Source of the DNA: Candidatus Auribacterota bacterium | GTDB taxonomy: Bacteria > Auribacterota > Tritonobacteria > UBA1439 | Length of the DNA stretch: 64,000 nt | Reading direction: 5' to 3' | NCBI GenBank assembly: GCA_026392015.1 | Contig: JAPLCW010000174.1 | Coordinates: 1 to 64,000 of the forward strand | Shown here: positions 1-64,000 of the stretch, piece by piece | Numbering within the stretch: the stretch's first letter is position 1 | How the letters are laid out: each line of letters begins with the position of its first letter | Translations under genes and position numbers: made by a program | Notes under the pieces: model-generated | Seen by the model: the letters and a program-made list of their open reading frames with translations, nothing else | Databases searched by the model: none | Told to the model about the DNA's origin: nothing

Positions 1-146
1 GCGCCTCAGGCGCAAGGAGGTGAACCAGCAACTAAACCGGTTGACAGAGACCCGAAAAAGGAGCATAAACAACCAAGGTCAGGCGGCACTTTATAGTGTA
101 ATTCCATGACCTTTGGTCTCATTGTTCCAGAAACGGCCCGCTGCCG

Positions 147-968
147 ATGAAAAGGAAAGACGGCAGTGTCTTTTACGCGGATATAAGCACGTCGCAGATA
201 ACCTTATTCGGCAGAAAACATCTTATGGGAATTTTCCGGGATATCACCGAGCGCATGCAGGCAGAATCCGCTCGTATGGAAACGATAAAGGCAAAATCAG
301 ATTTTACCGGCATGGTTTCCCACGAATTAAGAACACCCCTCGCCGCTATCAAGGAAGGTGTCTCTGTGGTTTTAGATAAAATAGTCGGAAGCATTAACGA
401 CGAGCAGAAAAAATATCTGGAAATCACCCAAAAGAACGTGGACAGGCTGCATAGGTTGATAAACGGAATTTTAGATTTTCAGAAGCTCGAATCCGGAAAA
501 ATGGAATTTAAGATGGCAGACAATGATATGAATGAAATAGTTACGGATATACAGAGTACAATGATGATCTTATTCAGGAAGAAGGGTTTGGTTTTCGAGC
601 TTCAGCTCTGCGACAATCTTCCCCAAGTGAAGTTCGATAGGGATAAAATTATTCAAGTTTTAACAAATTTGACAAATAACGCCCTTAAATGTACCGACAA
701 GGGCGGTATTACGATTGGTACCAGGAGAGGAGATAATTTTATTCAAGTTATGGTTAAAGATACGGGTATAGGAATTAAAAAAGAAAATATGCAAAAACTA
801 TTCAAAGAATTCACGCAATTACAGAGAAAGGTAGGCGGTACAGGCCTGGGCCTTTCCATTTGCAGGAAACTAATAGAAGCGCATAAAGGAAGAATTTGGG
901 CAGAGTCGGAATTTGGCAGAGGCACAGCTTTTTATTTTACCTTGCCCATCGAAGAACGGAGAGCATGA
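147..968 (+). CDS. Sensor histidine kinase catalytic core (HisKA + HATPase_c); N-terminally truncated paralog of the kinase at 3082-6531
   Basis: H-box MVSHELRTPL and HATPase G-boxes (DTGIGI, GGTGLGLSI) are present and the C-terminal half aligns with the HK at 3082-6531. The first ~35 aa look like the C-terminal half of a PAS domain (RKDGSVFYADIS...FRDITER). In-frame stops lie at 21-23, 33-35, 42-44, 66-68 and 99-101 upstream, so the sensor part is missing or frameshifted. Confidence 0.75.
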   Translation: MKRKDGSVFYADISTSQITLFGRKHLMGIFRDITERMQAESARMETIKAKSDFTGMVSHELRTPLAAIKEGVSVVLDKIVGSINDEQKKYLEITQKNVDRLHRLINGILDFQKLESGKMEFKMADNDMNEIVTDIQSTMMILFRKKGLVFELQLCDNLPQVKFDRDKIIQVLTNLTNNALKCTDKGGITIGTRRGDNFIQVMVKDTGIGIKKENMQKLFKEFTQLQRKVGGTGLGLSICRKLIEAHKGRIWAESEFGRGTAFYFTLPIEERRA

Positions 969-1009
969 CCCTCCAAAATTTTTCCATTCATTTTATTTAG
1001 GCAAAAGAA

Positions 1010-1273
1010 ATGTACTATGTGTATATTTTGCAAAGTGAACGGGACAACAATTTATATATAGGTTATACAAATAATCTTAAAGAGCGTATTTTATTGCATA
1101 ATACCGGTAAAGTTTTTTCAACAAAAAATAGAACACCACTTCAGTTGATTTACTATGAGGCATTTATGGATAAAAAAGATGCATCTGAGAGAGAAAAATG
1201 GCTAAAAACAGGATGGGGGCATAATCAAATCAGAAAAATTTTAAGCAATTACTTAAATAATAAAAATTTATAG
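1010..1273 (+). CDS. Small GIY-YIG nuclease-superfamily protein (UPF0213/YhbQ-like)
   Basis: N-terminal YVYILQS...LYIGYTNNLKERILLHN matches the GIY-YIG motif. The gene is conspicuously AT-rich compared with its neighbours. It sits between a kinase and its response regulator. Confidence 0.65.
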   Translation: MYYVYILQSERDNNLYIGYTNNLKERILLHNTGKVFSTKNRTPLQLIYYEAFMDKKDASEREKWLKTGWGHNQIRKILSNYLNNKNL

Positions 1274-1295
1274 GTGAAAAATTTAGGAGGGTGCT

Positions 1296-1676
1296 ATGGC
1301 AAAAAAGATTCTTGTTGTTGATGATGAGCCGAACATTATGGATGTTGCAACAGTCAGATTGAAGCGCCTGGGGTATGAAATCATATCTGCCTTTGATGCC
1401 GAGAAGGCGCTGACTTTTCTGCAAAATGTTACTCCCGATTTAATATTACTGGATCTGCTCTTACCCCAAATGCAGGGGGATGAACTTTGTAAAAAGCTGA
1501 AATCTGATGACAAATTCAAACATATCCCCATTATCATATTTACCGCCAGTGCCATCCGCACCAGCCTTCCTGAAAAGATAAAAGAAATGGGCGCAGATGA
1601 TTGCATAATGAAACCATTTGACCCGGAAGAATTATTAGGAAAGGTGACGGGAAAGGTGAATAAATTTATACGATAG
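1296..1676 (+). CDS. Single-domain response regulator (CheY-like receiver)
   Basis: Acidic pocket VVDDE and phospho-acceptor D in LILLDLLLP; T and K motifs (IIIFTAS, MKPF). RBS AGGAGG lies upstream. It is 70% similar to the regulator at 6506-6868. Confidence 0.85.
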   Translation: MAKKILVVDDEPNIMDVATVRLKRLGYEIISAFDAEKALTFLQNVTPDLILLDLLLPQMQGDELCKKLKSDDKFKHIPIIIFTASAIRTSLPEKIKEMGADDCIMKPFDPEELLGKVTGKVNKFIR

Positions 1677-1738
1677 CGGATCCAAGATAATAATTTTGAT
1701 GAACATCAGAAGCACATTGGACAACAGGGAACAACTGT

Positions 1739-3085
1739 ATGTGCTCAAAGAAGATTTTCTTTTATCCCGCTGTGGCTTTTGCGGTTTTGCTGGTATTCGC
1801 ATTTGCCCTATCTCTTGTTGAGAAATCTCCTGCTTTCCCTGCACACCACCCCACCATCAAAGTCGGAATACTCCATTCCCTCACCGGCACAATGGCCATC
1901 AGTGAGAAATCGGTAGCGGATGCCACTTTGCTCGCGCTGGAAGAGATCAACAAAACAGGCGGTGTGCTGGGAATGAAGATAGAACCTGTGATCGCCGATG
2001 GGAAATCAGACCCGGATGTCTTTCAAAAAGAGGCCGAGCGGCTTATTGCTAAAGAGAACGTGAAGGTCATTTTCGGATGCTGGACATCGGCCAGCCGCAA
2101 GGCGGTCAAAGCCATCGTTGAGAAATACAATTCTCTCCTATTCTATCCAGTCCAATATGAAGGGTTGGAACAGTCCCCGAATATCGTATATATGGGAGCG
2201 GCGCCCAACCAGCAGATCATTCCCGCGGTTAAATGGTCCTGCGATAATTTGGGCAAAAGCTTTTTCCTGGTCGGATCGGATTATGTATTTCCCAGGGTGG
2301 CCAATGAAATAGCGAAGGATATCATTGGCCTTGTGGGGGGCAAGGTTGTCGGGGAGGAATACGTCCCGCTGGGCGGCAAGGATTTTAACGGCATCGCGAG
2401 GAAGATAAAGGAAACAAAACCCGAAGTCATTTTGAACACCATTAACGGCGACAGCAATATCGCTTTCCTGATGGCATTGCATGAGGCGGAAGTCCCGTCC
2501 GCGAAAGCGCAGATCATGTCGCTCAGCATGGCTGAAAATGAATTACAGAGCTTTAAGGATTATTTTCAGAAACATTATCCGCAGGAGGCGGGTCATTTTA
2601 TTGAAAAGCACCTCGCCGGAATGTACGCCTGCTGGAACTATTTTGAAACGATCGACAACCCCTTGAATCTGGATTTTATCGCGAAATTCAGGCAACAGTA
2701 CGGCAAAAACTATAAGGTGACCGATCCCATGGAGGCCGCCTATTTTGGGGTGTATCTATGGAGCAAGGCCGTCAATGAGTGCAAAGACGTTGATAATCCT
2801 GAAAATATCCTGAATTATCTGGGCGATATAAGCATTCCGGCCCCCGAAGGCATTATCACCATTGCGGATAATAATCATGCGCGGAAAACCGTCCGCATCG
2901 GCCGGCTCAATGAGAGAGGGGACTTTGATATTATCTGGAGTTCAAAGAACCCCGTGGATCCGGTTCCATATCCTTCTTTCAGGGACAAAACCTCCTGGGA
3001 ACATTTTCTTAATGAACTTTATCAAAAATGGAACGGCCACTGGAGCAGTATCGCGGAGCCATTTGATTCCGGAGGGAGCCGATGA
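1739..3085 (+). CDS. Periplasmic substrate-binding protein, type-1 PBP fold (UrtA/AmiC/Liv family)
   Basis: Signal peptide, then IKVGILHSLTGTMAISE (UrtA-like motif) and the GCWTSASRKAV region. Its stop overlaps the downstream kinase start (ATGA). Confidence 0.75.
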   Translation: MCSKKIFFYPAVAFAVLLVFAFALSLVEKSPAFPAHHPTIKVGILHSLTGTMAISEKSVADATLLALEEINKTGGVLGMKIEPVIADGKSDPDVFQKEAERLIAKENVKVIFGCWTSASRKAVKAIVEKYNSLLFYPVQYEGLEQSPNIVYMGAAPNQQIIPAVKWSCDNLGKSFFLVGSDYVFPRVANEIAKDIIGLVGGKVVGEEYVPLGGKDFNGIARKIKETKPEVILNTINGDSNIAFLMALHEAEVPSAKAQIMSLSMAENELQSFKDYFQKHYPQEAGHFIEKHLAGMYACWNYFETIDNPLNLDFIAKFRQQYGKNYKVTDPMEAAYFGVYLWSKAVNECKDVDNPENILNYLGDISIPAPEGIITIADNNHARKTVRIGRLNERGDFDIIWSSKNPVDPVPYPSFRDKTSWEHFLNELYQKWNGHWSSIAEPFDSGGSR

Positions 3086-6000
3086 AACCCCCGGGAAAAT
3101 CAAAACTCTCCAGAAGAATATTCGTATATTTCTTTATCGTCTCGGCGCTGCCCTTGTTATTCATGGCCATTGCCAGCTATCATGTCTTCTCCCGGTCACT
3201 GGAGGAGCACATTCGCAACAAGCTGATCGCTATCAGTGACGGCCGGCAGGCGGCTCTTAAACAAACCATATACGGCATATCAAGGTTTATCACTGAAAGG
3301 GCCTCGGGCCCCACGCCCGTCACGGGATTTGAAAAATTTACCGCGGCATTTGCATCATCCGGGATTCAAAGTGAAGAACATAAAGCCCTTGATTCACATT
3401 ATAGGGAAGCGTTCCAGAGATATTTTGACGTAAACGATTATATCTACGACATGCTTTTTGTTTCAAATGAGGGAAATGTCATATTTTCGATGAAGCATGA
3501 AAGCGATTTCGGACAAAACATCAACAGCCCTCTTTTGAAAACCACGGCACTTTTCGGACTCGTGAACACCGTGAATACCGTGTTAAGCACCTCCTTTTCT
3601 GATTTTGACTTTTACCCACCGTCCCATCAAGCCGCTCTATTCGCCGCCACTCCTGCCTTTGGGGAAGGCAAATTGCTCGGTGTGATGGTACTTCAGATCA
3701 AGCCTGAAATATTTTATGCATTCGCGCAAAATTACGTCGGGTTGCCTAAAAGCGGAGAAATCACTTTCGCAAAACGCGTCGGAGATGAAGTTGTATATAC
3801 CACACCACTTCGCTTTAAACCCGATGCCGCGCTCAACTACAAGATCAAGATCGGCTCTCACATCGCCGTTCCCATGCAGAAAGCTGTCAGCGGAGAAACA
3901 GGTATCGGGTTTTCAACGGATTACCGGGGGAAAAGCGTTCTCGCCAGATGGCAATATATCCCGCAGTTGCACTGGGGCATGATCGTTAAGGTAGATACAG
4001 ATGAGGTATTCCGATCAATTCATCAGTTAAGAAATTTATATATAATTCTTTTTTGCATTCTGATAGGCCTTATTTTAATGGCCTCTTTTGTGGTCGCCCG
4101 CACTATCTGCGGTCCCATCGAAACGGTCCGCGACGGCCTGAAGATAATCGGAGGCGGCAACCTTGGCCATAGAATCAATATTGCGCGCAATGACGAGATC
4201 GGGGAGCTGGCGGAGGACGTGGGTGCGATGGCGGAAAATTTGCAGCACACGACCGCTTCCATAGATAAACTCAACAAAGAAATCACCCAGCGCAAGAAAG
4301 TCGAGGAGGCGCTTCAAGAAAGCGAGCGCACGGTTCGGGCGATCCTTGACCAGACGTTCCAGTTCATCGGACTGATGACCGTTGACGGAGTCCTAATAGA
4401 CGCAAACAAGGCGGCATTAAAATTTGCCGGGATCGAGGAATCACAGGTTTTGAACAAGCCTTTTTGGGAAACGCCCTGGTGGACACACTCAGCGGAATTG
4501 CAGAATAAACTGCGCGACGCCGTCAAGAAAGTGGCACGGGGGGAATTTATACGTTTTGAGGCGACACACATGTTGAAAGGCGGCGGCCTTCATTATGTCG
4601 ATTTTTCACTTAAACCGGTCAAGGATGACGCAGGCACCGTCATCTTTATGATCCCGGAAGGCCGCGATATTACCGACCGCAAAAAAGTGGAAGAGAGGCT
4701 GCGCAGCAGCGAGGCGTGGCTTTCCGTCACTCTCAAGAGCATCGGCGACGCGGTTATCGCCACCGATACAAAAGGCCGTATCACGTTTGTTAATCCTGTC
4801 GCCTCGCGGTTGACCGGCTGGAGTCAGGAAGAAGCGACGGGCATGCCGCTCAAAGAGGTCTTTCACATTGTCAACGAAGAGACAGGCGCGCCCGTTGAAA
4901 ATCCGGCGACCCGGGTACTGAAAGAAGGCGTGGTTGTCGGGCTTGGGAACCATACGATATTGTTAGCCAAGAACGGAACAAGGTGCCCGATCGATGACAG
5001 CGCCGCGCCTATCATGGATGACGGACAGATCATCGGAGTGGTCTTGATTTTCCGCGATATCACTGAGCGCAGGAGGGCGGAAGAAAAGATCGCGCGCGCG
5101 AACAGGGAATGGGCGAATACGTTCGATTCCATATCGGATTTTGTCTTCATCCTAAATAACGACAGCACCATTGCAAAAGTGAACAGGTCTTTTCTCGACG
5201 TCCTCCATCTGGAAGAAAAGGATGTCGTGGGCAAGAAGTGCTACGAAATTGTTCACAAGACAACAACGCCATGGCCGGAATGTCCACATCAAAAAACACT
5301 GCTCAATAGAAAGCCGCAGACGGAAGAGGTGGACGACCCGGGAGTGGGCCTGCCGCTTCAAGTCAGCGTTTCGCCGATCTTCGACGAGCAAGGCGAATTG
5401 TTAGGCTCGGTCCATATCGCCAGGGATATCAGCAGCACGAGAAAAGCGGACGCGGCACTGAGGGAATCCGAAGAGAAATACCGCAGTCTTGTGGAAAACA
5501 TGATGGACGTAATATACGCCATGGACGCCGAGGGGAAAGTGACGGCCATCAACCAGGCGGTAAAGACTAACTACGGCTACGAACCGGAGGAGGTTCTCGG
5601 CAGGAATTTTTTGGAGTTCCACAAAAAGGAAGTTTATGCCCCGGTAGTGGAAAATTTCCACCATATACTTAAGGGAGAAAAGGTTCTCGGCGAGGCCATT
5701 ATTATTGATAAACAGGGGCTGGAACATAACGTTGAATTCTCCGGGGTGCCAATAGTAAGAGATGGAATAGTCGCCGGCGTGAGAGGTATGATGAGAGATG
5801 TCACCGAACGCAAGAAGATATTGGAGCAGAAAAACAATTTTATGAATATGGTATCTCATGAGCTGAGAACGCCTTTAACTTCCATTAAGGAGGGTATTTC
5901 TCTCGTCGCGGAAGGCATCGCGGGACCTATCAACCCGCAACAAAAAGAGTTGTTGGATATCGGGAAACAAAACATCGACAGGCTCTCGCGATTGATAAAC

Positions 6001-6531
6001 CAAGTTCTGGATTTTCAGGCAATCGACTCTGGCAGTATGCAATTCAGCTTCAGGGAAAATGACATAAATCGTGCGGTCAAGGAAGCCCGCGCATCTCTGC
6101 TGTCGCTCGCAACGAAAAAAGGAATACAGCTCAATCTCGCGCTTGATGAGAGCCTGCCCCTCATTAAATTTGATAAGGATAAAATCCTGGGGGTATTGAT
6201 CAATCTGCTCAACAATGCCCTGAAATTCACGGAAAAAGGAAGCATCACGATCACTACCGAACGCGGAGACAATATCATTAAAGTCTCCATTAAAGACACC
6301 GGTATCGGAATCAAAGAAGAGGACATGCCCAAGCTGTTCCAGCGTTTTTCTCAGGTAAAAAGAAAAGCCGGCGGGTCGGGATTAGGGCTCGCCATTTCCA
6401 AAGAGATCATAGAGGCCCACAACGGCAAGATAGGGGCGAAATCGGAGTTCGGCAAGGGAACGACGCTTCATTTTATCCTGCCGATCAAAGAGAGAAGGCT
6501 GCACTATGAAGAAAACAATCCTGATAGTTGA
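3082..6531 (+). CDS. Multi-sensor histidine kinase: TM, periplasmic sensor (~270 aa), TM, HAMP, coiled coil, 4 PAS domains, HisKA, HATPase_c
   Basis: Two hydrophobic segments flank a periplasmic domain. HAMP (GELAEDVGAMAENL). Four PAS-like blocks. The third PAS carries KCYEIVHKTTTPWPECPHQ. H-box MVSHELRTPL and HATPase G1/G2 boxes. Confidence 0.9.
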   Translation: MKPPGKSKLSRRIFVYFFIVSALPLLFMAIASYHVFSRSLEEHIRNKLIAISDGRQAALKQTIYGISRFITERASGPTPVTGFEKFTAAFASSGIQSEEHKALDSHYREAFQRYFDVNDYIYDMLFVSNEGNVIFSMKHESDFGQNINSPLLKTTALFGLVNTVNTVLSTSFSDFDFYPPSHQAALFAATPAFGEGKLLGVMVLQIKPEIFYAFAQNYVGLPKSGEITFAKRVGDEVVYTTPLRFKPDAALNYKIKIGSHIAVPMQKAVSGETGIGFSTDYRGKSVLARWQYIPQLHWGMIVKVDTDEVFRSIHQLRNLYIILFCILIGLILMASFVVARTICGPIETVRDGLKIIGGGNLGHRINIARNDEIGELAEDVGAMAENLQHTTASIDKLNKEITQRKKVEEALQESERTVRAILDQTFQFIGLMTVDGVLIDANKAALKFAGIEESQVLNKPFWETPWWTHSAELQNKLRDAVKKVARGEFIRFEATHMLKGGGLHYVDFSLKPVKDDAGTVIFMIPEGRDITDRKKVEERLRSSEAWLSVTLKSIGDAVIATDTKGRITFVNPVASRLTGWSQEEATGMPLKEVFHIVNEETGAPVENPATRVLKEGVVVGLGNHTILLAKNGTRCPIDDSAAPIMDDGQIIGVVLIFRDITERRRAEEKIARANREWANTFDSISDFVFILNNDSTIAKVNRSFLDVLHLEEKDVVGKKCYEIVHKTTTPWPECPHQKTLLNRKPQTEEVDDPGVGLPLQVSVSPIFDEQGELLGSVHIARDISSTRKADAALRESEEKYRSLVENMMDVIYAMDAEGKVTAINQAVKTNYGYEPEEVLGRNFLEFHKKEVYAPVVENFHHILKGEKVLGEAIIIDKQGLEHNVEFSGVPIVRDGIVAGVRGMMRDVTERKKILEQKNNFMNMVSHELRTPLTSIKEGISLVAEGIAGPINPQQKELLDIGKQNIDRLSRLINQVLDFQAIDSGSMQFSFRENDINRAVKEARASLLSLATKKGIQLNLALDESLPLIKFDKDKILGVLINLLNNALKFTEKGSITITTERGDNIIKVSIKDTGIGIKEEDMPKLFQRFSQVKRKAGGSGLGLAISKEIIEAHNGKIGAKSEFGKGTTLHFILPIKERRLHYEENNPDS

Positions 6532-6868
6532 TGATGAGCGTGATGTGCTCTCCGTTCTGAAACTGAGATTGCAGAGTTCGGGCTATAGGATTTTAGTCGC
6601 GGAGAGTGCCGAAGAGGCGCTTGACATACTCAAGAAAAATACCCCGGACCTGATATTTATGGATCTGCTCTTGCCCAAAATGCAAGGAGTGGAAGTGTGC
6701 AAAAGGTTAAAATCGGACGACAAATTTCGGCACATACCCATTATTCTCTTTACCGCAAGCACTATGGACGTCGCGGAAAAGGTCAAGGAAGCACATGCGG
6801 ATGACTATCTGCTGAAACCTTTTGAACCGGAAGCCCTGTTATCCAAGATCAGGAAGTTTATAGGTTGA
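6506..6868 (+). CDS. Single-domain response regulator (CheY-like), paralog of 1296-1676
   Basis: REC motifs (IVDDE, FMDLLLP, ILFTAS, LLKPF). It overlaps the kinase 3' end by 26 nt. Confidence 0.85.
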   Translation: MKKTILIVDDERDVLSVLKLRLQSSGYRILVAESAEEALDILKKNTPDLIFMDLLLPKMQGVEVCKRLKSDDKFRHIPIILFTASTMDVAEKVKEAHADDYLLKPFEPEALLSKIRKFIG

Positions 6869-7276
6869 TTCATCAACCGGAACAGAAATCATACACGCTT
6901 TGCCCCCGATCGCCGGTGACCTGAACGCGCCGCCGGGCGGGAAGAAGCATTCGGGAAAGGAGAAATATAAATTGTGACAGACCGGCTCGATATGCATGGA
7001 AAGTCGGGCAGGGCAGGGAACATCTGTCTTTGTGCACCTGCGGAAAGAAAGAAAAATAAGGATAAGGCAAGGCCTCGGTCTCAGGGAGGCATGTCACTCC
7101 CGCCCCTGTATAACTGAGAATGTGCGAAAAAATAAGATTCCTGAACTTGGTTATTTGCATATCTATTGTGGGGGCTTGATTTATCAAGCCCTTTAGGGAG
7201 GGTCGGATGAATCCGACCCCTACAGCAATGCGCAAAACTATTTTTTTTCCACACCTTCTGAGGGGATACAGGATAA

Positions 7277-7537
7277 GTGAACAGAGCCAATAAACGCTGG
7301 CAGGTCTACATCATCCAATGCAAGGACGGGACTCTCTACACCGGCGTCACCAATAATCTCGCGCATCGCATCGATGCCCACAATTGTGGCAAGGGCTGCC
7401 GCTACACGAAATGCAGGCGGCCCGTGAAGCTGCTCCATGCCGCATCGTTCCCCGATAAATCAGCGGCTATGCGGCGCGAAGCAGAGATCAAGAAATGGAG
7501 CAGGAGAGAAAAGGAGGAGTTTCTGGGGAAGAAGTAA
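7277..7537 (+). CDS. Small GIY-YIG nuclease-superfamily protein
   Basis: WQVYIIQCKDGTLYTGVTNNLAHRIDAHN matches the GIY-YIG motif. Second copy of this family, again next to a kinase / response-regulator pair. Confidence 0.6.
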   Translation: MNRANKRWQVYIIQCKDGTLYTGVTNNLAHRIDAHNCGKGCRYTKCRRPVKLLHAASFPDKSAAMRREAEIKKWSRREKEEFLGKK

Positions 7538-7987
7538 CAATGTTTTTCTCCGGAGTTAACGCTGTCCCATTACCCCTAATCCCTAACTACTGACTACTAA
7601 CTACTGTTTCCCAGCTGAGACTTTAGTCGAAACTTGTAGCCGAGACTTTAGTCTCGGAGGAGACAGGCGGAATCCCTTATCGCATATTCATCACTGCTAT
7701 TGCCTATCGCTTCTCCCAGGCGAAGCTTCGCCAGTACACTGTTAAAGTAGTTTTTGCTGATATAAATGCCGTAAGCATTATGTCATTGCGAGGATCCCGC
7801 CGAGGCGGGAGACGAAGCAATCTTTTTTTATCTTTTAGCAACGAGATTGCTGCGCCCTTTGGGCTCGCAATGACAGGTTACCTCGTAAGAATTAACTTAA
7901 CAGTGTACTAGCTACTGCAGTACGATTTTCCCGCTCGCCTGAGAAACGCGTCTTCGCGGCCTTTGATCAACTTGCTTCGTAACTGCT

Positions 7988-8125
7988 CTTGAGCCAGAAT
8001 TCAGAAGACAGAATACAGAATTCAGGAGACAGGAGATAAACGTTTCCTTGAAATGCCGCTATTCTTAATTCTGGATTCTGTATTCTGTCTTTTCCATTCT
8101 GGCTCCTGACTTCTGACTACCTGAG
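7988..8125. repeat. MITE-like palindromic element, copy A
   Basis: Arms are made of degenerate CAGAATN / CAGGAGN heptamers around a core AGGAGATAAACGTTTCCTTGAAATG. The same element occurs inverted at ~34216-34372 and ~40478-40650. Confidence 0.8.
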
Positions 8126-8241
8126 TAGTTACCTTGCTTCTATTGAAAGCCCGGGATACTCGGGTGAAAAAGCTATTGCGTGAGGTGATGCTTCTGCTAC
8201 AATGAAACCGCATGAAAGAAGCGGGCAGGAGGGCATGAATA

Positions 8242-9393
8242 ATGAACTACAGGGATATTCTGGATCTAGCCTGTGCCGGTATCGGGGCGGTTGCTTTTAT
8301 TCTTCTCCTCGTGAAGCGCAGCGTGAAGGTTATCGAGCGCCGCGTCGCTCTGACTCTCCTCTCCATTCTCCTCACCACGCTTGCCTACCTTCTCTACAGC
8401 GGTTACCAGTACCGGGTCTCCCCTGATTTGCTGGCGTCGCTCATGATCATCGAACTTGGGGTTTTCGCCCGAATCTACGATTCGTACAGAACCTTCCGTA
8501 GCCTCTCGGGAACGCTGCGGAATCTCGGCAATATCTATATCTTTGCGGGCGTCGTCTGCCTGCTCTCACGGAGCACAGGTTTCTCCCCGCTCCTCTGGGC
8601 GCTCCCTGTAATCCTCTTCTCGCTCGGCTATTTCTTCATGAAGAAGAGAAGGGGACTCGGAAACCTCTGCAAGGGCCTGGGAGTGCTCATATCCGTCGCC
8701 TTTGTCGCCTCAATCCTCTACGACGCGCGCGCCGGGGCAATACCCGGGCAAGGCGCAGCGCTTCTCCGGGGACACCTGCTTCCAGACATTATGAATCCTT
8801 CCTTCGTTGAGGAGCTCAACGCACTTAACAAGAAATTATCCGTCGCAGACGCTGAAAAGGCGCGCCTCTCCGAGAAACTCATCCTAACGAAAAAGGAATC
8901 CGAGAAGCTGACACAAGAGAAGAATGCGATTGAGGGGAAACTCGCGGAGATGGGCAAGGCGCGCGCGAATGAATCCTCTGAGCGGGAGACGCTCAAGACC
9001 GAGAAACAGAAGCTCCAGGAGCTCCTCAATAAAGAGACGGCAGCCAGGAACGATGCCAAGCATAAACTCGAGGAAGCAAAGGTGGCGGGCAAAGAAGGCT
9101 TCACCGCGATTGAAGAGAAACTGAAGCTCGCGGCTGACAACCTCAAGAAGGTGATGGAAGAGAAAACAGCCCTCACCGCGGAACTTCAGTCCCTCAGGGC
9201 CGCCTCACCGATGGCAACGCCCGGCTCTCAATCTGTAGATGTGCAAGAGATGAAGAAGAGACTCGCGGACAGGGAAGGAGAGCTTGCCGCCGTCACCCTG
9301 GAGAGAGATAGATTAAAGAAGATTGTCGGAAAGATCGAAGACGCACTGCCGACCGGGATGCCCTCGCCACAAGTGCCGGGGGCGGGGAACTGA
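8242..9393 (+). CDS. Membrane-anchored protein with long C-terminal coiled coil (hypothetical)
   Basis: 4-5 N-terminal hydrophobic helices, then K/E-rich heptad-like sequence (LSEKLILTKKESEKLTQEKNAIEGKLAEMGK...). No recognised catalytic motif. Confidence 0.5.
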   Translation: MNYRDILDLACAGIGAVAFILLLVKRSVKVIERRVALTLLSILLTTLAYLLYSGYQYRVSPDLLASLMIIELGVFARIYDSYRTFRSLSGTLRNLGNIYIFAGVVCLLSRSTGFSPLLWALPVILFSLGYFFMKKRRGLGNLCKGLGVLISVAFVASILYDARAGAIPGQGAALLRGHLLPDIMNPSFVEELNALNKKLSVADAEKARLSEKLILTKKESEKLTQEKNAIEGKLAEMGKARANESSERETLKTEKQKLQELLNKETAARNDAKHKLEEAKVAGKEGFTAIEEKLKLAADNLKKVMEEKTALTAELQSLRAASPMATPGSQSVDVQEMKKRLADREGELAAVTLERDRLKKIVGKIEDALPTGMPSPQVPGAGN

Positions 9394-9433
9394 GCATCTT
9401 CCGGACAGCGGATCCACTACTGATGAGGATCTT

Positions 9434-10315
9434 ATGACAGGAGCACCGAGGATCGGGATAATCGGCGGGAGCGGGCTCTACCAGATGGCGGAGATAGGGG
9501 GTCTGCGCGAGGAGCGCGTCGAGACTCCATTCGGCTCGCCCTCTGATCGCTATACCCTTGGGACATTGGCCGGACGGGAGGTTGTTTTCCTCCCCCGACA
9601 CGGCCCAGGACACCGCCTCATGCCGACGGATATCAACTACCGCGCGAATATTTTCGGGATGAAGAAGCTCGGCGTGGGCTGGATTATCGCGGTGAGCGCC
9701 GTGGGGAGCCTCCAGGAGCGTTACAGGCCGCTCGACATCGTCATCGTGGATCAGTTTTTCGATAGAACAAGCAAGAGACACTCAACCTTTTTCGAAGAGG
9801 GGCTCGTGGCGCACATCGCGTTCGCCGATCCCATCTGCGGGGCGCTCGCGCGCATCCTCTACGACGCCGGGAAGGAGATTGGCGCTCCCCTGCACATGGG
9901 AGGCACGTACGTAAATATGGAAGGTCCCGCCTTTTCGACAAAAGCGGAGGCTGCGGTATATCGCGCCATGGGGCTCGACCTCATCGGCATGACCAATCTC
10001 ACCGAGGCGAAACTCGCGCGTGAGGCGGAGATCTGCTATGCGACGATCGCGATGGTCACCGACTACGACTGCTGGCATCCCGAGCATGAGGCGGTAACTG
10101 TGGAGACCGTAGTCCGCAACCTCCGGAAGAACGCTGCGACTGCCACACAGTTGATCCTGAAGGCGATCAAGAAAGTGCCCCATCGGCAAAACTGCCCCTG
10201 CGCCAGCGCCCTTGCGGCAGCAATTATCACACAGCGCGACACGATACCGCCTGAAATCGTACTGAAGCTCCAGCCTCTCGTGGGGAAGTATTTGATGCCC
10301 GGGCAAAAAGCCTGA
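9434..10315 (+). CDS. mtnP: S-methyl-5'-thioadenosine phosphorylase (PNP family 2)
   Basis: RIGIIGGSGLY, FLPRHGPGH and INYRANIF motifs, then the CWHPEHEAVTVE region typical of MTAP. ATG at 9434 chosen by homology (the ORF-track start at 9323 adds a non-homologous leader). Confidence 0.85.
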   Translation: MTGAPRIGIIGGSGLYQMAEIGGLREERVETPFGSPSDRYTLGTLAGREVVFLPRHGPGHRLMPTDINYRANIFGMKKLGVGWIIAVSAVGSLQERYRPLDIVIVDQFFDRTSKRHSTFFEEGLVAHIAFADPICGALARILYDAGKEIGAPLHMGGTYVNMEGPAFSTKAEAAVYRAMGLDLIGMTNLTEAKLAREAEICYATIAMVTDYDCWHPEHEAVTVETVVRNLRKNAATATQLILKAIKKVPHRQNCPCASALAAAIITQRDTIPPEIVLKLQPLVGKYLMPGQKA

Positions 10316-10366
10316 AATCTGATGGGATAAAAGCCGTTTTCCGGTTTACTGCGAAAAAGGGCTTTC

Positions 10367-11002
10367 CTACTTGCCGAAGGAACTGATGCTGGTACCGGCG
10401 CTCCCGCTCGTGCTCGGGGATGAGGATGCGGTCGTGGGCGCAGAAGCGCTTGTGCCTTCGGAGCCGGCCCCCTGAGACGACGATGTTCCTCCTCGTGAAC
10501 CTTCCTTAGTCTTGCTGCGTTCATCAGACCGTTTGCGCCGTTCTTCCACGCCGCCCTTCTTTGCTATCTTTCCCGCGGCCTTGCCGCGAGCAGTGCCCGG
10601 GCGCGCGCCTCCCGGTCCCTTGGCGGCCTTGGGGCCCGGAGCGCTACCGCTGTAATAGACAGGCTCAAATGCCCGCCCGGGGTTTTGCACCCCCCCACCC
10701 TGGAAGAGCTTCCGGTTTTCCACATCAGAAGATTTGCTTATCGATTGAATGGCCCCGCGGCTCAGGAAGGTGGTGACGACCTTCCCCTTGTGGGGCATCC
10801 TGACCTTGACAAGGTTCTGCATCTCCTTGATTACCTTGCACGTGATGGTTCCTCCGTTCTTCAGCGTGATTGTGTCTGAGGAGGCACTGAGAATGAAGGC
10901 GAGGAGGACGGAGATTATGCATAGCGGGATAAAAGCCAGCCATGTGCGCCGCGCATGAATCGTCATGCCTCGATATAAAAGGGACAGTCTCATAAATCTC
11001 AT
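10367..11002 (-). CDS. Hypothetical secreted / membrane-anchored protein with low-complexity G/S/T/A-rich C-terminus
   Basis: Hydrophobic N-terminal segment (WLAFIPLCIISVLLAFIL), then a low-complexity tail. Weak call. Confidence 0.3.
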   Translation of the reverse strand: MRFMRLSLLYRGMTIHARRTWLAFIPLCIISVLLAFILSASSDTITLKNGGTITCKVIKEMQNLVKVRMPHKGKVVTTFLSRGAIQSISKSSDVENRKLFQGGGVQNPGRAFEPVYYSGSAPGPKAAKGPGGARPGTARGKAAGKIAKKGGVEERRKRSDERSKTKEGSRGGTSSSQGAGSEGTSASAPTTASSSPSTSGSAGTSISSFGK

Positions 11003-11770
11003 TTAATAATTGCAGTCACTGAGAATACCGGATCACAGTTTTATTCCTGTAGAACCGATTCCCCAAATGACCTCAAATATAATACTAGTATACTACATAT
11101 ATCCGGCATTTCCCATGTAAAGATCGGTCTCTGTGTAATGGGTCACTTATGGATACCCCCCAAGACTGACCCATTACGCTTAAAGATATGGCGGGCAGCC
11201 TATCTCCCCGGAAGGCAATTGAGCTTTTTCGCAGCATTAAGCTTGTTGAAGTATGGTTCGATACTATTGATGGACGGCGGATTTGTCTTCCGCGGATCAC
11301 GATGCCCGAACCTGACCATCAAGTAGTTCTGGAGCAGTTCAAATGGAATTTGCCCGAACAACCACCTCCGCGCATTTATACACGGAGGGAAGGTCATGTA
11401 AGAAATGTGTGGGAGATTCGAAGTTAAAATGCCCTCCTTTCCTATGAAAGCTGGGCTTCTATGCAAAATCTGCGAAAGTCGGGTTAGGATTGAACACGCA
11501 AGGTGAAGTCTTGCGAGTCGAAGTCCCTCCCCCATCCCCGCTCCCATCACTCCTATTGGATAGTGAACTTCGCTCTCACGTCGAGGAACGCATCCGCCCG
11601 CCCTGTAATCGGCTTCAAGGGGTCGAAGAACGCGAACGCCGCGACGACCTCGTACTACCCGACGGGCTTCACGTTCGGCCGGAGAGCGAGGGCGTCGAGC
11701 ATGAACCCGTCCGGGAGGATAACGACCGGCTCCGCGAGGGGCAGCATGGGGCAAATTGCCCAAGTTACGA

Positions 11771-12333
11771 CTAATCGCCCCCTCGAACGGCCCGCACTAA
11801 ATGAACATCGGTCTTATGGCCGAGGTACGTCACCCAGCCGTAGTCGAAAAGCGCCAGAAAAGCGTCGCCGCCAGTGGCAGGGGGGGGAGTCGTAGTAGAG
11901 CACCAATAGCCGCCCGCGCCCGAGACCGTGTCTGGGAAGTACGTTTTGTTGATGTAAGGGAGCCCCTGACCTGCATCGCACACAAACAACGTACTCAGCT
12001 CGTTTACGTTCGGCAAGCGCCAGTCGGTAGAACCGGCGAAGTTCAGCCCCTCCGCCCAGACAATCGCACTCGACCATACGAGTTGACCTCCGGTGTTGCA
12101 ACCGGCGCCCGTTCCGCTCTTCGGCCAGATAAGACCGGTCACCATGTCGACCACGGTGTCACCGTTGTCATAGTAACTGAATGCCTTTCCCTTAGTGGAC
12201 GAGTAACTGCCGTCATCTCCCGTCTGGTACACCGCCGTCTGGCCGGTCTTGAGGACGGCATTGGCGGCAATGGCCATACCGGCCACACCGACCGCGCATA
12301 TCAAACCCAAAACTGCCATCATCAACTTTTTCA
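11771..12333 (-). CDS. Secreted DUF1566 (Lcl C-terminal domain) protein
   Basis: Signal peptide MKKLMMAVLGL...AIA, then KTGQTAVYQTGDDG...DWRLPNVNEL...VRAVRGGD. Start placed at the MKK ATG with an AGGA RBS. Confidence 0.65.
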
Positions 12334-12394
12334 TCTTTTCAACCATCCTTTCATGTTTCACCGCTAAAATTACGTCAAATTGCCCAAGTTACGA

Positions 12395-13234
12395 CTAATC
12401 GCCCCCTCGAACGGCCCGCACATAATAGCTACGGGTCTTTTCGATGCTGCCCACGAAGCCGAGGTAGAAGTTCGGGCTCAAAGCGTACGTCGTACGGTTC
12501 GGCTCCGTAGTAGAGGACCAATAACCGCTCGTTGTCGTGTCTGGGAAGTACGTCTTGTTGATGCGAGGGGCCCCCCCATCGAGCACAAGCAACGTCTGCA
12601 GCTCAGTTTTGTTCGGCAAGCGCCAGTCGGTAGAACCGGCGAAGTTCAGCCCCTCCGCCCAGACAATCGCACTCGACCATACGAGTTGACCATTTGAATT
12701 GCATCCTGCGCCAGTTCCACTCGAGGGCCATATCAAACCTGTGACGTTGTCCATCACCGTATCCGTGCTGGAATCCCAGGCATAACTAAATGCCTTACCC
12801 TTGCTGGTAGAGTAAGTGCCGTCATCTCCCGTCTGGTACACCGCCGTCTGGCCGGTCTTAAAAACAGTATTATAAGGAGCCGCAAAAGTGCCTGTCTGAA
12901 CTCCCCATCTTCCTGACTGCGTGCTGAAGAACTTCGTGCCACTCGCTACTTTGTCGGCAGTCGCGTCGCACAGGTCAAACTTCGTTTTGACATCATCGCC
13001 AATCTGTTTCGCGCTCTTCATGGTACCGACCGTTGGCCCTGATGCGGGTCCCTGAAAACTGGTCTGCACTGTGAGCGCTGTGCCGCTAGTGAGATAATCG
13101 TACAGGTTTTGGAGCGTGTACATCCCGCTCCCCTCCGAAGGCGCTCCCGGAGAGTCAAGGCTCCCCGCAACGGCTATCCCGGCCATCGCGCCCGCGAACA
13201 TTAGACTTAAAACTGCTATCGTCAACTTTTTCAT
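12395..13234 (-). CDS. Secreted DUF1566 protein, tandem paralog with an extra ~90-aa N-terminal region
   Basis: Signal peptide MKKLTIAVLSL, then the same KTGQTAVYQTGDDG...DWRLPNKTEL...VRAVRGGD core. The last 9 codons plus 19 nt of 3' UTR are identical to 11771-12333. Confidence 0.65.
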   Translation of the reverse strand: MKKLTIAVLSLMFAGAMAGIAVAGSLDSPGAPSEGSGMYTLQNLYDYLTSGTALTVQTSFQGPASGPTVGTMKSAKQIGDDVKTKFDLCDATADKVASGTKFFSTQSGRWGVQTGTFAAPYNTVFKTGQTAVYQTGDDGTYSTSKGKAFSYAWDSSTDTVMDNVTGLIWPSSGTGAGCNSNGQLVWSSAIVWAEGLNFAGSTDWRLPNKTELQTLLVLDGGAPRINKTYFPDTTTSGYWSSTTEPNRTTYALSPNFYLGFVGSIEKTRSYYVRAVRGGD

Positions 13235-13446
13235 CTGTCCAACCATCCTTTCATTTTTTGCTTCCCCATTCCATGCTGCCGAAGTGGTATATCACTCTAT
13301 CGGGAATCATACTATCACCCATGGGGGGGATGTCCAACCAAATTAAATGTCCCCTTGATCACTCCCTCTCCCCCCATTCATGAGGCTGTCTCAAAACTCG
13401 TTACAAAACGATGGCAATAGCACTCTTGTCCAAAATAGCGTTTTTG

Positions 13447-14818
13447 GACAGCATCCCACATCATGCGATGTTTAACCATGATGCCAAAATGCAGTAGAAA
13501 AGCCAATTTGGGGGCATTTCCCCAGCTTTTGATCTCTGGAACCGAACCGGTAGTATCTTGGACAGCATTTTGAGGCCTCAAAATGAATCATGCAGAGATT
13601 TGTCTTAAACGGCCTATTTCTCTCACAATACGCGCATGACAATCACCAAACTAATTTATTTTGGACAGATGTGTGGCAATAGGATAAAATAAAGCCGGAG
13701 GCGAGCCAAAGGAGAGAGATATGAGATATGCGCAGATTACCAGCAGATGTACCTATTGCCACCTGCGTTGGAGAATTTTGTACCGCGAGATCATCCAGCG
13801 ATGTTGCTACGGGAGTTTGTGGATTCTCTGGACTTACTTGGATTGGGTTTTAAGGCCCGGGAAGCAGAGGAGGGACGTCCATATTATGGAGAAAGTTTAT
13901 TGCTGAAGGTATGGTTATATGGATACTTCAACGGGATACGAAGTAGTCGGAAACTTGAAAAAGAGAACAAGGAGAATATAGGGCTTATCTGGTTAACGGG
14001 GATGCATTATCCAGATCATAACACACTGTGGCGGTTTTACCAGAGGAACCAGAAGGCGCTCAAGAGTCTGTTTAAAGAAGCGGTACAAATAGCAGTGAAG
14101 GGTGGGTTAGTAAGGATGGTAGTCAACGCGGTAGACGGGACAAAGATCATGGCAGATGTGTCACAGAGGAGCGGGATACATCGAAAGAAGTTGGAAGAGA
14201 TATTACGGAGGATAGACGAGTCAGTGGATGAAGTATGTAGCGAGATAGAGAGAGCGGAAGAAGATGAAGCCGGAGAGGAATATGGGTTGCCTCTGGAGCT
14301 TCAGGAGAGGAAGAAGCTCCGGGCATTCATTGAGGGAGAACTAAAGGAGCTAAAAGAGAGAGGGACATCTAATCTGAGCAAGACGGACAAGGATGCTCGA
14401 ATGATGAAGGGGAATGAGTGGATACGGGCTATCTGGGGGACTCCCGCAAAATATGTTGCAGTATCAATGCGGAATGCTCCTGTCCATACCTGCCCATGGC
14501 TCGATGCCTCAAACGCCAGCAGCATCGCGCCAAACATTTTACTCAACATACCACAATAACCGCTTTTTTTCATATCGCGCATTCTCCCCATGTGCCATTA
14601 CAGTGTCTGAAAATATGACAGCTCGTGTTCAGCCGCGTCCGTTCCCGCCTCTGCGGAATGTTCTCCTATTTAATCATGAGCGTCTCCCCGGCGATCGAGC
14701 CCATCACTTTCCCCTTGTTGTCCTGGAGAGCATTTTCTCATGGGGCTTGACCGATTAGCCTCGCTTCAACCCTCACAGATAAATAGACTAGCAAAAACCG
14801 TACCAAACAGTATGGATC
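13447..14818. mobile_element. Degraded IS5/IS1182-family insertion sequence (putative)
   Basis: TTTTGGACAG motif at 13447 and 13657, and its reverse complement CTGTCCAAAA at 14809, bracket a truncated transposase ORF. Boundaries are uncertain. Confidence 0.35.
13747..14559 (+). pseudogene. IS5/IS1182-family transposase, C-terminally truncated
   Basis: N-terminal InsH/DUF772-like region (LLLKVWLYGYFNGIRSSRKLEKE). It reads through DKDARMMKGNE and then leaves the family frame. No DDE catalytic region is present. Confidence 0.6.
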
Positions 14819-15038
14819 TGTCCAAAAAAGGATAATATCTTCTATCATCTGTCATGCAATAGGTTATGAAAGAGAATAATGCCCGGGTAGTTCTAGGCCC
14901 TAGGGATAAGAAATGGAAACTGTTCAATTTCTGAACACTGGTGTTCGATAATTGAACAGTTCCGCAGGTTATATCGGAATGGACTGTGGTAAATGAAAAT
15001 TCAGTATTGTTGGATGGTAAATTTGGCTAAACCTATGA

Positions 15039-16154
15039 TCAACGCCGAGAGAGGAGCATTCTCAGGAGCACGGAAGGGCGAAGGAGGAGCAGGGTGCGCG
15101 TGTTACACTCGTGCGTACAGACGCAGCGCTTCTCACGGCGCAACGCGACGAATTCCCTCGCCCGGGCGCCGGCCAGCAGTTTTTTAAGGTCAAACCCGAA
15201 ATCGCGGACATTCCCGAGAGAGCGATTGAACATCAGCTCGCACGGGAACACTTCTCCATCCTCGGAGAGGACTACCTCACGCTCCCCGGCCAGGCAGGGG
15301 GCGATGAACTTCCCCTCCCTCCAGACACGGGCGATGTAGCGAGTGCGGGCTTTGTTCATCCTGTCGCGCACGCGGCGCTTCAGGGCACGGGCGGAGTGGA
15401 GGGCCCTCTCGCCCTTCCCGCGATAGAGCGTGTCCAGTTTTTCGCAGAGCGCCGTGTAGATCTCCGGCGTCACATCAGGGGGCCGCGCCGCGGGGCCGCC
15501 GCCTCGCCAGAGGTTGAGTGTGTGCGAATCGGGATGAATCTCCTTGAACACAAAGTCGATGAGCCGGTCCAGTTCCCCCTGGTTCTCGCGCATGAGCGTT
15601 GTGATGACACCCACGTACAGATTCCCATACCTGCGCTGAAGATCCTGAGCGCCTGCGAGCGTGCGCAGCGCCCGCGCGTGGATGCCCGAGACGCCGCGGA
15701 GGCTGTCGTGGAGCTCGCCGAAGCCGTCCAGTGAGACCGAGAGACTGCACGAGAGATTTGGCGAGATCGCGCAGATGCGCTCTACCGCGCCGAGGATCTC
15801 CTCCGTCCTCAGACCGTTCGTCGGAATGGAGATATTACCGAACGATGTCTCCCTGAAATAGGCCTCCACGACCTCCGGCAGATCCCTCCGCAAGAACGGC
15901 TCACCGCCGCTCAGGAGGAGAAAAGGGAGCTTGCCGATGGAATGGGCGATCTTACGGATTTCATCCAGGGTGAGCTCGCGGGTGCGCCTGTTTACCGTAT
16001 AGAAGCAATGAGCGCAGCGCGCATCGCACGCAGCGGTGACAAAGTGCGTGAGCTGGAAGAGACCGCGGCCCGGAAGAAACGCCTTTCCAATCATGCCGAT
16101 GGCTCCCGTGAGCGGGTTAACAGACTTAAAATCCTTTTTCACATCCCTCCTCAC
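15039..16154 (-). CDS. Radical SAM protein with C-terminal Cys-rich (SPASM/twitch-like) region
   Basis: CDARCAHC (CxxxCxxC) cluster near the N-terminus, and a GGEPFL SAM-binding motif. C-terminal cysteines (PCLAGE, FPCELM, CVCTHEC). Confidence 0.75.
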   Translation of the reverse strand: MRRDVKKDFKSVNPLTGAIGMIGKAFLPGRGLFQLTHFVTAACDARCAHCFYTVNRRTRELTLDEIRKIAHSIGKLPFLLLSGGEPFLRRDLPEVVEAYFRETSFGNISIPTNGLRTEEILGAVERICAISPNLSCSLSVSLDGFGELHDSLRGVSGIHARALRTLAGAQDLQRRYGNLYVGVITTLMRENQGELDRLIDFVFKEIHPDSHTLNLWRGGGPAARPPDVTPEIYTALCEKLDTLYRGKGERALHSARALKRRVRDRMNKARTRYIARVWREGKFIAPCLAGEREVVLSEDGEVFPCELMFNRSLGNVRDFGFDLKKLLAGARAREFVALRREKRCVCTHECNTRTLLLLRPSVLLRMLLSRR

Positions 16155-16803
16155 CTCCCCCTTCGCGGGGGGAGGGAATTATATTTATTTTGCCACACAA
16201 AATGCAGGAGAAGCATTAACCTGATCTATTCACCAGCTTTTAATGTTTTAACCGCGGATTAAGCGGATTACGCTGATTTGCATTGTTTAATCCGCCCAAT
16301 CCGCGAAATCTGCGGTTTCATATGTTTGGCCGTTAAAATTGCTCTTTTATTCGTCTGCTGAATAATCCAGGCTAAGCTGCTCTATTCATCAACCCGAGAT
16401 TAGCATTATCCGAATATTCGCAACATATTGCATTGCAGGGGATTGATCCTTCGGCAAGCTCAGGACAAGTTTTATCAAGCCCGTTCTCAACCCGGGTTCG
16501 ATAAATCAAACCCCTACATTACGCAGATGAATAGTCCAAGCTAAACCTTATCCCCATCCTTCCTCGCCAAAGACGAGCGAGCGTGAGGCTTGTCCGCCTT
16601 GGGCGGAGGAAGGGTCAAGGCGGGGTGTTTGTTGCGAAGTATGCCATTCTTGCACTTCGACTACGCTCAGTGCAAATTCGAGCAGAAATCCAGATTCCAT
16701 ACAGGATCCCCGCCTGCCTGCGCGAAGCCGCTTCGGCATAGGCAGGCTTCCTCGGGGATGACAATTGAACTGAACACCACCACAAGACTGACGTATTACT
16801 ACA

Positions 16804-17676
16804 CTATTTTTTCCCATAGCCGACACAACTTCGCCCTTTGAGTATCCCGGCCGTGCGGCAGATCTCGCCCACAGCTATGAGTGGTAACAAAACTATAAAC
16901 TGAACGAACCGCCGGGTAAACAGATATCGCCTGAAGAGAACTAAGAGGCGCGGCATGAAGAAGAGGAGGACCGGGTGACGCAGGAGCACACTCCCCCGCA
17001 GGGTAAATCGGGTGCGCGCGTAGACGAAGGCAAGCCCGCAGCGATATTGGTTCCGGAAAAAAGAAACGAGTCCCCGGCGCGCAGGAGCATGTGTCACGAT
17101 GATCGCGGGGTCGAAGATGAGGGTTCCGCCGCGCGCGGCGATCTCCGCATTGAATGTGGTGTCTTCCCCCGCTGTCGTCGGGATGAAATCAATCCCACGA
17201 ATGGCCTCCCGCCTGTACGCAACATTCAATGTCGGGATTGTTGAGACGGGTCCCGGCCTGGCCGATGGAATGAATTCCGAAAAGTTGGACAGGTACTCGA
17301 GTCTCCCGGAAATTCCGTTCGATCCGTCGAGGATGGCGCCCCCGACGCCGGCGGCGTCAGGATTGCGCGTGAACACCTGCTGGATTTTTTCCAGCCAATC
17401 ATCATAAGGTATCGCGTCCGCGTCGGTGAATGCGATGATATCCCCCTGGGCGCGCGCTTTTCCCACATTTCGCGCTTCTCCCGCGGAGAGAGGCATGGCG
17501 GAAGCGACGACCTTGACCGGGAAGCGCGCAGCGACTTCTCGCGAGCCATCCTCGGAGGCCCCATCCACCACGATGACGTCAAGCGGTTTCACCGTCTGCC
17601 GTCCGATCGCCTCGAGGCACGCCCCAATCGTCCCCGCCGCATTCCGGCAGGGGATCACAACACTGACGGTGTTCAT
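16804..17676 (-). CDS. Family 2 glycosyltransferase (GT-A fold)
   Basis: VSVVIPCRNAAGTIGACLEAI, DVIVVDGASEDGS and FTDADAIP (DxD) motifs. Start trimmed to MNTVSV; the ORF-track N-terminus (YRIQNTE)n is only translation of the heptamer tract. Confidence 0.75.
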   Translation of the reverse strand: MNTVSVVIPCRNAAGTIGACLEAIGRQTVKPLDVIVVDGASEDGSREVAARFPVKVVASAMPLSAGEARNVGKARAQGDIIAFTDADAIPYDDWLEKIQQVFTRNPDAAGVGGAILDGSNGISGRLEYLSNFSEFIPSARPGPVSTIPTLNVAYRREAIRGIDFIPTTAGEDTTFNAEIAARGGTLIFDPAIIVTHAPARRGLVSFFRNQYRCGLAFVYARTRFTLRGSVLLRHPVLLFFMPRLLVLFRRYLFTRRFVQFIVLLPLIAVGEICRTAGILKGRSCVGYGKK

Positions 17677-17723
17677 GCTGAAAAACCCTACCATATCTGT
17701 TGCTTTTTCGATATCCCTTTGTA

Positions 17724-17857
17724 TATTCTGTATTCTGTATTCTGTATTCTGTATTCTGTATTCTGTATTCTGTATTCTGTATTCTGTATTCTGTATTCTG
17801 TATTCTGTATTCTGTATTCTGTATTCTGTATTCTGTATTCTGTATTCTGTATTCTGT
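17724..17857. repeat. Perfect heptanucleotide tandem tract (TATTCTG)n, ~19 copies
   Basis: Read directly in the sequence. It lies in the intergenic region between the divergent GT2 (minus) and GT39-like (plus) genes. Confidence 0.9.
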
Positions 17858-17870
17858 ATACGCCCTGCCA

Positions 17871-19427
17871 TTGAGAGTTAGATCAGTTGTTGCGATCCTC
17901 CTCCTCGCATTCGGTCTGAGGCTTATTTTCGTATTCTTTCCCGCGGAGCTGAAACCGTTCTCCGACATGCAGGAGTACCATGAGAAGGCATGCATGATCC
18001 TCGATACGGGCAGCTACGGGCCTTCGTCCCGGCCCCCGCTCTATCCGGTCTTTCTCGCGTCCGTATATCGCATCTTCGGTATCCATTCCTTCGCTGTGAG
18101 GCTAATCCAGGCGCTGATGGGCACCGCCGTGTGCCTCTTCACATATTTAATCGCGCTCCGGTTGTGGGGGGAGCGCGCTGCGTGGATGAGCGGGCTCCTT
18201 GTCGCCTGCTACCCAAGCCTCGTCGTGTACACTGGCCTCCTCATGTCGGAGAATCTTTTCATTTTCCTGCTCATGGCCTCGCTCTGGATCCTCCTCTGTC
18301 CGGGGCGGAGGGGAGCTTTTGCCTGCGTCGCCGCAGGCATACTCCTCGGCGTTGCCTGCCTGACCAGATCAATTCTCATCGGATTTATCCCGATCGCGGC
18401 GCTCTGGCTGTGGCGGAAACGCAGCGGGAGAGAGGGGATGGTATGCCTTCTCGGAGCGCTCCTTGCCATTGCCCCCTGGACAATAAGAAACTATCGCTAC
18501 TATCAGCGGTTCATCCCGGTAGATCTCTACGGCGGCTATAACTTCCTTATCGGAAATACCCCGTACGCCACAGGGCGGCAGGAGCTCGGGACGCTGCGAA
18601 CACTCGAGGCCGAATATTGGAAGAACTGGTATATAACACCCGAGAAAAAAGGAGAGGGCGCGCCTCCGGCTAATGAATGGATTATGATCATAGATCCGGA
18701 CGGTTCCGCGCTGGGTTACCGGGAGGGGATTAAGTTCATAGCAGCCCATCCATTGAAATTCCTGATCCTTGGCATGAGAAAAATGGGTAACCTGTACGAT
18801 CTCGAGATCAGAGACCTCTCATGGGCGTATTCCAAAAACTACTTCGGGGAGGTGCCCCGGCTGATTCTCATTCCGGTGGCGGCGGCAATCATTGTCGCCT
18901 TTCCATTGCTCGCGATCCTTGCCCTCTGCGGCATACTCTGCAACGGAAAGGAAACATATGATGTAAGGGGACAGTCTCAGAGTAGGAAAAACAACCCCCT
19001 CCTCGCCCTCCCCTCGGCAAGCTCCCTTCGACTTCGCTCAGGATCTTCGACAGGACAAGCTCCCCTTCGCAGGGGGAGGGGATATGATTCGAGCCCCTCA
19101 GAAACTGAACAATTGTCACATAATAACGGCGGCGCATGGGCGCTGCTCATCTTTACCCTGCTCTATTTTTCCGCCGCGTGCTTCCTCACCTTCGGCGAAA
19201 GCAGGTTCCACCTCCCCCTCGTACCGGTCCTGGCACTGTTCGCCGGCGCTCTCGCGACATGCGCACCGCACCCCCTGTCCTCTGAGCCGGTCCGGCTGAA
19301 GAGATTGCTTCTTGTCTTACTGCTCGGCCTCCTCCTTATAGACTGGGGACTGAGCCTTATGGAGAATCGGCAGCGTCTCGGCATCGTGCTCGCCCCGGGA
19401 GGCAATCTCACGGAGATCAGCTATTGA
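17871..19427 (+). CDS. Polytopic membrane glycosyltransferase, GT39/PMT_2 (ArnT-like) family
   Basis: Multiple TM helices with the family pattern (PLYPVFLASVYRIFG...LIQALMGTAVCLFTYLIALRLWG). Start tentatively at the in-frame TTG at 17871, just downstream of the repeat tract. An in-frame repeat-derived insert sits at ~18985-19095. Confidence 0.6.
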   Translation: MRVRSVVAILLLAFGLRLIFVFFPAELKPFSDMQEYHEKACMILDTGSYGPSSRPPLYPVFLASVYRIFGIHSFAVRLIQALMGTAVCLFTYLIALRLWGERAAWMSGLLVACYPSLVVYTGLLMSENLFIFLLMASLWILLCPGRRGAFACVAAGILLGVACLTRSILIGFIPIAALWLWRKRSGREGMVCLLGALLAIAPWTIRNYRYYQRFIPVDLYGGYNFLIGNTPYATGRQELGTLRTLEAEYWKNWYITPEKKGEGAPPANEWIMIIDPDGSALGYREGIKFIAAHPLKFLILGMRKMGNLYDLEIRDLSWAYSKNYFGEVPRLILIPVAAAIIVAFPLLAILALCGILCNGKETYDVRGQSQSRKNNPLLALPSASSLRLRSGSSTGQAPLRRGRGYDSSPSETEQLSHNNGGAWALLIFTLLYFSAACFLTFGESRFHLPLVPVLALFAGALATCAPHPLSSEPVRLKRLLLVLLLGLLLIDWGLSLMENRQRLGIVLAPGGNLTEISY

Positions 19428-19560
19428 CCTCTCCGCCGACCAGAAACTAATGCATTAGTTACAGGCGGATGTGATTCTTTTTTCTCGCAGGGGGGCCTTA
19501 ACCTGGTCTATTCATCAACTCGAGATCAGGGCGATCTCCATATCTGATAACACATTGAAT

Positions 19561-19696
19561 TGTAGGGGCTTGATCCTTCGGCAAGGTCCCTTCGACTGAG
19601 TTTATACTGAGTGTAGCCGAAGTGCTCAGGGTCTTCGACAGGACAAGTTTTATCAAGCCCGTTTTTAACGCGGGTTCGATGAATCGAACCCCTACA
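19561..19696. repeat. Palindromic element family TGTAGGGG...CCCCTACA (representative copy)
   Basis: TGTAGGGGCTTGATCC...GGACAAGTTTTATCAAGCCC...GGGTTCGATGAATCGAACCCCTACA. Other copies at ~7166-7226, 16435-16519, 30238-30311 and 30714-30793, and a fragment inside the CDS at ~18985-19095. Confidence 0.8.
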
Positions 19697-20124
19697 ATAG
19701 GGAGATGAATAAAAGAGCTATTTTAACAGCCCACCATATGTAACCGCAGATTACGCGCCTGCCTGCCGGCAGGGATTGGGCGGATTACACAATGCGAATC
19801 CGCGTAATCCGCGGTTAGAACATTAGGTTCATGTCCAAAAAAGTTGCCCATTCATACGAGGAGAGTAGTCATCCCCGCGAAAGCGGGGATCCAGAAATGC
19901 AGCTTTCTAAGCTGGATTCCTGCTTCGCATAATAGAGGGATTACGCGAGGTGATGTCAGCGGGGTGCCGGTGCAAAAAAGTATAAAATCATACAATCGCA
20001 TATTTCCAGTTGACTTCCGGAAGCGGATAGCGTATCTTGAGCGGGTTTGCTGGGCATATATCTGCCGAGTCAACTCGTTCAGGCGCCGGCGCGTTGTTAC
20101 GGTGCCAGCGAAAGGGGAGACATT

Positions 20125-20757
20125 ATGGTACAGTTGAGATCGTACGTCTTCATCGACAGTCTCCAGCCGCAGCTCGCCTCCTTCGTCGCCTCCGCAGCCA
20201 AGGGCTTCATGCCGGTTGCGGGAATGGCGTCGCTCTACGTGGAGGTGGCTCCCGGCATGGAGATCATCCGCGCGCTCGATGTGGCGCTCAAGGCGACCTC
20301 CTGCCGACCTGCGGTACAGGTAGTGGAGAGGGCCTATGGCGTCCTCGAGGTGCACTCAGAGGATAAGGGGCAGGTCATCAACGCAGGCAGGGCGATTCTC
20401 GAACATCTCGGCCTGAAGGAGGAGGACCGACTCAAGCCGAAGGTAGTCGCCACGCAGATCATCCGGCGGATCAGTCCCTACCAGTCGCAGCTCATCAACA
20501 AGGGGCGCGACGGCTCGATGCTCCTCGGAGAGCAGACGCTTTACATAATGGAAACAGATCCGGCAGCTTACGTAACGATTGCGGCCAACGAGGCGGAGAA
20601 AGCCTCGCTTGTGACGCTCATCGAAGTGCGGCCGGTCGGCCGTTTTGGCCGTCTCTACCTCGGCGGTGAGGAGAGGGACATCATGGTGGGAAGCGAGGCA
20701 GCCCTGAAGGCAATCGAGGCCATCACGGGCAAGGAACACGGCGGTAAAGGCGAATAA
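20125..20757 (+). CDS. BMC-domain-like shell protein, possibly permuted/tandem (EutL/PduB-like); assignment tentative
   Basis: RBS AAAGGGGAGA precedes the ATG. Segments GMASLYVEVAPGMEIIRALDVALKAT...VQVVERAYGVLEVHSED and LVTLIEVRPVGRFGRLYLGGEERDIMVGSEAALKAIEAI resemble BMC-fold strands. It is first gene of the microcompartment operon. Confidence 0.4.
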   Translation: MVQLRSYVFIDSLQPQLASFVASAAKGFMPVAGMASLYVEVAPGMEIIRALDVALKATSCRPAVQVVERAYGVLEVHSEDKGQVINAGRAILEHLGLKEEDRLKPKVVATQIIRRISPYQSQLINKGRDGSMLLGEQTLYIMETDPAAYVTIAANEAEKASLVTLIEVRPVGRFGRLYLGGEERDIMVGSEAALKAIEAITGKEHGGKGE

Positions 20758-20826
20758 CCACAGTGTAAGATTTAAAGTGTAAAGTGTAAGGTTGAAAAGG
20801 AAAGCGTTAGAGAAAGGGGGTAGGCG

Positions 20827-21117
20827 ATGTCAGAGGCACTGGGAATGATCGAAACGAGAGGGTTTGCAGCCATGGTTGAGGCATCGGATGCCATGGTCAA
20901 GGCCGCAAAGGTCGAGCTGGTGAGCTACGAGAAGATCGGCGGCGGTTACGTCACCGCTATCGTCCGCGGCGATGTGGCGGCCGTGCGCGCGGCGGTTGAA
21001 GCAGGGGCGCGTGGCGCCGAGAAGGTGGGAGAGCTAGTATCCGTACACGTCATACCGAGACCGCACGTCAATGTCGATGCGGTGCTGCCGCTCGGAAGGC
21101 CCACCGGGAAGGAATGA
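20827..21117 (+). CDS. BMC-H hexameric shell protein (PduA/EutM/CcmK-like)
   Basis: Canonical [29 protein letters not shown]...[13 protein letters not shown]...VHVIPRPH. Confidence 0.9.
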
Positions 21118-21222
21118 CAAATACCAAGTGACAAATGACAGAACATATTTGTTTTGTCATTTAGATTTTGTCATTTGTCATTCATTTAGTGTCTATTGTG
21201 GTTGGTGGACAAGGAGGATTCG

Positions 21223-21522
21223 ATGCTCCTGGGGAAAGTGACGGGAACCCTCGTCTCCACACAGAAGGATGAGAAACTCAGAGGTCTCAAGTTCTTCGTT
21301 GTGGAGAAACTCGATATGCAGGGGAAGCCGACGGGTACGTTCGTTATCGCGGCTGATTCTGTGGGGGCGGGCGTGGGAGAGGTTGTGATATACGTCTCCG
21401 GAAGTTCCGCCCGCTACACCGCCTCTACGGAGGGGAAGCCGGCGGACGCGACCATCATCGGGATCGTCGACACGTGGGACCTCAACGGGAAGGCGCAGTA
21501 CCAAAAATCAGAGGAAAGGTAA
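21223..21522 (+). CDS. BMC-P pentameric vertex protein (EutN/PduN/CcmL family)
   Basis: MLLGKVTGTLVSTQKDEKLRGLKFFVV...GAGVGEVVIYVSGSSAR. AGGAGG RBS lies 8 nt upstream of the ATG at 21223. Confidence 0.85.
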   Translation: MLLGKVTGTLVSTQKDEKLRGLKFFVVEKLDMQGKPTGTFVIAADSVGAGVGEVVIYVSGSSARYTASTEGKPADATIIGIVDTWDLNGKAQYQKSEER

Positions 21523-21653
21523 TGCCTCAGCCACAGGGTGATCATACCCCCCACCCTGACCCTCCCCTCAAAGGGGGGAGGGGAATAAGGTTTGATTGCA
21601 TTCCGAGACTGAAGCATTGCGAGGAACGAGCCTGACGGCTCATGGAGTAGCGC

Positions 21654-23084
21654 ATGAATCTCACCGAGGCTCAGATTGCGGCCATAGTGGAAAATGTCAT
21701 CAACCGGCTCTCCACTGAGGGGGCTTTTGAGAAAGCCGCCGAGGGGGGGACGGCTGCAGGGGATGGTGTCTTCTCAGACATCGAATCAGCCCTCAGGGCT
21801 GCGGAACTCGCCCAGCGCGAGCTCGATGCACAGACACTCGATATGCGTCGCAAGGCCATCGCCGTTCTCAGGCGTACTGTCGAGGAAAATGTCCAAACTC
21901 TCTCCCGCATGGCAATCGAGGAAACCGGCATCGGTCGCTACGAAGACAAGATAAAGAAGAACCTCTGCGTCGCCCAGCTCACGCCGGGGACCGAAGACCT
22001 GCAACCGATCGCCTTCACCGGCGACCATGGGCTCACGCTCATCGAGCGCGCCCCCTATGGGGTGATCGGGTCGATCACTCCCTGCACCAACCCTTCTGAG
22101 ACGATCATCTGCAATGCAATTGGGATGATCGCCGGCGGGAACTCGGTCGTTTTCAACCCTCACCCCGGCGCCAAAGAGACATCCGCCTACACCATCAGGC
22201 TCCTCAACAAGGCGATCGTCGCCGTCGGGGGCCCCAGGAACCTGCTCTGCAGTATCGCCGATCCGACGCAGGAAACGGCTCAAGAGATGATGAAGCATCC
22301 GAAGGTCAAGCTCCTGGTAGTCACCGGGGGCCCGGGAGTGGTGAAGGCCGCCATGAACAGCGGCAAGAAGGCGATCTGCGCGGGTCCGGGAAACCCGCCG
22401 GTCGTGGTCGACGAGACCGCGGATATCGCGAAGGCCGGAAAAGATATCGTCGCGGGAGCATCCCTCGACAACAATATCATCTGCATAGACGAGAAGGAGG
22501 CGATCGTCGTCGACTCCGTTGCGGACGCGCTCAAGAGCGAAATGAAAAAACACGGAGTCCATGAACTCACGGGCCGCGACATCGGCAGGATCACGGATCT
22601 GGTGATTAAGGAGCGGCATCCCGCGCCGCATGAGAGCGTCGCGAACAAGAAATGGGTCGGAAAGGATGCGGCGGTCATCCTCAAGGAACTGGGAATCAGC
22701 GCGCCGCCGGACCTGCGATTGATCCTTGTCGAGGTCGAGCGTGACCACCCGCTGCTCTGGACAGAGCAGCTAATGCCGGTCTTCCCCCTCACGAGGGTCC
22801 GAAGTTCCGACGAGGGGATCGATCTCGCCGTCGAGATGGAGCACGGTTTTCGTCACACGGCGTCGATGTTCTCGAGAAATATCGAGAAGCTCTCCAGGAT
22901 GGCACGGATGATCAACTGTTCCATCTTTGTGAAGAATGGCCCGAACTATGCGGGGCTCGGCTTGGGCGGGGAGGGCTACACCTCGTTCAGTATCGCAAGC
23001 CCGACCGGCGAGGGTCTTACCTCGGCGAAGGACTTCACGCGCGTGCGCCGATGCACCCTGGTGGATTACTTCCGGATCGTCTGA
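21654..23084 (+). CDS. CoA-acylating aldehyde dehydrogenase (PduP/EutE-like) with N-terminal amphipathic helix
   Basis: ALDH fold with the catalytic Cys in DNNIICIDEKEA, and GPGNPPVVVDETAD. N-terminus MNLTEAQIAAIVENVINRL has the character of an encapsulation peptide. Confidence 0.85.
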   Translation: MNLTEAQIAAIVENVINRLSTEGAFEKAAEGGTAAGDGVFSDIESALRAAELAQRELDAQTLDMRRKAIAVLRRTVEENVQTLSRMAIEETGIGRYEDKIKKNLCVAQLTPGTEDLQPIAFTGDHGLTLIERAPYGVIGSITPCTNPSETIICNAIGMIAGGNSVVFNPHPGAKETSAYTIRLLNKAIVAVGGPRNLLCSIADPTQETAQEMMKHPKVKLLVVTGGPGVVKAAMNSGKKAICAGPGNPPVVVDETADIAKAGKDIVAGASLDNNIICIDEKEAIVVDSVADALKSEMKKHGVHELTGRDIGRITDLVIKERHPAPHESVANKKWVGKDAAVILKELGISAPPDLRLILVEVERDHPLLWTEQLMPVFPLTRVRSSDEGIDLAVEMEHGFRHTASMFSRNIEKLSRMARMINCSIFVKNGPNYAGLGLGGEGYTSFSIASPTGEGLTSAKDFTRVRRCTLVDYFRIV

Positions 23085-23107
23085 CGCCGCGGCAGGTTCC
23101 ACTTAAA

Positions 23108-23460
23108 CCACTGGGGACACTGAAGCAACATCAATAGATTCAAGGTGGCTATATTTTTTAGATTCCCTTGCATTTTGTGTGCGTGCACTGCATTCTCCTC
23201 CCCCCTTGAGGGGGAGGAAGAAGGTGGGGGGTATTGCAAAGGCAGATATGCTACCCATTACATTGGATGGAGTTACAATGAGTATCCGTTATCCATTCCT
23301 CACCCCCACCCTTACCCTCCCCCTTCGGAGGGGGGGGATAAGAAATTTGCCCACACAAAGTGGAAGAGAACCCTTTTTAAATCAGCGTAATCCGCGGTTC
23401 GAACCGTTATCGTAACGAAGTTAGTCTCTGTTTCAGTGCGCTCAGTGTCCTCAGTGGTTA
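23108..23460. repeat. MITE-like element with terminal inverted repeats, inside the BMC operon
   Basis: AACCACTGGGGACACTGAAGC at the left end and its reverse complement GCGCTCAGTGTCCTCAGTGGTTA at the right end. The interior holds GC-rich UUCG-loop hairpins and a CCGCGGATT motif. Confidence 0.6.
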
Positions 23461-23484
23461 ATCAACAAATAGTGCAGTGCGTCG

Positions 23485-24828
23485 GTGGTGCAATACATTA
23501 TGAGCGTGACCCTCGTTGAAAAAGTCAAACGCGCCGGTGTCGTGGGCGCCGGCGGAGCCGGGTTCCCCACCTGGAAAAAGATCGCCGCCCGCGTCGACTA
23601 CGTGGTCGCCAACGGCGCCGAGTGCGAACCTCTCCTCCATAACGACCAGTACATCATGTCTCGTGAGTCCGAGCGGGTCGTCAAAGGCGTAGAGCTTGTT
23701 ATGCAGGCAACGGGCGCAAAGAAGGGCATCATCGCGCTCAAAGAAAAATATCCGGATGCCGTGGCGGCGTTCCGCCACACCCTGAAAAAGAAGGAACATC
23801 TCACCCTCTCTTTTCTTCCGAACAGCTACCCGGCCGGGGATGAGTTCGTCCTCGTGTACGAGACCACGGGGCGCGTGATACCGGAGTCGGGACTCCCGCT
23901 CGATGTGGGAGTGGTCAACAGCAACGTGGAGACGTTCAAGAATGTCGCGGATGCGGACGAGGGAGTTCCGGTGACCGAGCGATACGTCACCGTCACCGGA
24001 GCGGTGCGTCATCCCGTCGTTCTCCAGGCGCCGATCGGCACGAGTTTTGCGGATCTTGTTTCCGCTGCCGGGGGCGCTGCCGTTGAGGAATATGCGCTCA
24101 TGATGGGAGGAATCATGATGGGAAAGCTCTCCTATGACCTCTCCCAGCCGGTGACCAAAACCACGGGCGCCATCATCCTTCTCCCGACCGACCATTTGCT
24201 CGTCAGGAGACGCACGGTTCCGTTCATGAGCAGTCTCCACGTGACGAGGGAGTTCTGCTGCCAGTGCACCCTCTGCACGCTCATCTGTCCTCGTTACCTG
24301 CTCGGACATGAATTGTACCCGCACCTGATCATGCGCTCGGTGCTGTTCGGCCTGCCCTTTCCCGAGCGCGGCGGGGTTACCTCCGCGCACCTCTGCTGCG
24401 AGTGTGAGCTCTGCGGGCTCTACATCTGCCCGATGAACCTCCCGATCGCGCGCATCAACGGCAATATCAAACGAAACCTGGAAGCCCTCGGGTGGGAAGC
24501 GCAGAAAAAGTGCGAATCCCCGAAACCGCGCCTTCTTCGGGAGCAGTCCCGCATTCTCGCGGACCGTCTCGTCTATCGCCTCGGCCTCAGCGCGTACAAA
24601 GGGAAGGTCCCGTTCCAGGAAAAGCAGCTTCAGCCGAGGCGGGTGAAAATACCGCTCAAGCAGAACGCGGGGGCCCCCGCGACTCCGTGTGTGAAGGTGG
24701 GCCAGAGGGTAAAACGGGGACAGGTCATCGGAGAGATCCCCGAGGGGAAACTGGGCGCCCGGCATCACGCAAGCATCAGCGGCGTGGTAAAAGAGGTGAA
24801 AGACTTTATTCTCATCGAAGCCGCATAG
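23485..24828 (+). CDS. RnfC/PduS-like flavin- and Fe-S-binding oxidoreductase
   Basis: GVVGAGGAGFPTWKK nucleotide-binding motif and two Cys clusters (CCQCTLCTLICP, CCECELCGLYICP). The ORF-track start is a GTG; an ATG at 23500 is an alternative. Confidence 0.75.
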   Translation: MVQYIMSVTLVEKVKRAGVVGAGGAGFPTWKKIAARVDYVVANGAECEPLLHNDQYIMSRESERVVKGVELVMQATGAKKGIIALKEKYPDAVAAFRHTLKKKEHLTLSFLPNSYPAGDEFVLVYETTGRVIPESGLPLDVGVVNSNVETFKNVADADEGVPVTERYVTVTGAVRHPVVLQAPIGTSFADLVSAAGGAAVEEYALMMGGIMMGKLSYDLSQPVTKTTGAIILLPTDHLLVRRRTVPFMSSLHVTREFCCQCTLCTLICPRYLLGHELYPHLIMRSVLFGLPFPERGGVTSAHLCCECELCGLYICPMNLPIARINGNIKRNLEALGWEAQKKCESPKPRLLREQSRILADRLVYRLGLSAYKGKVPFQEKQLQPRRVKIPLKQNAGAPATPCVKVGQRVKRGQVIGEIPEGKLGARHHASISGVVKEVKDFILIEAA

Positions 24829-24880
24829 TATGCGTGACGGCGTATCGGCGTGATAAATGACGTGCCAAAGAGCACATAAA

Positions 24881-24953
24881 GGATTACAGCGCGTAACTGC
24901 GGATTGGATGGACTACCGTAAAGAATCCGCCTAATCCGCGCAATCCGCGGTTA
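24881..24953. repeat. Palindromic element family TTAACCGCGGATTACGC (representative copy)
   Basis: Units of GGATTN3GCG with inverted symmetry and ends like TTAACCGCGGATT / AATCCGCGGTTAA. Further copies at ~16250-16320, 19741-19818, 23385-23412, 25828-25860, 40425-40455, 41685-41730, 41975-42009 and 63855-63985. Confidence 0.8.
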
Positions 24954-24978
24954 AAACATTAAAGGTGTCTGAACAGTC

Positions 24979-25527
24979 ATGGAACCGGCAATAGGATTAA
25001 TCGAGTTTAACAGCATCGCTTCCGGCATCCTCGCGACAGACGCCATGGCCAAGAAGTCCAGTGTCACCGTGGTCGATTCGCGGAGCATCTGCCCGGGGAA
25101 ATACATCGTGCTGATCACGGGCGATGTCGAAGCTGTCCAGCAGTCGCTTGACGCGGGACTCCAGGCCGGTGGAGGAGCAGTAACTGAGAAACTCCTCCTG
25201 CCGAACGTCCACGAGCAGGTGGTGCCGGCTCTCATCGCGGCAACTCCTGTTCACAAGATAGAGGCGCTGGGAGTCATCGAGACATTCAACGCGCCCGCCT
25301 GTATCGTTGCCGCGGATGCCGCGGCAAAGGCGACCGAGGTCCAACTCGTGCTCATCAGGGTGGGGAACGGCCTCGGGGGAAAATCATTTGTCGTCATCAC
25401 GGGCGAGTGGGTGAACGTGGAGGCCGCGGTTGCGGCGGGCATCGAGCGGATCAAGGGAATGGGAGCGCTTGTGCGGCGGATCGTAATCCCGAACCCGCAT
25501 GTCGATTTGAACAGCTTTATTCTGTAA
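24979..25527 (+). CDS. Tandem-BMC-domain shell protein (BMC-T, PduT-like)
   Basis: Two BMC domains (AIGLIEFNSIASGILATDAMAKKSSV... and ALGVIETFNAPACIVAADAAAKATEV...). Length and order match PduT. Confidence 0.85.
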   Translation: MEPAIGLIEFNSIASGILATDAMAKKSSVTVVDSRSICPGKYIVLITGDVEAVQQSLDAGLQAGGGAVTEKLLLPNVHEQVVPALIAATPVHKIEALGVIETFNAPACIVAADAAAKATEVQLVLIRVGNGLGGKSFVVITGEWVNVEAAVAAGIERIKGMGALVRRIVIPNPHVDLNSFIL

Positions 25528-25737
25528 AAAGATGACAAAGCATATCTAACCTGGATTATTCACGAGGCGCCCGTAGTAAAAGGGACATAACCACTGAGGC
25601 AATGAATATACTGAATGTTTGGACGCAGATTTGCGCAGATGAACGCAGATTAACAAAAGAAGCAGATTGAACCCTTGAGGTTTTAACCGCAAGCTGTATT
25701 TGTATCTGCGTGTTCTGTTGGGCGGATTAAAGAGGCA

Positions 25738-25826
25738 CATGCAACCACGGATGAACACGGATGAACACCGAACAGCAGAAGGAGCATTTGAACCGTGTTA
25801 ATCCGTGTTCATCCGTGGTTCAAAAT
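25738..25826. repeat. Palindromic element family CACGGATGAACAC / GTGTTCATCCGTG (representative copy)
   Basis: AACCACGGATGAACACGGATGAACAC...GTGTTAATCCGTGTTCATCCGTGGTT. Related copies at ~30470-30500, 30607-30640, 51127-51150, 53990-54140 and 60150-60220. Confidence 0.75.
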
Positions 25827-25882
25827 TTTTCAATCCGCGCAATCCGCGGTTAAGACTTTAATATTTCGTCTTTTATCCAATT

Positions 25883-26656
25883 ATGAAATCCGAACGTGAA
25901 CACCGTCAGGACATTGTGGAGGTTTGCCGCCGTATGTACTCCCGCGGTTTCATTTCCGGGAGCGACGGCAACGTGAGCATTCGCCTCGCCGCGGACCGGA
26001 TCCTGAGCACGCCGAGCGGGATCAACAAAGGGTTCCTCGCGCCATCGGATATGATCGTCACGGACATGGGAGGCAAAAAGCTCATCGGGGCTCACAAACC
26101 GACCACCGAACTCCGCATGCACCTCGAAACATATCGGAAGCGGCCCGACGTCAAGGCAGTGATCCACGCGCACCCTCCTTTCACCATCGCCTTCTCTCTG
26201 GCAGGCCAGAAGCTCCCGCAGTGCGTGATGCCGGAAATCATAATGATATTCGGCTCCATCCCCACGACAGCGTATGCAACCCCCTGCACGGAGGAGGGGC
26301 CGGAGGCGATCTCCGCGCTCATCGAGGAGTGCGATGCCCTCATCATCGAACGCCACGGCACGCTCACGGTCGGCGACACCGTGTACGGGGCGTACGATAA
26401 GCTGGAGAAGGTCGAGCACAGCGCCCAGGTGAGCGCCACAGCCCGGCAGCTCGGCCCCGTGAAGCCGCTGTCCAAGGAACAGATTCAGAAACTCCTCGAC
26501 CTCAGAGAGCAGCTCGGACTGAAGGGAAAGATATATCCCTGCAACCAGTGCGGGATGTGCGCGCCGCGCGAGGGCGGGACCAAGGCTGACCCGCTCGTGA
26601 ACTCCCTCTCCGCCGAGCTGTTCGCCACGCTACGGGAGAAACTGCGCAATGGCTAG
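25883..26656 (+). CDS. Class II aldolase (FucA/RhaD-like) with ~45-aa C-terminal extension
   Basis: GNVSIR, HAHPP and a GxxxxH metal-ligand pattern. The extension carries CNQCGMC and a terminal amphipathic helix (LSAELFATLREKLRNG). Confidence 0.8.
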   Translation: MKSEREHRQDIVEVCRRMYSRGFISGSDGNVSIRLAADRILSTPSGINKGFLAPSDMIVTDMGGKKLIGAHKPTTELRMHLETYRKRPDVKAVIHAHPPFTIAFSLAGQKLPQCVMPEIIMIFGSIPTTAYATPCTEEGPEAISALIEECDALIIERHGTLTVGDTVYGAYDKLEKVEHSAQVSATARQLGPVKPLSKEQIQKLLDLREQLGLKGKIYPCNQCGMCAPREGGTKADPLVNSLSAELFATLREKLRNG

Positions 26657-26939
26657 AAAGACCGTTCCCCCCGCACAGGTGAAGCGCGAATCCCCTCACT
26701 ACCCCGAGGTAATGACGATCGAGCAGGCCGCCGAGTACCTCCACCTGCACAAGCAGGTTGTCTATCGCCATGTCAAGAAGGGCAACATCCCCGCGAGCCG
26801 GATCGGATCGACCATCCGATTCAAAAAGTCCGTCATCGATGCATGGCTCGAGGATTCAGCCCTGCGCAGCCTGCACAGGGCCGAGGAACGAAAACCCGAA
26901 GCGCCGCGCGCGGAGAAAGAAAAGTTCGTCTGGGAATGA
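26649..26939 (+). CDS. Small helix-turn-helix DNA-binding protein (excisionase/MerR-like)
   Basis: MTIEQAAEYLHLHKQVVYRHVKKGNIPASRIGSTIRFKKSVIDAWL is a typical HTH_17-like segment. It overlaps the aldolase stop. Confidence 0.55.
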   Translation: MARKTVPPAQVKRESPHYPEVMTIEQAAEYLHLHKQVVYRHVKKGNIPASRIGSTIRFKKSVIDAWLEDSALRSLHRAEERKPEAPRAEKEKFVWE

Positions 26940-26970
26940 CGGCGACATTCCTGACGGCAAGGAGCCTCCC

Positions 26971-27756
26971 ATGAGCCTGTGGCGCGAGGTCGTCACAAAA
27001 CGAGGTTTGCTGGGCACCCTCGTTTCCCGGAATCTCAAGATACGCTACCAGGGCTCCGCAATCGGGTTCCTCTGGACTCTGCTCAACCCGCTCTTCATGG
27101 CCCTTATCTACTGGATCTTCATCCGCTTCATGAAGTTTGCCATGGACCCTTTCAGCCTGCTCGCCGGGGTGCTCTCGTGGCAGTTCCTCACGATGTGCTG
27201 CGGCGACGCGGTGAATTCCGTTGCGGGACATCCCAATCTGGTAAAGAAGGTCTACTTCCCGCGTATCATCCTGCCGCTCTCAACGGTGCTCGCCAACCTC
27301 CTCAACTTTCTGCTCTCGCTCCTCGTGCTCATCGCACTGGCGATCATTGCGGGCAGGCTTGCCTGGGGAGAGGCGCTGGCTGCCCTCCCCGCCGTGGTGC
27401 TCCTCCAGACAATCTTCTGCCTGGGGCTCACGCTCATCATCTCCTGTTCCAGCGTCTATTTCAGGGATACGGAGCATATCATCCAGGTGCTCCTCATGGC
27501 GTGGTTTTTTATGTCACCGGTGGTCTACCCCATGGAGCTCCTGTCACGGGGGGGAGTGATGCCCGCATGGCTTCTCGGCGTGTATTCGCTGAACCCGATG
27601 GTCGGCCTCATCACCAGCTACAGGGCAAGCATCCTCCACGGGCCGGCCCCTGAATGGATAGCCGCTGCCGCATCGCTGCTCCTCGCCCCCCTGGCGCTCG
27701 TCGCGGGGTTGAGGGTATTCATGCGGCATGAACCGGATTTTGCGGATGAACTGTAG
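26971..27756 (+). CDS. wzm: ABC-2 type polysaccharide exporter permease
   Basis: Six TM helices and conserved N-terminus LLGTLVSRNLKIRYQGSAIGFLWTLLNP. AAGGAG RBS precedes the ATG at 26971. Confidence 0.8.
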   Translation: MSLWREVVTKRGLLGTLVSRNLKIRYQGSAIGFLWTLLNPLFMALIYWIFIRFMKFAMDPFSLLAGVLSWQFLTMCCGDAVNSVAGHPNLVKKVYFPRIILPLSTVLANLLNFLLSLLVLIALAIIAGRLAWGEALAALPAVVLLQTIFCLGLTLIISCSSVYFRDTEHIIQVLLMAWFFMSPVVYPMELLSRGGVMPAWLLGVYSLNPMVGLITSYRASILHGPAPEWIAAAASLLLAPLALVAGLRVFMRHEPDFADEL

Positions 27757-27865
27757 GAGAACCATCGACACGGAGAATGGGCGATACGGTGATAGGGCGA
27801 AACTATATTCGCCGCGTCGCCGCGTCGCCCGCTCGCCGATTCGGATAAGGTAGTCATAGATAACG

Positions 27866-29044
27866 ATGAAATCTATCGAAGTCAATGGAGTCGGAAAAAA
27901 ATTCTATCTCAAGCACGCCGGCCGCCACACGCTGAAGGCCGCCGCACTGGGGTTGATTCTCAGGAAGAAAACGCGCGAAGAATTCTGGGCGCTACGGGAT
28001 ATCAACTTCCAGGTCGAAGCGGGGCGGACCCTCGGCATCATCGGCGCGAACGGCGCGGGGAAAAGCACCCTTCTCGGAATTCTCGCCCGCACAATGCGCC
28101 CCTCATCGGGAACGGTCATGGTACGCGGGCGGGTGTCTTCGCTCCTCGAGCTCGGTGCCGGATTCCACCCCGATCTCACCGGCGCGGAGAATATCTACCT
28201 CAACGGATCGATCCTCGGTCTCAGCCGAAGCGAAATTAATAAAAAGTTCGATTACATGGTGCGATTCGCGGAGCTCGAGCAGTTCATCGACACACCGGTG
28301 AAACACTACTCCTCGGGGATGTATGTACGCCTCGGCTTCGCGGTGGCGACCGAAGTGAATCCTGATATTCTTCTCATCGATGAGGTGATGGCGGTGGGAG
28401 ACGAGGGGTTCAAGAAAAAGTGCCTGGACAGGATTGCGCAGTTCAGGGCGGAGGGGAAGACGCTCCTCATCGTCTCCCACGACCTGGACACGATCACACG
28501 GGTGAGCGATGAGGTGCTCCTTCTCGACGCGGGGAGAATTGTCAATGTCGGGGAACCGGGGCAGGTGGTCGATCAGTACAAGAGTCTCGGATTCTTCAAG
28601 GAGGGGGCCCTCGTCATCCGGGAGTGGGGAACGCGGGAGGCGGTGATTAGTTCCGTCAGATTCTGCAATGTAACGGGTGAAACTCTCGAACGCATTTCGA
28701 GCAATGAACAGCTTATCGCCGAAATAAAATACCGGACGGAAAAGAAAATATCGGATCCCGTCTTCGGCTTCGCGATTGCGAAAAGCGACGGAACGCTCTG
28801 TGTGGGCAGCAACACCGTCATCGATAATTGCCCGATCCCCTCGATCGAGGGAGAGGGAGCGGTGCGCCTGCGCTTCCCCGCGCTTCCGCTCCTCCAGGGC
28901 AAATACTTCTTCTCGTTCTCCCTCCACACGCGCGACCAGAAGACGAATTATCATCGCCTGGACAACCGTTTCAGCCTCTGGGTGGACTGCCCCAGAAAGG
29001 CGGAGGGGGTGGTGAATCTGGGCTGCGTGTGGGAGCGGGCATAG
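27866..29044 (+). CDS. wzt: ABC polysaccharide exporter ATPase with C-terminal substrate-binding extension
   Basis: Walker A GANGAGKST, signature YSSGMYVRLGF and Walker B LLIDEV, followed by a ~150-aa C-terminal domain. Confidence 0.85.
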   Translation: MKSIEVNGVGKKFYLKHAGRHTLKAAALGLILRKKTREEFWALRDINFQVEAGRTLGIIGANGAGKSTLLGILARTMRPSSGTVMVRGRVSSLLELGAGFHPDLTGAENIYLNGSILGLSRSEINKKFDYMVRFAELEQFIDTPVKHYSSGMYVRLGFAVATEVNPDILLIDEVMAVGDEGFKKKCLDRIAQFRAEGKTLLIVSHDLDTITRVSDEVLLLDAGRIVNVGEPGQVVDQYKSLGFFKEGALVIREWGTREAVISSVRFCNVTGETLERISSNEQLIAEIKYRTEKKISDPVFGFAIAKSDGTLCVGSNTVIDNCPIPSIEGEGAVRLRFPALPLLQGKYFFSFSLHTRDQKTNYHRLDNRFSLWVDCPRKAEGVVNLGCVWERA

Positions 29045-29143
29045 GGAGGGGGTAATAGGCCATCGTACTCATCTCGATGAAGCTCGGTTCCCCATCTGGG
29101 GGGGCCTTGAAAATAGCTCACAATTTCAAAAGAAAGGAAGGCT

Positions 29144-29551
29144 ATGATTACAAGAACATTGCTTTATGGAACCATCCTCTGTGCGTGTATCGCATGCGTG
29201 GGTATTTCATGCAACTCCAACTCTCAAAACCCCAGCTCTCAAAACCCTCAAGAACCCGCTCGCAAACAAGAACCCACTCACAAAGCAATGAACACATCTA
29301 TCCCGGGGGAATTCAGGAATTGGATTCTTTTGCTTTCCCAATCCCAGGCATACTATATCGCGAATAATAGATGGCCCAAAACCTTCGAGGAACTAAAGGC
29401 CAGCGCGAGCAAGCCGGAAATGGACAAGTATGAATCGGTCAATTTCTCTCCTCAGCCGGATGGAAGCGTAGAAATCGAATACACTTTGAAGAGCGATCCC
29501 GGTAAAAAACATACTCACAAGGCCCCCGTCCCCAAGCCTCGCAAGAAATAA
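29144..29551 (+). CDS. Hypothetical lipoprotein / secreted protein (low-GC region)
   Basis: Hydrophobic N-terminus with Cys cluster (LCACIACVGISC). No known motif. Confidence 0.4.
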   Translation: MITRTLLYGTILCACIACVGISCNSNSQNPSSQNPQEPARKQEPTHKAMNTSIPGEFRNWILLLSQSQAYYIANNRWPKTFEELKASASKPEMDKYESVNFSPQPDGSVEIEYTLKSDPGKKHTHKAPVPKPRKK

Positions 29552-29627
29552 TTGTAGACGTTGTAGGTAACATATTGCGGCAGAAAGAGATGTTAGATTA
29601 TTTGTACCAGTAATTTAACCGGAATTT

Positions 29628-30146
29628 GTGGATGCGTTTGACAACAACAATTCTCTTCAGTACCATAGGGGCATTCGTGACATAACCACTTATCAGACAA
29701 ATTGTTACATACAACGTCTGCAAATGGAGGATGTGGAAATGGGCGAGATATTTGAAATCGGGGCGGAGGGTGTGGATGTAAAAAATATTATGGCGGAGAT
29801 CGAAGAACGCGTGGCCAGAAAGAAGGAGGCAGGCATTTACGATCGCTACGACCTCTCCCGAATCGAGACGCTGGAACTCAGCAAGATAAAAAGTGAGGCG
29901 GAGTATCTTAACTATCTCATTAAGGTAATCCAACAGACCTGGGATATCGATATCGGGGATTTCCCAATATACTCGAAGAGTGGTATTCTCGGCAAACCCG
30001 CGGTGATGCTCAAGAAGGTCATTTGGAAACTGCTTAAATTCTATACTTACCGCCTCTTCTCACAGCAGAAGGAGTTCAACTGCCAGGTCGCCAACGCCAT
30101 CAGCAGTTTGAAAAACAAGATCGACGAGCTTGCAAAAAAGCAGTAA
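29628..30146 (+). CDS. Hypothetical protein (low-GC region)
   Basis: ORF with AT-rich codon usage. The true start may be an internal Met (MEDVEMGEI). Confidence 0.35.
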   Translation: MDAFDNNNSLQYHRGIRDITTYQTNCYIQRLQMEDVEMGEIFEIGAEGVDVKNIMAEIEERVARKKEAGIYDRYDLSRIETLELSKIKSEAEYLNYLIKVIQQTWDIDIGDFPIYSKSGILGKPAVMLKKVIWKLLKFYTYRLFSQQKEFNCQVANAISSLKNKIDELAKKQ

Positions 30147-31383
30147 CCGCTCATTATACTCATTCCTTTCGCACTACAGACTCCCCCTCAAAATCGGGCA
30201 GTGGTTCAATTCGACCAAGCATATAGTTTCTCTACGATGTAGGGGCGTGATGAACTTGTCCTGAGCGAAGTCGAAGGATCACGCCCGGGTTCGATAAATC
30301 GAACCCCTACAAATCAACGCTCCCCAGAATGACCCACTACCCATAATCGCTTATGTCTGGCAAGCAAAGATGGTAGGCCTGAATGGCGGATAACAAATCA
30401 AAACGTTGACCTGGTGTAATGCGTCAGTTACGCTGGGGGCTGCTGACTTTGTCCGGACATGCATATTTTTATTCTAACCACGGATAAACAATGTGGGAGC
30501 GGCTTCCAGCCGCGATAATCGGGGCGAGGACGCACCTCCCACAGTATGCTCTTATCTTGATAGCTTGATAGCTCGATAGCTAAATTGCTCTCCTCCCCCC
30601 TCCCACAATTGAACTACGTGAGACAATCCGTGTTCATCCGTAATTTATATACTCCTGTCAAACTGCCCCATGACTATCTGGTGGATGACATTTAATAAGG
30701 AGTATTTCTCGTCGTAGGGGCTTAATTTATCACGCCCGCCAAACGGATCGGATAAAACTTGTCCTGAGCCTGCCGAAGGATCCAACCCCTACATTATTCG
30801 CCGTTTCGAGTGTAGAATGGTCCAGAAGAAAGCAGAAAACACCAAGAATTGTATACAAACTGCATACAAAGTATACATACTTGACACAATAGAATGTATA
30901 CTGAGTATGCAAGGCCATTTCTCGCTAGCTAATATTTCGCAAAATACAGTTTAATCCTATAGATAACTACCTAGCATTAAAGGAGTTGCATTTGATAAAA
31001 TAAATATCACCAAAACCTACAAATTGGCATGAAATTTGCTACCTTCCTAGGGTATGAGAGTGATACCCACTTATTCAGAAGCTGACTTGGGCAAAAGAAC
31101 TCCAATGCTCCCGATAATTCAAAGGGCGTCATATAGCGGGCATAAGGGTTTGAGTACAGTAGTGGGTTGCGTATTGACTGATGCTGATAACTGTTGTATT
31201 ACATTTAATAAGCGCCATGCAATATGTAACTGCAATCCAGCCTTGGCGACAGAAGCCATCCATCAACAGCACTCGAGGGATTGCCTCGTCCTCCCGCACC
31301 TTGCAATAGCATAATAGCGCAGCTCATCTTTTATCCTGCGCATACATTGTAATCGGGACTTGTCTCAGGAAAGGAAGAAGCAA

Positions 31384-34176
31384 ATGAAAAGGATAATTCT
31401 GATTATAGGATCCGCGGTATCTATAATGGGGTTCGTGATAGCGAATTCGAGCGTAGCTCAGCTCGCTGATACCCCGTGGCCCATGTTCCGTCATGATGCG
31501 AGGCACACCGGATTGAGCGATTACGCCGGAATCGACCAACCGGGACTCAGGTGGAGTTATTTTTCAGGCTGGCCGCTATACTCTTCACCTGTTCTTGAGG
31601 CCGACGGGAGCATATATATCGGGATGGATCGCTCGCTGTACCGCCTTGCTTCAACAGGGGCGATACAATGGAGCTACAGAACGGAAGAGGCCATTGAAGC
31701 CGCCCCGGCATTGGAAAACGGAGGGCGGGTATTCATACCTGGTGATCACAACCATCTCTACTGCATGAATTCCAACGGCACCCTGTTCTGGAGTTATCGG
31801 ACTCCTTCGTATTTAGATATGGACTCCTCTCCAACGATCGGAAACGACGGGAAGATACGCATATCCTCCAGTTTCCCTTCTCACAACCTTCTTTACGCTC
31901 TGAATAAGAATTGCACGCTGTTCTGGAGTTATAGCGCAGGCGGTTCCATCCAGGGCTCCCCTGCTCTATCCGATGACGACACTTTATACGCCGGCGCAGC
32001 GGATAAAAATGTATATTCGATCACTGCTCATGGATCCTTAAATTGGAGTTATGATGCCGGAATTTCCTCTGATAATTCTTCTCCACCTTCGCCGGCCATA
32101 GGGAACGATGGATCAATCTACTATAGCAGTGTAGAAGCGAACACACTCTACACCCTGACATCGCCAGGCGCATTATCCTGGTCTTACACAATGAGCAATT
32201 CACACTCCTCTCCGGCGATAGGGCTCGACGGAACGATTTGCATAGGCCCCACCCATGGTTCGCTCAAGACAGGGCCCTATGAAATCATGGCGCTCAGATC
32301 GAATGGCCTTCTCGCATGGAGCTATAGCAGCGAATACCCCGATAATTATTCTTACTCTTCCCCGGTGTTGGACAGCAACGGATCCGTCTTTGCCACCTTT
32401 GCAGCCAACCCGTTTTTCGCGTTCGATTCAAACGGAGCGTTTCAATGGTCGTACAGTCTGGCGGACGAGCCGTACTGTTCATCTCCGTCAATCGGTTCTG
32501 ACGGGGCTATTTATACCGGAGGGTATCGCACGCTCTATGCCCTGTATCCCGAAACGCCGGGGCCCACAGCTCCTCCGACAAATACGCCTACGTCCACACT
32601 TACCCCATCCCCGACCCCGACAGGCCCTACCCCGACTCCGCTTCCATGGGCCATGTTCCGTTACAACGCGCGCCATACCGGCCTAAGCCCCAACGCGGGC
32701 CCCCTCTTGCCAACATTGAAATGGAGTTACAGGGCCGGCAACGACATCCTGCGCTCATCCCCTGTATTGGATGCAACCGGCACAATGTATATAGGATCGG
32801 AAGACAGTAACATCTACTCCATTGACTCGGGCGGCAAACTGAATTGGAGCTACCTCACGGAAGACGCGATTTCCTACTCTTCCCCCGCCATAGGCAGGGG
32901 AGGGGAAATCTACATAGGAAGCGGCTACTGGGACCAGAACCTTTACTGTCTTAACTCAAACGGCGTGCTTGCATGGAAATTCCGCGCATGGGAGGAAATT
33001 GCCGCATCGCCCGTACTCGGCGACAACGGGGAGATATACTTTGGCACGACGGATGAGGTCATGTACTGTCTGGATCCGCACGGCATGCTCAGATGGAGCT
33101 ATTACTCGGCATCCGAAAATTCTTCGCCTGCAATCAATGATGAGGGGACGGTATTCTATCTATCCACGTATCGGGTTATGACGTTGAAATCCGACGGTGA
33201 ATTTTTTTGGAGCTACAACTCCGGGTCAACAAGTTCTTCGCCGGCGCTCGATTCCGATGGCGCTCTCTATTTCGGCGCGGACAATAATAATTTTTACGCG
33301 ATCAGTTCAGGCGGCCAGGTGCGATGGAGCTATAAGTCAGTGGATAATATACTCTCGTCCGCGGCAGTTGGCCGTTCGGGCACAGTATATTTCGGTTCAG
33401 AAGATAATGCCTTCTATGCCATTGAGAGCGGAGGTTCCCTCTCCTGGAGTTACCTGACACCGGACAGGATCTATTCTTCTCCCGCGGCGGATAGCGACGG
33501 GAGACTATATTTTACCTCGCTTGATGACCGGGCGTATGCCCTTAATGAACTTGGCTCGCTCAGTTGGAGTTACAGAACTTCAGCCAGTATGCAATGCTCG
33601 CCGGCGATAGGTGTGGGGAACACATTATATTTCGGCTCAAACTCCAACATTATCTATGCCCTGACCAACAAGGGCCCGACCCCCACGCCGACGTGCACAC
33701 GCACGCCGTCGGCCACTCCGACGCGTACCCAAACCCCCACCCGGACTCCTACACCCACCCGGACTCCTACACCCACATCCACACCGACAGACACCCCCAC
33801 GCCTTCACCCACGACAACTCCTCCTCCTCCCCAAATAGTGATCAATGGTTCGTCATTTAAAGCCGGGGACCAGCTTACCGCCACATTCGTGCTGCCGTTG
33901 CCGATCCCACAGTCATTCACTGCCTACTCCGTGATAGTGCTTCCGGATGGCTCAATGCTCAATACGATGACGCTCAGCAACAAACTAACCCCCGCAGCCT
34001 CAAATGTTCCGGGGCTTCCCGCGCATTTCTCTCGCGTCATCCTCTCCACCATCATACCCGGAGGAGCGCCGAGGGGTAACTTTGAGACATTCATAGCCTT
34101 TTTTGACCCCCAGAGAAAGATACGCAGCAGAAAAGACGCATTCCTGGACGTGTCTTCTTCCTTCAGACTGGAATAG
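31384..34176 (+). CDS. Large secreted protein with two PQQ-like beta-propeller repeat arrays separated by Pro/Thr linkers
   Basis: Signal peptide; more than 16 repeats of the LY.....G...WSY pattern; PT-rich linkers (PTAPPTNTPTSTLTPSPTPT, TPTPTCTRTPSATPTRTQTPT); ~110-aa C-terminal domain. AGGAAG RBS before the ATG at 31384. Confidence 0.75.
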   Translation: MKRIILIIGSAVSIMGFVIANSSVAQLADTPWPMFRHDARHTGLSDYAGIDQPGLRWSYFSGWPLYSSPVLEADGSIYIGMDRSLYRLASTGAIQWSYRTEEAIEAAPALENGGRVFIPGDHNHLYCMNSNGTLFWSYRTPSYLDMDSSPTIGNDGKIRISSSFPSHNLLYALNKNCTLFWSYSAGGSIQGSPALSDDDTLYAGAADKNVYSITAHGSLNWSYDAGISSDNSSPPSPAIGNDGSIYYSSVEANTLYTLTSPGALSWSYTMSNSHSSPAIGLDGTICIGPTHGSLKTGPYEIMALRSNGLLAWSYSSEYPDNYSYSSPVLDSNGSVFATFAANPFFAFDSNGAFQWSYSLADEPYCSSPSIGSDGAIYTGGYRTLYALYPETPGPTAPPTNTPTSTLTPSPTPTGPTPTPLPWAMFRYNARHTGLSPNAGPLLPTLKWSYRAGNDILRSSPVLDATGTMYIGSEDSNIYSIDSGGKLNWSYLTEDAISYSSPAIGRGGEIYIGSGYWDQNLYCLNSNGVLAWKFRAWEEIAASPVLGDNGEIYFGTTDEVMYCLDPHGMLRWSYYSASENSSPAINDEGTVFYLSTYRVMTLKSDGEFFWSYNSGSTSSSPALDSDGALYFGADNNNFYAISSGGQVRWSYKSVDNILSSAAVGRSGTVYFGSEDNAFYAIESGGSLSWSYLTPDRIYSSPAADSDGRLYFTSLDDRAYALNELGSLSWSYRTSASMQCSPAIGVGNTLYFGSNSNIIYALTNKGPTPTPTCTRTPSATPTRTQTPTRTPTPTRTPTPTSTPTDTPTPSPTTTPPPPQIVINGSSFKAGDQLTATFVLPLPIPQSFTAYSVIVLPDGSMLNTMTLSNKLTPAASNVPGLPAHFSRVILSTIIPGGAPRGNFETFIAFFDPQRKIRSRKDAFLDVSSSFRLE

Positions 34177-34215
34177 CTTCCGGTATTCTGCAGTGATATA
34201 TCTGGTAACCACTCA

Positions 34216-34372
34216 GATAGTCAGGATGCAGAAGCCAGGAGCCAGAATGGAAAAGCAAGAATCCAGAATACAGAATTAAGAATAACGGCATTTCAAGGAA
34301 ACGTTTATCTCCTGTCTCCTGAATTCTGACTCCTGAATTCTGACTCCTGAATTCTGGCTTCTAAATTCTTGC
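34216..34372. repeat. MITE-like palindromic element, copy B (inverted relative to copy A)
   Basis: Same core GGAAACGTTTATCTCCT with CTGAATTCTGACTCCTG heptamer arms. Confidence 0.8.
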
Positions 34373-34469
34373 TCCTCGCAGTCACGACATCGCCCTATTT
34401 ATTGAGTGAAAATTGTGGCTTCTGCGCTTATAATCTCTAGATATCAACTTTTTAGGGCGGTGATATACT

Positions 34470-35660
34470 ATGCCGGTTGGAAATATCGCATTTGTCGTTC
34501 CCCGCTACGGCGTGCAATCCGCCGGGGGGGCGGAGGTTCTGGCGCAGAGAGTGGCGGAGAAGCTTGCCGCTGCCGGCGCTCATATCTCCGTCCTCACCAC
34601 CTGCGCGCGCGACCATTTTACCTGGGCGAACTACTTCTCGCCCGGGCAGGAATTTATCAACGGCGTGTCCGTGCACCGTTTTCCCGCGGACGAGCGGAAA
34701 CCGGATTCAGAGTTCATATCCATCCAGGGACGCATTGCGCAGGGGATGAAGGTCAGCCGGGATGAGGAAGAGAAATGGATCAGGGGGAGCGTCCACAGCC
34801 GCGCACTCTATGAGTTCATCAGCACAAATCGCGGTTATTTTGATGCGTTCCTCTTTATCCCCTATCTCTTCGGAACGACCTGGGCGGGGAGTGCGCTCGC
34901 GCCCGAAAAAGCAATCCTCATACCCTGTCTCCACGATGAGCCGTACGCGCGCCTCAGCATATTCAGGGAGATGTTCGGCCGCTGCCGGGGACTGATCTTC
35001 AACAGCGAGCCGGAGCGTGACCTCGCCCTGCAGCTTTACGGGTTGCACGCCGATACGGTTGCCGTCGGAGGGATGGGGCTCGAACCGCGGGATCAGTATC
35101 GCCCCGAGCGATTCAGGAAGAAGTTCCGCCTTGCGCAACCATTCATACTCTACGCGGGGAGGCGCGAGGAAGGGAAGAACACTCCTCTCCTGATCGAGTA
35201 TTTCCGGACATTCAAGAAACAGAACCGGAACGATCTCGCGCTCGTGCTCCTGGGAACAGGCGATGTGACGATCCCTGAAGATGCCGCGGGGGAGATCCAT
35301 GACCTGGGTTACATCGCGGAGGATCTCAAGCACGATGCCTACGCCGCGAGCCTGGCGCTCTGCCAGCCATCCGTCAACGAGAGTTTCTCCATCGTGCTCA
35401 TGGAGGCCTGGCTCGCGGGAGCCGCGGCCCTGGCGCACGGGGGATGCGCAGTCACCGCGCGGCACTGCCTCGATTCCAACGGCGGCCTCCTCTTCCGGGA
35501 CTACTATACTTTTGAGGAGTGCCTCCTCTACCTTATGGAGAATAAGGGACTCCGCGAGCGCCTCGCTGCCGGCGGGAGAGCCTACGTGCGGCGGGAATAC
35601 TCATGGGATGCCGTGCTGAAACGTTACGCGCACGCATTCGACCAATTCAAACTCGCATAA
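34470..35660 (+). CDS. Family 4 glycosyltransferase (GT-B)
   Basis: C-terminal GT1/GT4 fold with an E-x7-E-like region (SVNESFSIVLMEAWLAGAAALAHGG). Confidence 0.8.
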   Translation: MPVGNIAFVVPRYGVQSAGGAEVLAQRVAEKLAAAGAHISVLTTCARDHFTWANYFSPGQEFINGVSVHRFPADERKPDSEFISIQGRIAQGMKVSRDEEEKWIRGSVHSRALYEFISTNRGYFDAFLFIPYLFGTTWAGSALAPEKAILIPCLHDEPYARLSIFREMFGRCRGLIFNSEPERDLALQLYGLHADTVAVGGMGLEPRDQYRPERFRKKFRLAQPFILYAGRREEGKNTPLLIEYFRTFKKQNRNDLALVLLGTGDVTIPEDAAGEIHDLGYIAEDLKHDAYAASLALCQPSVNESFSIVLMEAWLAGAAALAHGGCAVTARHCLDSNGGLLFRDYYTFEECLLYLMENKGLRERLAAGGRAYVRREYSWDAVLKRYAHAFDQFKLA

Positions 35661-35760
35661 AAATCAACCGGTTACTCCCCGGGTTCGGGAATAGCCCACC
35701 CTGCAGGCGGGACTTTAGGCCCGCATGCCGGGCACATGAGAGGATGCGCGTGCGGTAGCC

Positions 35761-36855
35761 ATGAGAATCAACCAGCTTCTACCCGGGTTTGGAAGCGGTG
35801 ACGCGATCAGCAACTTCGCGCTCCAGCTCCAGTCGATTCTGCGCTCCTGGGGGCATGAATCCGTGATCTACTGCCCGCTCCGGCACGTCGGCCCCACGGA
35901 ACAGCATCTGTGCCTGGACTACCGGCTGCTCCCAGATCCCCTGGCGGGGGATATCACCCTCTACCATTATTCGGTCAGCTCCGAACTCACCGAACTTTTC
36001 AAGCAGTTGAACGGCCGGCGCCTCCTCTTCTACCACAATATCACTCCGCACCATTATTTCGAGGGCATTCACGCCGGGAAGGCCCTGGCACTCCGGCGAG
36101 GGCGCGAGGAGCTCCGCACCCTCGCCGACGCATCAGACCTTGCCGTCGGCGCCTCTGAGTTCAGCAGGCGCGAGTTGGAGGAAAACGGATTCACCCGCAC
36201 CGCCACCCTCCCCTACATACTGGATCGCCAGGCTCTCTCCACCCCTCCCAACCGTTCGGTGATGAGACAGTACGGGGACGGGGCGACGAATCTGCTCTTT
36301 GTCGGGCGCGTGGCGCCGAACAAGAGGGTGGAGGATCTGATAAAGATATTCCATTTCTACAGAAACACGATCGCGGCGCGCTCCCGCCTCCTCATCGCCG
36401 GATCGCTCATGGGCGTGGACCGCTACACACACCATCTGAATAGCATGATCAGGCTGCTCGATCTCCCCGATGTGGTTTTCATCAACCACGTCGTGGGCCC
36501 CGAGCTCTACGCCCTCTACCACAGCGCCCACGTTTTTCTTTGCATGAGCGAGCACGAGGGCTTCTGCATGCCCCTGCTGGAGGCGATGCACTTCCGTCTC
36601 CCCGTCATCGCGTATGCGGCGGGGGCGGTTCCCGAGACGCTCGGCGGCGCCGGCGTGCTCGTGAAGGAGAAAGATCACGCGGCAATCGCGGAACTGGCGG
36701 ATGCCGTGTGCCGCGACCGGGCGCTCAGGGAATCGATTATCCGGAAACAGCTGGCGCGCCTCGATGCCTTCTCTCCCGAAGCGATCGCAAGTAGGCTCGG
36801 GGAGCTCCTGTCGCCCTGGCTGACGCAAGGAGGGGAGGATGCCGCGCATGCCTAA
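35761..36855 (+). CDS. Family 4 glycosyltransferase
   Basis: FVGRVAPNKRVEDLI...SEHEGFCMPLLEAMHFRLPVIAYAAGAVPETLG. Confidence 0.8.
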   Translation: MRINQLLPGFGSGDAISNFALQLQSILRSWGHESVIYCPLRHVGPTEQHLCLDYRLLPDPLAGDITLYHYSVSSELTELFKQLNGRRLLFYHNITPHHYFEGIHAGKALALRRGREELRTLADASDLAVGASEFSRRELEENGFTRTATLPYILDRQALSTPPNRSVMRQYGDGATNLLFVGRVAPNKRVEDLIKIFHFYRNTIAARSRLLIAGSLMGVDRYTHHLNSMIRLLDLPDVVFINHVVGPELYALYHSAHVFLCMSEHEGFCMPLLEAMHFRLPVIAYAAGAVPETLGGAGVLVKEKDHAAIAELADAVCRDRALRESIIRKQLARLDAFSPEAIASRLGELLSPWLTQGGEDAAHA

Positions 36856-37930
36856 GCCGTCCATTCACCAGATCGTCGCCGGATTCGTCGAGGGGGACGC
36901 GATCAGCAATCTCGCCGTACAGCTGCGGGAAATATTCAGGAACTGGGGATATGCGTCGGAAATCTTCTGCCCCCTGCGGCACATCGCCCCCAAGATGCGC
37001 AATATCGCTCTGGACCTCAGGGAACATAGAATCCGCAGCGCGCCGGGGGATATCATGGTGTTTCATTTTTCCATAGGGTCGGAGACGGTGGACTATTTCA
37101 AGAAACTCCCGGGGACAAAGATCCTCGTCTACCACAATATCACCCCGGGGCACTACTATCGCTCCATCTACGACGAGCGTGAGCTTCTCCTCACCAAGGG
37201 CAGGGAGGAGCTGAAGAACCTTGCCATGCTCCCCGATCTCTCGCTCGCCGATTCCGCATTCAACGCGCGGGAGCTCATGGACGCGGGATTCAAAAACGTG
37301 CATGTGATGCCGATCCTCCTCAGCCTGGAGCACCTGAACCGCCGTCCGGACAGGGGCATCCTCGCGCGCTACCGCGACGGGGTGAAGAACATCCTTTTCG
37401 TGGGAAGGGTCGTCCCGAACAAGAGGTTTGAGGATCTGATCAAGGCTCTCTACGCATATCGCGCGGCGGGACATCCCGAGGCGCGGCTTATTCTCGTAGG
37501 CGCTCATCTGGGCCTCGAACGCTATCTCGCCCTGCTCAGGAACCTCGTACGGGAACTCAAGCTCGACAACGTCACGTTTACCAATCATGTGAGGATCGAG
37601 CAGCTCTGCGCATACTATAGGGTTGCCGACCTCTTCCTCTGCATGAGCGAGCACGAGGGCTTCTGCATCCCCCTGCTCGAGGCGATGCATTTCGACATCC
37701 CCATTCTGGCATACCGCGCGGGGGCCGTACCGGAGACTCTCGGGGAAAGCGGCGTCCTGGTGAACGAGAAGGACTTCCCGCGGATCGCAGAGATGATGGA
37801 TATGCTCCTCCACAACCCCGCGCTGCGGGAGGGGATCGTGAGACGGCAGAGGGAGAGGCTCAAGGATTTTGCCCCCGACCGCCTCGAGGACCGGTTGAAA
37901 GGATATCTGAAACAATGGCTCACGCTCTGA
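36839..37930 (+). CDS. Family 4 glycosyltransferase (tandem paralog of 35761-36855)
   Basis: About 55% identity to the upstream GT4 (FVGRVVPNKRFEDLI...SEHEGFCIPLLEAMHFDIPILAYRAGAVPETLG). The starts overlap. Confidence 0.8.
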   Translation: MPRMPKPSIHQIVAGFVEGDAISNLAVQLREIFRNWGYASEIFCPLRHIAPKMRNIALDLREHRIRSAPGDIMVFHFSIGSETVDYFKKLPGTKILVYHNITPGHYYRSIYDERELLLTKGREELKNLAMLPDLSLADSAFNARELMDAGFKNVHVMPILLSLEHLNRRPDRGILARYRDGVKNILFVGRVVPNKRFEDLIKALYAYRAAGHPEARLILVGAHLGLERYLALLRNLVRELKLDNVTFTNHVRIEQLCAYYRVADLFLCMSEHEGFCIPLLEAMHFDIPILAYRAGAVPETLGESGVLVNEKDFPRIAEMMDMLLHNPALREGIVRRQRERLKDFAPDRLEDRLKGYLKQWLTL

Positions 37931-40428
37931 AGATACTGCTCTCCTTTCCCTTGCTCTTCCTGGCCCCGGGATTCTTCATTCTCCATTTTTTAAAGTCGCG
38001 CGGAAGAATGCCCGCATCGCTCGACTCCCGCTTCCCCGAACGGCTCTACTTCACCGTGCTCACGAGCGTCGCGGTCACCTCGTGGATCGCGCTCATCCTC
38101 GCGCAGATCGGCTTCTTTTCGCTGCCGGCGGTGTGCGCCATCCTTCTCGCCATCTCCCTCGCGTTCGGAATTCTTTCAAGAGGCGCCCCGTGGACGTTCC
38201 CCAGGCCGCCCGCCGGCTCCTGCGTTATTGCCGCGCTCTTTGCGTGCATCGGACTTTTCCTCTACACGCCGCCGTACGAATATGTGCTCGGGATATGGGA
38301 CCCCGGTGTCTATGTGAATGCGGGCGCTCACCTCGCGCGGACCGGCTCCATCATCATCCACGACCGCATCCTTCCGCAGATACCCGCCCCCGATCGCGAG
38401 CTCTTCTACGACACGCGGTTCTACCCGCAGCGCTACGAGGGGATGGCGATCGCAGACGCGGAAAAAGGGATCATCTCGCCGCACTTCTACCACCTCTATA
38501 TAGTCTGGATAGGACTGTTTCACGCGATCGGCGGGCTGAAATTCTCTCTTCTGGTGAATACCGTCTTCGGACTCCTCTCCCTCTCCGCGTTCTTCCTTCT
38601 CGGCAAGGAGCTCGCCGGGAAAAGAACAGCGTTCCTTGCGGCGCTCCTCCTCCTGTTCAGCGCGGCTCAGACATGGGCGGTGAGGTTTCCCACCTCGGAG
38701 ATCCTCGCCCAGTTTTTTCTCCTCTCCTGGCTCCTCTGCCTCCTCCGTCCTCGGGATGACACGAGCAACTTCTGGACTCTCCTCGGGGGAGTCTGCTTTG
38801 CAGAGGCGCTACTCACGGTGTTCACCGCAGTCACCCTTGTACCCCTCTTCATTGTGGTCATCTTCTGGCGCACCTGGGATGGATCGCGCAGGGGCTATCT
38901 GCTTTCGCTCATCCCGCTTGGGGGCGGCCTGCTCCATCTCGCCATCCAGGATGCGACGGTCTGCCGGTCGTATGCCGCGCTTCAGTTTCAGATCCTCCGC
39001 TCCGAGGGCCTTTCCCCCGCGTTGCTCCTCGCATCCGCGCTTATCCTCCTGCTCTCCCTCCTCTCCGCGCACAGATGGATGAAGCGGCTCCAGACTCGCC
39101 TTCGCCGCATCTTCGGAACGGCGGCATTCGGGGCGCTCCTCGGCTCCGTTCTGATCGGTCTCTTCGCATTCGCGTACTACCTGCGGCCGCTCCTCAGCGG
39201 CGCAGCGGACGTGCGCAATCTGCGTGAGCTCGGCTGGTTCCTCTATCCGCTCGCGGCGGGGAAATTTTATTTCCCCGCAGGTCTTTACCTAGCCCTCGCC
39301 GGAGTCCTGCTTTTCATCCGCGGACGATCAGACGAGAAATGGGGGGCGTTTATCTTCATTTCGCTCATCGCCTCCGTCATCCTGTTGCACAGGAAGATGA
39401 TCTTTCCTTCCTATCCATGGGCGATGCGGCGCTACATGCCGCTTGTCTATCCCTCGCTCATTTTCTTCACGGCGTTCGCTCTGGCGCGGCTCTCCGGGCG
39501 AAAGGGAATAGGGACTCCGGCGGCGGTTGCGCTCGCGGCCCTCCTTATCCTCCCCACGCAGCGCACCTACGGGCGGTATGTGCGCCCCACGGAATTCTCC
39601 GGGACCATAGATTTCCTCGGGCGACTTGCCGGCCGGCTGGACCGCGGCGGCGTCTATATCTGCGAGGGGAGCGGGATGGCCGCGCCGCTCGACTGCGTCT
39701 ACGGACTGGATATGCTCCATCTCCGCGCCCAGACACCCGAGAAATGCCGCGGGGTGGAGCGCGTGATCGGACAGCTCATCGGCACGGGGCGGAAGGTATA
39801 CTACATTTCGCGCGACGGCTGGCCCATTTCCCGCACCCTCAATTTCATTCCCCTCTTTTCCCTGCCGCTCAGGACGGATCATCTCGACTATACCATCGGG
39901 GGCTTCTCGGGGAGGCGTGTTCCTCTTGAGATTGATGCGCGGGTATTTCGCGTTGCGCCGCTCGGCGGCTCCCCCGAGGCGGATGGGGAGAGCAGGACAA
40001 CTGACATCGGTGAGGATTGCTTCGGCCTCATCGGAGGATTTGAGGAGATGATGCCTCTTTCGGGGAAGGAAGGCGGGAAAAGGGTCAAACGCTGGGGCCG
40101 GTGGACGCGGGGGGAGGCGGAGGTCGTGATCCCGACATTCGGATCGCGCAACGACCTTTCCCTTATTCTCAGGGCGTCGGCAGGGAGAGAGAGGCCGGCG
40201 GCCCAGGTGCCGGTTAAAATCTCTGTCGATGGAAAGGAAGTCGGGATCCTGGACATAGGGAGGGCGTGGGGCGAGTATGGGGTCACGTTCCCGGCATCGG
40301 CCCTTCCTGGCAATAGTGACAGGGCAGTCCTGAAAATATCCTGCCCTGTCTGGAATCCACCCGGGAATAATCCGGGGGGAGTGGGGATATGCATCGACTG
40401 GATCCGGGTCGCGCCGTTCAAAAAATAA
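37915..40428 (+). CDS. Large polytopic membrane protein (837 aa), probably a glycan-processing or lipid-linked-sugar transferase; family unresolved
   Basis: About 13 hydrophobic helices in the first 600 aa, then a soluble C-terminal domain. It sits in the GT cluster and overlaps the preceding GT4 stop. Confidence 0.55.
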   Translation: MAHALKILLSFPLLFLAPGFFILHFLKSRGRMPASLDSRFPERLYFTVLTSVAVTSWIALILAQIGFFSLPAVCAILLAISLAFGILSRGAPWTFPRPPAGSCVIAALFACIGLFLYTPPYEYVLGIWDPGVYVNAGAHLARTGSIIIHDRILPQIPAPDRELFYDTRFYPQRYEGMAIADAEKGIISPHFYHLYIVWIGLFHAIGGLKFSLLVNTVFGLLSLSAFFLLGKELAGKRTAFLAALLLLFSAAQTWAVRFPTSEILAQFFLLSWLLCLLRPRDDTSNFWTLLGGVCFAEALLTVFTAVTLVPLFIVVIFWRTWDGSRRGYLLSLIPLGGGLLHLAIQDATVCRSYAALQFQILRSEGLSPALLLASALILLLSLLSAHRWMKRLQTRLRRIFGTAAFGALLGSVLIGLFAFAYYLRPLLSGAADVRNLRELGWFLYPLAAGKFYFPAGLYLALAGVLLFIRGRSDEKWGAFIFISLIASVILLHRKMIFPSYPWAMRRYMPLVYPSLIFFTAFALARLSGRKGIGTPAAVALAALLILPTQRTYGRYVRPTEFSGTIDFLGRLAGRLDRGGVYICEGSGMAAPLDCVYGLDMLHLRAQTPEKCRGVERVIGQLIGTGRKVYYISRDGWPISRTLNFIPLFSLPLRTDHLDYTIGGFSGRRVPLEIDARVFRVAPLGGSPEADGESRTTDIGEDCFGLIGGFEEMMPLSGKEGGKRVKRWGRWTRGEAEVVIPTFGSRNDLSLILRASAGRERPAAQVPVKISVDGKEVGILDIGRAWGEYGVTFPASALPGNSDRAVLKISCPVWNPPGNNPGGVGICIDWIRVAPFKK

Positions 40429-40477
40429 CCGCGGATTGGGCGGATGAAAACATTAAATCTTATTAACTGCTCGGGTG

Positions 40478-40650
40478 GTCAGAAGACAGAATCCAGGAGT
40501 CAGAATCCAGAATGGAAAAGCAAGAATACAGAATCCGGAATACAGAATTAAGAATAACGACATTTCAAGGAAACGTTTATCTCCTGTCTCCTGAATTCTG
40601 TATTCTGTCTTCTGAATTCTGGCTCCTGACTCCTGAATTCTGACTCCTGA
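40478..40650. repeat. MITE-like palindromic element, copy C
   Basis: Same core and heptamer arms as copies A and B. Confidence 0.8.
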
Positions 40651-40675
40651 GCAGTTACAAATCTTAAAGGATAAT

Positions 40676-41656
40676 GTGATGCAAAAGAAAGCTGCTCTGC
40701 TCCTGTGCCTGCTCCTGGCGCTCGTTCTCTGCATGTGCGGGCGAACCTATGTGACGCTCGAGAACCGCTTCACCCGCGGAGAGGGGCGCCGCTACCTGCT
40801 CTCCATGAAGCTGGAGGGGACAACCCGCATCGCAGGGCTCCCGGGCCAGCGTGCAGCCTCCGAATCGCCGATGAAGATCGAGATGGAGCTTGCGTATGAA
40901 ACGAGCGTGAAAGATGTCAACCCAAAAGGGATCGCGGAGATTGAAACCAGTTTCGAGCAATTCAGATCCCTGACGGAGAGCGGGGAGATGAAGATACGGA
41001 TCGAGGCCGACGAGAAGGGGGCAAGGCTCATCCAGGGAGAGACAGTGACCAAAGACGCCCCCGGCCTCGACGGCATACGGGCGCTCTTTAAAAATCCCAC
41101 GATTCTGACGATGGACAAACGGGGGAAAATCCTCTCAGTCACCGCGCCGGCGAGTTCGGAGGCGCTCTTGCCTCACACAGACCTCACGAGCCTCCTCACG
41201 CAGAGCCAGTGCCTCCTCCCCGAGGGTCCTGTTGCGGTGGGGAGTTCGTGGAGTGAGAAACGCGATATCATCCCGGGAGAGGGGACCGGCGTACTGGCCC
41301 CCACGGCCAAGGCCCTCGTTTTGAATGTCACATGCACGCTCGCGGGAATAGCGGAGCAGGCCGGCCGTCGCTGCGCGGAGATAAAACTCCGTGGAGACAC
41401 CAACGTCGCGAACATTCCCCTCCAGATGTCCCGGACGGAGACCCCGCAAGAAACAAAAACGGTGCTTGACCGCCTGAACGAGAGCCTTCTCGGCGTTATC
41501 CACTTTGATCAGGAAAAGGGCTGTCTCCTGAACATGCATACTGATACGCAACAAGAGATGGCGATGACAACGACCCCCCTCACCGGCGAACAGAACTTGA
41601 AATTCACCGTGGAAACATCAATGAAGATCAGCATGGACGTGAAGTTGAAAGAATAG
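40676..41656 (+). CDS. Hypothetical secreted protein / lipoprotein
   Basis: Signal peptide MMQKKAALLLCLLLALVLCMCG with a possible lipobox. No recognised domain. Confidence 0.5.
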   Translation: MMQKKAALLLCLLLALVLCMCGRTYVTLENRFTRGEGRRYLLSMKLEGTTRIAGLPGQRAASESPMKIEMELAYETSVKDVNPKGIAEIETSFEQFRSLTESGEMKIRIEADEKGARLIQGETVTKDAPGLDGIRALFKNPTILTMDKRGKILSVTAPASSEALLPHTDLTSLLTQSQCLLPEGPVAVGSSWSEKRDIIPGEGTGVLAPTAKALVLNVTCTLAGIAEQAGRRCAEIKLRGDTNVANIPLQMSRTETPQETKTVLDRLNESLLGVIHFDQEKGCLLNMHTDTQQEMAMTTTPLTGEQNLKFTVETSMKISMDVKLKE

Positions 41657-42059
41657 GCCCCCGCCCGATCCGGTTATATCAACTATTAATGTTTTTAACC
41701 GCGGATTATGCTGATTACGCGGATTCTTGTTTGGGCTCTTGCAGGATTTTTGTGAATAAGTAGATGGGAGGACGCTACATAACATCCTATTCGCAATTAA
41801 GATATTGCTGAGCCGCCATCCCGTATGCCCTCTCCCCTCCGAAGGGGAGAGGCATGGTGAGGGGTGAATCCGCATGGACCACCTTCACACCCCCACCCTC
41901 GCCCTCCCCCTTCGGAGGGGGAGGGGTATGGCCCACGTCCTTTCTTCACAAAAATCTGGCTTGAGCCCTTGTTTGTAATCCGCCCAATCCGCGAAATCCG
42001 CGGTTTCATGCCTTGATCTGCTGAAATTACCTATGTATATTTCTGAATAATAACCCGGA

Positions 42060-45000
42060 CTAGACGCTCACCTTTTCGATGGTGCGGCGGAGGCGGCGGC
42101 AGAACTCCTCGCACATCATGATCGAAACCCCGGGGTACTCCCTGAGCATGTCCCTGAACTCCTGCTTGTAGATTGCGAGGGCCCTCACATCGCCGTCGGC
42201 AATCGCACTCGCCGAGCGGGGAGAGTCGTCAAAGAGCGCCATTTCACCGAAGTAGTCGTTCTCCTTGAGGGTCGCAAGGTGGACACGCTCCCCTGCCGCT
42301 CCTGACACGATGCGCACAACGCCGGAGACAATGATGTACATGCTGTCTCCCCGCTCCCCTTCTTTCACGATCTCGTCGCCTACGTGGAACGACTCTTCAC
42401 GCGATATAGACGCGATCGCAAGCAGCTCCTTGAAGTGCAGGTGCGAAAAGATCGGAATCCCTTTTAGCGTCAGAACCTTTTCCATGAGGTCTTCCACGGA
42501 TTGTCCTCCTTTTACCTTCAACCCCTCCTCCACCTTCGATGCCATCTCCCGCAACCGGGCAGTGAGCGCCGGACTTCCTTTTTCTCGCGCTTCGGCTATA
42601 CACATCAGCGCACACATTTTTTCAGCGGTGTTCTCCGATTTCAACATCTCCTCGAGCACGGCGCCGAGATCCATCGCCTCGGCGCCGTAGTATCCCTTCC
42701 CCGCGGCACATTTCATCTCGATCGGCAGATCCTCGAGCAGCGGGAGCAGGCGGCGGGCGAGATAAGGGGTGAGCACATCCTCAAGCGCCTCGAGGGCGTG
42801 CTCCCGTACCGACTCCTCGCGATCGTGGTAGCGTTCGAGAATAAACTGCATACGGCTGCCCTTGAGGAGCAGGCCGAGTGCGCGAAAAATCTCATAGATC
42901 GCCTCGCCAAGTCTATTCTGGAGCAGCAACGAGACAACCTCGCAGGACCTCCCCGCCGGAAGCTCATCGAGCACCCGCATCCGCGCAACCGTCCGGTACC
43001 CCTCGCGCACCTTGTCATCGATGAAAGCCAGCAGTGTCTGCTCCTTGACGCCGAGCTGGTCGAGGATCCCGATCAACGCCGTCCGCGTGAAAAGCCCCGC
43101 GGCGGGAAGCGCTTCCGTGAGCAGCGGGATCGCCCCCTCGCCCTGGCGGACAATGAGCGATCGCGCGGCCGCGCGCACCGCCCCGTCCTCATCGCCGAGC
43201 AAACGAATCACACGCCGGGCCGCCCCCGGCGTGCCGAGGGCATCGAGTCCCTCGACAGCCTTGAGCCGGACAATCGCCTCCCGGTCGTTGAGGAGCCCCT
43301 CCCACATATCGGCGGCTGCATCGACGCCGAGCTTCCCGACCGCGAGCGCGCACTCCGCCCTCACCGCAACCTCCCGGGAATCGAGGAGCGGATAGAGCTG
43401 CGGCAGGACCTCACGATCTCCCGTCTCTCCAATAAAATACAGCGCGCTGCATACCTCGTCTGCCTCATGCGAATGAAGCTTCGAGAGAGCCCACGCCTCG
43501 TCAACATTCTCGCCCACCGCCTTTAGCCCGAGGATCGATTCCGCGACGAGCTGGGGGTTCTCACTCTTCGCCCATTTTCGAAAGAGGTCCCGCCCCCTCT
43601 CCGGAGCAACCCTCCGCACAATGCGCGCCACCTCTGTCCGCGCGGCCTCATGGACCCTGTCGGCGACGCAGAGCATAGCCTCCGCAACCTCCCCCGGAGG
43701 CGCCGCCCCGACGATTCTGAGCATCTCGATCTGTACCGCTCCCTCGCGGCGGGGCAGCTCGGCGCAGACGAGCTCCGGCCACCCGGGAATCCCTGACTGG
43801 CTCAGGAGCCTCGCCGCCATGAGGGCGGTCCCGGCATCCTCGCTCGAGAGGCCTTTCGAGAGCAGTCTCACGCTCTCACGCGTCATGAGCGAGCAGAGGT
43901 CGCGGCTCTCGAGTTCGGCGAAGTTCACATGTTTCTCGCTCAGGCTGCGGTAGAGGATCGCGGAGTAGGAGCGCCGCAGGAAATAGGTGGAAAGAACCCA
44001 TAGCAGCGCAAAGACCGGTCCCACAAGCGTGAGGCTATGCGCGGGGATGAAGAGGATCAGCACCCATAGCATCCCGCTCCCCGCCAGCTCGCCCAGTCTC
44101 CGGACAGCCCCCTGCACCAGCGCGCTCACCCTGCCGCGGAACTCCATCGGGATGATGTTGTAGAGCATCTGGCATCCGGGCTTGTAGAATGCCGCATCGA
44201 TCACCTCAAGGCTCGCATCTCCCACAATCGCCGTGGGCATCCGGAAGTGGAGGCAGAGAGCCACAAAGCTCAGAAAGTATCCGCAGGGATACGTGAAAAG
44301 GACATTGACGATCCCGTAGCGCCTGAAGACACTGCCCGCGCACACGATCTGAAAGATAAGGACGAGGAGATTGTACGAGCCGTTGTATATGCCGAAAAAC
44401 CCGAGGAGCGACGACTCCGAACGAAAGGTCTGATTTGCGAGGTATTTGAATATATACTCGAACAGCGGCCCCAGGATGCCGGGGAGGAGGGCAAGGAGCA
44501 TGAGGTAGTTCAGAAGCGAGGAGCCGCGGATCTGGAAGAGCTCCCTCCTGAAGAACTTGCCGAGGGAGGCGATCGTAACTTCCTCCTTGGGAGAGTAGCT
44601 GAGAGGCGAGAGTCGGGCAACCTGGCGGCGGCCGAAGCCTATGAGCAGGTAGGAGATGAGCATTCCCGCCGCGGAGAAGAGCACCACATTATCCGTTCCC
44701 GTGACCCGGGCGATCTGCGCGCTGAGCATGCTCCCGGAGATTGTGCCCAAAACCGCCCCTCCGCCAATGAGTGGGAAGAGCCTGCGCGCCTTGCGCGTCG
44801 AGTAGATATCAGATGCGAGGGTCCAGAAGACGATGAAAAAGACATACTTCATCTGCTTGACCGCGATGTAGGTCACCGGATACGCCAATGGCAGGCCTGA
44901 GAGGATCAGGAGCCTCAACCCCGCGAGGGTGACTGCATACAGGAGCAGGAGCTGTGAGACGAGGCGAGTGCGCGCGCAACGGTCCACCACGCGATGCAGC

Positions 45001-45209
45001 AGAAGCAGGAGAACCAGGAATACCAGGGAATTTAAAAAAAACGTCGTCGGCAGATATCGGACCCCGTAGCGCTTTAAGAACACAGTGGCAGAAAAATTCT
45101 CATTGAGGATCTGGCAGAACTGGAAGAGCGCGATGGTCCCCATCATGAGGAGCAAGAGAGGCTGCTCCTGGCGCCGTGTCCGGAGCACTCGTTCCAGCGA
45201 GAGCTTCAT
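42060..45209 (-). CDS. Fusion protein: 12-TM MFS/TLC-like transporter, HEAT (PBS-lyase-type) repeats, C-terminal cyclic-nucleotide-binding domain
   Basis: N-terminal ~450 aa are polytopic. The middle has HEAT-like repeats (SREVAVRAECALAVGKLG..., DREAIVRLKAVEGLDALG, EDGAVRAAARSLI). The C-terminus has the cNMP-binding signature (GDSMYIIVSGVVRI...FGEMALFDDSPRSASAIA). Confidence 0.75.
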   Translation of the reverse strand: MKLSLERVLRTRRQEQPLLLLMMGTIALFQFCQILNENFSATVFLKRYGVRYLPTTFFLNSLVFLVLLLLLHRVVDRCARTRLVSQLLLLYAVTLAGLRLLILSGLPLAYPVTYIAVKQMKYVFFIVFWTLASDIYSTRKARRLFPLIGGGAVLGTISGSMLSAQIARVTGTDNVVLFSAAGMLISYLLIGFGRRQVARLSPLSYSPKEEVTIASLGKFFRRELFQIRGSSLLNYLMLLALLPGILGPLFEYIFKYLANQTFRSESSLLGFFGIYNGSYNLLVLIFQIVCAGSVFRRYGIVNVLFTYPCGYFLSFVALCLHFRMPTAIVGDASLEVIDAAFYKPGCQMLYNIIPMEFRGRVSALVQGAVRRLGELAGSGMLWVLILFIPAHSLTLVGPVFALLWVLSTYFLRRSYSAILYRSLSEKHVNFAELESRDLCSLMTRESVRLLSKGLSSEDAGTALMAARLLSQSGIPGWPELVCAELPRREGAVQIEMLRIVGAAPPGEVAEAMLCVADRVHEAARTEVARIVRRVAPERGRDLFRKWAKSENPQLVAESILGLKAVGENVDEAWALSKLHSHEADEVCSALYFIGETGDREVLPQLYPLLDSREVAVRAECALAVGKLGVDAAADMWEGLLNDREAIVRLKAVEGLDALGTPGAARRVIRLLGDEDGAVRAAARSLIVRQGEGAIPLLTEALPAAGLFTRTALIGILDQLGVKEQTLLAFIDDKVREGYRTVARMRVLDELPAGRSCEVVSLLLQNRLGEAIYEIFRALGLLLKGSRMQFILERYHDREESVREHALEALEDVLTPYLARRLLPLLEDLPIEMKCAAGKGYYGAEAMDLGAVLEEMLKSENTAEKMCALMCIAEAREKGSPALTARLREMASKVEEGLKVKGGQSVEDLMEKVLTLKGIPIFSHLHFKELLAIASISREESFHVGDEIVKEGERGDSMYIIVSGVVRIVSGAAGERVHLATLKENDYFGEMALFDDSPRSASAIADGDVRALAIYKQEFRDMLREYPGVSIMMCEEFCRRLRRTIEKVSV

Positions 45210-46594
45210 CGGGAGCTTTCCCCCTCCGCACGCGCTCCATTGTCCCCGGCGGGCGCGATCCCGAACTCCCGGAGAATGCTGTGCCGCCGATCGAGCAGAG
45301 TCCGGAAGATATAGTCCGAATCCTCCTTCCTCGTATACGACGCGAGATTAACCACTGTGCGGATCTGATCTTCGCTGTATCTCGCCAGCAGGCGCGCCGC
45401 CCAGAGGCCGTCATCCCTCGTCATGGCCATCCATGCCATGTTCGGATAATTCGCCCTGTAGCAGAGCGCGCTCACGTTGCTGTCGAAGAAGCCTACCGCC
45501 TCGCTGTACGTGGTAGTGTTCTCCTGGTACGGCCTCCGGATCAGTCCCAGGAGCCTGAGCGGGCGCTTCACCGGCCAGGAGAAGAACTCTCCGAAATCGA
45601 CATAGTGTTCCCAGCCATCCCTGGGCTCCTTGGTGCGCACATTCCAGCTTCCGAGCGAACCCCCGAAATCGAAGATGTAGTATCGTACGAGGGGCACCCC
45701 CTCCACATCCACCACACTGATTCCCGTATTATGGTCCACCCAATCGGTGTTGTGGATCCATGCCCCGAAAACCTTGGTGGCCCTGATCTCGCGGCGATCC
45801 CTGAAGGCGTGGTATGACCAGTGCCCCTTGTAGCCCTCGACGAGCCTGGTGACGACCCCGCGCTTGCCGTCGAATTCCGGATTGCCCGTCCCCTGGATTG
45901 TAATGATCGCGCTCAGGGGGACATAGTAGCCCGCCATACGCACCAGGGTGCCCCCGACCACCTCGGCGCTCGTCTCCTGCTCCTGCATCATCGGCGGATC
46001 GATGATGCAGATGTAGTCCCATCCCCGCTCATCCTTGGCAAGAAATCCCTCGGACTTCCCCTCTCCCTTCTTCCCGGTGATCGTGAGCTTCCCATGCGGT
46101 TTCACGAGCGTGTCCGCCTCGATGAGCTCGGCGGGAGTAATCGATGCGATGTCGGTGTTGATGAAGAATGCCGAGTCGGGAACACCCCCGTCCCGTGTCA
46201 GATCCCCCGCTTGTTTCGGAAGACGCACAAACCTGCGCACCATCCTCCGCGGATCGATCACACGAAGAAAATCCCAGTAGATGCTGTTGGCGAACCAGGA
46301 CCCGTCAATAAACCAATCCCCGAATATGTCCTCCGTCTCTCCCCTCTTCCCGATAAAGGTCCTGTAGTCGATCTTATCCCTTACGAGATCCTGGCTCAGC
46401 TTCCCGCAGCGCTCCCGGAGTTCCGCGCGCCGCCCGGAATCGGTGGATGCGGCGACTTCGCTCTTGCACTTCGAGAATCCGGCGACGCGCTTCATGATTG
46501 CATCGACTTTTTTGTCGGGGTCCCACGCGGCATGGAGACTCCCCACCACTATCATCGCCAGTACGATAACTATTCCTGTATCTCTCCGCTTCAT
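45206..46594 (-). CDS. Hypothetical secreted protein (462 aa)
   Basis: Signal peptide MKRRDTGIVIVLAMIVVGSLHA. Its 3' end overlaps the downstream gene by 4 nt. Confidence 0.55.
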   Translation of the reverse strand: MKRRDTGIVIVLAMIVVGSLHAAWDPDKKVDAIMKRVAGFSKCKSEVAASTDSGRRAELRERCGKLSQDLVRDKIDYRTFIGKRGETEDIFGDWFIDGSWFANSIYWDFLRVIDPRRMVRRFVRLPKQAGDLTRDGGVPDSAFFINTDIASITPAELIEADTLVKPHGKLTITGKKGEGKSEGFLAKDERGWDYICIIDPPMMQEQETSAEVVGGTLVRMAGYYVPLSAIITIQGTGNPEFDGKRGVVTRLVEGYKGHWSYHAFRDRREIRATKVFGAWIHNTDWVDHNTGISVVDVEGVPLVRYYIFDFGGSLGSWNVRTKEPRDGWEHYVDFGEFFSWPVKRPLRLLGLIRRPYQENTTTYSEAVGFFDSNVSALCYRANYPNMAWMAMTRDDGLWAARLLARYSEDQIRTVVNLASYTRKEDSDYIFRTLLDRRHSILREFGIAPAGDNGARAEGESSR

Positions 46595-46621
46595 GATTAT
46601 CGTTTCCTCCCCTGGGTGTGA

Positions 46622-47542
46622 TTAGCCCTCGCCGGCGTTCGCCGCCGGGTCCTGACTGAAAAATTGCGCAAGCGCGCCATAGAGCTCCGCATGCTTTTCC
46701 TTGAGTTCGACCGGGCGTTCGAAAAAATACTCCACGGAGACCGCGAAGAACTCCGCCTCATTCTCGGCTGCGTAGAAACAGAGGAGCGACCGGTTGCTCT
46801 CCACCTTTTCCATCTCCCGATGGATCAGTGTGAGCCAGGCCCCGCTCGCCGCCGGATTGAGCATTCGGGGCAGGCCGGTTGCCTGCCCCGCCCGAATATC
46901 CATCAAGTGCGCGAACTCATGCAGCACTACGTTGTCGCCTCTCCATGGCTCGCGCCAGCCGTCGAGGAGCGCCTCACGCGAAATAATGATCGGCCCCTGC
47001 CCATGGGCCTTGCCGAGAAACGGTCCCCGGCGCGTGAATCTGAACTCCTCATCGAAACTACCCGGGTACACGAGGATCGTGTGGCCGCGCGGGAGTTCCC
47101 ACTCTGGCTGCCCGTTCAGGAGCACCGCTGCCCCCGCTGCGATAAGCACCCTGACCTCATCGGTGACCTCGGCGCCCCCCACCCCCTCGATCCTTCGCTC
47201 GGCGAGGAAGTAGCGCACATCATCCTCAAAGCGCCTGCGGTGCCGGTCATCGAGACCGCGGTAGAATCGCACCTGCTCGCGCAGAATCTTCCTCCATTCG
47301 CCGGGGAACTCCTCCCGATGCAGCCGCAACCGCCTCATGGGGCGCCTCAGCGCCATCCATGTGTACAGCGCCAGGACAGGAACCGCACTGAGAGCCCATG
47401 CCGGATGCAGTGATCCCGAAAAAACCACCGCGACGCTGAACGCAATCACCGCGACAAGCGCGCCGTGGAGAAAAATGTCCGCTGTAGGTATCGCACGCAT
47501 GAGAACTACTGTGTAAAGTGTATAATCAGCTGTAAGCGGCAA
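46622..47542 (-). CDS. Zinc metallopeptidase, M90 (MtfA-like) family, with N-terminal TM helices
   Basis: HEXXH motif in NVVLHEFAHLMD and surrounding MtfA-like sequence (GWREPWRGD...EFFAVSVEYFFERP). Confidence 0.6.
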   Translation of the reverse strand: MPLTADYTLYTVVLMRAIPTADIFLHGALVAVIAFSVAVVFSGSLHPAWALSAVPVLALYTWMALRRPMRRLRLHREEFPGEWRKILREQVRFYRGLDDRHRRRFEDDVRYFLAERRIEGVGGAEVTDEVRVLIAAGAAVLLNGQPEWELPRGHTILVYPGSFDEEFRFTRRGPFLGKAHGQGPIIISREALLDGWREPWRGDNVVLHEFAHLMDIRAGQATGLPRMLNPAASGAWLTLIHREMEKVESNRSLLCFYAAENEAEFFAVSVEYFFERPVELKEKHAELYGALAQFFSQDPAANAGEG

Positions 47543-47706
47543 GCTGTAAGCAATAAGTATTTTGTTTGTAGCTTATGGCTTATCACTTACCGCTTTCCAT
47601 TGTGTAGCAGTATGCAGTTTTCCTGGCTACTAACCACTGCCCCGCTGCTTCTGTTTCTTTGTAGCGTTATGCAGTTTCCCTAACCCCTAGCTACTAACTA
47701 CTGCAG

Positions 47707-49386
47707 TTAAAGTCTGCCCGACTTGAGGATTCCGAATATGAGCCAGAGGCCCAGGAGCCCCGCGAGCAGGAACCCCGCCAGCCCGAAGAGCGGGAGGCCG
47801 AGGATGTGCGGCCCCTTGTCGCTCAAGGTCACGAGCGACGATCCGATGATCAGGGCGGCGACGATGAGGCCGAAGGAAAGCCTGTTACTCGACTTATCCA
47901 TTTCGGCGATGAAGGTGTCGAGTCCGCGGTGCTGGAATTCGAGCTTGAACCGCCCCTTCGCGGCCTTCCGTAACATGAGCTGGAGATCGCCGGGGAGCTC
48001 CCGCAGCAGGCCGAACAGGTCACCCGCCATTTCCTCGATTTTCCACTTGATTTGCGCCGGCCTGAGTTTTGAGAGAATGTACCCACGCGCATACTCCCGC
48101 GCCACTGCGATCATGTCGAACTCCGGATCGAGTATGCGCCCCACACCCTCCATATTGACGACCGCCTTTCCCAGGAGCACGAGATCCGGGGGCATTTTCA
48201 ACTGGTAGCGCGACGCGATGGAGATCGTCTCGTTGAGTATGTGGCCGAGGTTGATCTCCTTGAGGGGGCGACCCGAGTAGCCCTCGATGATGTAGGCGAG
48301 GTCGGATTTGAAAGACTCCTCATCGATCTCCTCCTCGGAGGTGCGCAGCCTGAGCAGGTGGTGCGCGGCCTTCGCGGCGTCCCACTCGGCGATCGCGAGG
48401 AGCATGCCGGCGAGTTCCTCGAGGTGCTCGCTGCTGAGCCGTCCCACCATGCCGAAATCGATTAGCGCGATGCGCCCGTCCGGAAGGACGGAGAAATTGC
48501 CCGGGTGCGGATCCGCGTGGAAAAACTTGTCCACAAAGACCTGCTTGAGGAAGGCACGCGCGCCGTTGAGCGCAACCTTCTTCACGTCGATGTCCATTTC
48601 CTGCAACCGGTCGTGATCGTCAACACGTATCCCCTCGATGTCCTCCATGACGAGCACCCGGCTGGAGGAGAAGTCCCAGAAGACCTTCGGAATGCATATC
48701 TCCTTCTCATCAGACAAGTTGCGGCGGAACCTCTCCGCATTCCTCGCCTCCACCAGGAAATCGATCTCCCTCGCCATCATCTTGCGGAAGAACCTCACGA
48801 GATCCGCCGGGCAGAACGCCCTGCTCTCGTGGATGTAGCGCTCGAGCCCGTTTGCGAGCGCCTCGAGAATATTGAGATCGGTGGCGATCTGTTTCTGGAT
48901 TCCGGGGCGCTGCACCTTCACCACCACTTTCTCCCCGGAGCGGAGGACCGCCCGGTGAACCTGGGCCATCGAGGCTGCGGCCATAGGCTCGGGATCGAAT
49001 TCAGCGAACATCTCCTCGGGCCGGCGGCCAAGCTCAGCAATGATGATTTCGCGCGCGGTATTGGTCGGAAAGGGCGCCGCGCGATCCTGAAGCTTTGTGA
49101 GCTCGCGCACGACATCCGCGGGAATCAGGTCGACTCTGGTGCTGAGAATCTGGCCGAACTTGACGAAGGTGGGACCGAGCTCCTCAAATGCAAGCCGTAA
49201 GCGCTCGCCGATGTTGAGCGGTTTGGCGGACTCGCGGTGTTTCAGGAATCTGTTGACGAGAGGAAGGTGGTCTGCAAGCTTGAGTTCGTACACAAAGTAG
49301 CCGAAGCCATGACGGAAGAGTACCGCCATGACTTGGCGGAACCTGACGAGCTCGTCGCGGCGCCTGATCAGAGACAGATATCTCAT
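47707..49386 (-). CDS. UbiB/ABC1-family atypical protein kinase
   Basis: LGPTFVKFGQILSTRVDLIP, AAASMAQVH and VVKVQRPGI motifs; FHADPHPGN catalytic loop; C-terminal TM helices. Confidence 0.85.
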   Translation of the reverse strand: MRYLSLIRRRDELVRFRQVMAVLFRHGFGYFVYELKLADHLPLVNRFLKHRESAKPLNIGERLRLAFEELGPTFVKFGQILSTRVDLIPADVVRELTKLQDRAAPFPTNTAREIIIAELGRRPEEMFAEFDPEPMAAASMAQVHRAVLRSGEKVVVKVQRPGIQKQIATDLNILEALANGLERYIHESRAFCPADLVRFFRKMMAREIDFLVEARNAERFRRNLSDEKEICIPKVFWDFSSSRVLVMEDIEGIRVDDHDRLQEMDIDVKKVALNGARAFLKQVFVDKFFHADPHPGNFSVLPDGRIALIDFGMVGRLSSEHLEELAGMLLAIAEWDAAKAAHHLLRLRTSEEEIDEESFKSDLAYIIEGYSGRPLKEINLGHILNETISIASRYQLKMPPDLVLLGKAVVNMEGVGRILDPEFDMIAVAREYARGYILSKLRPAQIKWKIEEMAGDLFGLLRELPGDLQLMLRKAAKGRFKLEFQHRGLDTFIAEMDKSSNRLSFGLIVAALIIGSSLVTLSDKGPHILGLPLFGLAGFLLAGLLGLWLIFGILKSGRL

Positions 49387-49427
49387 TGAGCCCTACGCGC
49401 ACCCTTCCCCGCCGGGGGGGACAACAG

Positions 49428-49730
49428 CTATTTCTTCGCCTTTAACTTCCTCTCGAGGCTCCTCAGGCGCTTCTCCATCTCCTCCATTTTGTCAGAGGTG
49501 GCAAGATGCATCTTTCCGAGAAGTGACGAGAAACCTTTCTCCAGTGTCTCCTCCAGGTCCTTTCGCCGCTGCCGGGCGGACCGTGAGAACGATTCCATGA
49601 TCTTCTTCGCCTCGGCCTTGCTCACCTCACCCTTCTTCTCGAGCTCCTGGATGGCATTGGCAAGCGTCTCCCGGGTGAATTCAGCCGCCCCCATCCCGAT
49701 GAGAAGACCTTTCTTGAGCAACTCCTTCAT
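49428..49730 (-). CDS. Phasin-like / PHA-granule-associated family small protein (tentative)
   Basis: 100-aa charged helical protein, LLIGMGAAEFTRETLANAIQELEKKGE. Confidence 0.5.
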   Translation of the reverse strand: MKELLKKGLLIGMGAAEFTRETLANAIQELEKKGEVSKAEAKKIMESFSRSARQRRKDLEETLEKGFSSLLGKMHLATSDKMEEMEKRLRSLERKLKAKK

Positions 49731-49924
49731 GCCGACCTCCTTTTTTATAGAAAGTAGTTAGTAGCTAGTAGTTAGGGATAACGTTCCCTTGTGCGGCCTT
49801 CGGCTGCAGCTACATGCTCCACCGTGGATGGATCCGTCTTCGGCAGACCAAACCAAAACGCCCATGCAAAAATACACCGAGGTTAAGAAACCAGAACCTA
49901 ACTACCAACTACTAGCTACTTCTT

Positions 49925-50404
49925 CTAGTTTCCCCATTTCTCGAGCCCGAAGAGCCAGTCCAGGGAACATGCGTACCTTCGCGCAAAGAGTATCCGGAGC
50001 GCCATCGCGAAGAAGACAAGATCCCTCACGAGAAGGTCCGCCGCCGCACCGGGTTTTGTATGCGCAAACGAGAAGCAGCCGCAGTCGAATTCGATCCCCC
50101 GCATGAGGTTGTAGGTGAGCGCAACGATGAATACCCAGAGACAGAGCGAGATTACCAGCGCCGACCCCCTGCACAGGAAACCCAGGACGAGGAAAATACC
50201 CGCGATCAGCTCGATGCCCGGCAGCACGATCGCGAACAGGTTGATTGTAAAGGCAGGGAGTATCTTATACCCATAGATGATCTTGCTGAATGCGACAGGG
50301 TCCGAGAGCTTATGCAGGCTGGCGTAGACGAACATTCCTCCCAGAAAGAGGCGCAGGACCAGCACCGTCGAGTGATGGAAAAAAGAGGAGAGTCTGTTTC
50401 TCAT
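49925..50404 (-). CDS. DoxX/MauE-family membrane protein
   Basis: Four TM helices and the LRLFLGGMFVYASLHKL pattern. GGAGGAG RBS before the Met at 50404. Confidence 0.7.
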   Translation of the reverse strand: MRNRLSSFFHHSTVLVLRLFLGGMFVYASLHKLSDPVAFSKIIYGYKILPAFTINLFAIVLPGIELIAGIFLVLGFLCRGSALVISLCLWVFIVALTYNLMRGIEFDCGCFSFAHTKPGAAADLLVRDLVFFAMALRILFARRYACSLDWLFGLEKWGN

Positions 50405-50943
50405 TTTTGCTCCTCCCCCTTTTCCAGGGAGGACCCGGCCGCTTTCCACTCCCCCAGGCCGCCGGCGAACACGCATACGTTACCAATCCCTCCCTCGCGC
50501 AGTTTCGCAGCTATTATGTGGGACTCGTCACAATCCATTCCCTGGCAGTAGACAACCACTTTCTTGCCTTGTGCAACCCCTTCGGAAATCTCACTCAGAC
50601 GATCAGGGAGCGTATCCTCCGTCACGGAGCGGGCCCCCGGGATATGATCCTCCAGGAACGCTTCGCGTGGCCGAGCGTCGACAAACAGCGCCCCTTCCAG
50701 CAAAAGGCGCTGCGCGTCCGAGAGATGGATTTCGATATTCCCGTGAGTAGATGCGTGCGCTCCGCCGGGCGAAGGAACGCCGTACGCCTTGTTCCATTCG
50801 CCGAGGAGGGGGATACTGCGGGAGGAGAACGTATTGCTGAGGACGCCCGCAAAGCATCCGGCAATGATCACCACCATCGCCTCGTAGAGTGACCGTCGGA
50901 TCTTGCGATCCCTATTCAACATGAGCGGTGCAAGATAAGTCAT
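50401..50943 (-). CDS. Rhodanese-domain sulfurtransferase with N-terminal membrane anchor
   Basis: Rhodanese fold with active-site Cys in VVVYCQGMDCDES, and FLEDHIPGARSV. Confidence 0.7.
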   Translation of the reverse strand: MTYLAPLMLNRDRKIRRSLYEAMVVIIAGCFAGVLSNTFSSRSIPLLGEWNKAYGVPSPGGAHASTHGNIEIHLSDAQRLLLEGALFVDARPREAFLEDHIPGARSVTEDTLPDRLSEISEGVAQGKKVVVYCQGMDCDESHIIAAKLREGGIGNVCVFAGGLGEWKAAGSSLEKGEEQK

Positions 50944-51229
50944 GGCAACTCCGCGTGTCAGTGCTATTATTGCATATTATCATGGCTTGACAAGCATTTC
51001 TGTTGCCTCGCGCGACTCCCTTTGCCGCTCAGGTGAGATCTCCTGTCATTTTAGCAAGGCTTTTTGCTTTCAAAATTCTTAACTCGTTGTTTCGCAATAT
51101 ATTGTTGTATCGTTTAAGCTTAATGTAGGACACAGATGAACACAGTAATGCCAATCATGCCGGGGGCTGCTGACTTTGTCCGTACATACAGATTTCCTAT
51201 GATCACAAACAACCGTTGGATTTGTAACT

Positions 51230-53053
51230 TTAAGCACACTTTCGAAAGATATTTACGACGCTATCGGGAAAGATCGGATCATCGATTAGCTTTCTGATTT
51301 TTGTCGGGACACGTTCGGGGGTTATTTGAACATTGCGTAATTCCTCGCGCGCGAGTGCAACGTCAAGGTCGGCGAAGCGCTCTTCTAATGTGGAATAGCC
51401 GTTGAGCAAGATCTGTGTGTAGTGGGGATTTTCCAGGTTTCTTACCAAAGGGGTATCAGCAAGCATGGCGTGCAGAGTTTTGCCCATGGATGTATTTCCG
51501 CTTTTTCTGCGGTTGCCACGCCTCAGATCGCGGAAGAAGCGTTCCATGATGTTATTGGTCCGCTGCGGTTGAATGATGATTCTCCCCTGAGGGGTTTCGA
51601 CGATGATCGGATCGGCAAAGAGTTTTTGCCAGTAGTGATCAATTTGAGCGATCATCTTTTGGTAAGCCGGATTGGTTGCATACTGCGGAGCGGACACTAC
51701 TCGCGCGCGGAATTTGCGAACCGCTTTCTCGATGCCACCCATATCGGCGTTGAGGTCGCCCGAATTCAGTCCTTCGGACCCGTGCGGTGGGGCGATGCGC
51801 ATGGCCTTGCGCAATTGATCAAAGACCTTGATCTTCGCATCAATCTGATCGAGCGTGCGTTGCAGGCTCGTATCGAAGAAAACCGGCTTCAGTTCACAGG
51901 CAAGTTTGAACAAGGGCTTATTGTCCTGCCATTCGCCGCGCAGGTGGATGTCTTTGATCTGTTCGATCTGTGTGTAAATGGTGCGTAGTCGGTTGGCAAA
52001 GACCACATGCGGACGATCAAACGGAAAGCCATATCCCCGTCCCTGATGCTTACCGGCCAGCGCCCATTGAATGAGACTGTACGCGCTCAGAATGGGGACC
52101 TCTTCGATGCAGGAACCGGCGGGGGCCTGGTTCGTAATGCGCTGAATAAAGGCGTCCAGTAACGGCGGGTTCTGATCCATTACCATCTTCAGCCGTCTGG
52201 CATGATACCGCAATTTACCCGTGATCCCGTGCCGGCGCAAACGATTTCGAATCAGGTCGTATTCCTGCCCGAAAAGGTCTTGACCGATATCCCGCAGGAA
52301 ATGATAGTGGCACACGAAATCAGGGGTGTTTGGGAAGACGATTTTGATCGCGCGCAGAATTCCGCCGCCCATGTCGTGGATTAAAGCCAGGGGCGAACCG
52401 AAGCGCGATTTCATCTCCTTGATGAAAGGAATAATCTGCTCGGCTTTTTCCGAAGGCAGCTTCACATTGCCCAGCACAATCTCCGAAAGGGAGTCCAGTC
52501 CACTCATCAGCACGGGCGCGCCGCCCTCACAGTTTCCATCCAAATGGAAGATAGAGCCTCCTTTTTCATGCATCGCCTCCCGAATTTTCGGCGTGCACTG
52601 GCGATGGGACAGCGCCAGATACACGATGAACTTCTTCCCCAAATACTCTACTTCGCTGGGGCTGATCGAAACGTTGCGCTCCCGTAACGCCTCGACGATT
52701 TCCCCGACAGTGCGATGGCTTCGGAAAAGCGCCAGGCCGACAAAAACGATTACGTCATAACCGAAACGGCATCGCTCAGGCGCCAGGCGTGCCAGTTCAT
52801 TCGAAGCGTAGACCGCGTGGTTCTCACAGTCTGCGCACTGCCGCAGCGTTTCGTGTGCGGTAAACTCGCCAATGGACATCGTGGTCGCCGTCTTCATCTG
52901 TGTCTTTCGCACCGTTAGCCGCGTCGCGCACACTGGACATGTGGTCTGCTCCGGCTCAAAACGCAACGTCGGCCGTTCCGCAAACAGAACCGGCGCTGTG
53001 TTCTCCTTCCCCAACCTCTCCATGTAAGTGTTCAGCGTGCGTAAAGTCTTCAT
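51230..53053 (-). CDS. Transposase (607 aa) with N-terminal zinc-ribbon-like Cys pairs; family unresolved (TNNxxE signature, ISL3/IS66-like)
   Basis: CPVCATRL...CADCENH near the N-terminus and TNNIMERFFRDLRRGNRRKSG near the C-terminus. It lies between the terminal inverted repeats. Confidence 0.7.
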   Translation of the reverse strand: MKTLRTLNTYMERLGKENTAPVLFAERPTLRFEPEQTTCPVCATRLTVRKTQMKTATTMSIGEFTAHETLRQCADCENHAVYASNELARLAPERCRFGYDVIVFVGLALFRSHRTVGEIVEALRERNVSISPSEVEYLGKKFIVYLALSHRQCTPKIREAMHEKGGSIFHLDGNCEGGAPVLMSGLDSLSEIVLGNVKLPSEKAEQIIPFIKEMKSRFGSPLALIHDMGGGILRAIKIVFPNTPDFVCHYHFLRDIGQDLFGQEYDLIRNRLRRHGITGKLRYHARRLKMVMDQNPPLLDAFIQRITNQAPAGSCIEEVPILSAYSLIQWALAGKHQGRGYGFPFDRPHVVFANRLRTIYTQIEQIKDIHLRGEWQDNKPLFKLACELKPVFFDTSLQRTLDQIDAKIKVFDQLRKAMRIAPPHGSEGLNSGDLNADMGGIEKAVRKFRARVVSAPQYATNPAYQKMIAQIDHYWQKLFADPIIVETPQGRIIIQPQRTNNIMERFFRDLRRGNRRKSGNTSMGKTLHAMLADTPLVRNLENPHYTQILLNGYSTLEERFADLDVALAREELRNVQITPERVPTKIRKLIDDPIFPDSVVNIFRKCA

Positions 53054-53057
53054 CGCA

Positions 53058-53705
53058 CTATATCCGTACTTTTTTTAACCCATGTTGCTCAAAAAATGAG
53101 TTAATGCTCTCGGTCGAAACCGTCAGCTGTCTCCGCGCCTGAATGTGCGCGGCGATCTGATCCGCCCTCAACTGCGGCTGCTTGATGCATTCGACCAGCA
53201 CCCAAACCGCTACCTGGGCGCTGAGCGGCGCTGCCGCCGCCGTCGGCTGGCGAGCTTCCAAGGCCACCCGTTGGCGTCGATTGATCCAGGACTGCGGAGA
53301 CAAGTACCGAAACGCCCGCCCAACTCGAATCCGATCCAACCGTCCTCCCTGGTACATGCTACTCAAAACCCCATCACAGGGATGGTGCAACTTGCCGCCC
53401 AGTTCGCCGGCGGATAGTCCCGTCGAACTCTTGTCGAGCAGAGATCGAATCGTGGCGATCAGACTTCCATGTCGGGAAAACCCGATCGCCTTGTAGCGCC
53501 AAAGACCATCACGGTCGAAAACCGGCTGGGAACGTGACGTGTACCACTTGCCATTGTCACTGTAGCTGCGAAAATAACCGATCTGTTTCAGGAATCGTCG
53601 CACCGAAATCTGCGCATAACCAAGCGCTTTGGCCAATTCGGTCAACATCCAGCACGGGTGGCGTTCCAGTAACTGTCGCAGCTGATCTGTGGGTTTTTCG
53701 GGCAT
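53058..53705 (-). CDS. IS-encoded helix-turn-helix accessory protein (orfA)
   Basis: N-terminal HTH (WMLTELAKALGYAQISVRRFLKQ). 4-nt spacing to orfB, same strand, inside the IS. Confidence 0.6.
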   Translation of the reverse strand: MPEKPTDQLRQLLERHPCWMLTELAKALGYAQISVRRFLKQIGYFRSYSDNGKWYTSRSQPVFDRDGLWRYKAIGFSRHGSLIATIRSLLDKSSTGLSAGELGGKLHHPCDGVLSSMYQGGRLDRIRVGRAFRYLSPQSWINRRQRVALEARQPTAAAAPLSAQVAVWVLVECIKQPQLRADQIAAHIQARRQLTVSTESINSFFEQHGLKKVRI

Positions 53706-54251
53706 CGTAGTCCTCCATGATAGAGTATGCAGTTATAGCCACTATCCGCCTAATTATTCCATACTCTATCATGACTCCGCTACCTGTCAACCCCTTTCTG
53801 TAAAAAAGCCAACCCTCTTCCGATTGGGACGATTGAACCGATCACGATACCAATCAGTCACTTACGACAATAAATCCCTTCTTCGTGCTTTGCCGTCAAA
53901 CTCTTGCTTCAATCCTCTGATGATAGAGTATGAAACTGGCATTCGTCGTAACTCCTTGATAATCAACCACCCAACGGTTGTTTGTGATCATAGCGGATTT
54001 TTATTATAACCACGGATAAACACGGATTAACATAGAATCACGTAACACAATCTGTGTTCATCCCTGCCGCCGGGCAGGCGGGGTTATCTGTGTTCATCTG
54101 TGATGATCGTCTAAGCTTAATGCGCGACACAGATGAACACAGATCCCGGAATGCCGGAAATTCAAACTAAAAATCCCCCGCTTGGCATTAAGTAGTACGC
54201 GGTAAGCTATACGTAAAATGCTTACAACTTATTGATTACAACTTACGGCTG

Positions 54252-54385
54252 GTAAGGGGTCACTTATGGGTGGTACATTGCTGAATATGTCATTCCTGCG
54301 AAAGCAGGAATCCAGGTTTCATAATGGATCCCCGCTTTCGCGGGGATGACAAGCGAAATGGATACCACCCATAAGTGACCCCTTA
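54252..54385. repeat. Palindromic ~135-bp element (family GGGGTCACTTATGG...), copy 1
   Basis: Ends TAAGGGGTCACTTATGGGTGGTA / TACCACCCATAAGTGACCCCTTAC, with inner hairpins GTCATTCCTGCGAAAGCAGGAATCCA and ATCCCCGCTTTCGCGGGGATGAC. A second copy is at 59722-59870. A solo-end copy is at ~11140-11180 and a diverged copy at ~16560-16800. Confidence 0.8.
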
Positions 54386-54543
54386 CTACGGCTGGCTGAA
54401 TTTGGTTGCGGTGAAAGCCTGGCTGTGCTATTTTCAAGTAGATGCTATGAGCAAACTCGGGCGATTGATACTAGTTACACTGCTTCTCTTGCACGCCGCT
54501 TTTGCGCTCGCCGGGTGTCAATCAACCCGGCAGAAGTGGGAAG

Positions 54544-55563
54544 ATGCCAAATACTACCTCCACAACGAGGTCGTGCGATGGTAACATTCTCGGTTCCCCA
54601 CTCGTTCTCGGGAGCCTTCGCATCCAATCCCGGTGCGTTCTTGCCCCGCTGTCGGGGGTAAGCGACCTCCCCTTTCGCCTCATCAACCGCTCCCTTGGAT
54701 GCGAACTCGCATTCGCCCAGATGATCAACGCGCGTGCCCTCATGCGCAGCAATTGGAGAACCGTTGCGATGCTCGCCTCAAGCCATCTCGACAGGCCGCT
54801 CGGGGTGCAGCTTCTGGGCGCGGATACTGAGGCAATCGTTTCTGCAGTGCGAAAACTCCAGGATTTTGATATCGACTTCATCGACATCAATGCCGCGTGC
54901 CCGGCACGGAAGGTGGTGAAGAGGGGCGAGGGCGCATACCTCCTCACAATGCCCCGCGCGCTCGAGGATCTGCTCCGGGCCGCGGTGCGGTGCTCCCGCA
55001 TGCCTGTCACGGTGAAGATCCGCACGGGATGGGATACCAGCACGCGCAACGCCCGCGAGATCGCCCGCTGTGCCCGGGATGCCGGCGTGACCGCCATCTT
55101 TATCCACGGTAGGACGCGGGCGCAGGGGTATTCGGGCGACGTGGACTATCGGGCGATTCGCGAGGTAAAGGAGGAGGTGGACATTCCCGTCATCGCGAGC
55201 GGCGACGGGCTGTCCCCGCAGCTTATCAAGAAGATGTTCGACGAAACGGGGTGTGACGGCGTGGCGATCGCGCGAGGAGCCCTGGGTAATCCATGGATAT
55301 TCCGGCGCGCGGCTCAGTTTTTTTCCTGCGGGACAGTTCCGCCTCCGCCCGCGCCTTCGGAAATCGCGCACGTAATGCGCGTGCACCTTGCTGCCTGCTC
55401 CGAACAGTACGGCGAAGAACAGGGCCCCGTTATTTTCAGGAAGCACTTTACCTGGTATACGAAGGGTCTTCCCGGCGGAAAGGCGCTGCGCCAGAAGGCG
55501 TTCTCAACCCGCACCATGGAGGAGATGGCGCGCATTATTCAAGAAGTCTGTTCTGTTTCCTGA
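54544..55563 (+). CDS. dus: tRNA-dihydrouridine synthase (Dus family)
   Basis: LAPLSGVSDLPFR, catalytic region TVKIRTGWD, and C-terminal helical domain. ATG at 54544 preferred over the TTG at 54502. Confidence 0.8.
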   Translation: MPNTTSTTRSCDGNILGSPLVLGSLRIQSRCVLAPLSGVSDLPFRLINRSLGCELAFAQMINARALMRSNWRTVAMLASSHLDRPLGVQLLGADTEAIVSAVRKLQDFDIDFIDINAACPARKVVKRGEGAYLLTMPRALEDLLRAAVRCSRMPVTVKIRTGWDTSTRNAREIARCARDAGVTAIFIHGRTRAQGYSGDVDYRAIREVKEEVDIPVIASGDGLSPQLIKKMFDETGCDGVAIARGALGNPWIFRRAAQFFSCGTVPPPPAPSEIAHVMRVHLAACSEQYGEEQGPVIFRKHFTWYTKGLPGGKALRQKAFSTRTMEEMARIIQEVCSVS

Positions 55564-57115
55564 GTTTCTGCCTGCACAGCTCCCGGTGCCTGATAATGAC
55601 CGAATCATCCAGATAGGCCGGACTCAATTGCGACGCCTTCCCATAGGCGTCGAGCGCCTTCCCAAATTCGCCCCGTTGCTCATAGATGAGCCCCATCCCG
55701 ATATATACGCTGGCGGCATACACAATATCCTTCGTCAAGTCCATCGCCTTCTGGAGCTCGACAAGAGCCTCATCGTTCCTACCGGTGAGCCGGTACACGT
55801 TGGCGAGGTTATTGTGCGCGGATGCGAAATTCGGGCGCAGCTCCAGTGCCTTCCTTGCGGCATCCTCGGCATCTTGATACATGCCGATCCGCGCATAGGC
55901 GATGCTGAGGTTATTGTATGCGTCGGCGTTCGAGGGATTGCGCGCGAGCACCGATTTCCAGAGAGAGAAGCTGCTTCCCCACACGGTATTCCTGGAAATG
56001 GTAAGGAGCATAAGACAGGTGATCATGGCGGTGATGGCGAGAATAGTTCCCCTCCCCACGAAAGCGGAACGCCGGCCCGACATCCAGGAACCCGCGAGGA
56101 GGGAAAGGGCCGCGACCGGAAGGTAAAGGTATCTGTCCGCCTTGACCACATTGGTGGGGATGATCTGAAGCACGGGAAGAAGAGAGAGTACGGCCCACAG
56201 GGTACAGAAGGAGAAAATCGGAGAGCGTTTTCGCGCCGCCAGGGCACCTGCCAGAAGTGCGAGCCAGATGAGAAGCGGGAATACACAGCTCATCTCTCCC
56301 AGCCGGGAAGGCAGTGAGACGACGTAGAGCGAGTTCAGGCGCACCGGGATCAACAACATCCTGAGGTAATCGCCCATCACCTTGAGCACCGCGAGGAAAG
56401 TCATGAATGCGCTTCCACCATGGTAAGGCAGGCTCGTCTCATTATGTGGATCAAGGAAAACAGTGGCGAGCGCGGTGATGAGCAGAGGGAGGACATAGGG
56501 AAGTTTGTTCCGGATCGATTCCGCGACTCTGCTCCTGCGGGGACCAAGCAGCAGGTCGTAAAGTACCAGTGCGAGCGGGAGCGTGACAGTGAACGGTTTG
56601 GCCCAGAGCGCGCAGAGATAGAAAAGCGCGCTGAGCCAGATGAATCGCGCGCCGCCGGACCTTGAGAAGCGGATGTAGGAGAGAAAGGCGAGGAGGTAGA
56701 AGAGCATCCCGAGTCCGTCCTTTCGGCTCGAGAGCCAGGCGACCGATTCCACGTGCAGGGGGTGAAGCAGGAAGATCGCTGCCGCAAGAAAGCCTGCGCG
56801 CGAATCCCTCAGCAGGCCGAGGCATATGTAAAAAAACGTGAGCACGCTGAGGGCGTAGAGCATGATGTCGGTGAGGTGATATCCAATTGGGTTGAACCCC
56901 CAGTAAAGATGATCCAGTGCGTGCGAGAAGACGGTCAGCGGAGGGTAACTGATATGGAAGTTCGCGAGCATGAAGAGCAGATCAAGGGATCGGATCCCCT
57001 TGTTCTTCACGATAAGATGCTCGTCGTCCCAGTTGGTGAAGAAGTTCCCGGGTATGTTGGCGTATGCCACACACACCAGCATCACCAGCGCAATAATCGT
57101 GACAACCTTCCTCAT
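55535..57115 (-). CDS. TMTC-like membrane protein: DUF1736/PMT_2-like polytopic domain with C-terminal TPR repeats
   Basis: N-terminal NWDDEHLI motif region, about 11 TM helices, and 4-5 TPR repeats at the C-terminus (AYNNLSIAYARIGMYQDAEDAARKALEL...). Confidence 0.7.
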   Translation of the reverse strand: MRKVVTIIALVMLVCVAYANIPGNFFTNWDDEHLIVKNKGIRSLDLLFMLANFHISYPPLTVFSHALDHLYWGFNPIGYHLTDIMLYALSVLTFFYICLGLLRDSRAGFLAAAIFLLHPLHVESVAWLSSRKDGLGMLFYLLAFLSYIRFSRSGGARFIWLSALFYLCALWAKPFTVTLPLALVLYDLLLGPRRSRVAESIRNKLPYVLPLLITALATVFLDPHNETSLPYHGGSAFMTFLAVLKVMGDYLRMLLIPVRLNSLYVVSLPSRLGEMSCVFPLLIWLALLAGALAARKRSPIFSFCTLWAVLSLLPVLQIIPTNVVKADRYLYLPVAALSLLAGSWMSGRRSAFVGRGTILAITAMITCLMLLTISRNTVWGSSFSLWKSVLARNPSNADAYNNLSIAYARIGMYQDAEDAARKALELRPNFASAHNNLANVYRLTGRNDEALVELQKAMDLTKDIVYAASVYIGMGLIYEQRGEFGKALDAYGKASQLSPAYLDDSVIIRHRELCRQKLRKQNRLLE

Positions 57116-57117
57116 TT

Positions 57118-57941
57118 GGTGTCAGAACTCCCTTATTCATTGCACGCAAAAGTATTATGACTTAATTATTACCTGATCGGGGGCGGCCCGGTGGTTTTTT
57201 CTCTGTCCTTAACACGTCCTTCTGAAGTCCCTCCAGATAGCTATCAGAACTAAAATGGCTCTGGCCGCCAAGGCTTTTCCTGATAAGAGCCGCTTTGCTT
57301 TCCTCTAGCGGAACCGAAACGATCCTTTTGTAGTTCTCAATTCTCTCTGCCATTGTTCGCCCCAGACTCAAGAAAGTTGGATTATCTTCCTTATCGATCA
57401 ATTCATCTTCCTCCATTATTACGTTCGCGCGATAGCTTGAATAATGGTATTTACCCGGATGATCTACCAGACCGGCCCGCACCGGATTTTGCTCGATGTA
57501 GCGCATGAGCGCCAAAAAATAGTCATCAGTACTGACAATGGGACTCTTAAACCTTCCTTGCCAGACATGGCCGGAGGATTTGTATTTATGGTGATAGCGA
57601 CGCGTATGCGCAATGGTTATTGCCTTCATGATATCGCTCACGGTACCCATGGAAGAAGTCTTGATCAAAAGATGAATATGATTTTTCATAAGGCAATAGG
57701 CGAAGATCTTAAAATTAAATTTATGCTTATATCTTTTTAGGATGCCAAGGTAGTGCAGATAATCGTGGTCTTCCAGAAATACATCCTGACGATTATTGCC
57801 GCGATTGAGGATGTGATGATTCAGATTCGGCAGATGTATTCTGATGGGGCGTCCCATACACTAAGCATATCAAAAAAGGCGCCAGAGCAATAATTAATTT
57901 ATATTGCATTGCGGCACAAGCAATTATCGAGTTCTGACACC
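57118..57941. mobile_element. RAYT / IS200-like unit bounded by imperfect inverted repeats
   Basis: GGTGTCAGAACTC at 57118-57130 and GAGTTCTGACACC at 57929-57941, plus about 40 bp of further partial symmetry, enclose the Y1 transposase gene. Confidence 0.55.
57162..57857 (-). CDS. REP-associated tyrosine transposase (RAYT; IS200/IS605-like Y1 HUH transposase)
   Basis: HUH motif NHIHLLI; GHVWQGRFKS; Tyr region YHYSSYRA. 231 aa. Confidence 0.8.
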   Translation of the reverse strand: MGRPIRIHLPNLNHHILNRGNNRQDVFLEDHDYLHYLGILKRYKHKFNFKIFAYCLMKNHIHLLIKTSSMGTVSDIMKAITIAHTRRYHHKYKSSGHVWQGRFKSPIVSTDDYFLALMRYIEQNPVRAGLVDHPGKYHYSSYRANVIMEEDELIDKEDNPTFLSLGRTMAERIENYKRIVSVPLEESKAALIRKSLGGQSHFSSDSYLEGLQKDVLRTEKKPPGRPRSGNN

Positions 57942-57950
57942 AAATATACG

Positions 57951-59348
57951 TCAGCGTATGGTGAACTCCATCGAGTCGAGCGCAAAGGCATTCGCCGCCG
58001 ATGGCGCAGCGCCCGCGGGCATGAGCCCGGCGTATATGGTCCACACACCTGCGGGTATACCATCGGGGATTTGGGTGCGGAGCAACGTACCCTCCGTCCT
58101 TTCGCTGATGAGAATCTTTTTTGCATACGCGCCCATGCCTTTTTTGATTTTGTTCGGCGCCAGGGAGAAGAGGGCGCCGGAGCCAGCAGGCCCTGCTATC
58201 ACAGCATAGGCATCGCACACAGTATCAGTCGGCTGGGCCGTGAAATTGATAAGAATCTCATCCCCCGTAGTGAAGCTCTGTCCGTTACAATTCAGTTGAA
58301 TTACCTCCTGCCGAGGCACCGGTGTCGATTCCGGACCGGCTGGCGCGACAGGGTTTACCTGGTACAAATCCGGGAGACTGGTGCTGCCGGAGAGGCCAAG
58401 GTAGCCCAGCGCGAGTTTGGCCGGCGTGCGTGTAACGGGAGCGAAGGATTGGTCCCTTCTGTACATCGAGAGAATCGTGAACCCTCCGGTTGTACCCAGG
58501 CTCAGGGTTGTGAACTGGGACAGGGGGGCAACTTTATAGATCTTGCCGTTGTTGGCGTCTGATACAAAGAGTGCGCCCGAAGAGTGCCACGCCACGTCAT
58601 ATCCGCCATCAAGACCATCCGCAATAACGGAGGCAATCCCCTCTCCCAGCACAGTGTGGCCCGCGAGCGCTCCGCTCAGCGCTGCAGCCGAGAACCGGAG
58701 AACGGTGAAATCGCCCGGCTGTACCGGATAGTTGGCTTTGCCCTTCACATAGTAGAGATTCCCCTTGTCATCCACGTCTATCCCGCCTGAATAGGTGGAG
58801 GAAACCGAAACCACCTCCGTGAGAAGCCTCGTTGCCAGATCCAGATAAAATATCTTGTTGGTGGAACCCCCCGCAGCAAACGGATTCGCGCTGATATAAC
58901 AATGGCCATTGTCAATGAACGCCAGATCGTAGGTGCCATCGAAACTTCCCGATGCGGGCACGAGATCGCTCACGGAATAATTGGATAGATCCATCCGCTT
59001 TATTTTATATTCGTATGTCGCGAGCGAGAACTCCTCGAAGAGCATGGTGTTTCCGTCGGGGCTCACCTTGACGAAGGCTCCGAACACAGGCTGCCCCGCA
59101 TCGTAGACCTTGCGCGGCGTTCCGGGATTGCCATCCCCATTCGCATCGATAATCGCAACATACGCATTATGAGCCGCCATCGGGTCGGTATACATGCCGA
59201 TAATATCGCCGTTGGGGAGGCAATCAAAGCCGCCCATGAAATCCTGACCGAGCCCCTTGACCTCATACCCCTCCGGAACCTGAACTGCACCCTGCGCCAT
59301 GACAGTCCACACCCCCAGTAATGCTGCGGCAAATAGCGTGATTCTCAT
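57951..59348 (-). CDS. Secreted beta-propeller-like protein, function unknown, under cobalamin-riboswitch control
   Basis: Signal peptide MRITLFAAALLGVWTVMAQG. Repeated strand-like motifs (GNLYYVKG, GALFVSDANNGKIYKV). Strong GGAGGAG RBS. A riboswitch leader lies immediately upstream. Confidence 0.6.
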   Translation of the reverse strand: MRITLFAAALLGVWTVMAQGAVQVPEGYEVKGLGQDFMGGFDCLPNGDIIGMYTDPMAAHNAYVAIIDANGDGNPGTPRKVYDAGQPVFGAFVKVSPDGNTMLFEEFSLATYEYKIKRMDLSNYSVSDLVPASGSFDGTYDLAFIDNGHCYISANPFAAGGSTNKIFYLDLATRLLTEVVSVSSTYSGGIDVDDKGNLYYVKGKANYPVQPGDFTVLRFSAAALSGALAGHTVLGEGIASVIADGLDGGYDVAWHSSGALFVSDANNGKIYKVAPLSQFTTLSLGTTGGFTILSMYRRDQSFAPVTRTPAKLALGYLGLSGSTSLPDLYQVNPVAPAGPESTPVPRQEVIQLNCNGQSFTTGDEILINFTAQPTDTVCDAYAVIAGPAGSGALFSLAPNKIKKGMGAYAKKILISERTEGTLLRTQIPDGIPAGVWTIYAGLMPAGAAPSAANAFALDSMEFTIR

Positions 59349-59426
59349 TGTCTCCTCCTCTCTGTTGCTTTGTTATCCGATCAGGATCTATGCACACCCC
59401 GAAGCAAGAGCCTCAAAACCGAAAAT

Positions 59427-59466
59427 AAAAAGGCCGGCTCCTAAGGAAAGGAAGAACCGGCCCAAT
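59427..59466 (-). terminator. Rho-independent terminator/attenuator at the 3' end of the riboswitch
   Basis: Minus-strand GGGCCGGTTCTTCCTTTCCTTAGGAGCCGGCC followed by TTTTTATTTT, about 80 nt upstream of the regulated ATG. Confidence 0.65.
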
Positions 59467-59671
59467 AAACCCATCGGACTTCTCCTGCCCCGAAGAAGAT
59501 TTCCCTGAGGTCTCCTGGCTTGTGGCACTCGGACAATCGCGGGCCTTCCCAATGCAGCAACCTTTACGATCGACTGCATCAGTGACGCGCGACCACTGGT
59601 CACCACTCACAGTTGCGGGGGCAGCAGCGGATTCTCACCGCTTTCCCTCATGCACTCCTCACTCAAAGATC
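59427..59671 (-). promoter_or_regulatory. Cobalamin (B12) riboswitch with intrinsic terminator expression platform
   Basis: On the minus strand: GGGAAAGCGGUGAGAAUCCGCUGCUGCCCCCGCAACUGU, then GUCACUG, then GGGAAGGCCCG, then the B12 box AAGCCAGGAGACCU, then a GGCCGG...CCGGCC hairpin followed by a U tract. Confidence 0.8.
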
Positions 59672-59678
59672 TGCGCTT

Positions 59679-59706
59679 ATTATACGACATCACCATTACG
59701 GGTCAA
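59679..59706 (-). promoter_or_regulatory. Sigma70-type promoter for the riboswitch transcript
   Basis: Minus-strand TTGACC, 16-nt spacer, TATAAT, with predicted start ~7 nt downstream. Confidence 0.6.
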
Positions 59707-60203
59707 CATGTTTTGTACTAAGGACGTAAGGGGTCACTTATGGGGGGTACATTGCTGAATATGTCATTCCTGCGAAAGCAGGAATCCAGATTTCATAGTG
59801 GATCCCCGCTTTCGCGGGGATGACAAGTGAAAGGGCTACCCCCCAAGACTGACCCATTACCTAAGGACCATCCCCAATTTCGATAAAAATAGCTGCGCAA
59901 AATAGTTTCTCACCACGAAGCACACGAAGGGCATGAAGAAGAGACAGCCTGGGAACCAACGAATTCCACTATGTTATGAGCCAGTCCGTAAGTGTATAGA
60001 CACGTCATTGCGAGGAGCAAGGCGACGAAGCAATCTCTTCTCCTTCTGTCCTTGTGCGACAGGAGATTGCTTCGCTCCACTCGCAATGACTTATTGCAGA
60101 ATCATCGATATTGCAATGGACTGGTTAGTAATTGCCTTCGTGGTGAAACCGCTAAACACAGATGAACACTGAATCACGTGCGACAATCCGTGTTCATCGG
60201 CGT

Positions 60204-60539
60204 TCATCCGTGGTTTATATTCCCTTGCGTGTCTGCTGCCTTCCCCTGTTTTGCTTTTTTTCTGCGCGCCATCGCGCCGATGCCACACGCAAGCCCGAAC
60301 GCGATAACCGTACCCGCCACTCCGGCGATGCGCGTCGCGGTGCGTCCGCTCTGGATTCCGGGCCAGGCATAGTCGGGGATCGGCGCCGCAATCACCGGCT
60401 TCCCCCCGCCCCTGTAAAGAAAGCCGTGGTCGCCCGCGATCTTTTCAAGCCCGTCCGGCCACGGGGATGCGAAGGGGGAAAGCACAAGCGCGAGCAGCAG
60501 CGCTGCACCAAGGCCGATGAGCATATCCCGGAGTTTCAT
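60204..60539 (-). CDS. PDGLE-domain membrane protein (CbiN-like partner of CbiM)
   Basis: Contains the SPWPDGLE motif and two TM helices. Overlaps the cbiM stop. Confidence 0.65.
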   Translation of the reverse strand: MKLRDMLIGLGAALLLALVLSPFASPWPDGLEKIAGDHGFLYRGGGKPVIAAPIPDYAWPGIQSGRTATRIAGVAGTVIAFGLACGIGAMARRKKAKQGKAADTQGNINHG

Positions 60540-61180
60540 GTCCGGATTCCCTCAGACCGATACACCAGATCAGGCCGCACTTTCAGCACGAAGGAGATGA
60601 CGAGGCAGGTGATGATCGCCTCCCCGATGCCGATGAGCGCATGAACCGCCACCATCGCCGGCAATGCCACCCTTAGGGGCGATGTCCCCGACAGAGCCAG
60701 CTCGCACGCGCACGCGGCGCTCGCAAGCACCACCGAACACCACGCGGCAACCGCGGTGGCCGTGAGAATCCTTCCCCTTCCCGATGACCCGCCACGAACG
60801 GCCGCATAGAAACCGTAACCCAGCACCGAACCGATAAGGCTCATATTCACTATATTCGCCCCGAGCGCGGTGAGACCTCCATCCTGAAAGATAAGGCACT
60901 GGACCACAAGCACAATACTGATGACCACCCCGCCCGCCCACGGTCCGAGAAGAACAGCCGCAAGGACTCCTCCCAGGAGATGACCCGAGGTCCCCCCTGC
61001 AACAGGGAAATTGAGCATCTGCGCGGCGAAGACGAACGCCGCCATCACTCCCATCAGCGGGACCGCCCTCTCTCCGAGAGAACGTCCAACCTGCCTCAGG
61101 CAGCACCAGATCCCTCCCACGCCAAGGATCCATAGCGGCCCCCAGACACGCGCAGCCAGGAATCCATCCGGTATGTGCAT
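60536..61180 (-). CDS. cbiM: ECF-type Ni/Co transporter substrate-capture component CbiM/NikM
   Basis: Hallmark N-terminus MHIPDGFL and the CbiM TM pattern. Confidence 0.85.
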   Translation of the reverse strand: MHIPDGFLAARVWGPLWILGVGGIWCCLRQVGRSLGERAVPLMGVMAAFVFAAQMLNFPVAGGTSGHLLGGVLAAVLLGPWAGGVVISIVLVVQCLIFQDGGLTALGANIVNMSLIGSVLGYGFYAAVRGGSSGRGRILTATAVAAWCSVVLASAACACELALSGTSPLRVALPAMVAVHALIGIGEAIITCLVISFVLKVRPDLVYRSEGIRT

Positions 61181-61265
61181 CTTGACCTCAGTTGTAAGTT
61201 GTACGCAGTAAGTTGTACAGCTATTTTCGGCTTATAACTTATAGCTTATGGCTTACTGCTGCTTT

Positions 61266-62204
61266 CTAAAACTCCATCGATAACTTCAGCCCCCCCCATG
61301 GGAGGATGTCATGGAATACGTCGTTCTCCGGCGAGTAATCGCCGTGTGCGAGACTCTTCGTGAAGTGCAGCATCCCTGTGACTGCAATATGACGGATGAG
61401 GGGAAATGTCAGCTCAAGCCCCCAATCGATGTGCGTGAGGGTGGTGTGCGCCTGGTATTTGTGGGCATCCAGGCCCATCGCCATGGACGGAGTGAAGACG
61501 GCTATCCGTTCGCCGTTTGGGGCGATATCAATATCGTGCGAAATAGACCATTCATAATACGTTCCCGTATAAATACTGAAGTCATGGTTCCAGTAGAATG
61601 TCGGCTTGAGCGGAACGTCAAGGGTGAATTCGCTCCCTATTTCATCGAAGCCTCGGCGTCTGTCGTCAAGGTAGATATATTTCCAGAACGGCTCCAGCGA
61701 AAATATCTTCCATGAAAGCGGCGCGTATACCGTGAAATCCCGCTCCATGGTGCTGGGCTTCATCCCCTTCCATGTGCTGTCGATCTGAAAGTATTCAAAG
61801 CCGGCTCCTCCCGAGAACTCGCCGAAGGAGCGCGTATACTCGGTAAAGTAGGTCTGCTCGATTTGCACACCGTTTTTAGCCCAGTCGCCGCCCTCGCTCA
61901 GCCAGTTGCTTTCAAACCGGCTTTCCGCCCCGAACTTGAGAGGGCTTATCTCCTCGATATGGTCCATGACCCGGTCCGTCCGCTGGAGCAGGGGGATATG
62001 GTTCATCAGACAAAAGCGCTCCTTCCCCTCTGAAACCTTTTCGACCTCCTCTTTGATCTCTTCCTCCTGTGGCTCAACATCGATGTAACTCTGGGCGCGT
62101 CCCGCAAAAGGGACCGCTACGACACTGCAGAGCACCATCCCCGCTCCGAGGTTCCACCGCATCGTCCCGCGCTTCCCGTACCCCCCCTGTCCTTCGCGAA
62201 ACAT
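61266..62204 (-). CDS. Hypothetical secreted protein, possible outer-membrane beta-barrel
   Basis: Signal peptide (start likely at MRWNLGAGMVLCSVVAVPFAGRA), alternating amphipathic strands, C-terminal ...LKLSMEF. Confidence 0.45.
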   Translation of the reverse strand: MFREGQGGYGKRGTMRWNLGAGMVLCSVVAVPFAGRAQSYIDVEPQEEEIKEEVEKVSEGKERFCLMNHIPLLQRTDRVMDHIEEISPLKFGAESRFESNWLSEGGDWAKNGVQIEQTYFTEYTRSFGEFSGGAGFEYFQIDSTWKGMKPSTMERDFTVYAPLSWKIFSLEPFWKYIYLDDRRRGFDEIGSEFTLDVPLKPTFYWNHDFSIYTGTYYEWSISHDIDIAPNGERIAVFTPSMAMGLDAHKYQAHTTLTHIDWGLELTFPLIRHIAVTGMLHFTKSLAHGDYSPENDVFHDILPWGGLKLSMEF

Positions 62205-62205
62205 G

Positions 62206-62622
62206 CTATTCGATTCCCTTTCCGGTAGAACTCATGGTGACCTGAAGATGCTTTACCCCGCGGCATGCGCCCAGCTGATCGGCAAGTGCCTTTATCTTCC
62301 CCGGCACTCCCCGCACCACAACCACCTCGAGACAATTGCATTGGTCAAGGTGGATATGCTGGGAGGACAGTATTTCAGTATAGTAATGATGCTGAATGTC
62401 GAGAAGCCTTGACGTGAGCTCGCGCTGATGGTGGTTGTAGATCATGGTGATCGTACCCACTACCTCCTTCCCCTCCGCCCATTCCTGCACAATGAGCTTT
62501 TCGCGCACGATGTCCGCCAATGCCTTCGAACGATTGCCGTATCCCTTCCGGCGCATGAGCCGGTCGAACTTGTCCAGGAGCCCCTTTTCAAGCGATACGC
62601 CGAAACGCACAATGCCCGCCAT
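62206..62622 (-). CDS. nikR: Nickel-responsive transcriptional regulator NikR
   Basis: Ribbon-helix-helix N-terminus (RFGVSLEKGLLDKFD...GYGNRSKALADIVRE) and C-terminal metal-binding domain with His cluster (HHQRE...HH...HIHLD...C). Confidence 0.85.
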   Translation of the reverse strand: MAGIVRFGVSLEKGLLDKFDRLMRRKGYGNRSKALADIVREKLIVQEWAEGKEVVGTITMIYNHHQRELTSRLLDIQHHYYTEILSSQHIHLDQCNCLEVVVVRGVPGKIKALADQLGACRGVKHLQVTMSSTGKGIE

Positions 62623-62836
62623 CGCGCCACCTCCATTGTGTTACTATTTTAATAATTGTAGCACCACGCATTGCCAAGTCAACATTTATTTGAAAATATT
62701 TTAAAATAGTTGAACGTGCGGGAGGAAGCTACCCGAGCCGCAAAAAGACATGCCTTTGTGTGCAACATCCTCACGCCACTTTTATACGAGCGACCGCTCC
62801 GACTCGGAAGATGCGGCAATAATGCATACTGTGATA

Positions 62837-63709
62837 TTACTTTGCCTTGACCCCCGCCGCCTTTACCACAAAGCTGCCTATCGTAACCCCGAGCGCATCG
62901 GCGATGACCGGGCACTTGGCGCGTAGAAGAAAAAATATTTTCTTGCCATCGTACGAGTTTAACGATTCGTAGTTTCCCTGACCCTTGGCCAAAATCAGGT
63001 CCGCGCTCCGGAACACCCTGCGGAACTCCTTTGAGCAGTAGTCGAGGATGACCCCCGGGGTCGCCGAACCGGTTGAAACCACCTCCGCGATATCCTTCAT
63101 ACCGACCCGCTCCGCGTCACGGAGCGTCGCGTCGTTGATGATCGGCCCTCCCCGTACGGAAAATGTCCTCTTGAGGGATGGGTACTGAGCGGCAATTGTT
63201 TCCAGGAGCAGCTTGTCCAGCACGATCTCGCCGGCGTTGTCGCCGATATAGAGCAGGGATTTCGCGGCGGAGAGGCTGCTCTTGAATGTCGCGCTCTCAT
63301 CCATCTGGAGTCCCTTCTCCAGGACACTCCTGAGGGCCTCCTTCAAATCTCCCTTGACCCCCACGCCGAAATCGACCACATTGGCCGCGACCGCCAGCTT
63401 CATCGCGGTGTCAAGCGGGGATGCCGACTTGGATACCGTCTCCTTCGCCCATGGATAGCACTCGAGCGCCATCCCATCGCTGCGCTCCTTTATCTGGAGA
63501 TACGGATCTGCGCATCCCGTGGCTTTGTTCACAGCCCCATAGACGGAGTAGGCAATCTGCGGCGGGGGAAAACGGTAGTCGATCTTCGAGAGGACTTTCA
63601 TCACACGCTTGAGCACACGCGCATGAAGCGCCTCGTCATCGCTTACAATCCGGGCAACCTCCAGAGCCTGCCGCGTGAGGCAGGGCTGACACTCAAGGGA
63701 GCTTCTCAT
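62837..63709 (-). CDS. DUF89 (ARMT1-like damage-control phosphatase/methyltransferase) family protein
   Basis: YIGDNAGEIVLD and AKGQGNYE motifs. Confidence 0.55.
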   Translation of the reverse strand: MRSSLECQPCLTRQALEVARIVSDDEALHARVLKRVMKVLSKIDYRFPPPQIAYSVYGAVNKATGCADPYLQIKERSDGMALECYPWAKETVSKSASPLDTAMKLAVAANVVDFGVGVKGDLKEALRSVLEKGLQMDESATFKSSLSAAKSLLYIGDNAGEIVLDKLLLETIAAQYPSLKRTFSVRGGPIINDATLRDAERVGMKDIAEVVSTGSATPGVILDYCSKEFRRVFRSADLILAKGQGNYESLNSYDGKKIFFLLRAKCPVIADALGVTIGSFVVKAAGVKAK

Positions 63710-64000
63710 TGCTCGTCTCCTCCTTATGATATCCTCTTATATGAACACGCGGCAGCCGTGTCAATGACATTCTGGGCCGGGGCGAACAAATATCATTCAT
63801 GAAAAACAAATCGCCACTTTATCCGGTTTATCCGATGGTTATATTGTTCTATTCAACCGCGGATTACGCAGATGTAAAAACTGCCCGAGGTTTAGGGCGG
63901 AAAGAATAGCGACATTCCTCGAAGCTTCCGCTTTACGCTATCAACCGCAGTTCAATCCGCCCAATCCGCGTAATCTGCGGTTAAATCCTTTAGCCATCGG

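Follow-up and report, generated by a model that had tools for sequence, protein, structure and literature searches.

A gene for a membrane glycosyltransferase in the 64-kb stretch of DNA that was analysed (hereafter the window) carries a lineage-specific in-frame insertion of 54 codons (residues 368-421, about 18972-19133, + strand), which very probably represents a selfish or neutral repeat insertion tolerated by the host protein. The insertion was delimited by means of a protein alignment (A1) and of empty sites at syntenic loci; the placement of the gap carries an uncertainty of a few codons, and the terminal NNGG of the insert, which was also found in the orthologue P0004, may be ancestral. 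The central ~90 nt of the insertion (18994-19083) are a composite of two repeat families from the same genome.

Host gene and inserted loop

The host gene (17871-19427, + strand) starts with TTG at 17871 and codes for a product of 518 aa, which was 100% identical to the NCBI protein P0001, 'glycosyltransferase family 39 protein [Candidatus Aureabacteria bacterium]'. The GT39/PMT-like label given to the gene in the original prediction was borne out by a match to PMT_2 (PF13231; E = 3e-13, 50.7 bits vs. a cut-off of 26.1) and by comparison of the AF2 model (pLDDT 80.7, pTM 0.83) with the PDB in Foldseek, where the best matches were ArnT (5ezm), STT3/OST, and Pmt4, thus pointing to a GT-C fold. 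Residue D32 in FSDM, nearly invariant in alignment A1, corresponded to the conserved acidic residue of the first extracytoplasmic loop. With the Pfam domain, the multi-TM fold, and the acidic residue all present, the host gene is a PMT_2/GT39-like, ArnT-like GT-C glycosyltransferase. Its reading frame was open through the invariant C-terminal motif E443-S-R-F-H447 (ESRFH) to the conserved C-terminus. Within this ORF, which ends at 19427, the repeat stretch was translated in-frame, as had been proposed, and reads ...PLLALPSASSLRLRSGSSTGQAPLRRGRGYDS...; the 86-nt string quoted on that occasion lies at 18996-19081 of the + strand.

In alignment A1 the insertion was present in P0001 and P0002 only and absent from the 19 other homologues (445-462 aa), which come from several lineages, include the closest syntenic ones, and have a loop of 8-13 aa at the insertion site. 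The insert-bearing relative of the window Candidatus Aureabacteria MAG was 84-86% identical. Empty sites were observed in two syntenic orthologues, L002 (P0003) and L130 (P0004) from another Ca. Aureabacteria MAG, both of them with the short loop and with the common gene order radical-SAM - GT2 <-> GT39 -> BMC. At the locus L001, from a different metagenome (JGI 3300022650), the insertion occupied the same site in the same frame, the nucleotide difference from the window being 12.7% outside the insert; the non-repeat flanks of the insert (QSQ.RKN... and DSSPSETE...) were common to the window and L001. The alignment thus found the insert to be specific to one lineage, a point that the original prediction had proposed to check, and no homologous loop appeared in the 19 other homologues. 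The extent of the insert differed from that first given: the lineage-specific extra amounts to about 50-54 aa (~18972-19133) instead of ~35 aa, and the segment, which had been considered repeat-derived as a whole, is recognisable as repeat in its central ~90 nt only. The remaining ~70 nt (18972-18993 and 19084-19133) had no repeat match in the window, which leaves the unit first inserted, and its limits, undefined. No target-site duplication was found flanking the insert, the 7-mer ATATGAT that occurs on both sides being at chance level and not conserved in L001.

In the AF2 model the segment lies between the predicted TM helices 330-357 and 420-439, in agreement with the earlier placement in a loop between TM blocks, and residues 361-416 displayed pLDDT below 50 and no secondary structure. 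A topology model located D32, M125-S126-E127, D218/G222/N224, and E443-H447 in 'out' loops, and the insert, with 9 K+R vs. 5 D+E, in an 'in' loop. As to which side of the membrane the insert faces, a cytoplasmic position, opposite all the invariant motifs, is suggested by helix parity, by the positive-inside rule, and by the way these motifs cluster; the region is predicted to be structurally permissive, as a disordered loop in that position. The inserted peptide was also considered as a recurrent protein module, and this was rejected, since a search among 1.84 billion representative proteins gave the orthologue, one spurious tandem-repeat ORF, and no genuine relative beyond the orthologue.

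Repeat composition of the insert and relatives in the window

The composite begins with a C-rich 5' arm plus extension of the GC-hairpin family (CACCCCCACCCTCGCCCTCCCC type; 18994-19013, + strand), with 2 mismatches in 19 vs. 41891-41909; the orthologous 5' arm of L001 matched window positions 41888-41909 at 21/22. In the loop of the hairpin there is a TTCG-rich inner module of 46 nt (TCGGCAAGCTCCCTTCGACTTCGCTCAGGATCTTCGACAGGACAAG; 19014-19059, + strand), which matched copies on independent metagenome contigs at 44/46 (L125 and L129) and 43/46 (L126), where a GTAG-tagged REP stem encloses it in its loop. Within the module, a sub-module of 27 nt or nine codons (CCTTCGACTTCGCTCAGGATCTTCGAC; 19025-19051, + strand) contains a 19-mer of cross-phylum occurrence (19025-19043) and was absent from the orthologous L001 insert in the codon alignment; the two intergenic copies at 19561-19698 and 16436-16520 likewise differed in whether they contain it. 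The 3' half of the GC hairpin, CTCCCC-TTCGCA-GGGGGAGGGG (19060-19083, + strand), matched 41907-41926 at 19/20 through positions 19062-19081, and 30 nt of this arm (GGACAAG...GGGGA) were identical in the window and L001.

The likeness of the segment to intergenic repeat families, on which the original prediction was built, was also evident in matches of 19/19 (19025-19043 vs. 30277-30259), 23/24 (19036-19059 vs. 19624-19647), and 19/20 (19014-19033 vs. 19578-19597); shuffles gave expectations of 0.03 and 0.05 matches for the 17-mer and 18-mer patterns vs. 2 found for each. These intergenic matches, along with those of the module (44/46) and of the L001 arm (21/22), place the origin of the segment in the dispersed repeat families of the genome. 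The matches at 15923-15937 and 15638-15651 were discarded as chance, both being in conserved protein motifs of a radical-SAM gene. No second occurrence of the exact composite (GC hairpin plus module) came to light, and therefore there is no donor copy to name. Similarity between the non-repeat flanks of the insert and the flanks of other GC hairpins was not significant. A GTAG is located 8 nt upstream of the in-gene hairpin (18982-18985), with no significant likeness of the flank to the REPs; the 3' flank bore a marginal resemblance (13/15) to the right end of the REP doublets, a score reached by ~1-2% of shuffles (uncorrected).

The UUCG-loop GC hairpin did match the repeat family, and it was not unusually stable for its composition. 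An 8-nt inverted repeat (19006-19013/19073-19080, 100% complementary) and a local CTCCCC/GGGGAG stem were present, and the folding energy of 18985-19095 was no better than that of dinucleotide shuffles (z = +0.8 for DNA and +0.4 for RNA); hairpin stability was thus rejected as a sign of function. Stop-free frames amounted to five of six in the composite and to one or two of six in the REP doublets. No clear GTAG or CGTC tag, as found in REPs, was seen at the ends of the in-gene hairpin, and the in-gene copy did not present the terminal inverted repeats plus target-site duplication of MITEs. Neither an internal terminator or promoter nor a terminator-like tail was found at the insert. Rfam searches returned a cobalamin riboswitch only for the whole window at gathering thresholds, and no match for 18800-19800 at E <= 1.

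The closest relative of the in-gene arms was an intergenic GC-hairpin copy at 41888-41927 (+ strand), other copies (family D9) being located at 16139-16176, 21546-21584, and 23301-23338. None of these four other copies of the GC-rich TTCG-loop hairpin in the 64-kb window is internal to any gene, and three of the four are outside any stop-free stretch of at least 150 codons; the copy at 16139-16176 lies right at the 5' end of a maximal ORF, the true start of which is uncertain. The module has four to five other copies in the 64 kb, with partial matches at 19578-19647 and 30259-30277. It occupies the first loop of a GTAG-tagged REP doublet (TGTAGGGG...CCCCTACA; 19561-19698, + strand) situated ~480 nt downstream of the insert, relatives of which were found at 7166-7226 and 16436-16520 and, on the - strand, at 30238-30312 and 30720-30794. 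A terminal GTAG tag beside a short stem-loop was present in these intergenic elements (7166, 16436, 19561, 30238, and 30720). L001 has no counterpart of the block holding the doublet (19515-19700, ~186 nt) in its orthologous intergenic region; this block and the 27-nt in-frame indel constitute turnover of the repeat family since the split between the window and L001. Arrays of (TATTCTG)n were also present in the window.

Exact copies of the 19-mer core, CCTTCGACTTCGCTCAGGA, were found at no fewer than 120 loci across ~15 bacterial phyla, as well as in 46 stretches of viral contigs. In 18 cross-phylum loci of the 19-mer, Rfam gave no family over the motif, and a literature search for the 16-19-mers turned up no paper containing them. 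No common stem closing the 19-mer was apparent, ungapped pair counts over 131 copies being barely above shuffles, and flanking inverted repeats of at least 8 nt showed a modest enrichment at its copies (15% vs. 3.7%). The 19-mer family is heterogeneous. It is doubtful, although conceivable, that the TTCG-rich modules of 20-46 nt are themselves tiny units, mobile or templated, homing to hairpin loops already in place, including that of a hairpin within coding sequence. This idea is put forward because two unrelated stems, the GC hairpin and the GTAG REP, hold one and the same module in their loops, because the 27-nt sub-module is variably present both in the gene (window vs. L001) and among intergenic copies, and because the 19-mer recurs across ~15 phyla and viral contigs with neither an Rfam family nor a naming paper.

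Substitution pattern and competing explanations

Outside the insert, the 378 codons compared between the window and L001 presented 33/19/92 differences by codon position (71 synonymous and 49 non-synonymous), and the 97 codons downstream of the insert presented 7/4/12 (13 synonymous and 8 non-synonymous), whereas in the 45 codons inside the insert the differences were 5/5/6 (5 synonymous vs. 9 non-synonymous). The codons flanking the insert are thus under purifying selection on both sides. Divergence inside the insert (16/135, 11.9%) was lower than at third positions outside (92/378, 24%); since, in addition, the 30 nt of the 3' arm were identical, there is some constraint, or homogenisation by gene conversion, on part of the insert, and pure neutrality predicts neither.

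The original prediction had left a choice between domestication of the repeat and disruption of the gene, and neither fared well. Domestication, by which the peptide or an mRNA/DNA hairpin would have gained a function (e.g., as a cytoplasmic docking/regulatory loop or as a structure for translation or mRNA stability), is unlikely. The maintenance of the frame in two lineages ~12.7% apart, with a 27-nt indel that is in-frame too, speaks in its favour, but selection acting on the conserved region downstream is enough to account for it; similarly, the identical 30 nt of the 3' arm and the lower divergence of the insert are among its arguments, yet gene conversion with other copies explains the conserved arm equally well. 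The positive charge of the peptide is as expected of a cytoplasmic loop. However, codon-position bias was absent from the insert and non-synonymous changes exceeded synonymous ones, the peptide, for which disorder is predicted, had no relatives besides the orthologue, and the fold was unexceptional, with neither a terminator-like tail nor an Rfam match. The data agree with toleration rather than with gained function. Disruption, in which the repeat would have broken the gene and decay would be under way, has in its favour that an otherwise extragenic repeat family was found within coding sequence, but it is contradicted by the data and highly improbable: the ORF is intact through ESRFH to the conserved C-terminus, the excess of synonymous and third-position differences holds upstream of the insert and over the 97 codons downstream, and the ~12.7% diverged relative has the same insertion in the same frame.

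Two further explanations concern whether there was an insertion at all. A repetitive segment in a MAG invites the suspicion that a dispersed repeat was joined into the gene by misassembly, which is hardly credible given that the independent contig L001 has the insertion at the identical codon, has the non-repeat flanks in common with the window, and shows substitutions of its own, and that frame and flanks would rarely survive chimeric joining. It is extremely improbable, too, that the loop is old coding sequence from which the intergenic repeats derive, or which the other homologues lost. The NNGG shared with P0004 does indicate that part of the loop is ancestral, but the data contradict this explanation for the insert: the 19 homologues, the closest syntenic ones among them, have loops of 8-13 aa, unrelated contigs carry the repeat families and many phyla the 19-mer core, and a coding-type substitution pattern is absent from the insert.

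According to the favoured explanation, that of a selfish or neutral repeat tolerated by the protein, ~150-160 nt were inserted into the short loop that separates transmembrane helices eight and nine before the organisms of the window and L001 split; the insertion event is shown by the segment's presence in these two lineages and its absence from all the others. Its recognisable core of ~90 nt consists of a GC-rich TTCG-loop hairpin with a C-rich 5' extension and, in the loop, the TTCG-rich module of 46 nt. The element may have entered by single-strand transposition directed by its hairpin, as in REP/RAYT systems, or through template switching or gene conversion involving other copies. With five of six frames stop-free and the added length a multiple of three, the composite is read through as a Ser/Arg/Gly/Pro-rich peptide of net positive charge, predicted to be disordered. 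This peptide probably extends a cytoplasmic loop opposite the conserved, presumably catalytic, motifs, so that the enzyme would keep working, as the substitution pattern suggests. Later, the 27-nt (nine-codon) sub-module was gained in one of the two lineages compared or lost in the other, the frame being kept, so that the element was altered in-frame after insertion. The in-frame state is probably a residue of selection and not a property of the element itself.

Relation to known repeats and meaning

Small dispersed repeats (SDR) with units of ~20-27 nt reportedly occur in Nostoc and other cyanobacteria, and are said to be nested in one another, in hairpins and in mini-transposons, and beside tandem heptamer arrays. 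The modules of 20-46 nt in hairpin loops, the nested 27-nt sub-module, and the (TATTCTG)n arrays of the window may be likened to them; the phylum differs, and independent mobility of modules in the window is suggested by presence or absence among copies only.

Repeats inside protein genes have been documented (PMC3184786, PMC3733652, PMC5896051), and an in-frame intragenic repeat is of a kind already known from Rickettsia (RPEs), from intragenic REPs, and from other bacteria. Rickettsia palindromic elements (RPE; Ogata et al. 2000, Science 290:347), in the terms in which PMC3184786 and PMC5896051 cite them, resemble the present case as dispersed repeats of ~100-150 nt that lie in-frame in coding genes, are read through as an extra peptide, are absent from orthologues, and are placed where the fold tolerates them; the in-gene copy, with its 8-nt arms, may also be likened to them as a putative palindrome. 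In contrast, by the same accounts they affect many genes in Rickettsia, vs. one in this 64-kb window; the element in the window is a nested composite of two families, and its host is a free-living-type MAG of the PVC group, whereas Rickettsia is an obligate intracellular alphaproteobacterium. The comparison rests on mode of action; a relationship to RPEs in sequence is not expected, and membership in their sequence families is not claimed.

Di Nocera et al. 2013 (PMC3733652) described REPs wholly within ORFs, which were identified by aligning them with homologues of lesser length, as well as GTAG repeats from the PVC superphylum. The GTAG tag of the window's intergenic elements, their stems of 9 bp with loops of 2 nt, and their arrangement as inverted doublets are all features of GTAG-/CGTC-tagged REPs and REPINs (PMC3733652; Bertels and Rainey 2011, PMC3116915), and the inner module of the insert is common to these intergenic doublets; the in-gene stem, in contrast, belongs to the GC-hairpin family and shows neither tag clearly. 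Among the MITEs that interrupt ORFs or become fused to them are QMITE1/2 of Coxiella (PMC5896051) as well as Correia, BOX/RUP/SPRITE, and Nezha (reviews PMC3184786, PMC10969869). Like these, the in-gene copy is a non-autonomous repeat of the sort that is occasionally in-frame within an ORF and adds amino acids, but it is much smaller than most and has no definable terminal inverted repeats plus target-site duplication.

The locus provides a clean case of filled vs. empty site, in which a repeat is translated within an essential-looking membrane enzyme of a little-studied PVC-group candidate phylum and in which the element kept changing in-frame (27-nt module) after insertion. With respect to annotation, the extra 54 aa should not be taken as a domain, and repeat-derived peptides of this sort swell the 'novel' sequence in metagenomic protein sets. 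Should the doubtful mobility of the modules prove true, it would point to a mechanism or host factor, shared across phyla and not yet described, that acts on the motif, and the wider point would be that tiny modules nest in hairpin loops, with a core common to phyla and viruses.

Host gene and site of the insertion

In this metagenome-assembled genome of Candidatus Aureabacteria, the product of the GT39 gene (17871-19427, +, TTG start) was 100% identical to NCBI P0001, a 518 aa 'glycosyltransferase family 39 protein [Candidatus Aureabacteria bacterium]', which identified the coding sequence, and carried a PMT_2 domain (PF13231, E = 3e-13). Its AlphaFold2 model (pLDDT 80.7, pTM 0.83; 21 homologues as input) had ArnT (5ezm), STT3 subunits of oligosaccharyltransferase and Pmt4 as top PDB matches, and the predicted fold is GT-C.

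In the alignment with the 21 best homologues, around 54 extra residues appeared only in P0001 and in the homologous protein P0002, between the helices ending in ...LALCGIL and starting with AWALL..., the loop comprising 8-13 residues in the other 19 proteins (445-462 aa). On this comparison the extra residues are a true insertion, and the original prediction of an insert of ~35 aa holds for its lineage specificity but not for its size. Syntenic orthologues without the insert were found on L002 (P0003) and L130 (P0004; another Ca. Aureabacteria assembly, GCA_026391995.1), both of them preceded by divergent radical-SAM and GT2 genes and followed by a bacterial microcompartment operon. P0002 (84-86% identical) is encoded on L001, an independent JGI metagenome contig, with the insertion at the same codon and equal non-repeat flanks, which ruled out a misassembly. 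Because both lineages carry the insert at the same codon, the insertion predates their split. The alignment placed the extra block at 18972-19133; its terminal NNGG may be ancestral, since P0004 reads ...TGNNGGAW, and the boundaries of the insert are therefore uncertain by a few codons.

The insert had been proposed to lie in a loop between transmembrane helices, and the model agreed: residues 361-416, which lie between helices 330-357 and 420-439, had no secondary structure and a pLDDT under 50. ArnT, a GT-C enzyme, has two juxtamembrane helices in its first external loop. Topology was modelled by counting the predicted helices, with 31-46 and 57-69 taken as the equivalent pair. All the invariant polar motifs (D32 in FSDM, M125-S126-E127, D218/G222/N224/N229 and E443-S-R-F-H447) then fell on the outer side, and short positively charged loops together with the insert (9 K+R vs. 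5 D+E) on the cytoplasmic side; thus, the insert is predicted to be cytoplasmic, opposite the invariant motifs. A second variable insertion (the ITPEKKGEGAPPANEWIMII region, 18640-18700, residues ~257-270), located in the large external loop, was also present in P0002, P0004 and the P0010 group and missing in many other homologues; its pLDDT was low (257-270) and it resembled none of the repeats.

The microcompartment operon directly 3' of the gene (20047-21522 and downstream; syntenic in relatives, L002 6550-11338) encodes a CsoS1D-like shell protein, BMC-H, EutN/CcmL, an aldehyde dehydrogenase and an RnfC-like protein. On the other side, the true GT2 start lies at ~17694 (as aligned with its L002 counterpart) and the GT39 start at 17871, and most of this 176-nt divergent intergenic region is occupied by a perfect tandem array, (TATTCTG) x 19.4 (17724-17859), which L002 and L130 lack at the orthologous position. 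The array could represent a slipped-strand, phase-variable promoter region for the two glycosyltransferases. Related heptamer-rich blocks occurred at 8003-8131, 34204-34376 and 40476-40658. The window also contained a cobalamin riboswitch (RF00174, 59495-59684, -, 82.8 bits) and an ORF (13747-14559, +) that may be truncated and is followed by overlapping short ORFs; from its translation, we take its N-terminal region to be like an IS5/IS1182-type transposase.

Repeat composition of the insert

The nucleotide string of the original prediction was found at 18996-19081, with exactly the translation given, and its proposed resemblance to intergenic copies was confirmed: 19025-19043 was identical (19/19) to 30277-30259 on the opposite strand, and on the same strand 19036-19059 matched 19624-19647 (23/24), 19014-19033 matched 19578-19597 (19/20) and 19062-19081 matched 41907-41926 (19/20). 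Two pattern searches returned 2 sites each in the window vs. 0.03 and 0.05 expected from shuffled sequence. The in-gene segment is repeat-derived, beyond chance.

This segment is a composite of an outer GC-rich hairpin family (consensus ~CACCCCCACCCTCGCCCTCCCC-CTTCGG-AGGGGGAGGGG; four other window copies, at 16139, 21546, 23301 and 41888) and an inner TTCG-rich module of 46 nt (19014-19059). The module matched independent metagenome contigs at 44/46 (L125 and L129) and 43/46 (L126) positions, there in a TGTAGGGG...CCCCTACA context, and the 5' arm of the L001 element matched the window copy at 41888 (21/22). The recognisable repeat covers only the central ~90 nt; the other ~70 nt had no match in the window, except that the 3' flank marginally resembled REP doublets at their right end (13/15; ~1-2% of shuffles scored as high, as a single-test figure).

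In the window, TGTAGGGG...CCCCTACA elements carried the module in their first loop at 16436-16520 and 30720-30794 (-), both lacking the 27-nt sub-module, at 19561-19698, with the sub-module and a longer centre, and at 30238-30312 (-); the copy at 7166-7226 was module-free. With their GTAG tag, 9-bp stems, 2-nt loops and two inverted units, they resemble the GTAG-tagged REP doublets of Di Nocera et al. (PMC3733652) and are REPIN-like. A further dispersed family, built on AATCCGCG(N)AATCCGCGGTT / TAACCGCGGATTA motifs (16237-16326, 19741-19826, 23380-23409, 24924-24962, 25832-25861, 41684-41715, 41977-42015 and 63842-63992), often adjoins GC hairpins and REP doublets and builds up larger intergenic mosaics with them.

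Probable toleration of the insert and turnover of the repeat family

The composite lacked stop codons in five of the six frames and its length is a multiple of three, so that translation runs straight through it; REP doublets were stop-free in only one or two of six frames. Outside the insert, codon positions 1/2/3 differed between window and L001 at 33/19/92 sites over 378 aligned codons (71 synonymous and 49 non-synonymous codon changes), and the 97 of these codons downstream of the insert presented 7/4/12 (13 synonymous, 8 non-synonymous). This pattern indicated purifying selection on both sides of the insert, which argues against pseudogenisation and contradicts the earlier suggestion that the gene is being disrupted. 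Inside the insert, the 45 aligned codons presented 5/5/6 (5 synonymous, 9 non-synonymous), and it thus showed no protein-level constraint. Among 1.84 billion representative proteins its peptide had no relative except the orthologue, together with a single spurious ORF made of tandem repeats. Of the alternative suggestion, a mobile repeat domesticated as a loop insertion, the repeat in a loop is supported as a tolerated insertion, but domestication is unproven. Overall divergence of the insert was lower (11.9%) than third-position divergence outside (24%), and its 3' 30 nt were identical; in this comparison of two sequences, the difference may stem either from constraint at the nucleotide level or from homogenisation with other copies.

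Candidate routes by which the element may have entered the gene are recombination with another copy and a REP/RAYT-type single-strand transposition directed by the hairpin. Repeat read-through inside ORFs is a known phenomenon, and this insert behaves likewise. According to the summary in PMC3184786 of Ogata et al. (2000), Rickettsia palindromic elements (RPEs) are the classical example of selfish DNA that is translated as part of a protein-coding gene; GTAG and CGTC REPs lie wholly within ORFs in several species, and GTAG repeats were reported from the PVC superphylum (Di Nocera et al., PMC3733652); Coxiella QMITEs give rise to in-frame insertions and C-terminal extensions (PMC5896051). The likeness to RPEs concerns the way of working and not sequence homology, and the element is not classed as one; neither is it classed as a GTAG REP, because its hairpin has no tag, nor as a MITE, because terminal repeats and target duplication are not visible.

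Nine codons (LRLRSGSST; 27 nt, CCTTCGACTTCGCTCAGGATCTTCGAC, 19025-19051) present in the window were missing from L001, and the same sub-module occurred in L125 and L126. Read directly from the sequences, module variants differed by indels bounded by the short direct repeats CTC, AGGA and CTTCGAC, compatible with slippage, gene conversion or insertion alike. Just 3' of the gene, ~186 nt (19515-19700) including the REP doublet at 19561-19698 had no counterpart in the orthologous L001 region; therefore, the repeat family has turned over since the lineages diverged.

Nested units and the 19-mer core

Nesting of a unit within the loop of a larger palindrome was found in three places. The module occupied a REP loop in one and a GC-hairpin loop in another, and in the third the REP block was enclosed by TATTCA.../...GAATA arms. 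In Nostoc, small dispersed repeats are reportedly very small nested units, with heptamer arrays, and the window recalls them in this nesting and in its neighbouring heptamer arrays.

Within the sub-module lies the 19-mer CCTTCGACTTCGCTCAGGA (19025-19043 and 30259-30277, -), of which the species-representative genome collection contained exact copies at a minimum of 120 loci. The matches listed were distributed over ~15 bacterial phyla (Pseudomonadota, Bacteroidota, Acidobacteriota, Verrucomicrobiota, Planctomycetota, Chloroflexota, Bacillota, Cyanobacteriota, Patescibacteria and others), and the 19-mer was also present in 46 stretches of viral contigs. This recurrence is far above chance (~4 expected in 596 Gb, both strands, equal base frequencies; our own arithmetic). 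Among the matches listed, the usual contexts were gat-[19-mer]-tgac, [19-mer]-caggc and cgt-[19-mer]-tgaggg, otherwise heterogeneous; copies often formed inverted pairs 35-55 nt apart, flanking inverted repeats of at least 8 nt were enriched around four times over a permuted control, and a single common closing stem was not found. The Rfam search returned no family over the motif, and none of the papers searched contained it. In Flavobacterium sp. 270, a Flavo-1 RNA (RF01705, 81 bits; L028 1965-2071) ended 7 nt upstream of a copy. The nested-module architecture and this cross-phylum 19-mer core are the only parts of the finding that could lead to something new.

Follow-up and report, generated by a model that had tools for sequence, protein, structure and literature searches.

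A conserved bacterial microcompartment locus with a class II aldolase and an acylating aldehyde dehydrogenase in Candidatus Auribacterota

Genes and features of the locus

The cluster at 20125–26939 is confirmed as a genuine, conserved locus for a bacterial microcompartment (BMC, a protein-shelled organelle) in Candidatus Auribacterota. Its genes run in the order Tdp, BMC-H, BMC-P, CoA-acylating aldehyde dehydrogenase (AldDh), PduS, PduT, class II aldolase and HTH_17 protein (Table 1). Positions refer to the window, the whole 64-kb stretch of DNA that was analysed. All of the genes proposed in an earlier sequence-only reading were found where it had placed them, and Pfam searches matched PF00936, PF03319, PF00171, PF00596 and RnfC-type domains in the expected genes.

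Table 1 Features of the BMC locus and their positions in the window
Feature	Position	Strand	Size	Basis or remarks
Upstream non-coding region of operon	19428..20124	+		Short dispersed palindromic repeats, sigma-70-like site, RBS
BMC-Tdp shell protein, CcmP/CsoS1D type	20125..20757	+	210 aa	PDB phmmer, NCBIfam, PF27545 in homologues
BMC-H hexamer shell protein	20827..21117	+	96 aa	PF00936 2.3e-31
BMC-P pentamer (vertex) protein	21223..21522	+	99 aa	PF03319 EutN_CcmL 8.6e-31
CoA-acylating aldehyde dehydrogenase (AldDh)	21654..23084	+	476 aa	PF00171 Aldedh 4e-37; NF011927
Enlarged AldDh–PduS intergenic gap	23085..23499	.	415 nt	Repeat-like insertions; 117 nt in closest relative (L002)
PduS-type flavo-iron-sulfur protein (MNdh)	23500..24828	+	442 aa from ATG 23500	Pfam domains, motifs
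PduT-type BMC-Ts (BMC-T^SE)	24979..25527	+	182 aa	Two PF00936 domains, 1.4e-43
Enlarged Ts–aldolase intergenic gap	25528..25882	.	355 nt	Dispersed repeat copies; 48 nt in L002 relative
Class II (FucA-family) aldolase	25883..26656	+	257 aa	PF00596 Aldolase_II 4.9e-47
HTH_17 (excisionase/MerR-like) DNA-binding protein	26649..26939	+	96 aa	PF12728 4.5e-16; TIGR01764

The first gene had been thought an atypical shell gene. It does encode a shell protein, a standard CcmP-like BMC-Tdp with tandem permuted BMC domains, the BMC fold being confirmed by phmmer matches in the PDB to solved CcmP (5lsr, E = 1.1e-74, residues 2–207), HO-5816 (3e-69) and CsoS1D (3e-52). Its E68–R69 pair aligns with E69–R70 of CcmP, and more than 7,800 homologues carry PF27545 CsoS1D_N. 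The match to Pfam BMC is sub-threshold (22.6 bits, cut-off 24.5), and the 293 bits against the NCBIfam CcmP model lie under the equivalog cut-off of 340. The best natural PDB match of BMC-H is HO-5815 (1.2e-43), some ten orders better than EutM/PduA, and the best PDB match of BMC-P is the HO BMC-P of 5v74 (1.6e-26).

AldDh scores 672 bits against NCBIfam NF011927 (PRK15398; cut-off 403) and has the catalytic Cys motif NNIICIDEKE from residue 273. Its residues 3–20 (nt 21660–21713) form a helix that is conserved, and a variable linker rich in Ala, Gly and Pro comes next; among orthologues, this 18-residue motif is kept and the linker differs in length, an architecture that reads as an encapsulation peptide. 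The aldolase has a C-terminal extension made up of a C220-x2-C223-x2-C226 motif (nt 26540–26560), a disordered linker and a terminal helix, residues 237–256 (nt 26591–26650), which is likely to be an encapsulation peptide. In the AlphaFold2 model (pLDDT 86), this helix follows a low-confidence stretch from about residue 211, with pLDDT below 50 at residues 227–236. The hydrophobic moments of the two putative targeting helices, from a simple calculation, are just average (0.30 and 0.38).

The PduS-type protein, whose open reading frame opens at GTG 23485 and whose orthologues are 438–442 residues long, contains PF01512 Complex1_51K (1.6e-45), PF10531 SLBB, PF13534 Fer4_17 and a C-terminal PF13375 RnfC_N, the domain order of PduS/MNdh. 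It has the motifs GAGGAGF at residue 16, CxxCxxCxxxCP at 253 and CxxCxxCxxxxCP at 299. The neighbouring Ts has the pore motif C38-P-G-K-Y, in accord with the published definition C-P/S/A-G-K/R/S-Y/F (PMC6325248), and its best PDB matches are 3nwg (7.7e-52) and then PduT 3pac/3n79, with the Cys aligned. The earlier assignment of a PduP/EutE-type dehydrogenase with an N-terminal targeting peptide, together with a PduS/PduT pair, is upheld.

The ribosome-binding site AAAGGGGAG stands immediately 5' of the Tdp ATG. One sigma-70-like site (20010–20038) is only a candidate promoter, promoter-like sites being no more frequent here than in shuffled sequences. Further copies of the upstream palindromic repeats occur at 16241–16533, 30286, 54325–54350 and 59799–59824, and the Ts–aldolase gap holds an inverted repeat (25743–25768 / 25795–25820). 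At the other end, the HTH gene overlaps the aldolase by 8 nt, as had been noticed, with its ATG at 26649 and the aldolase stop at 26654–26656.

Conservation in relatives and satellite shell genes

All eight genes are found in the same order in three further Auribacterota lineages (Ca. Aureabacteria, Ca. Tritonobacter lacicola and GCA_964584165). Because the order recurs there with different, unrelated flanks, chance grouping is excluded. The cluster genes are only about 66–79% identical in DNA across the lineages. The HTH_17 gene is conserved in sequence and always comes last in the four, with differing genes downstream, and its product is a putative regulator of the locus. Loci of related form occur in Phycisphaerales and Hydrogenedentes, and a collinear locus from another phylum (L018) runs RpiR-Tdp-H-P-AldDh-PduS-Ts-P-P-aldolase; its SIS-domain RpiR regulator fits a phosphosugar inducer. 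All of the collinear loci retain the class II aldolase.

This conservation bears on the idea that the locus is a remnant, decaying or incomplete, and has lost the ability to form an organelle, which we regard as highly improbable. The canonical core lacks PTAC and ADH, repeat insertions swell the intergenic gaps and transposase genes lie within the window, all of which might suggest decay. However, eight of eight open reading frames are intact with their functional residues kept, order and protein sequences are conserved in spite of the DNA divergence between lineages, and incomplete cores are normal in the HO, MIC and SPU types of the BMC catalogue (Sutter et al. 2021).

A BMC-P triplet was found on another contig, L014, from a sequencing run shared with L001, which is 100% identical to positions 19926–24470 of the window. 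The shared run and a shared 41-nt repeat support this triplet as a satellite of the source genome. In relatives (L015, L016), the satellite locus is H-P-P-P, and close to it are an ABC transporter of Bmp type and a gene of the nucleoside phosphorylase family. Because the satellite triplet lies elsewhere, the locus is not self-contained and its shell set is incomplete; it is compact, as had been proposed, in its eight clustered genes but not in its split set of shell genes.

Proposed pathway and alternative substrates

The locus is that of a metabolosome and, as the sequence-only reading held, offers no candidate source of the aldehyde other than the class II aldolase. In this enzyme, the Zn ligands H95, H97, H158 and E76 are kept and E118 is invariant, and across an alignment of 32 aldolase homologues the Zn ligands and the catalytic Glu do not vary; Tyr113 of FucA is not conserved. 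These FucA-type residues suggest that the enzyme would carry out aldol cleavage. The protein falls below all NCBIfam equivalog cut-offs, and among its top-scoring models are one for a decarboxylase (OtnC) and one for an epimerase.

We consider it reasonably probable that the cluster is the principal locus of a catabolic BMC of the HO/SPU5-like group working by the following scheme as a whole. The shell would be built from the H, P, Tdp and Ts proteins of the locus and the satellite BMC-P triplet, which in relatives is joined by a second BMC-H. A ketose-1-phosphate would enter, probably via the gated pore of the CcmP-like BMC-Tdp; sugar phosphates have been proposed as the cargo of CcmP/CsoS1D-like Tdp pores (Sutter et al. 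2021). The encapsulated Zn-dependent aldolase would cleave it to DHAP and a short-chain aldehyde, which AldDh, carrying its encapsulation peptide, would convert to acyl-CoA and NADH inside the shell, so that the aldehyde would be kept out of the cytosol. NAD+ could be regenerated without an alcohol dehydrogenase by the PduS-type flavoprotein (MNdh), which would oxidise NADH and send electrons via its own two [4Fe-4S] clusters to another [4Fe-4S] cluster, bound by Cys38 at the pore of the PduT-type trimer, and on to a cytosolic acceptor. The HTH_17 protein would be the likely regulator.

PduL, alcohol dehydrogenase and acetate kinase had been noted as missing from the operon, and a wider search (Pfam on all large open reading frames; tblastn with PTAC/Ack/FGGY seeds from a Neomoorella locus) found no PduL/PTAC, acetate kinase, Fe-ADH or sugar kinase/isomerase in the 64-kb window. 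Since no phosphotransacylase is encoded, acyl-CoA and free CoA would have to cross the shell, outward and inward respectively, unless the task falls to an unlinked enzyme. Upstream pathway genes (kinase, isomerase, transporter) are likewise absent from the window.

A fucose/rhamnose metabolosome of PVM type, in which L-fuculose-1-P or L-rhamnulose-1-P would give DHAP and L-lactaldehyde and then lactyl-CoA, is quite unlikely here, in spite of the source organism belonging to the PVC group, PF00596 being the PVM signature enzyme and FucA (about 1e-20) being among the better aldolase matches. PTAC, acetate kinase and a fucose/rhamnose kinase or isomerase were not found in the 64 kb. From the PVM description of Erbilgin 2014, a lactaldehyde reductase would reportedly be part of such a locus too, but this enzyme is also missing. 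BMC-H and BMC-P match HO proteins best, and Tdp and Ts are present. In the aldolase tree, three of the four Auribacterota lineages, including the source organism, cluster with the aldolase of L018, whose gene order is alike, and L010 falls in a neighbouring clade; all the Auribacterota sequences lie near Hydrogenedentes and Myxococcota, away from the Clostridia loci with aldolase, AldDh, PTAC and PduS/PduT. Moreover, the Ace Lake study (PMC9324843) assigns fucose/rhamnose degradation to another phylum and not to its Auribacterota genomes.

That study contains the sole published comment on Auribacterota BMCs, a prediction of DNA degradation via DeoC (PMC9324843). The organelle would then be of SPU type for nucleic-acid-derived deoxyribose, an unlinked DeoC splitting deoxyribose-5-P into acetaldehyde and G3P with the class II aldolase as an accessory. 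The catalogue proposes likewise for HO, and the nearest composition is filed under SPU5, with PF01791 in four of eight loci; the P triplet and extra P, CcmP-like Tdp and PduS-linked Ts also match SPU2, and the transporter and phosphorylase-family genes near the satellite in relatives would suit such a role. We nevertheless judge it unlikely, as neither PF01791 nor PF02502 is found in the locus, the 64-kb window or any of the four Auribacterota cluster versions, and the targeting extension is found on the class II aldolase, an enzyme kept in every collinear locus.

The preferred scheme could also be fed by a ketose-1-phosphate derived from nucleosides or SAM by-products, candidates being 5-deoxyribulose-1-P, 5-methylthioribulose-1-P and ribulose-1-P, which would yield acetaldehyde, methylthioacetaldehyde and glycolaldehyde, respectively. 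The best solved-structure match of the aldolase is 6btd (8.5e-24), which we take to be B. thuringiensis 5-deoxyribulose-1-P aldolase, and there is a further match to a haloarchaeal ribulose-1-P aldolase model. In L079, a non-BMC relative, the protein is joined to a putative MtnA-like domain, judged from its sequence. A gene for a PNP_UDP_1 phosphorylase is located 10 kb upstream, with a homologous gene ~5.4 kb upstream of the L002 cluster. Every match, however, is far under the family cut-offs, neither an isomerase nor a kinase is nearby, and the phosphorylase is outside the cluster and absent from the ±10-kb flanks of the Tritonobacter (L008/L009) and L010/L011 clusters; such a substrate is thus, in our estimate, rather improbable.

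Comparison with known BMC systems

The PduS/PduT pair resembles the MNdh/BMC-T^SE module in its four-domain architecture, Gly-rich motif, two Cys motifs and adjacent Ts with a CPGK pore motif, and in co-occurring with AldDh and lacking an alcohol dehydrogenase. This module was explained in 2024 as the NAD+-recycling device of ADH-less loci, 361 loci having the pair without an alcohol dehydrogenase, and its activity was demonstrated by assays, EPR and voltammetry on the Clostridium botulinum GRM1 pair (PMC11275729). At the sequence level, no difference from the Auribacterota pair was detected.

The analogy drawn earlier with PVM loci is weak. A class II aldolase signature enzyme with an acylating AldDh is common to both, and the hosts of both belong to the PVC group, but the PVM set of PTAC and acetate kinase is absent from the Auribacterota locus, which has Tdp and Ts and HO-like shell proteins. 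In the catalogue (Sutter et al. 2021), MUF2 has AldDh, PTAC and the PF00596 aldolase, PVM has the same enzyme set, and the family table lists an acetate kinase homologue, PvmG. Loci with PTAC in Ca. Eisenbacteria (L031, L021, L039) and Latescibacterota (L053/L056/L061) share the backbone H-P-AldDh-(PduS-Ts)-P-P-aldolase, with AldDh 48–58% identical to that of Auribacterota; they begin with PTAC, some end with acetate kinase and none has Tdp in the locus, whereas the Auribacterota cluster begins with Tdp and lacks PTAC. By sequence comparison, the shell proteins, AldDh and the aldolase are all nearest to HO/SPU5-like collinear loci of other phyla, not to PVM.

The HO loci (Haliangium ochraceum and relatives, type II loci) are the source of the top PDB hits for BMC-H and BMC-P and, for Tdp, of the hit that ranks next after CcmP. 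They share an AldDh with an N-terminal encapsulation peptide, a PF00596 aldolase that is sometimes extended C-terminally, the lack of PTAC and, in a few genomes, PduS/T; the aldolase CxxCxxC motif is common to Auribacterota and Myxococcota homologues. HO has two Tdp proteins and, in most genomes, a structural BMC-Ts with no PduS partner, whereas the Auribacterota Ts is PduT-like with PduS inside the operon.

An aldolase combined with PduS/PduT but not with ADH or PTAC had been taken as unusual; the 2021 catalogue has this arrangement in SPU5 and, in pieces, in HO. SPU5 (Sutter et al. 2021, Supplementary Data 2) has AldDh with an N-terminal encapsulation peptide, no PTAC listed, and a PF00596 aldolase with a C-terminal encapsulation peptide (five of eight loci). 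Its shell proteins are a single standard BMC-H, a BMC-P triplet, a BMC-Ts that is associated with PduS and has a cysteine in its pore and, in half of the loci, a BMC-Tdp. Its hosts are Proteobacteria and one Chloroflexi rather than Auribacterota, and its Tdp is of the CsoS1D clade, that of Auribacterota scoring best as CcmP-like. In addition, two of the three triplet BMC-P genes are here in the satellite, where an extra P accompanies them and relatives also have a second BMC-H; the Auribacterota cluster further differs in its appended HTH_17 gene and in lacking PF01791. A BMC fold for the first gene and encapsulation-peptide-like extensions on the enzymes are both present, and the match to SPU5 is close without being exact. 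The type is not new: the locus falls in the already catalogued aldolase and aldehyde dehydrogenase family of BMCs, near SPU5.

Gene content and conservation of the locus

The main locus consists of eight genes, all on one strand, within positions 20047-26939 (see the table). The metabolosome gene families that the sequence-only reading had named there were confirmed in Pfam searches, in which the PF00936, PF03319, PF00171, PF00596 and RnfC_N domains were all matched. The shell genes of BMC-H and of BMC-P, for both of which solved homologues are known, are clustered, and the gene of a CoA-acylating aldehyde dehydrogenase (AldDh) adjoins them. This is the gene set of a microcompartment, and a polyhedral organelle around the enzymes is predicted from it. 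The ATG of the HTH_17 gene overlaps the end of the aldolase gene by 8 nt, an overlap already noticed in the sequence-only reading.

Positions of the genes of the main locus and of other features of the window
Feature	Position (nt)	Match or remark
BMC-Tdp (first shell gene)	20125-20757	
BMC-H	20827-21117	PF00936, 2.3e-31
BMC-P	21223-21522	PF03319, 8.6e-31
Aldehyde dehydrogenase	21654-23084	PF00171
PduS homologue	23485/23500-24828	Complex1_51K + SLBB + Fer4_17 + C-terminal RnfC_N
Two-domain BMC-T	24979-25527	Pfam
Class II aldolase	25883-26656	PF00596, 5e-47
HTH_17 protein	26649-26939	Pfam
Palindromic repeats in gaps	19428-20124, 23085-23499, 24921-24963, 25528-25882	REP/MITE-like
Further repeat copies	16241-16533, 30286-30312, 41693-42005, 54008-54350, 59799-59824, 63855-63985	
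Nucleoside/MTA phosphorylase	9323-10315 (+)	PNP_UDP_1
IS200-type transposase gene	57162-57857	
465-aa ORF	57951-59348 (-)	no Pfam match
Cobalamin riboswitch	59495-59684 (-)	Rfam, 83 bits
NikR-CbiM-PDGLE metal-uptake cluster	60204-62622 (-)	

The closest homologues belong to Candidatus Aureabacteria, now Candidatus Auribacterota, of the PVC group. Run SRR20698648 holds a 4.6-kb contig with 100% identity to positions 19926-24470 of the window, and three further lineages carry all eight genes in unchanged order, with different flanking genes in each. These are a Ca. Aureabacteria species, Ca. Tritonobacter lacicola and a third lineage (GCA_964584165), whose Tdp proteins are 90%, 73% and 72% identical to that of the window, respectively. 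The HTH_17 gene is the last member of the cluster in every lineage and is well conserved, and it is therefore part of the cluster. The ABC-2/Wzt exporter genes downstream were rejected as members, since only in the Aureabacteria lineage are they found behind the cluster, and not in L008 (Ca. Tritonobacter lacicola) or L010 (the third lineage).

An Rfam scan found no riboswitch before the operon; its sole match, a cobalamin riboswitch elsewhere in the window, lies upstream of a 465-aa ORF and beside a metal-uptake cluster. Promoter and terminator counts were no higher than in shuffled sequences, so that no transcription signals can be claimed. Short dispersed palindromic repeats occupy the intergenic gaps within the operon and before it. 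The AldDh-PduS gap is 415 nt in the window and 117 nt in the closest relative, and the PduT-aldolase gap is 355 nt as against 48 nt.

Shell proteins of the main and satellite loci

The first gene of the cluster falls below the threshold of the Pfam BMC model, as its circularly permuted domains would lead one to expect. Described earlier as a putative, atypical shell gene, it proves to encode a standard BMC-Tdp protein of the double-stacking CcmP/CsoS1D type, with tandem permuted BMC domains and the size of its class (~205 aa). A BMC fold is supported by full-length homology to solved members: the protein matches CcmP over residues 2-207 with an E value of 1.1e-74 and ~60% identity, Haliangium HO-5816 with 3e-69 and CsoS1D with 3e-52, and more than 7,800 homologues carry PF27545 (the CsoS1D_N family). 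The bit score is higher against CcmP (253) than against CsoS1D (180). Residues E68-R69 align with the ER pair of CcmP, which we take to be pore-gating. Against the CcmP equivalog of beta-carboxysomes the protein scores 293 bits, under the NCBIfam cut-off of 340, and no carboxysome genes accompany it; it is CcmP-like and not CcmP. [quoted passage not shown]

Every other large ORF of the 64 kb was scanned with Pfam, and the whole window was searched by tblastn, the seeds being the PTAC, the acetate kinase and the FGGY kinase of a Neomoorella locus. Neither search detected a phosphotransacylase (PTAC, PduL), an acetate kinase, an alcohol dehydrogenase, a sugar kinase or isomerase, or a further shell gene. 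The lack of the first, second and third of these from the operon, remarked on before, thus extends to the whole window.

The window holds a single BMC-P gene. L014, a contig of the window organism's run, has the order P-P-P-ProRS-BKACE and starts with a 41-nt copy of the dispersed repeats of the window, and long contigs of relatives (L015:9313-10584 and L016) carry a genuine H-P-P-P-ProRS-BKACE locus. Given the common run, the shared repeat and the loci of the relatives, a satellite triplet of BMC-P genes is most likely present in the organism. The shell set of the main locus is probably not complete.

Contig L007, also of a relative, matches the main locus of the Ca. Aureabacteria species (L002) with 98-100% identity in each 100-nt block as far as the end of BMC-H and is unrelated thereafter; past this point (L007:10990-11000) there are three BMC-P genes and then ProRS. 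It was rejected as a variant locus of the form Tdp-H-P-P-P, since the close match ends exactly after BMC-H. L007 is probably an assembly switch that reached the satellite locus by way of a duplicated BMC-H gene; a real rearrangement is possible.

Enzymes, predicted electron export and a proposed pathway

With 672 bits the AldDh passes the cut-off of 403 of NCBIfam NF011927 (EutE/PduP-type), and its catalytic Cys motif is intact. Its N-terminal ~20 residues are conserved in orthologues and collinear relatives, and behind them lies a linker rich in Ala, Gly and Pro whose length varies, which is the architecture of a putative encapsulation peptide (EP). Cargo enzymes typically bear such peptides as a helix of ~15-20 aa attached through a poorly conserved linker. 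The aldolase keeps the Zn ligands and catalytic Glu of FucA, with E76, H95, H97 and H158 invariant in 32 homologues. Its core is followed by a CxxCxxC motif (C220, C223 and C226, nt 26540-26560, a low-confidence region of the AlphaFold model), then by a linker that is disordered, and lastly by a terminal helix (237-256). A Cys-rich linker, often with CxxCxxC, and a terminal helix are found in nearly all of the fetched BMC-linked class II aldolases (C-termini of L017-L096) across several locus types; the Cys motif may be a metal site, an Fe-S site or a redox switch. The hydrophobic moment of the putative targeting helices of both enzymes is average by a simple measure, so that architecture and conservation are the grounds for the EP assignment.

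Against the best FucA models, which have cut-offs of 250-400 bits, the aldolase scores 78-114. It falls under every NCBIfam equivalog cut-off, with decarboxylase, epimerase and several aldolase models scoring alike, so that its substrate cannot be named by this means. A non-BMC relative of the aldolase in a Spirochaetaceae MAG (582-aa ORF, L079:1780 onward) has a C-terminal MtnA/eIF-2B-like fusion domain, which by its sequence looks like a methylthioribose-1-phosphate isomerase and hints at a DHAP-shunt role for that aldolase branch.

The PduS homologue has PF01512, PF10531, PF13534 and a C-terminal PF13375, the canonical domain order of PduS/MNdh, together with a GxGGxGF Gly-rich motif and two tetra-Cys motifs. 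The BMC-T protein, whose gene adjoins that of PduS, has its best structural matches in PduT-type proteins, with a Cys aligned with the PduT Cys, and its pore motif C38-P-G-K-Y fits the definition C-P/S/A-G-K/R/S-Y/F. In such MNdh/BMC-T^SE pairs, NADH is oxidised inside the shell and the electrons are exported (PMC11275729). That NADH is oxidised and its electrons passed on to the cluster in the shell has been shown only for the C. botulinum pair (PMC11275729), and by analogy with that pair, PduS/PduT of the window is predicted to recycle NAD+. The sequence-only reading had regarded PduS/PduT in a locus lacking B12 chemistry or an alcohol dehydrogenase as an oddity; it is in fact a published paradigm, with 361 catalogued loci that have the pair and lack an alcohol dehydrogenase (PMC11275729).

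The best-supported reading of the locus is a scheme in five parts. A ketose-1-phosphate would enter the shell, plausibly via the pore of Tdp, a pore that the catalogue of Sutter et al. (2021) links to sugar phosphates. The aldolase would release DHAP and an aldehyde, the dehydrogenase would yield acyl-CoA and NADH, and PduS/PduT would regenerate NAD+. Finally, acyl-CoA and CoA would cross the shell, or an unlinked enzyme would handle both. Candidate substrates are fuculose- and rhamnulose-1-P, 5-deoxy- and 5-methylthio-ribulose-1-P, and ribulose-1-P.

The closest collinear locus from outside the phylum among those fetched, L018, is preceded by an RpiR-type (HTH_6 + SIS) regulator (L018:3665-4549) in place of the terminal HTH_17 gene; such a regulator would fit a phosphosugar effector, and its predicted SIS domain supports a phosphosugar substrate in general. 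A 2022 study, the only published comment on Auribacterota microcompartments, reported shell genes for Ca. Tritonobacter and guessed at DNA degradation via DeoC (deoxyribose-phosphate aldolase), the locus not being analysed (PMC9324843). This guess is not supported by the gene content, since the aldolase of the locus is of class II and neither DeoC nor RpiB is encoded there.

A phosphorylase gene lies ~10 kb upstream of the cluster in the window, and a homologue (L002:3686-4558, minus strand) ~5.4 kb upstream of the Aureabacteria cluster; none was found in the ±10-kb flanks of the clusters of Ca. Tritonobacter lacicola (L008/L009) and the third lineage (L010/L011). A link between this gene and the aldolase substrate is speculative.

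Relation to catalogued metabolosomes

In catalogue type SPU5 the AldDh bears its EP at the N-terminus and the PF00596 aldolase at the C-terminus, and the shell genes are a single BMC-H, a BMC-P triplet and a PduS-associated BMC-Ts with a pore cysteine; Tdp occurs in half of its loci, no PTAC is listed and its dehydrogenase is nearest to HO (Sutter et al. 2021). HO itself combines Tdp proteins with an aldolase, is without PTAC and has no assigned function. The window shares with both the N-terminal EP-like AldDh and the PF00596 aldolase with a predicted C-terminal EP-like helix. It has one BMC-P in place of the triplet, which is found on L014 and, in relatives, on L015/L016, and a single Tdp, closer to CcmP, in place of the CsoS1D-clade Tdp of SPU5 or the two Tdp proteins of HO. 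The differences from SPU5 are the phylum, the CcmP-like Tdp, the probably split triplet, the HTH_17 gene and the lack of DeoC. An exact match to MIC3, MIC4, MIC7, MUF2, MUF3, ACI or FRAG7 was rejected on composition, by their descriptions.

PVM-type loci had been the likeness first proposed, which proves only partly right. The PF00596 aldolase and AldDh are indeed common to PVM and the window, but the PTAC (PF06130) and acetate kinase of PVM are both missing from the 64 kb and BMC-H and BMC-P match HO proteins best; among the sequences compared, the nearest shell and enzyme relatives were HO-like or collinear loci. The catalogue supplements hold no Auribacterota or Aureabacteria entry. By its predicted products, the locus is an HO/SPU5-like aldolase metabolosome in a phylum where such loci had no prior analysis.

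Species genomes scanned with an aldolase profile gave at least 80 loci, which were typed by tblastn. L018 has the order RpiR-Tdp-H-P-AldDh-PduS-Ts-P-P-aldolase (Ts being the PduT-type protein), and Phycisphaerales and Hydrogenedentes loci have the same order without PduS; PTAC is absent from all of these. It is present in Eisenbacteria (L031, L021 and L039; PTAC-H-H-P-AldDh-PduS-Ts-P-P-aldolase) and Latescibacterota (PTAC-H-P-AldDh-P-P-aldolase-Ack). The Hydrogenedentes version has an AldDh without the N-terminal peptide (436 aa), a Zn-type alcohol dehydrogenase in place of PduS and, before AldDh, a 143-165-aa ORF without a Pfam match (L012:10516-11013, L013:5255-5686). In a neighbour-joining tree the aldolases of the window, L002 and L008 cluster with L018, and that of L010 falls in a neighbouring clade near a Hydrogenedentes sequence, with Myxococcota sequences close by. 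This region is separate from the Acidobacteria, Neomoorella, Ignavibacteriae and Clostridia groups; the Acidobacteria aldolase-H-P-P-P, Neomoorella and Ignavibacteriae loci fit the catalogue descriptions of ACI, MUF3 and MIC4, respectively.

Among the 98 fetched loci, Tdp is missing within 10 kb from all 19 that have PTAC, and PTAC (±10 kb) from all 7 distinct lineages whose locus includes Tdp, in a sample that is small, phylogenetically non-independent and drawn from the matches listed. Loci that are otherwise collinear begin with either Tdp or PTAC. The catalogue text gives Tdp and lists no PTAC for SPU2 (few loci with PTAC), SPU3, SPU5, SPU6, HO and MIC2/3/6/7, and gives PTAC and lists no Tdp for SPU1/4/7, MIC4, MUF2/3 and FRAG7; an archaeal-BMC preprint adds one more such case. 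The pattern would agree with a role of Tdp in the exchange of CoA and acyl-CoA. From the mutual exclusion, the either-or first gene and the catalogue tendency one might go further, and see in this locus and its collinear relatives a two-enzyme metabolosome in which shell devices stand in for the two canonical cofactor-recycling enzymes, PduS/PduT for the alcohol dehydrogenase and a gated Tdp pore for acyl-CoA/CoA and sugar phosphates for the phosphotransacylase; we offer this design tentatively and think it rather unlikely.

The four Auribacterota versions are compact and constant in order, and their two cargo enzymes and electron-export module make a handy minimal system for two questions. 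One is the substrate of HO-type organelles, the main structural model of the field; the other is CoA recycling in metabolosomes without phosphotransacylase, which gains a concrete, testable form from the complementarity of Tdp and PTAC. The known picture of how these organelles work is unchanged by the locus, and HO/SPU5-like aldolase metabolosomes now reach Candidatus Auribacterota, an uncultured PVC phylum.

Follow-up and report, generated by a model that had tools for sequence, protein, structure and literature searches.

Our analysis of a 64-kb window (the whole stretch of DNA under study) from an uncultured Auribacterota bacterium identified three minus-strand ORFs that are best explained as an Auribacteria-specific three-gene operon around a widely conserved two-gene core. 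This core comprises a gene for an exported protein with a predicted atypical protein-kinase fold (hereafter KIN) and a gene for an NTT-family transporter, which in the window is fused to HEAT repeats and a domain for binding cyclic nucleotides (cNBD). The third gene encodes an M90 zinc peptidase.

Gene organization of the locus

The ORF list and direct reading of the gene junctions confirmed the three genes, their coordinates and lengths, and the tight, operon-like packing (a 4-nt overlap and a 27-nt spacer) described in a first-pass annotation. The features of the locus are as follows:

42060-45209, minus strand: NTT-HEAT-cNBD fusion gene, 1049 aa (Pfam; aligns collinearly from end to end with an "Npt1/Npt2 family" protein)
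45206-46594, minus strand: KIN gene, 462 aa, exported protein with a predicted atypical kinase fold
45206-45209, minus strand: ATGA in which the stop codon of KIN overlaps the start codon of the transporter gene (direct sequence reading; translational coupling)
46622-47542, minus strand: M90 ORF from the TTG start, 306 aa
46622-47500, minus strand: M90 (MtfA-like) zinc peptidase gene as read from its preferred ATG, 292 aa; the open frame reaches the TTG at 47542
47501-47706, minus strand: AT-rich intergenic stretch separating ubiB from the M90 gene, 206 nt (sequence and repeats)

An identical ATGA overlap is present in loci L001 and L004, and direct reading showed that the 27-nt spacer located 5' of the 462-aa KIN gene holds a GGAGG sequence. 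In related genomes, tblastn found 55-70% identical matches for each of the three proteins, which supports the coding strand. The 206-nt intergenic region harbors two copies of a 36-nt direct repeat and two copies of AGCTGTAAGC, and is likely the promoter/operator region of the trio; it matched no Rfam family.

The 1049-aa protein carries a diverged NTT-type transporter domain

The 1049-aa protein is 100% identical to an NCBI protein from an Auribacterota MAG. Its relatives are annotated as "Npt1/Npt2 family nucleotide transporter", and it aligns collinearly over its full length to one protein of this family (P0066). The first-pass annotation had read it as a fusion of an MFS/TLC-like transporter, HEAT repeats and a cNBD, and this architecture held up: Pfam detected HEAT_2 (2e-16) and cNMP_binding (PF00027; 1e-23, aa 939-1025, 83.3 bits versus a 27.5-bit cut-off), and the AF2 model contains 12 TM helices arranged as 6+6, a HEAT solenoid and a cNBD. 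The TLC domain (PF03219), also named in that annotation, stayed under its Pfam threshold of 21 bits, the whole protein scoring 16.3 bits and its N-terminal 440 aa 18.2 bits; TIGR00769 scored 18.8 against a cut-off of 387. The transporter region was located as:

43935-45173, minus strand: 12-TM NTT/TLC-like transporter domain, aa 13-425 (AF2, Foldseek, hhalign)

The relationship to NTT proteins was established through structure and profile comparisons. The best transporter match of the AF2 model in Foldseek was 9j3l_A (AtNTT1 with ATP; E = 1.8e-7, TM = 0.68, 482 columns), the sole transporter with the 12-TM NTT fold among the top 50 matches. An hhalign comparison of a clade-only profile (A3) with a profile of TLC-positive NTT-HEAT proteins (A4) gave 100% probability (E = 2e-44, 417 columns), and A4 matched the solved ATP/ADP translocators 9j3n (2.4e-37) and 9j3j (3e-30); the clade-only profile itself had no match to solved NTTs. 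With 19-24% identity to its TLC-positive NTT-HEAT relatives, the window domain is very diverged yet homologous to solved ATP/ADP translocators. The substrate cannot be read from the sequence, since the TLC score is sub-threshold and the clade-only profile misses the solved NTTs.

The three structures are canonical ATP/ADP translocators (Lin et al. 2025 Nature, as cited in PMC13176400). The window domain shares the 12-TM fold of Chlamydia Npt1 and Arabidopsis NTT1 (9j3n, 9j3j, 9j3l) through a transitive sequence-profile link and a direct fold link (TM 0.68). In contrast, the canonical proteins lack a HEAT or cNBD tail and serve energy parasitism or plastids, whereas the window organism is a free-living diderm.

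A HEAT and cyclic-nucleotide-binding tail

42462-43880, minus strand: HEAT/alpha-solenoid domain, aa 444-916, cytoplasmic (Pfam HEAT_2 and HEAT; AF2 helical repeats)
42066-42434, minus strand: C-terminal cNBD, aa 926-1048 (Pfam PF00027, PDB sequence matches, Foldseek)
42204-42251, minus strand: phosphate-binding cassette of the cNBD, FGEMALFDDSPRSASA (motif located in sequence)

The phosphate-binding cassette FGE...R[ST]A is intact (FGE...RSA in the window), and the cNBD resembles the CNB domains of PKG and PKA in PDB sequence matches and in Foldseek (TM 0.8). Direct cNMP control of transport is plausible.

Contrary to the first-pass annotation, which could name no characterised counterpart, the NTT + HEAT + cNBD order within one polypeptide places the protein in a fusion family already named in 2017 (Major, Embley & Williams 2017, Genome Biol Evol; PMC5381601), whose members also go by the database annotation "HEAT repeat protein". 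No NTT-HEAT-cNBD or NTT-HEAT member was found characterised or assayed in the literature, including PMC5381601. The likeness to this family extends from the three-domain order and the collinear full-length alignment to the distant kinase-linked clusters, where a small cNBD gene of its own comes after an NTT-HEAT gene, just as PMC5381601 describes. That description has no word on Omp85, on M90 or on a kinase-like partner that is exported. The transporter domain of the window protein, in addition, has diverged to a sub-threshold TLC score. A second counterpart, with solved structures, is the CNBD-gated sperm Na+/H+ exchanger SLC9C1 (PDB 8pdv and others). Both are secondary transporters fused to a C-terminal CNBD, which regulates SLC9C1 and would regulate the window protein, and SLC9C1 gave the top overall Foldseek E-values for the AF2 model. 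SLC9C1 differs in its unrelated NHE transporter fold and voltage-sensor domain, and the global TM of ~0.1 indicates that the likeness is one of design, not of descent.

KIN is an exported protein with a predicted atypical protein-kinase fold

46529-46594, minus strand: signal-peptide-like N-terminal segment, MKRRDTGIVIVLAMIVVGSLHA (hydropathy)
45605-46102, minus strand: kinase-like core, aa ~165-330 (alignments and residue census)
46043-46072, minus strand: Gly-rich loop with K176 (alignments and residue census)
45992-46012, minus strand: beta-3 strand, ICIIDPP, without the usual Lys (alignments and residue census)
45728-45757, minus strand: catalytic loop, IHNTDWVDHN (alignments and residue census)
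45656-45673, minus strand: DFG-like FDFGGS (alignments and residue census)

The first-pass annotation had described the 462-aa protein as secreted and of unknown function. The first part agrees with our analysis: hydropathy revealed an N-terminal signal-like segment, a comparable segment is present in 38/38 family members inspected, and a lipobox-like motif occurs in 59/235 longer members. The second part needs revision, as kinases were the sole kind of match in Foldseek and the fold is bilobal, which indicates an atypical protein-kinase fold that is HipA/PI4K-II/CtkA-like. The window protein had no match in Pfam, including HipA_C, HipA_2 and PI3_PI4_kinase, or in NCBIfam; a KIN profile search against PDB sequences found no kinase; and the only recurrent Pfam signals across the family were weak and sub-threshold (HipA_2, best 7e-5; HipA_C, best 0.017). 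KIN differs from HipA, CtkA, type II PI4-kinase, Fam20 and CotH in lying under every Pfam family threshold, in lacking the beta-3 Lys in its near clade, and in carrying an additional helical region at its N-terminus and a helical domain at its C-terminus.

A residue census of 302 sequences (34 near-clade and 268 broad-family) found Asp and Asn of the catalytic loop conserved, along with the Asp of the DFG-like motif and the Lys of the Gly loop; D284, N289 and D309 are kept in the near clade and in >95% of the 268 broad-family sequences. The ATP-anchoring beta-3 Lys is replaced by Ile197 in the window, and this position is Ile or Val in 32/34 near-clade sequences versus Lys in 246/268 broad-family sequences. 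With the canonical ATP-binding lysine gone from the window clade, KIN catalysis is uncertain. The conserved Gly-loop K176 could substitute for it; the window KIN may also be a pseudokinase or use a different chemistry.

A different chemistry would fit an envelope-modification or signalling device in which the transporter carries a cargo other than ATP/ADP, such as a nucleotide cofactor or phosphorylated metabolite for a non-kinase reaction by KIN (AMPylation, glutamylation), or acts mainly as a sensor. We consider this unlikely. In its favour, kinase folds can perform AMPylation (SelO) and glutamylation (SidJ), and the window clade, without the beta-3 Lys, has gained clade-specific invariant N282 and D287 in its catalytic loop. 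Carriers of NAD+ and of SAM belong to the NTT superfamily (PMC5381601), and the low identity and sub-threshold TLC score of the window domain would leave room for another cargo. Against this, the closest fold is an ATP-bound ATP/ADP translocator, and 92% of the broad KIN family retains the classical Lys/Asp/Asn/Asp kinase set.

The M90 peptidase is a lineage-specific addition

46907-46921, minus strand: HEFAH zinc-binding motif (HEXXH type; read from translation)
47348-47476, minus strand: two hydrophobic segments, aa 9-27 and aa 34-51 (hydropathy scan and sequence)

The earlier assignment of the third protein to the M90 family was borne out by Pfam (Peptidase_M90, PF06167; 2e-63, 214.5 bits versus a 26.2-bit cut-off) and by the HEFAH motif. 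Its start is most likely the ATG at 47500 rather than the TTG at 47542, because the alignment of homologues begins only at residue 14/15 of the TTG-started ORF and the genes as called in relatives encode 286-296 aa. The two hydrophobic segments are directly followed by RRPMRRLRLHR, so that under the positive-inside rule they are predicted to form a membrane hairpin with a cytoplasmic peptidase domain.

The protein resembles MtfA (Mlc titration factor A) in its strong Pfam M90 match and HEXXH motif. An MtfA orthologue was ruled out (65.3 bits versus the 400-bit cut-off of the NCBIfam MtfA equivalog NF011939), membership of the M90 family being unaffected. In addition, E. coli MtfA lacks the N-terminal membrane hairpin, and the window locus has no Mlc or PTS context. 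E. coli MtfA acts, with the repressor Mlc, in a regulatory circuit centred on the membrane transporter PtsG. The M90 gene accompanies the KIN and NTT genes only in Auribacteria; it is a lineage-specific addition and may serve as an accessory, possibly a regulatory one.

The KIN and NTT genes form a unit conserved across phyla

The first-pass annotation had, beforehand, made its reading depend on the three genes co-occurring in other genomes, and they do: the trio is present in every Auribacteria-type locus recovered, in two different flanking contexts. The trio itself is not the conserved unit, since its complete form was found only in Auribacteria-type genomes; the unit found across many phyla is a KIN-like gene plus an NTT-family gene. 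Of 17 metagenome loci flanked by 5 kb or more on each side, 12 have an NTT gene no more than a few kb from the KIN-like gene; of 29 metagenome loci whose flanks total 8 kb or more, 21 contain one. An NTT gene is also found directly upstream in two further Lys-less KIN lineages. NTT-family genes are rare (exactly one in the 64-kb window), and the co-location rate is far above the chance level, which we estimate at about 1%.

It is very unlikely that these genes are uncoupled neighbours by shared descent in one lineage, with the transporter acting alone as a cNMP-regulated carrier. The restriction of the complete trio to Auribacteria-type genomes would fit such a history, as would the NTT-HEAT-cNBD genes that lack a nearby KIN-like gene in other lineages, which also count against our best explanation, and the uninformative promoter and terminator consensus scans. 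However, the KIN and transporter genes are translationally coupled, the trio outlasts rearrangement of both flanks, and distant lineages show the KIN/NTT pairing again, independently, with varied gene orders and NTT architectures. Tritonobacter and Gemmatimonadota KIN-like genes without an adjacent NTT gene likewise count against the KIN-NTT core as the best explanation.

Other neighbours recur around this core. An Omp85 gene adjoins the KIN-like gene in 53/55 distant loci of the broad family (Omp85 - kinase-like - NTT-HEAT in locus L019); no Omp85-like ORF was found in the 64-kb window, where the M90 gene fills that position, immediately upstream of KIN. PAP2 and Metallophos phosphatase genes are recurrent in KIN/NTT clusters, as would fit a cycle of phosphorylation in the envelope. 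Genes for class III cyclases lie beside an NTT-HEAT-cNBD gene in one other lineage.

A proposed nucleotide supply to an exported kinase-fold protein

A cNMP-gated nucleotide exchanger that feeds an extracytoplasmic kinase-fold enzyme is a quite possible, though tentative, reading of the window. The inner-membrane NTT domain would carry nucleotides across the inner membrane, most likely exchanging cytoplasmic ATP for periplasmic ADP, and the exported KIN, sited where no other ATP exists, would draw on that supply. Binding of cAMP or cGMP at the cNBD would switch the transporter on or off through the HEAT domain, so that nucleotides are released on demand only. By analogy with MtfA, the membrane-tethered M90 zinc peptidase, its catalytic domain predicted to be cytoplasmic, would be an accessory. 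The first-pass annotation had assumed uptake; we infer that export or exchange explains the KIN/NTT linkage better, because the partner is an exported kinase fold. ATP in the periplasm could leak through porins, which counts against this explanation.

Nucleotide scavenging, in which the NTT imports external nucleotides and KIN is a periplasmic nucleotide-binding or processing helper (a pseudokinase in the window clade), appears improbable. In other phyla the Omp85-like barrel would provide outer-membrane passage, consistent with its adjacency in the broad family, and cNMP would tune uptake to the energy state of the cell. The loss of the beta-3 Lys in the window clade fits a binding-only role. 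However, Omp85 barrels are known for inserting or secreting proteins rather than as nucleotide pores, periplasmic binding proteins are not normally used by MFS-type carriers, and the near-invariant catalytic-loop Asp and Asn and DFG-like Asp argue for catalysis over binding. Every characterised NTT takes up nucleotides, as an importer or an exchanger, which counts against export, and Major et al. proposed that the cNBD matches ATP uptake to energy requirements (PMC5381601). Conversely, these free-living anaerobes come from sediments and lakes, where a steady source of external NTPs is not obvious (PMC9324843).

Extending the exchange mechanism to the family is more doubtful: NTT-HEAT(-cNBD) proteins might form a dedicated ATP supply for the cell envelope, exporting ATP for ADP under second-messenger control and powering an exported HipA/PI4K-like kinase family whose site of action would be the periplasm or the outer membrane, with an Omp85 barrel as partner in most phyla and M90 in Auribacteria. 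If true, this would reveal a large, previously unrecognised family of exported HipA/PI4K-like kinases, overturn the working assumption of a periplasm without ATP-driven kinases, and give the NTT genes of free-living bacteria a function. The KIN/NTT pairing suggests that enzymes working outside the cytoplasm are, in some bacteria, provided with nucleotides.

Organization of the operon and its flanking sequence

The three ORFs at 42060-47542 (1049, 462 and 306 amino acids) are all on the minus strand and encode, in reverse order of transcription, a putative NTT-HEAT-cNBD transporter (NTT, ATP/ADP translocase superfamily; cNBD, cyclic-nucleotide-binding domain), a kinase-like protein and an M90 peptidase. 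The tight spacing of these genes reported in the first-pass annotation can be read directly in the sequence, as a 4-nt overlap and a 27-nt spacer. The following features were identified in and around the operon:

41697-42005: nested inverted-repeat element of ~310 bp, directly downstream of the transporter gene
41697-41725 and 41977-42005: 29-nt arms of the nested element
41733-41759 and 41942-41968: 27-nt arms of the nested element
41825-41929: 42-nt imperfect hairpin of the nested element, including two perfect GC-rich 10-bp stems
45206-45209, minus: ATGA, overlap of the 462-aa stop and the 1049-aa start
27-nt spacer, minus: from the end of the M90 gene to the 462-aa gene, with a GGAGG motif
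47501-47706: AT-rich 206-nt spacer between ubiB and the M90 gene, with direct repeats
47603-47638 and 47660-47695: 36-nt direct repeat in the same spacer, copies 75% identical
Within 47501-47706: AGCTGTAAGC, two exact copies 14 nt apart
47707-49730, minus: UbiB/ABC1 atypical-kinase gene and 100-aa phasin-related gene, directly upstream of the trio

The repeats in the ubiB-M90 spacer are possible operator sites for the operon; for the downstream element, the candidate identities are a terminator cluster, a REP-like and a MITE-like repeat. Scans for promoter and terminator consensus sequences gave counts not above those of shuffled sequence. An Rfam scan of 41.5-50 kb, in which a riboswitch upstream of the operon was sought, returned only sub-threshold miRNA-like matches, which are due to the long hairpin in the downstream element. 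Plus-strand ORFs within the region (e.g., 42501-43526 and 45821-46621) were taken as shadows of high-GC coding sequence, since conservation tracks the minus-strand frames.

Elsewhere in the window, a 607-aa ORF with no Pfam match (51230-53053, minus strand) lies in a stretch of lower GC content than its neighbours. On the strand opposite to the trio, an envelope-glycan-type gene cluster (31360-40428, plus strand) encodes a 938-aa beta-propeller protein (PQQ_2/BamB-like), an 837-aa membrane protein resembling PMT_2 and three glycosyltransferases of the GT1 family; the related locus L004 has a comparable glycosyltransferase/PMT_2 set beside its trio.

A divergent member of a known transporter architecture

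For the 1049-aa protein, NCBI has a sequence of 100% identity from a MAG of Candidatus Aureabacteria (= Auribacterota, PVC group), whose annotation is just "cyclic nucleotide-binding domain-containing protein". The initial reading of the 1049-aa protein as a transporter joined to HEAT repeats and a cNBD was supported by Pfam matches to cNMP_binding (1e-23), HEAT_2 and HEAT, and by an AF2 model (pLDDT 80) with 12 transmembrane helices (6+6), an alpha-solenoid of considerable length and, at the C terminus, a beta-roll cNBD. The cNBD retains the FGE...RSA phosphate-binding cassette. Pfam TLC was found below threshold only, and homology of the transporter domain was instead sought by profile-profile comparison. 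Since a profile restricted to the Auribacteria clade had no match to solved translocators in the PDB, the relationship was traced transitively: hhalign aligned the clade-only profile to a TLC-positive NTT-HEAT profile (100%, E = 2e-44, 417 columns), which matches the ADP/ATP carrier structures 9j3n (2e-37) and 9j3j (3e-30). In addition, the best transporter match of the AF2 model was ATP-bound AtNTT1 (TM 0.68). This transitive evidence, together with the fold match, places the transporter domain in the NTT superfamily.

The first-pass annotation could name no characterised counterpart for the three-gene combination. The transporter fusion does have a named one: Major, Embley and Williams (2017; PMC5381601) described the NTT-HEAT-cNBD architecture as widespread in bacteria and of unknown function, and speculated that ATP uptake might be tuned by cAMP binding. 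Moreover, SLC9C1 offers a solved analogue of a transporter under the control of its own CNBD. Our literature search found no characterisation of NTT-HEAT-cNBD proteins after the 2017 description. The architecture is therefore not new: it defines a known yet uncharacterised family, within which the window protein is an outlier.

The 462-aa protein belongs to a large family of putative exported kinases

The 462-aa protein had been annotated as secreted and of unknown function; its signal peptide agrees with the former, and a kinase fold can now be proposed for the latter. It has no match in Pfam or NCBIfam, and its family profile retrieved only spurious armadillo-repeat matches among PDB sequences, so that the fold was recognised through structure. 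An AF2 model built with 25 homologues was confident (pLDDT 82, pTM 0.83), and Foldseek searches with this model returned kinases only. Across the family, the recurrent Pfam signals are weak matches to HipA_2 and HipA_C only.

The alignment places K176 in a Gly-rich loop, D284 and N289 in the catalytic loop, and D309 in a DFG-like FDFGGS motif. At the beta-3 position, which holds the ATP-anchoring Lys of kinases, Lys is present in 246/268 sequences of the broad family, vs Ile or Val in 32/34 sequences of the near clade around the window protein, where all other catalytic-type residues are retained. Owing to this loss, the window protein may be a pseudokinase, or may use K176 or an altered chemistry. 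A non-kinase chemistry, or a substrate other than adenine nucleotides, is a rival to any reading of the operon in terms of ATP.

An exhaustive profile search found 2,825 clusters (50% identity) of the family at E <= 1e-3 and 604 at E <= 1e-30. In a second search, clusters at 90% identity numbered at least 4,387; they lack Pfam domains, are all unnamed or just "hypothetical protein", and come from taxa including Acidobacteriota, Latescibacterota, Krumholzibacteria, Zixibacteria, Calditrichota, Gemmatimonadota and Auribacterota. All 38 members inspected have an N-terminal signal peptide, and a lipobox-like motif occurs in a quarter of the longer members, so that the family is one of exported kinase-fold proteins; these at least 4,387 clusters, for which there is no Pfam model, are flagged here as probable exported kinases. 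Among the papers searched, we found no description of the family or of its association with NTT and Omp85 genes.

Conservation of the trio and the place of the M90 peptidase

The co-occurrence of the three genes extends beyond the window. In every Auribacteria-type locus recovered (from four GTDB species genomes and further assemblies), the order M90 - kinase-like - NTT-HEAT-cNBD is kept at 55-70% protein identity, in two upstream contexts (gyrB-gyrA-serS and phasin-like-ubiB) and with differing downstream genes. As in the window, the phasin-related gene and ubiB lie ahead of the trio in L004/L012 and in L014, whereas serS takes the place of this pair in L001; in L004, a 4-nt overlap joins the M90 gene to the kinase-like gene. 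A "Chlamydiota bacterium" MAG (L011, JBAXOY010000102.1) carries an Auribacteria-type ubiB - M90 - kinase-like - NTT arrangement, with the ubiB 3' end at the contig edge; its trio is 60-66% identical to that of the window and its ubiB fragment 75%, so this is either a misclassified bin or the module in a second PVC phylum. Other relatives of the window's kinase-like protein are exceptions to the trio. Tritonobacter has its kinase-like gene next to a small TPR gene, with no M90 or NTT gene nearby. Gemmatimonadota loci (L009, L015, L017, L018) encode Lys-less kinase-like proteins as tandem paralogue pairs, with no adjoining NTT, M90 or Omp85 gene.

The M90 ORF was listed with a TTG start (306 aa). 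Its homologues measure 286-296 aa and align only from residue 14/15, which makes the ATG at 47500 (292 aa) the likely start. In this protein, two hydrophobic segments precede a stretch rich in Arg, and its M90 domain is therefore predicted to lie on the cytoplasmic side of the membrane. It is an ordinary M90 family member and not an orthologue of MtfA (Mlc titration factor A of E. coli). HMM scoring of 80 distant kinase-like loci detected no M90 gene in any of them, and we therefore rejected M90 as a core component of the module. The analogy with MtfA suggests that it could act on a regulatory partner by binding or trimming it, and this partner might be the HEAT-cNBD tail; this is the weakest part of our model.

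Kinase-like, NTT and Omp85 genes are linked in distant relatives

These 80 metagenome loci were retrieved with the broad-family profile and their ORFs, called simply from stop to stop, were scored with purpose-built HMMs; sampling was from the kinase side only. A same-strand Omp85 gene lies directly upstream of the kinase-like gene in 53/55 loci with room to see it, as in the Omp85 - kinase-like - NTT-HEAT cluster of the relative P0097. An NTT-family gene is present in 12/17 loci that extend 5 kb or more on each side and in 21/29 loci with at least 8 kb of total flank, and is directly downstream (<400 nt) in 15/58 loci. Two NTT paralogues often occur in tandem, with a separate cNBD gene after the NTT-HEAT gene, and many of L021-L100 show the order Omp85 - kinase-like - NTT - NTT-HEAT - small cNBD gene (e.g., L062 8001-14216; L079 7938-14288; L097 8004-14256). 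In two further Lys-less lineages (P0084 and P0087), a stand-alone NTT gene lies directly upstream of the kinase-like gene. The accessory genes that recur near the distant clusters encode phosphatases of the Metallophos and PAP2 types, TPR proteins and histidine kinases. The 64-kb window has no Omp85-like ORF.

NTT-family genes are rare (one in the 64-kb window), and their presence near a kinase-like gene in ~70% of loci, vs a chance of ~1% for one within 8 kb of an arbitrary gene, a baseline that is an estimate rather than a measured control, indicates that the two genes are functionally coupled. Mere synteny, a rival explanation, is disfavoured by the independent recurrence of the pairing.

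NTT-HEAT-cNBD genes are also found with no kinase-like gene nearby. One of them (L101, 6345-10853) lies next to two class III nucleotidyl cyclase genes (PF00211) in divergent orientation, an arrangement that fits control of the transporter by a local cNMP signal. Neither a cyclase nor a second cNBD was found in the window.

A possible nucleotide supply line for an extracytoplasmic enzyme

The operon combines an inner-membrane NTT-superfamily carrier bearing a cytoplasmic HEAT-cNBD tail with a kinase-fold protein that is exported, whose gene is translationally coupled to that of the carrier and is paired with such carriers across phyla, and a membrane-tethered M90 peptidase encoded upstream. 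The organisms being uncultured, functional readings of this set are drawn from their sequences, gene order and predicted structures. Our tentative proposal, to which we give somewhat less than an even chance, is that the carrier exchanges nucleotides to supply the exported enzyme, with cNMP gating the flow. In the simplest exchange, cytoplasmic ATP would leave and periplasmic ADP would enter through the NTT carrier, and the nucleotides moved would feed the kinase-fold enzyme. Such a supply would account for the regulatory domain on the carrier, since uncontrolled loss of ATP would be costly. It would also explain the pairing of a kinase fold, located where ATP is otherwise absent, with a carrier related to ATP/ADP exchangers, and the occurrence of phosphatase genes in the kinase-like/NTT clusters. 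Lumenal kinases of eukaryotes, among them Fam20C, offer a parallel in that they rely on ATP imported into their compartment. Nucleotide scavenging by the carrier is a rival reading.

Textbooks treat NTT transporters as markers of energy parasitism, and the bacterial periplasm is generally considered to be without ATP. Why free-living bacteria have an NTT-HEAT(-cNBD) branch has been a puzzle since 2017. The fusion architecture and the M90 family were known already; the kinase-like family and its NTT/Omp85 linkage appear to be new, judging from the papers searched. That this branch is linked to a family of exported kinase-fold proteins, and in most phyla also to Omp85, offers a concrete and testable answer, namely nucleotides for an extracytoplasmic enzyme. 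If true, a dedicated, second-messenger-gated ATP supply line would introduce a new principle into envelope biology.
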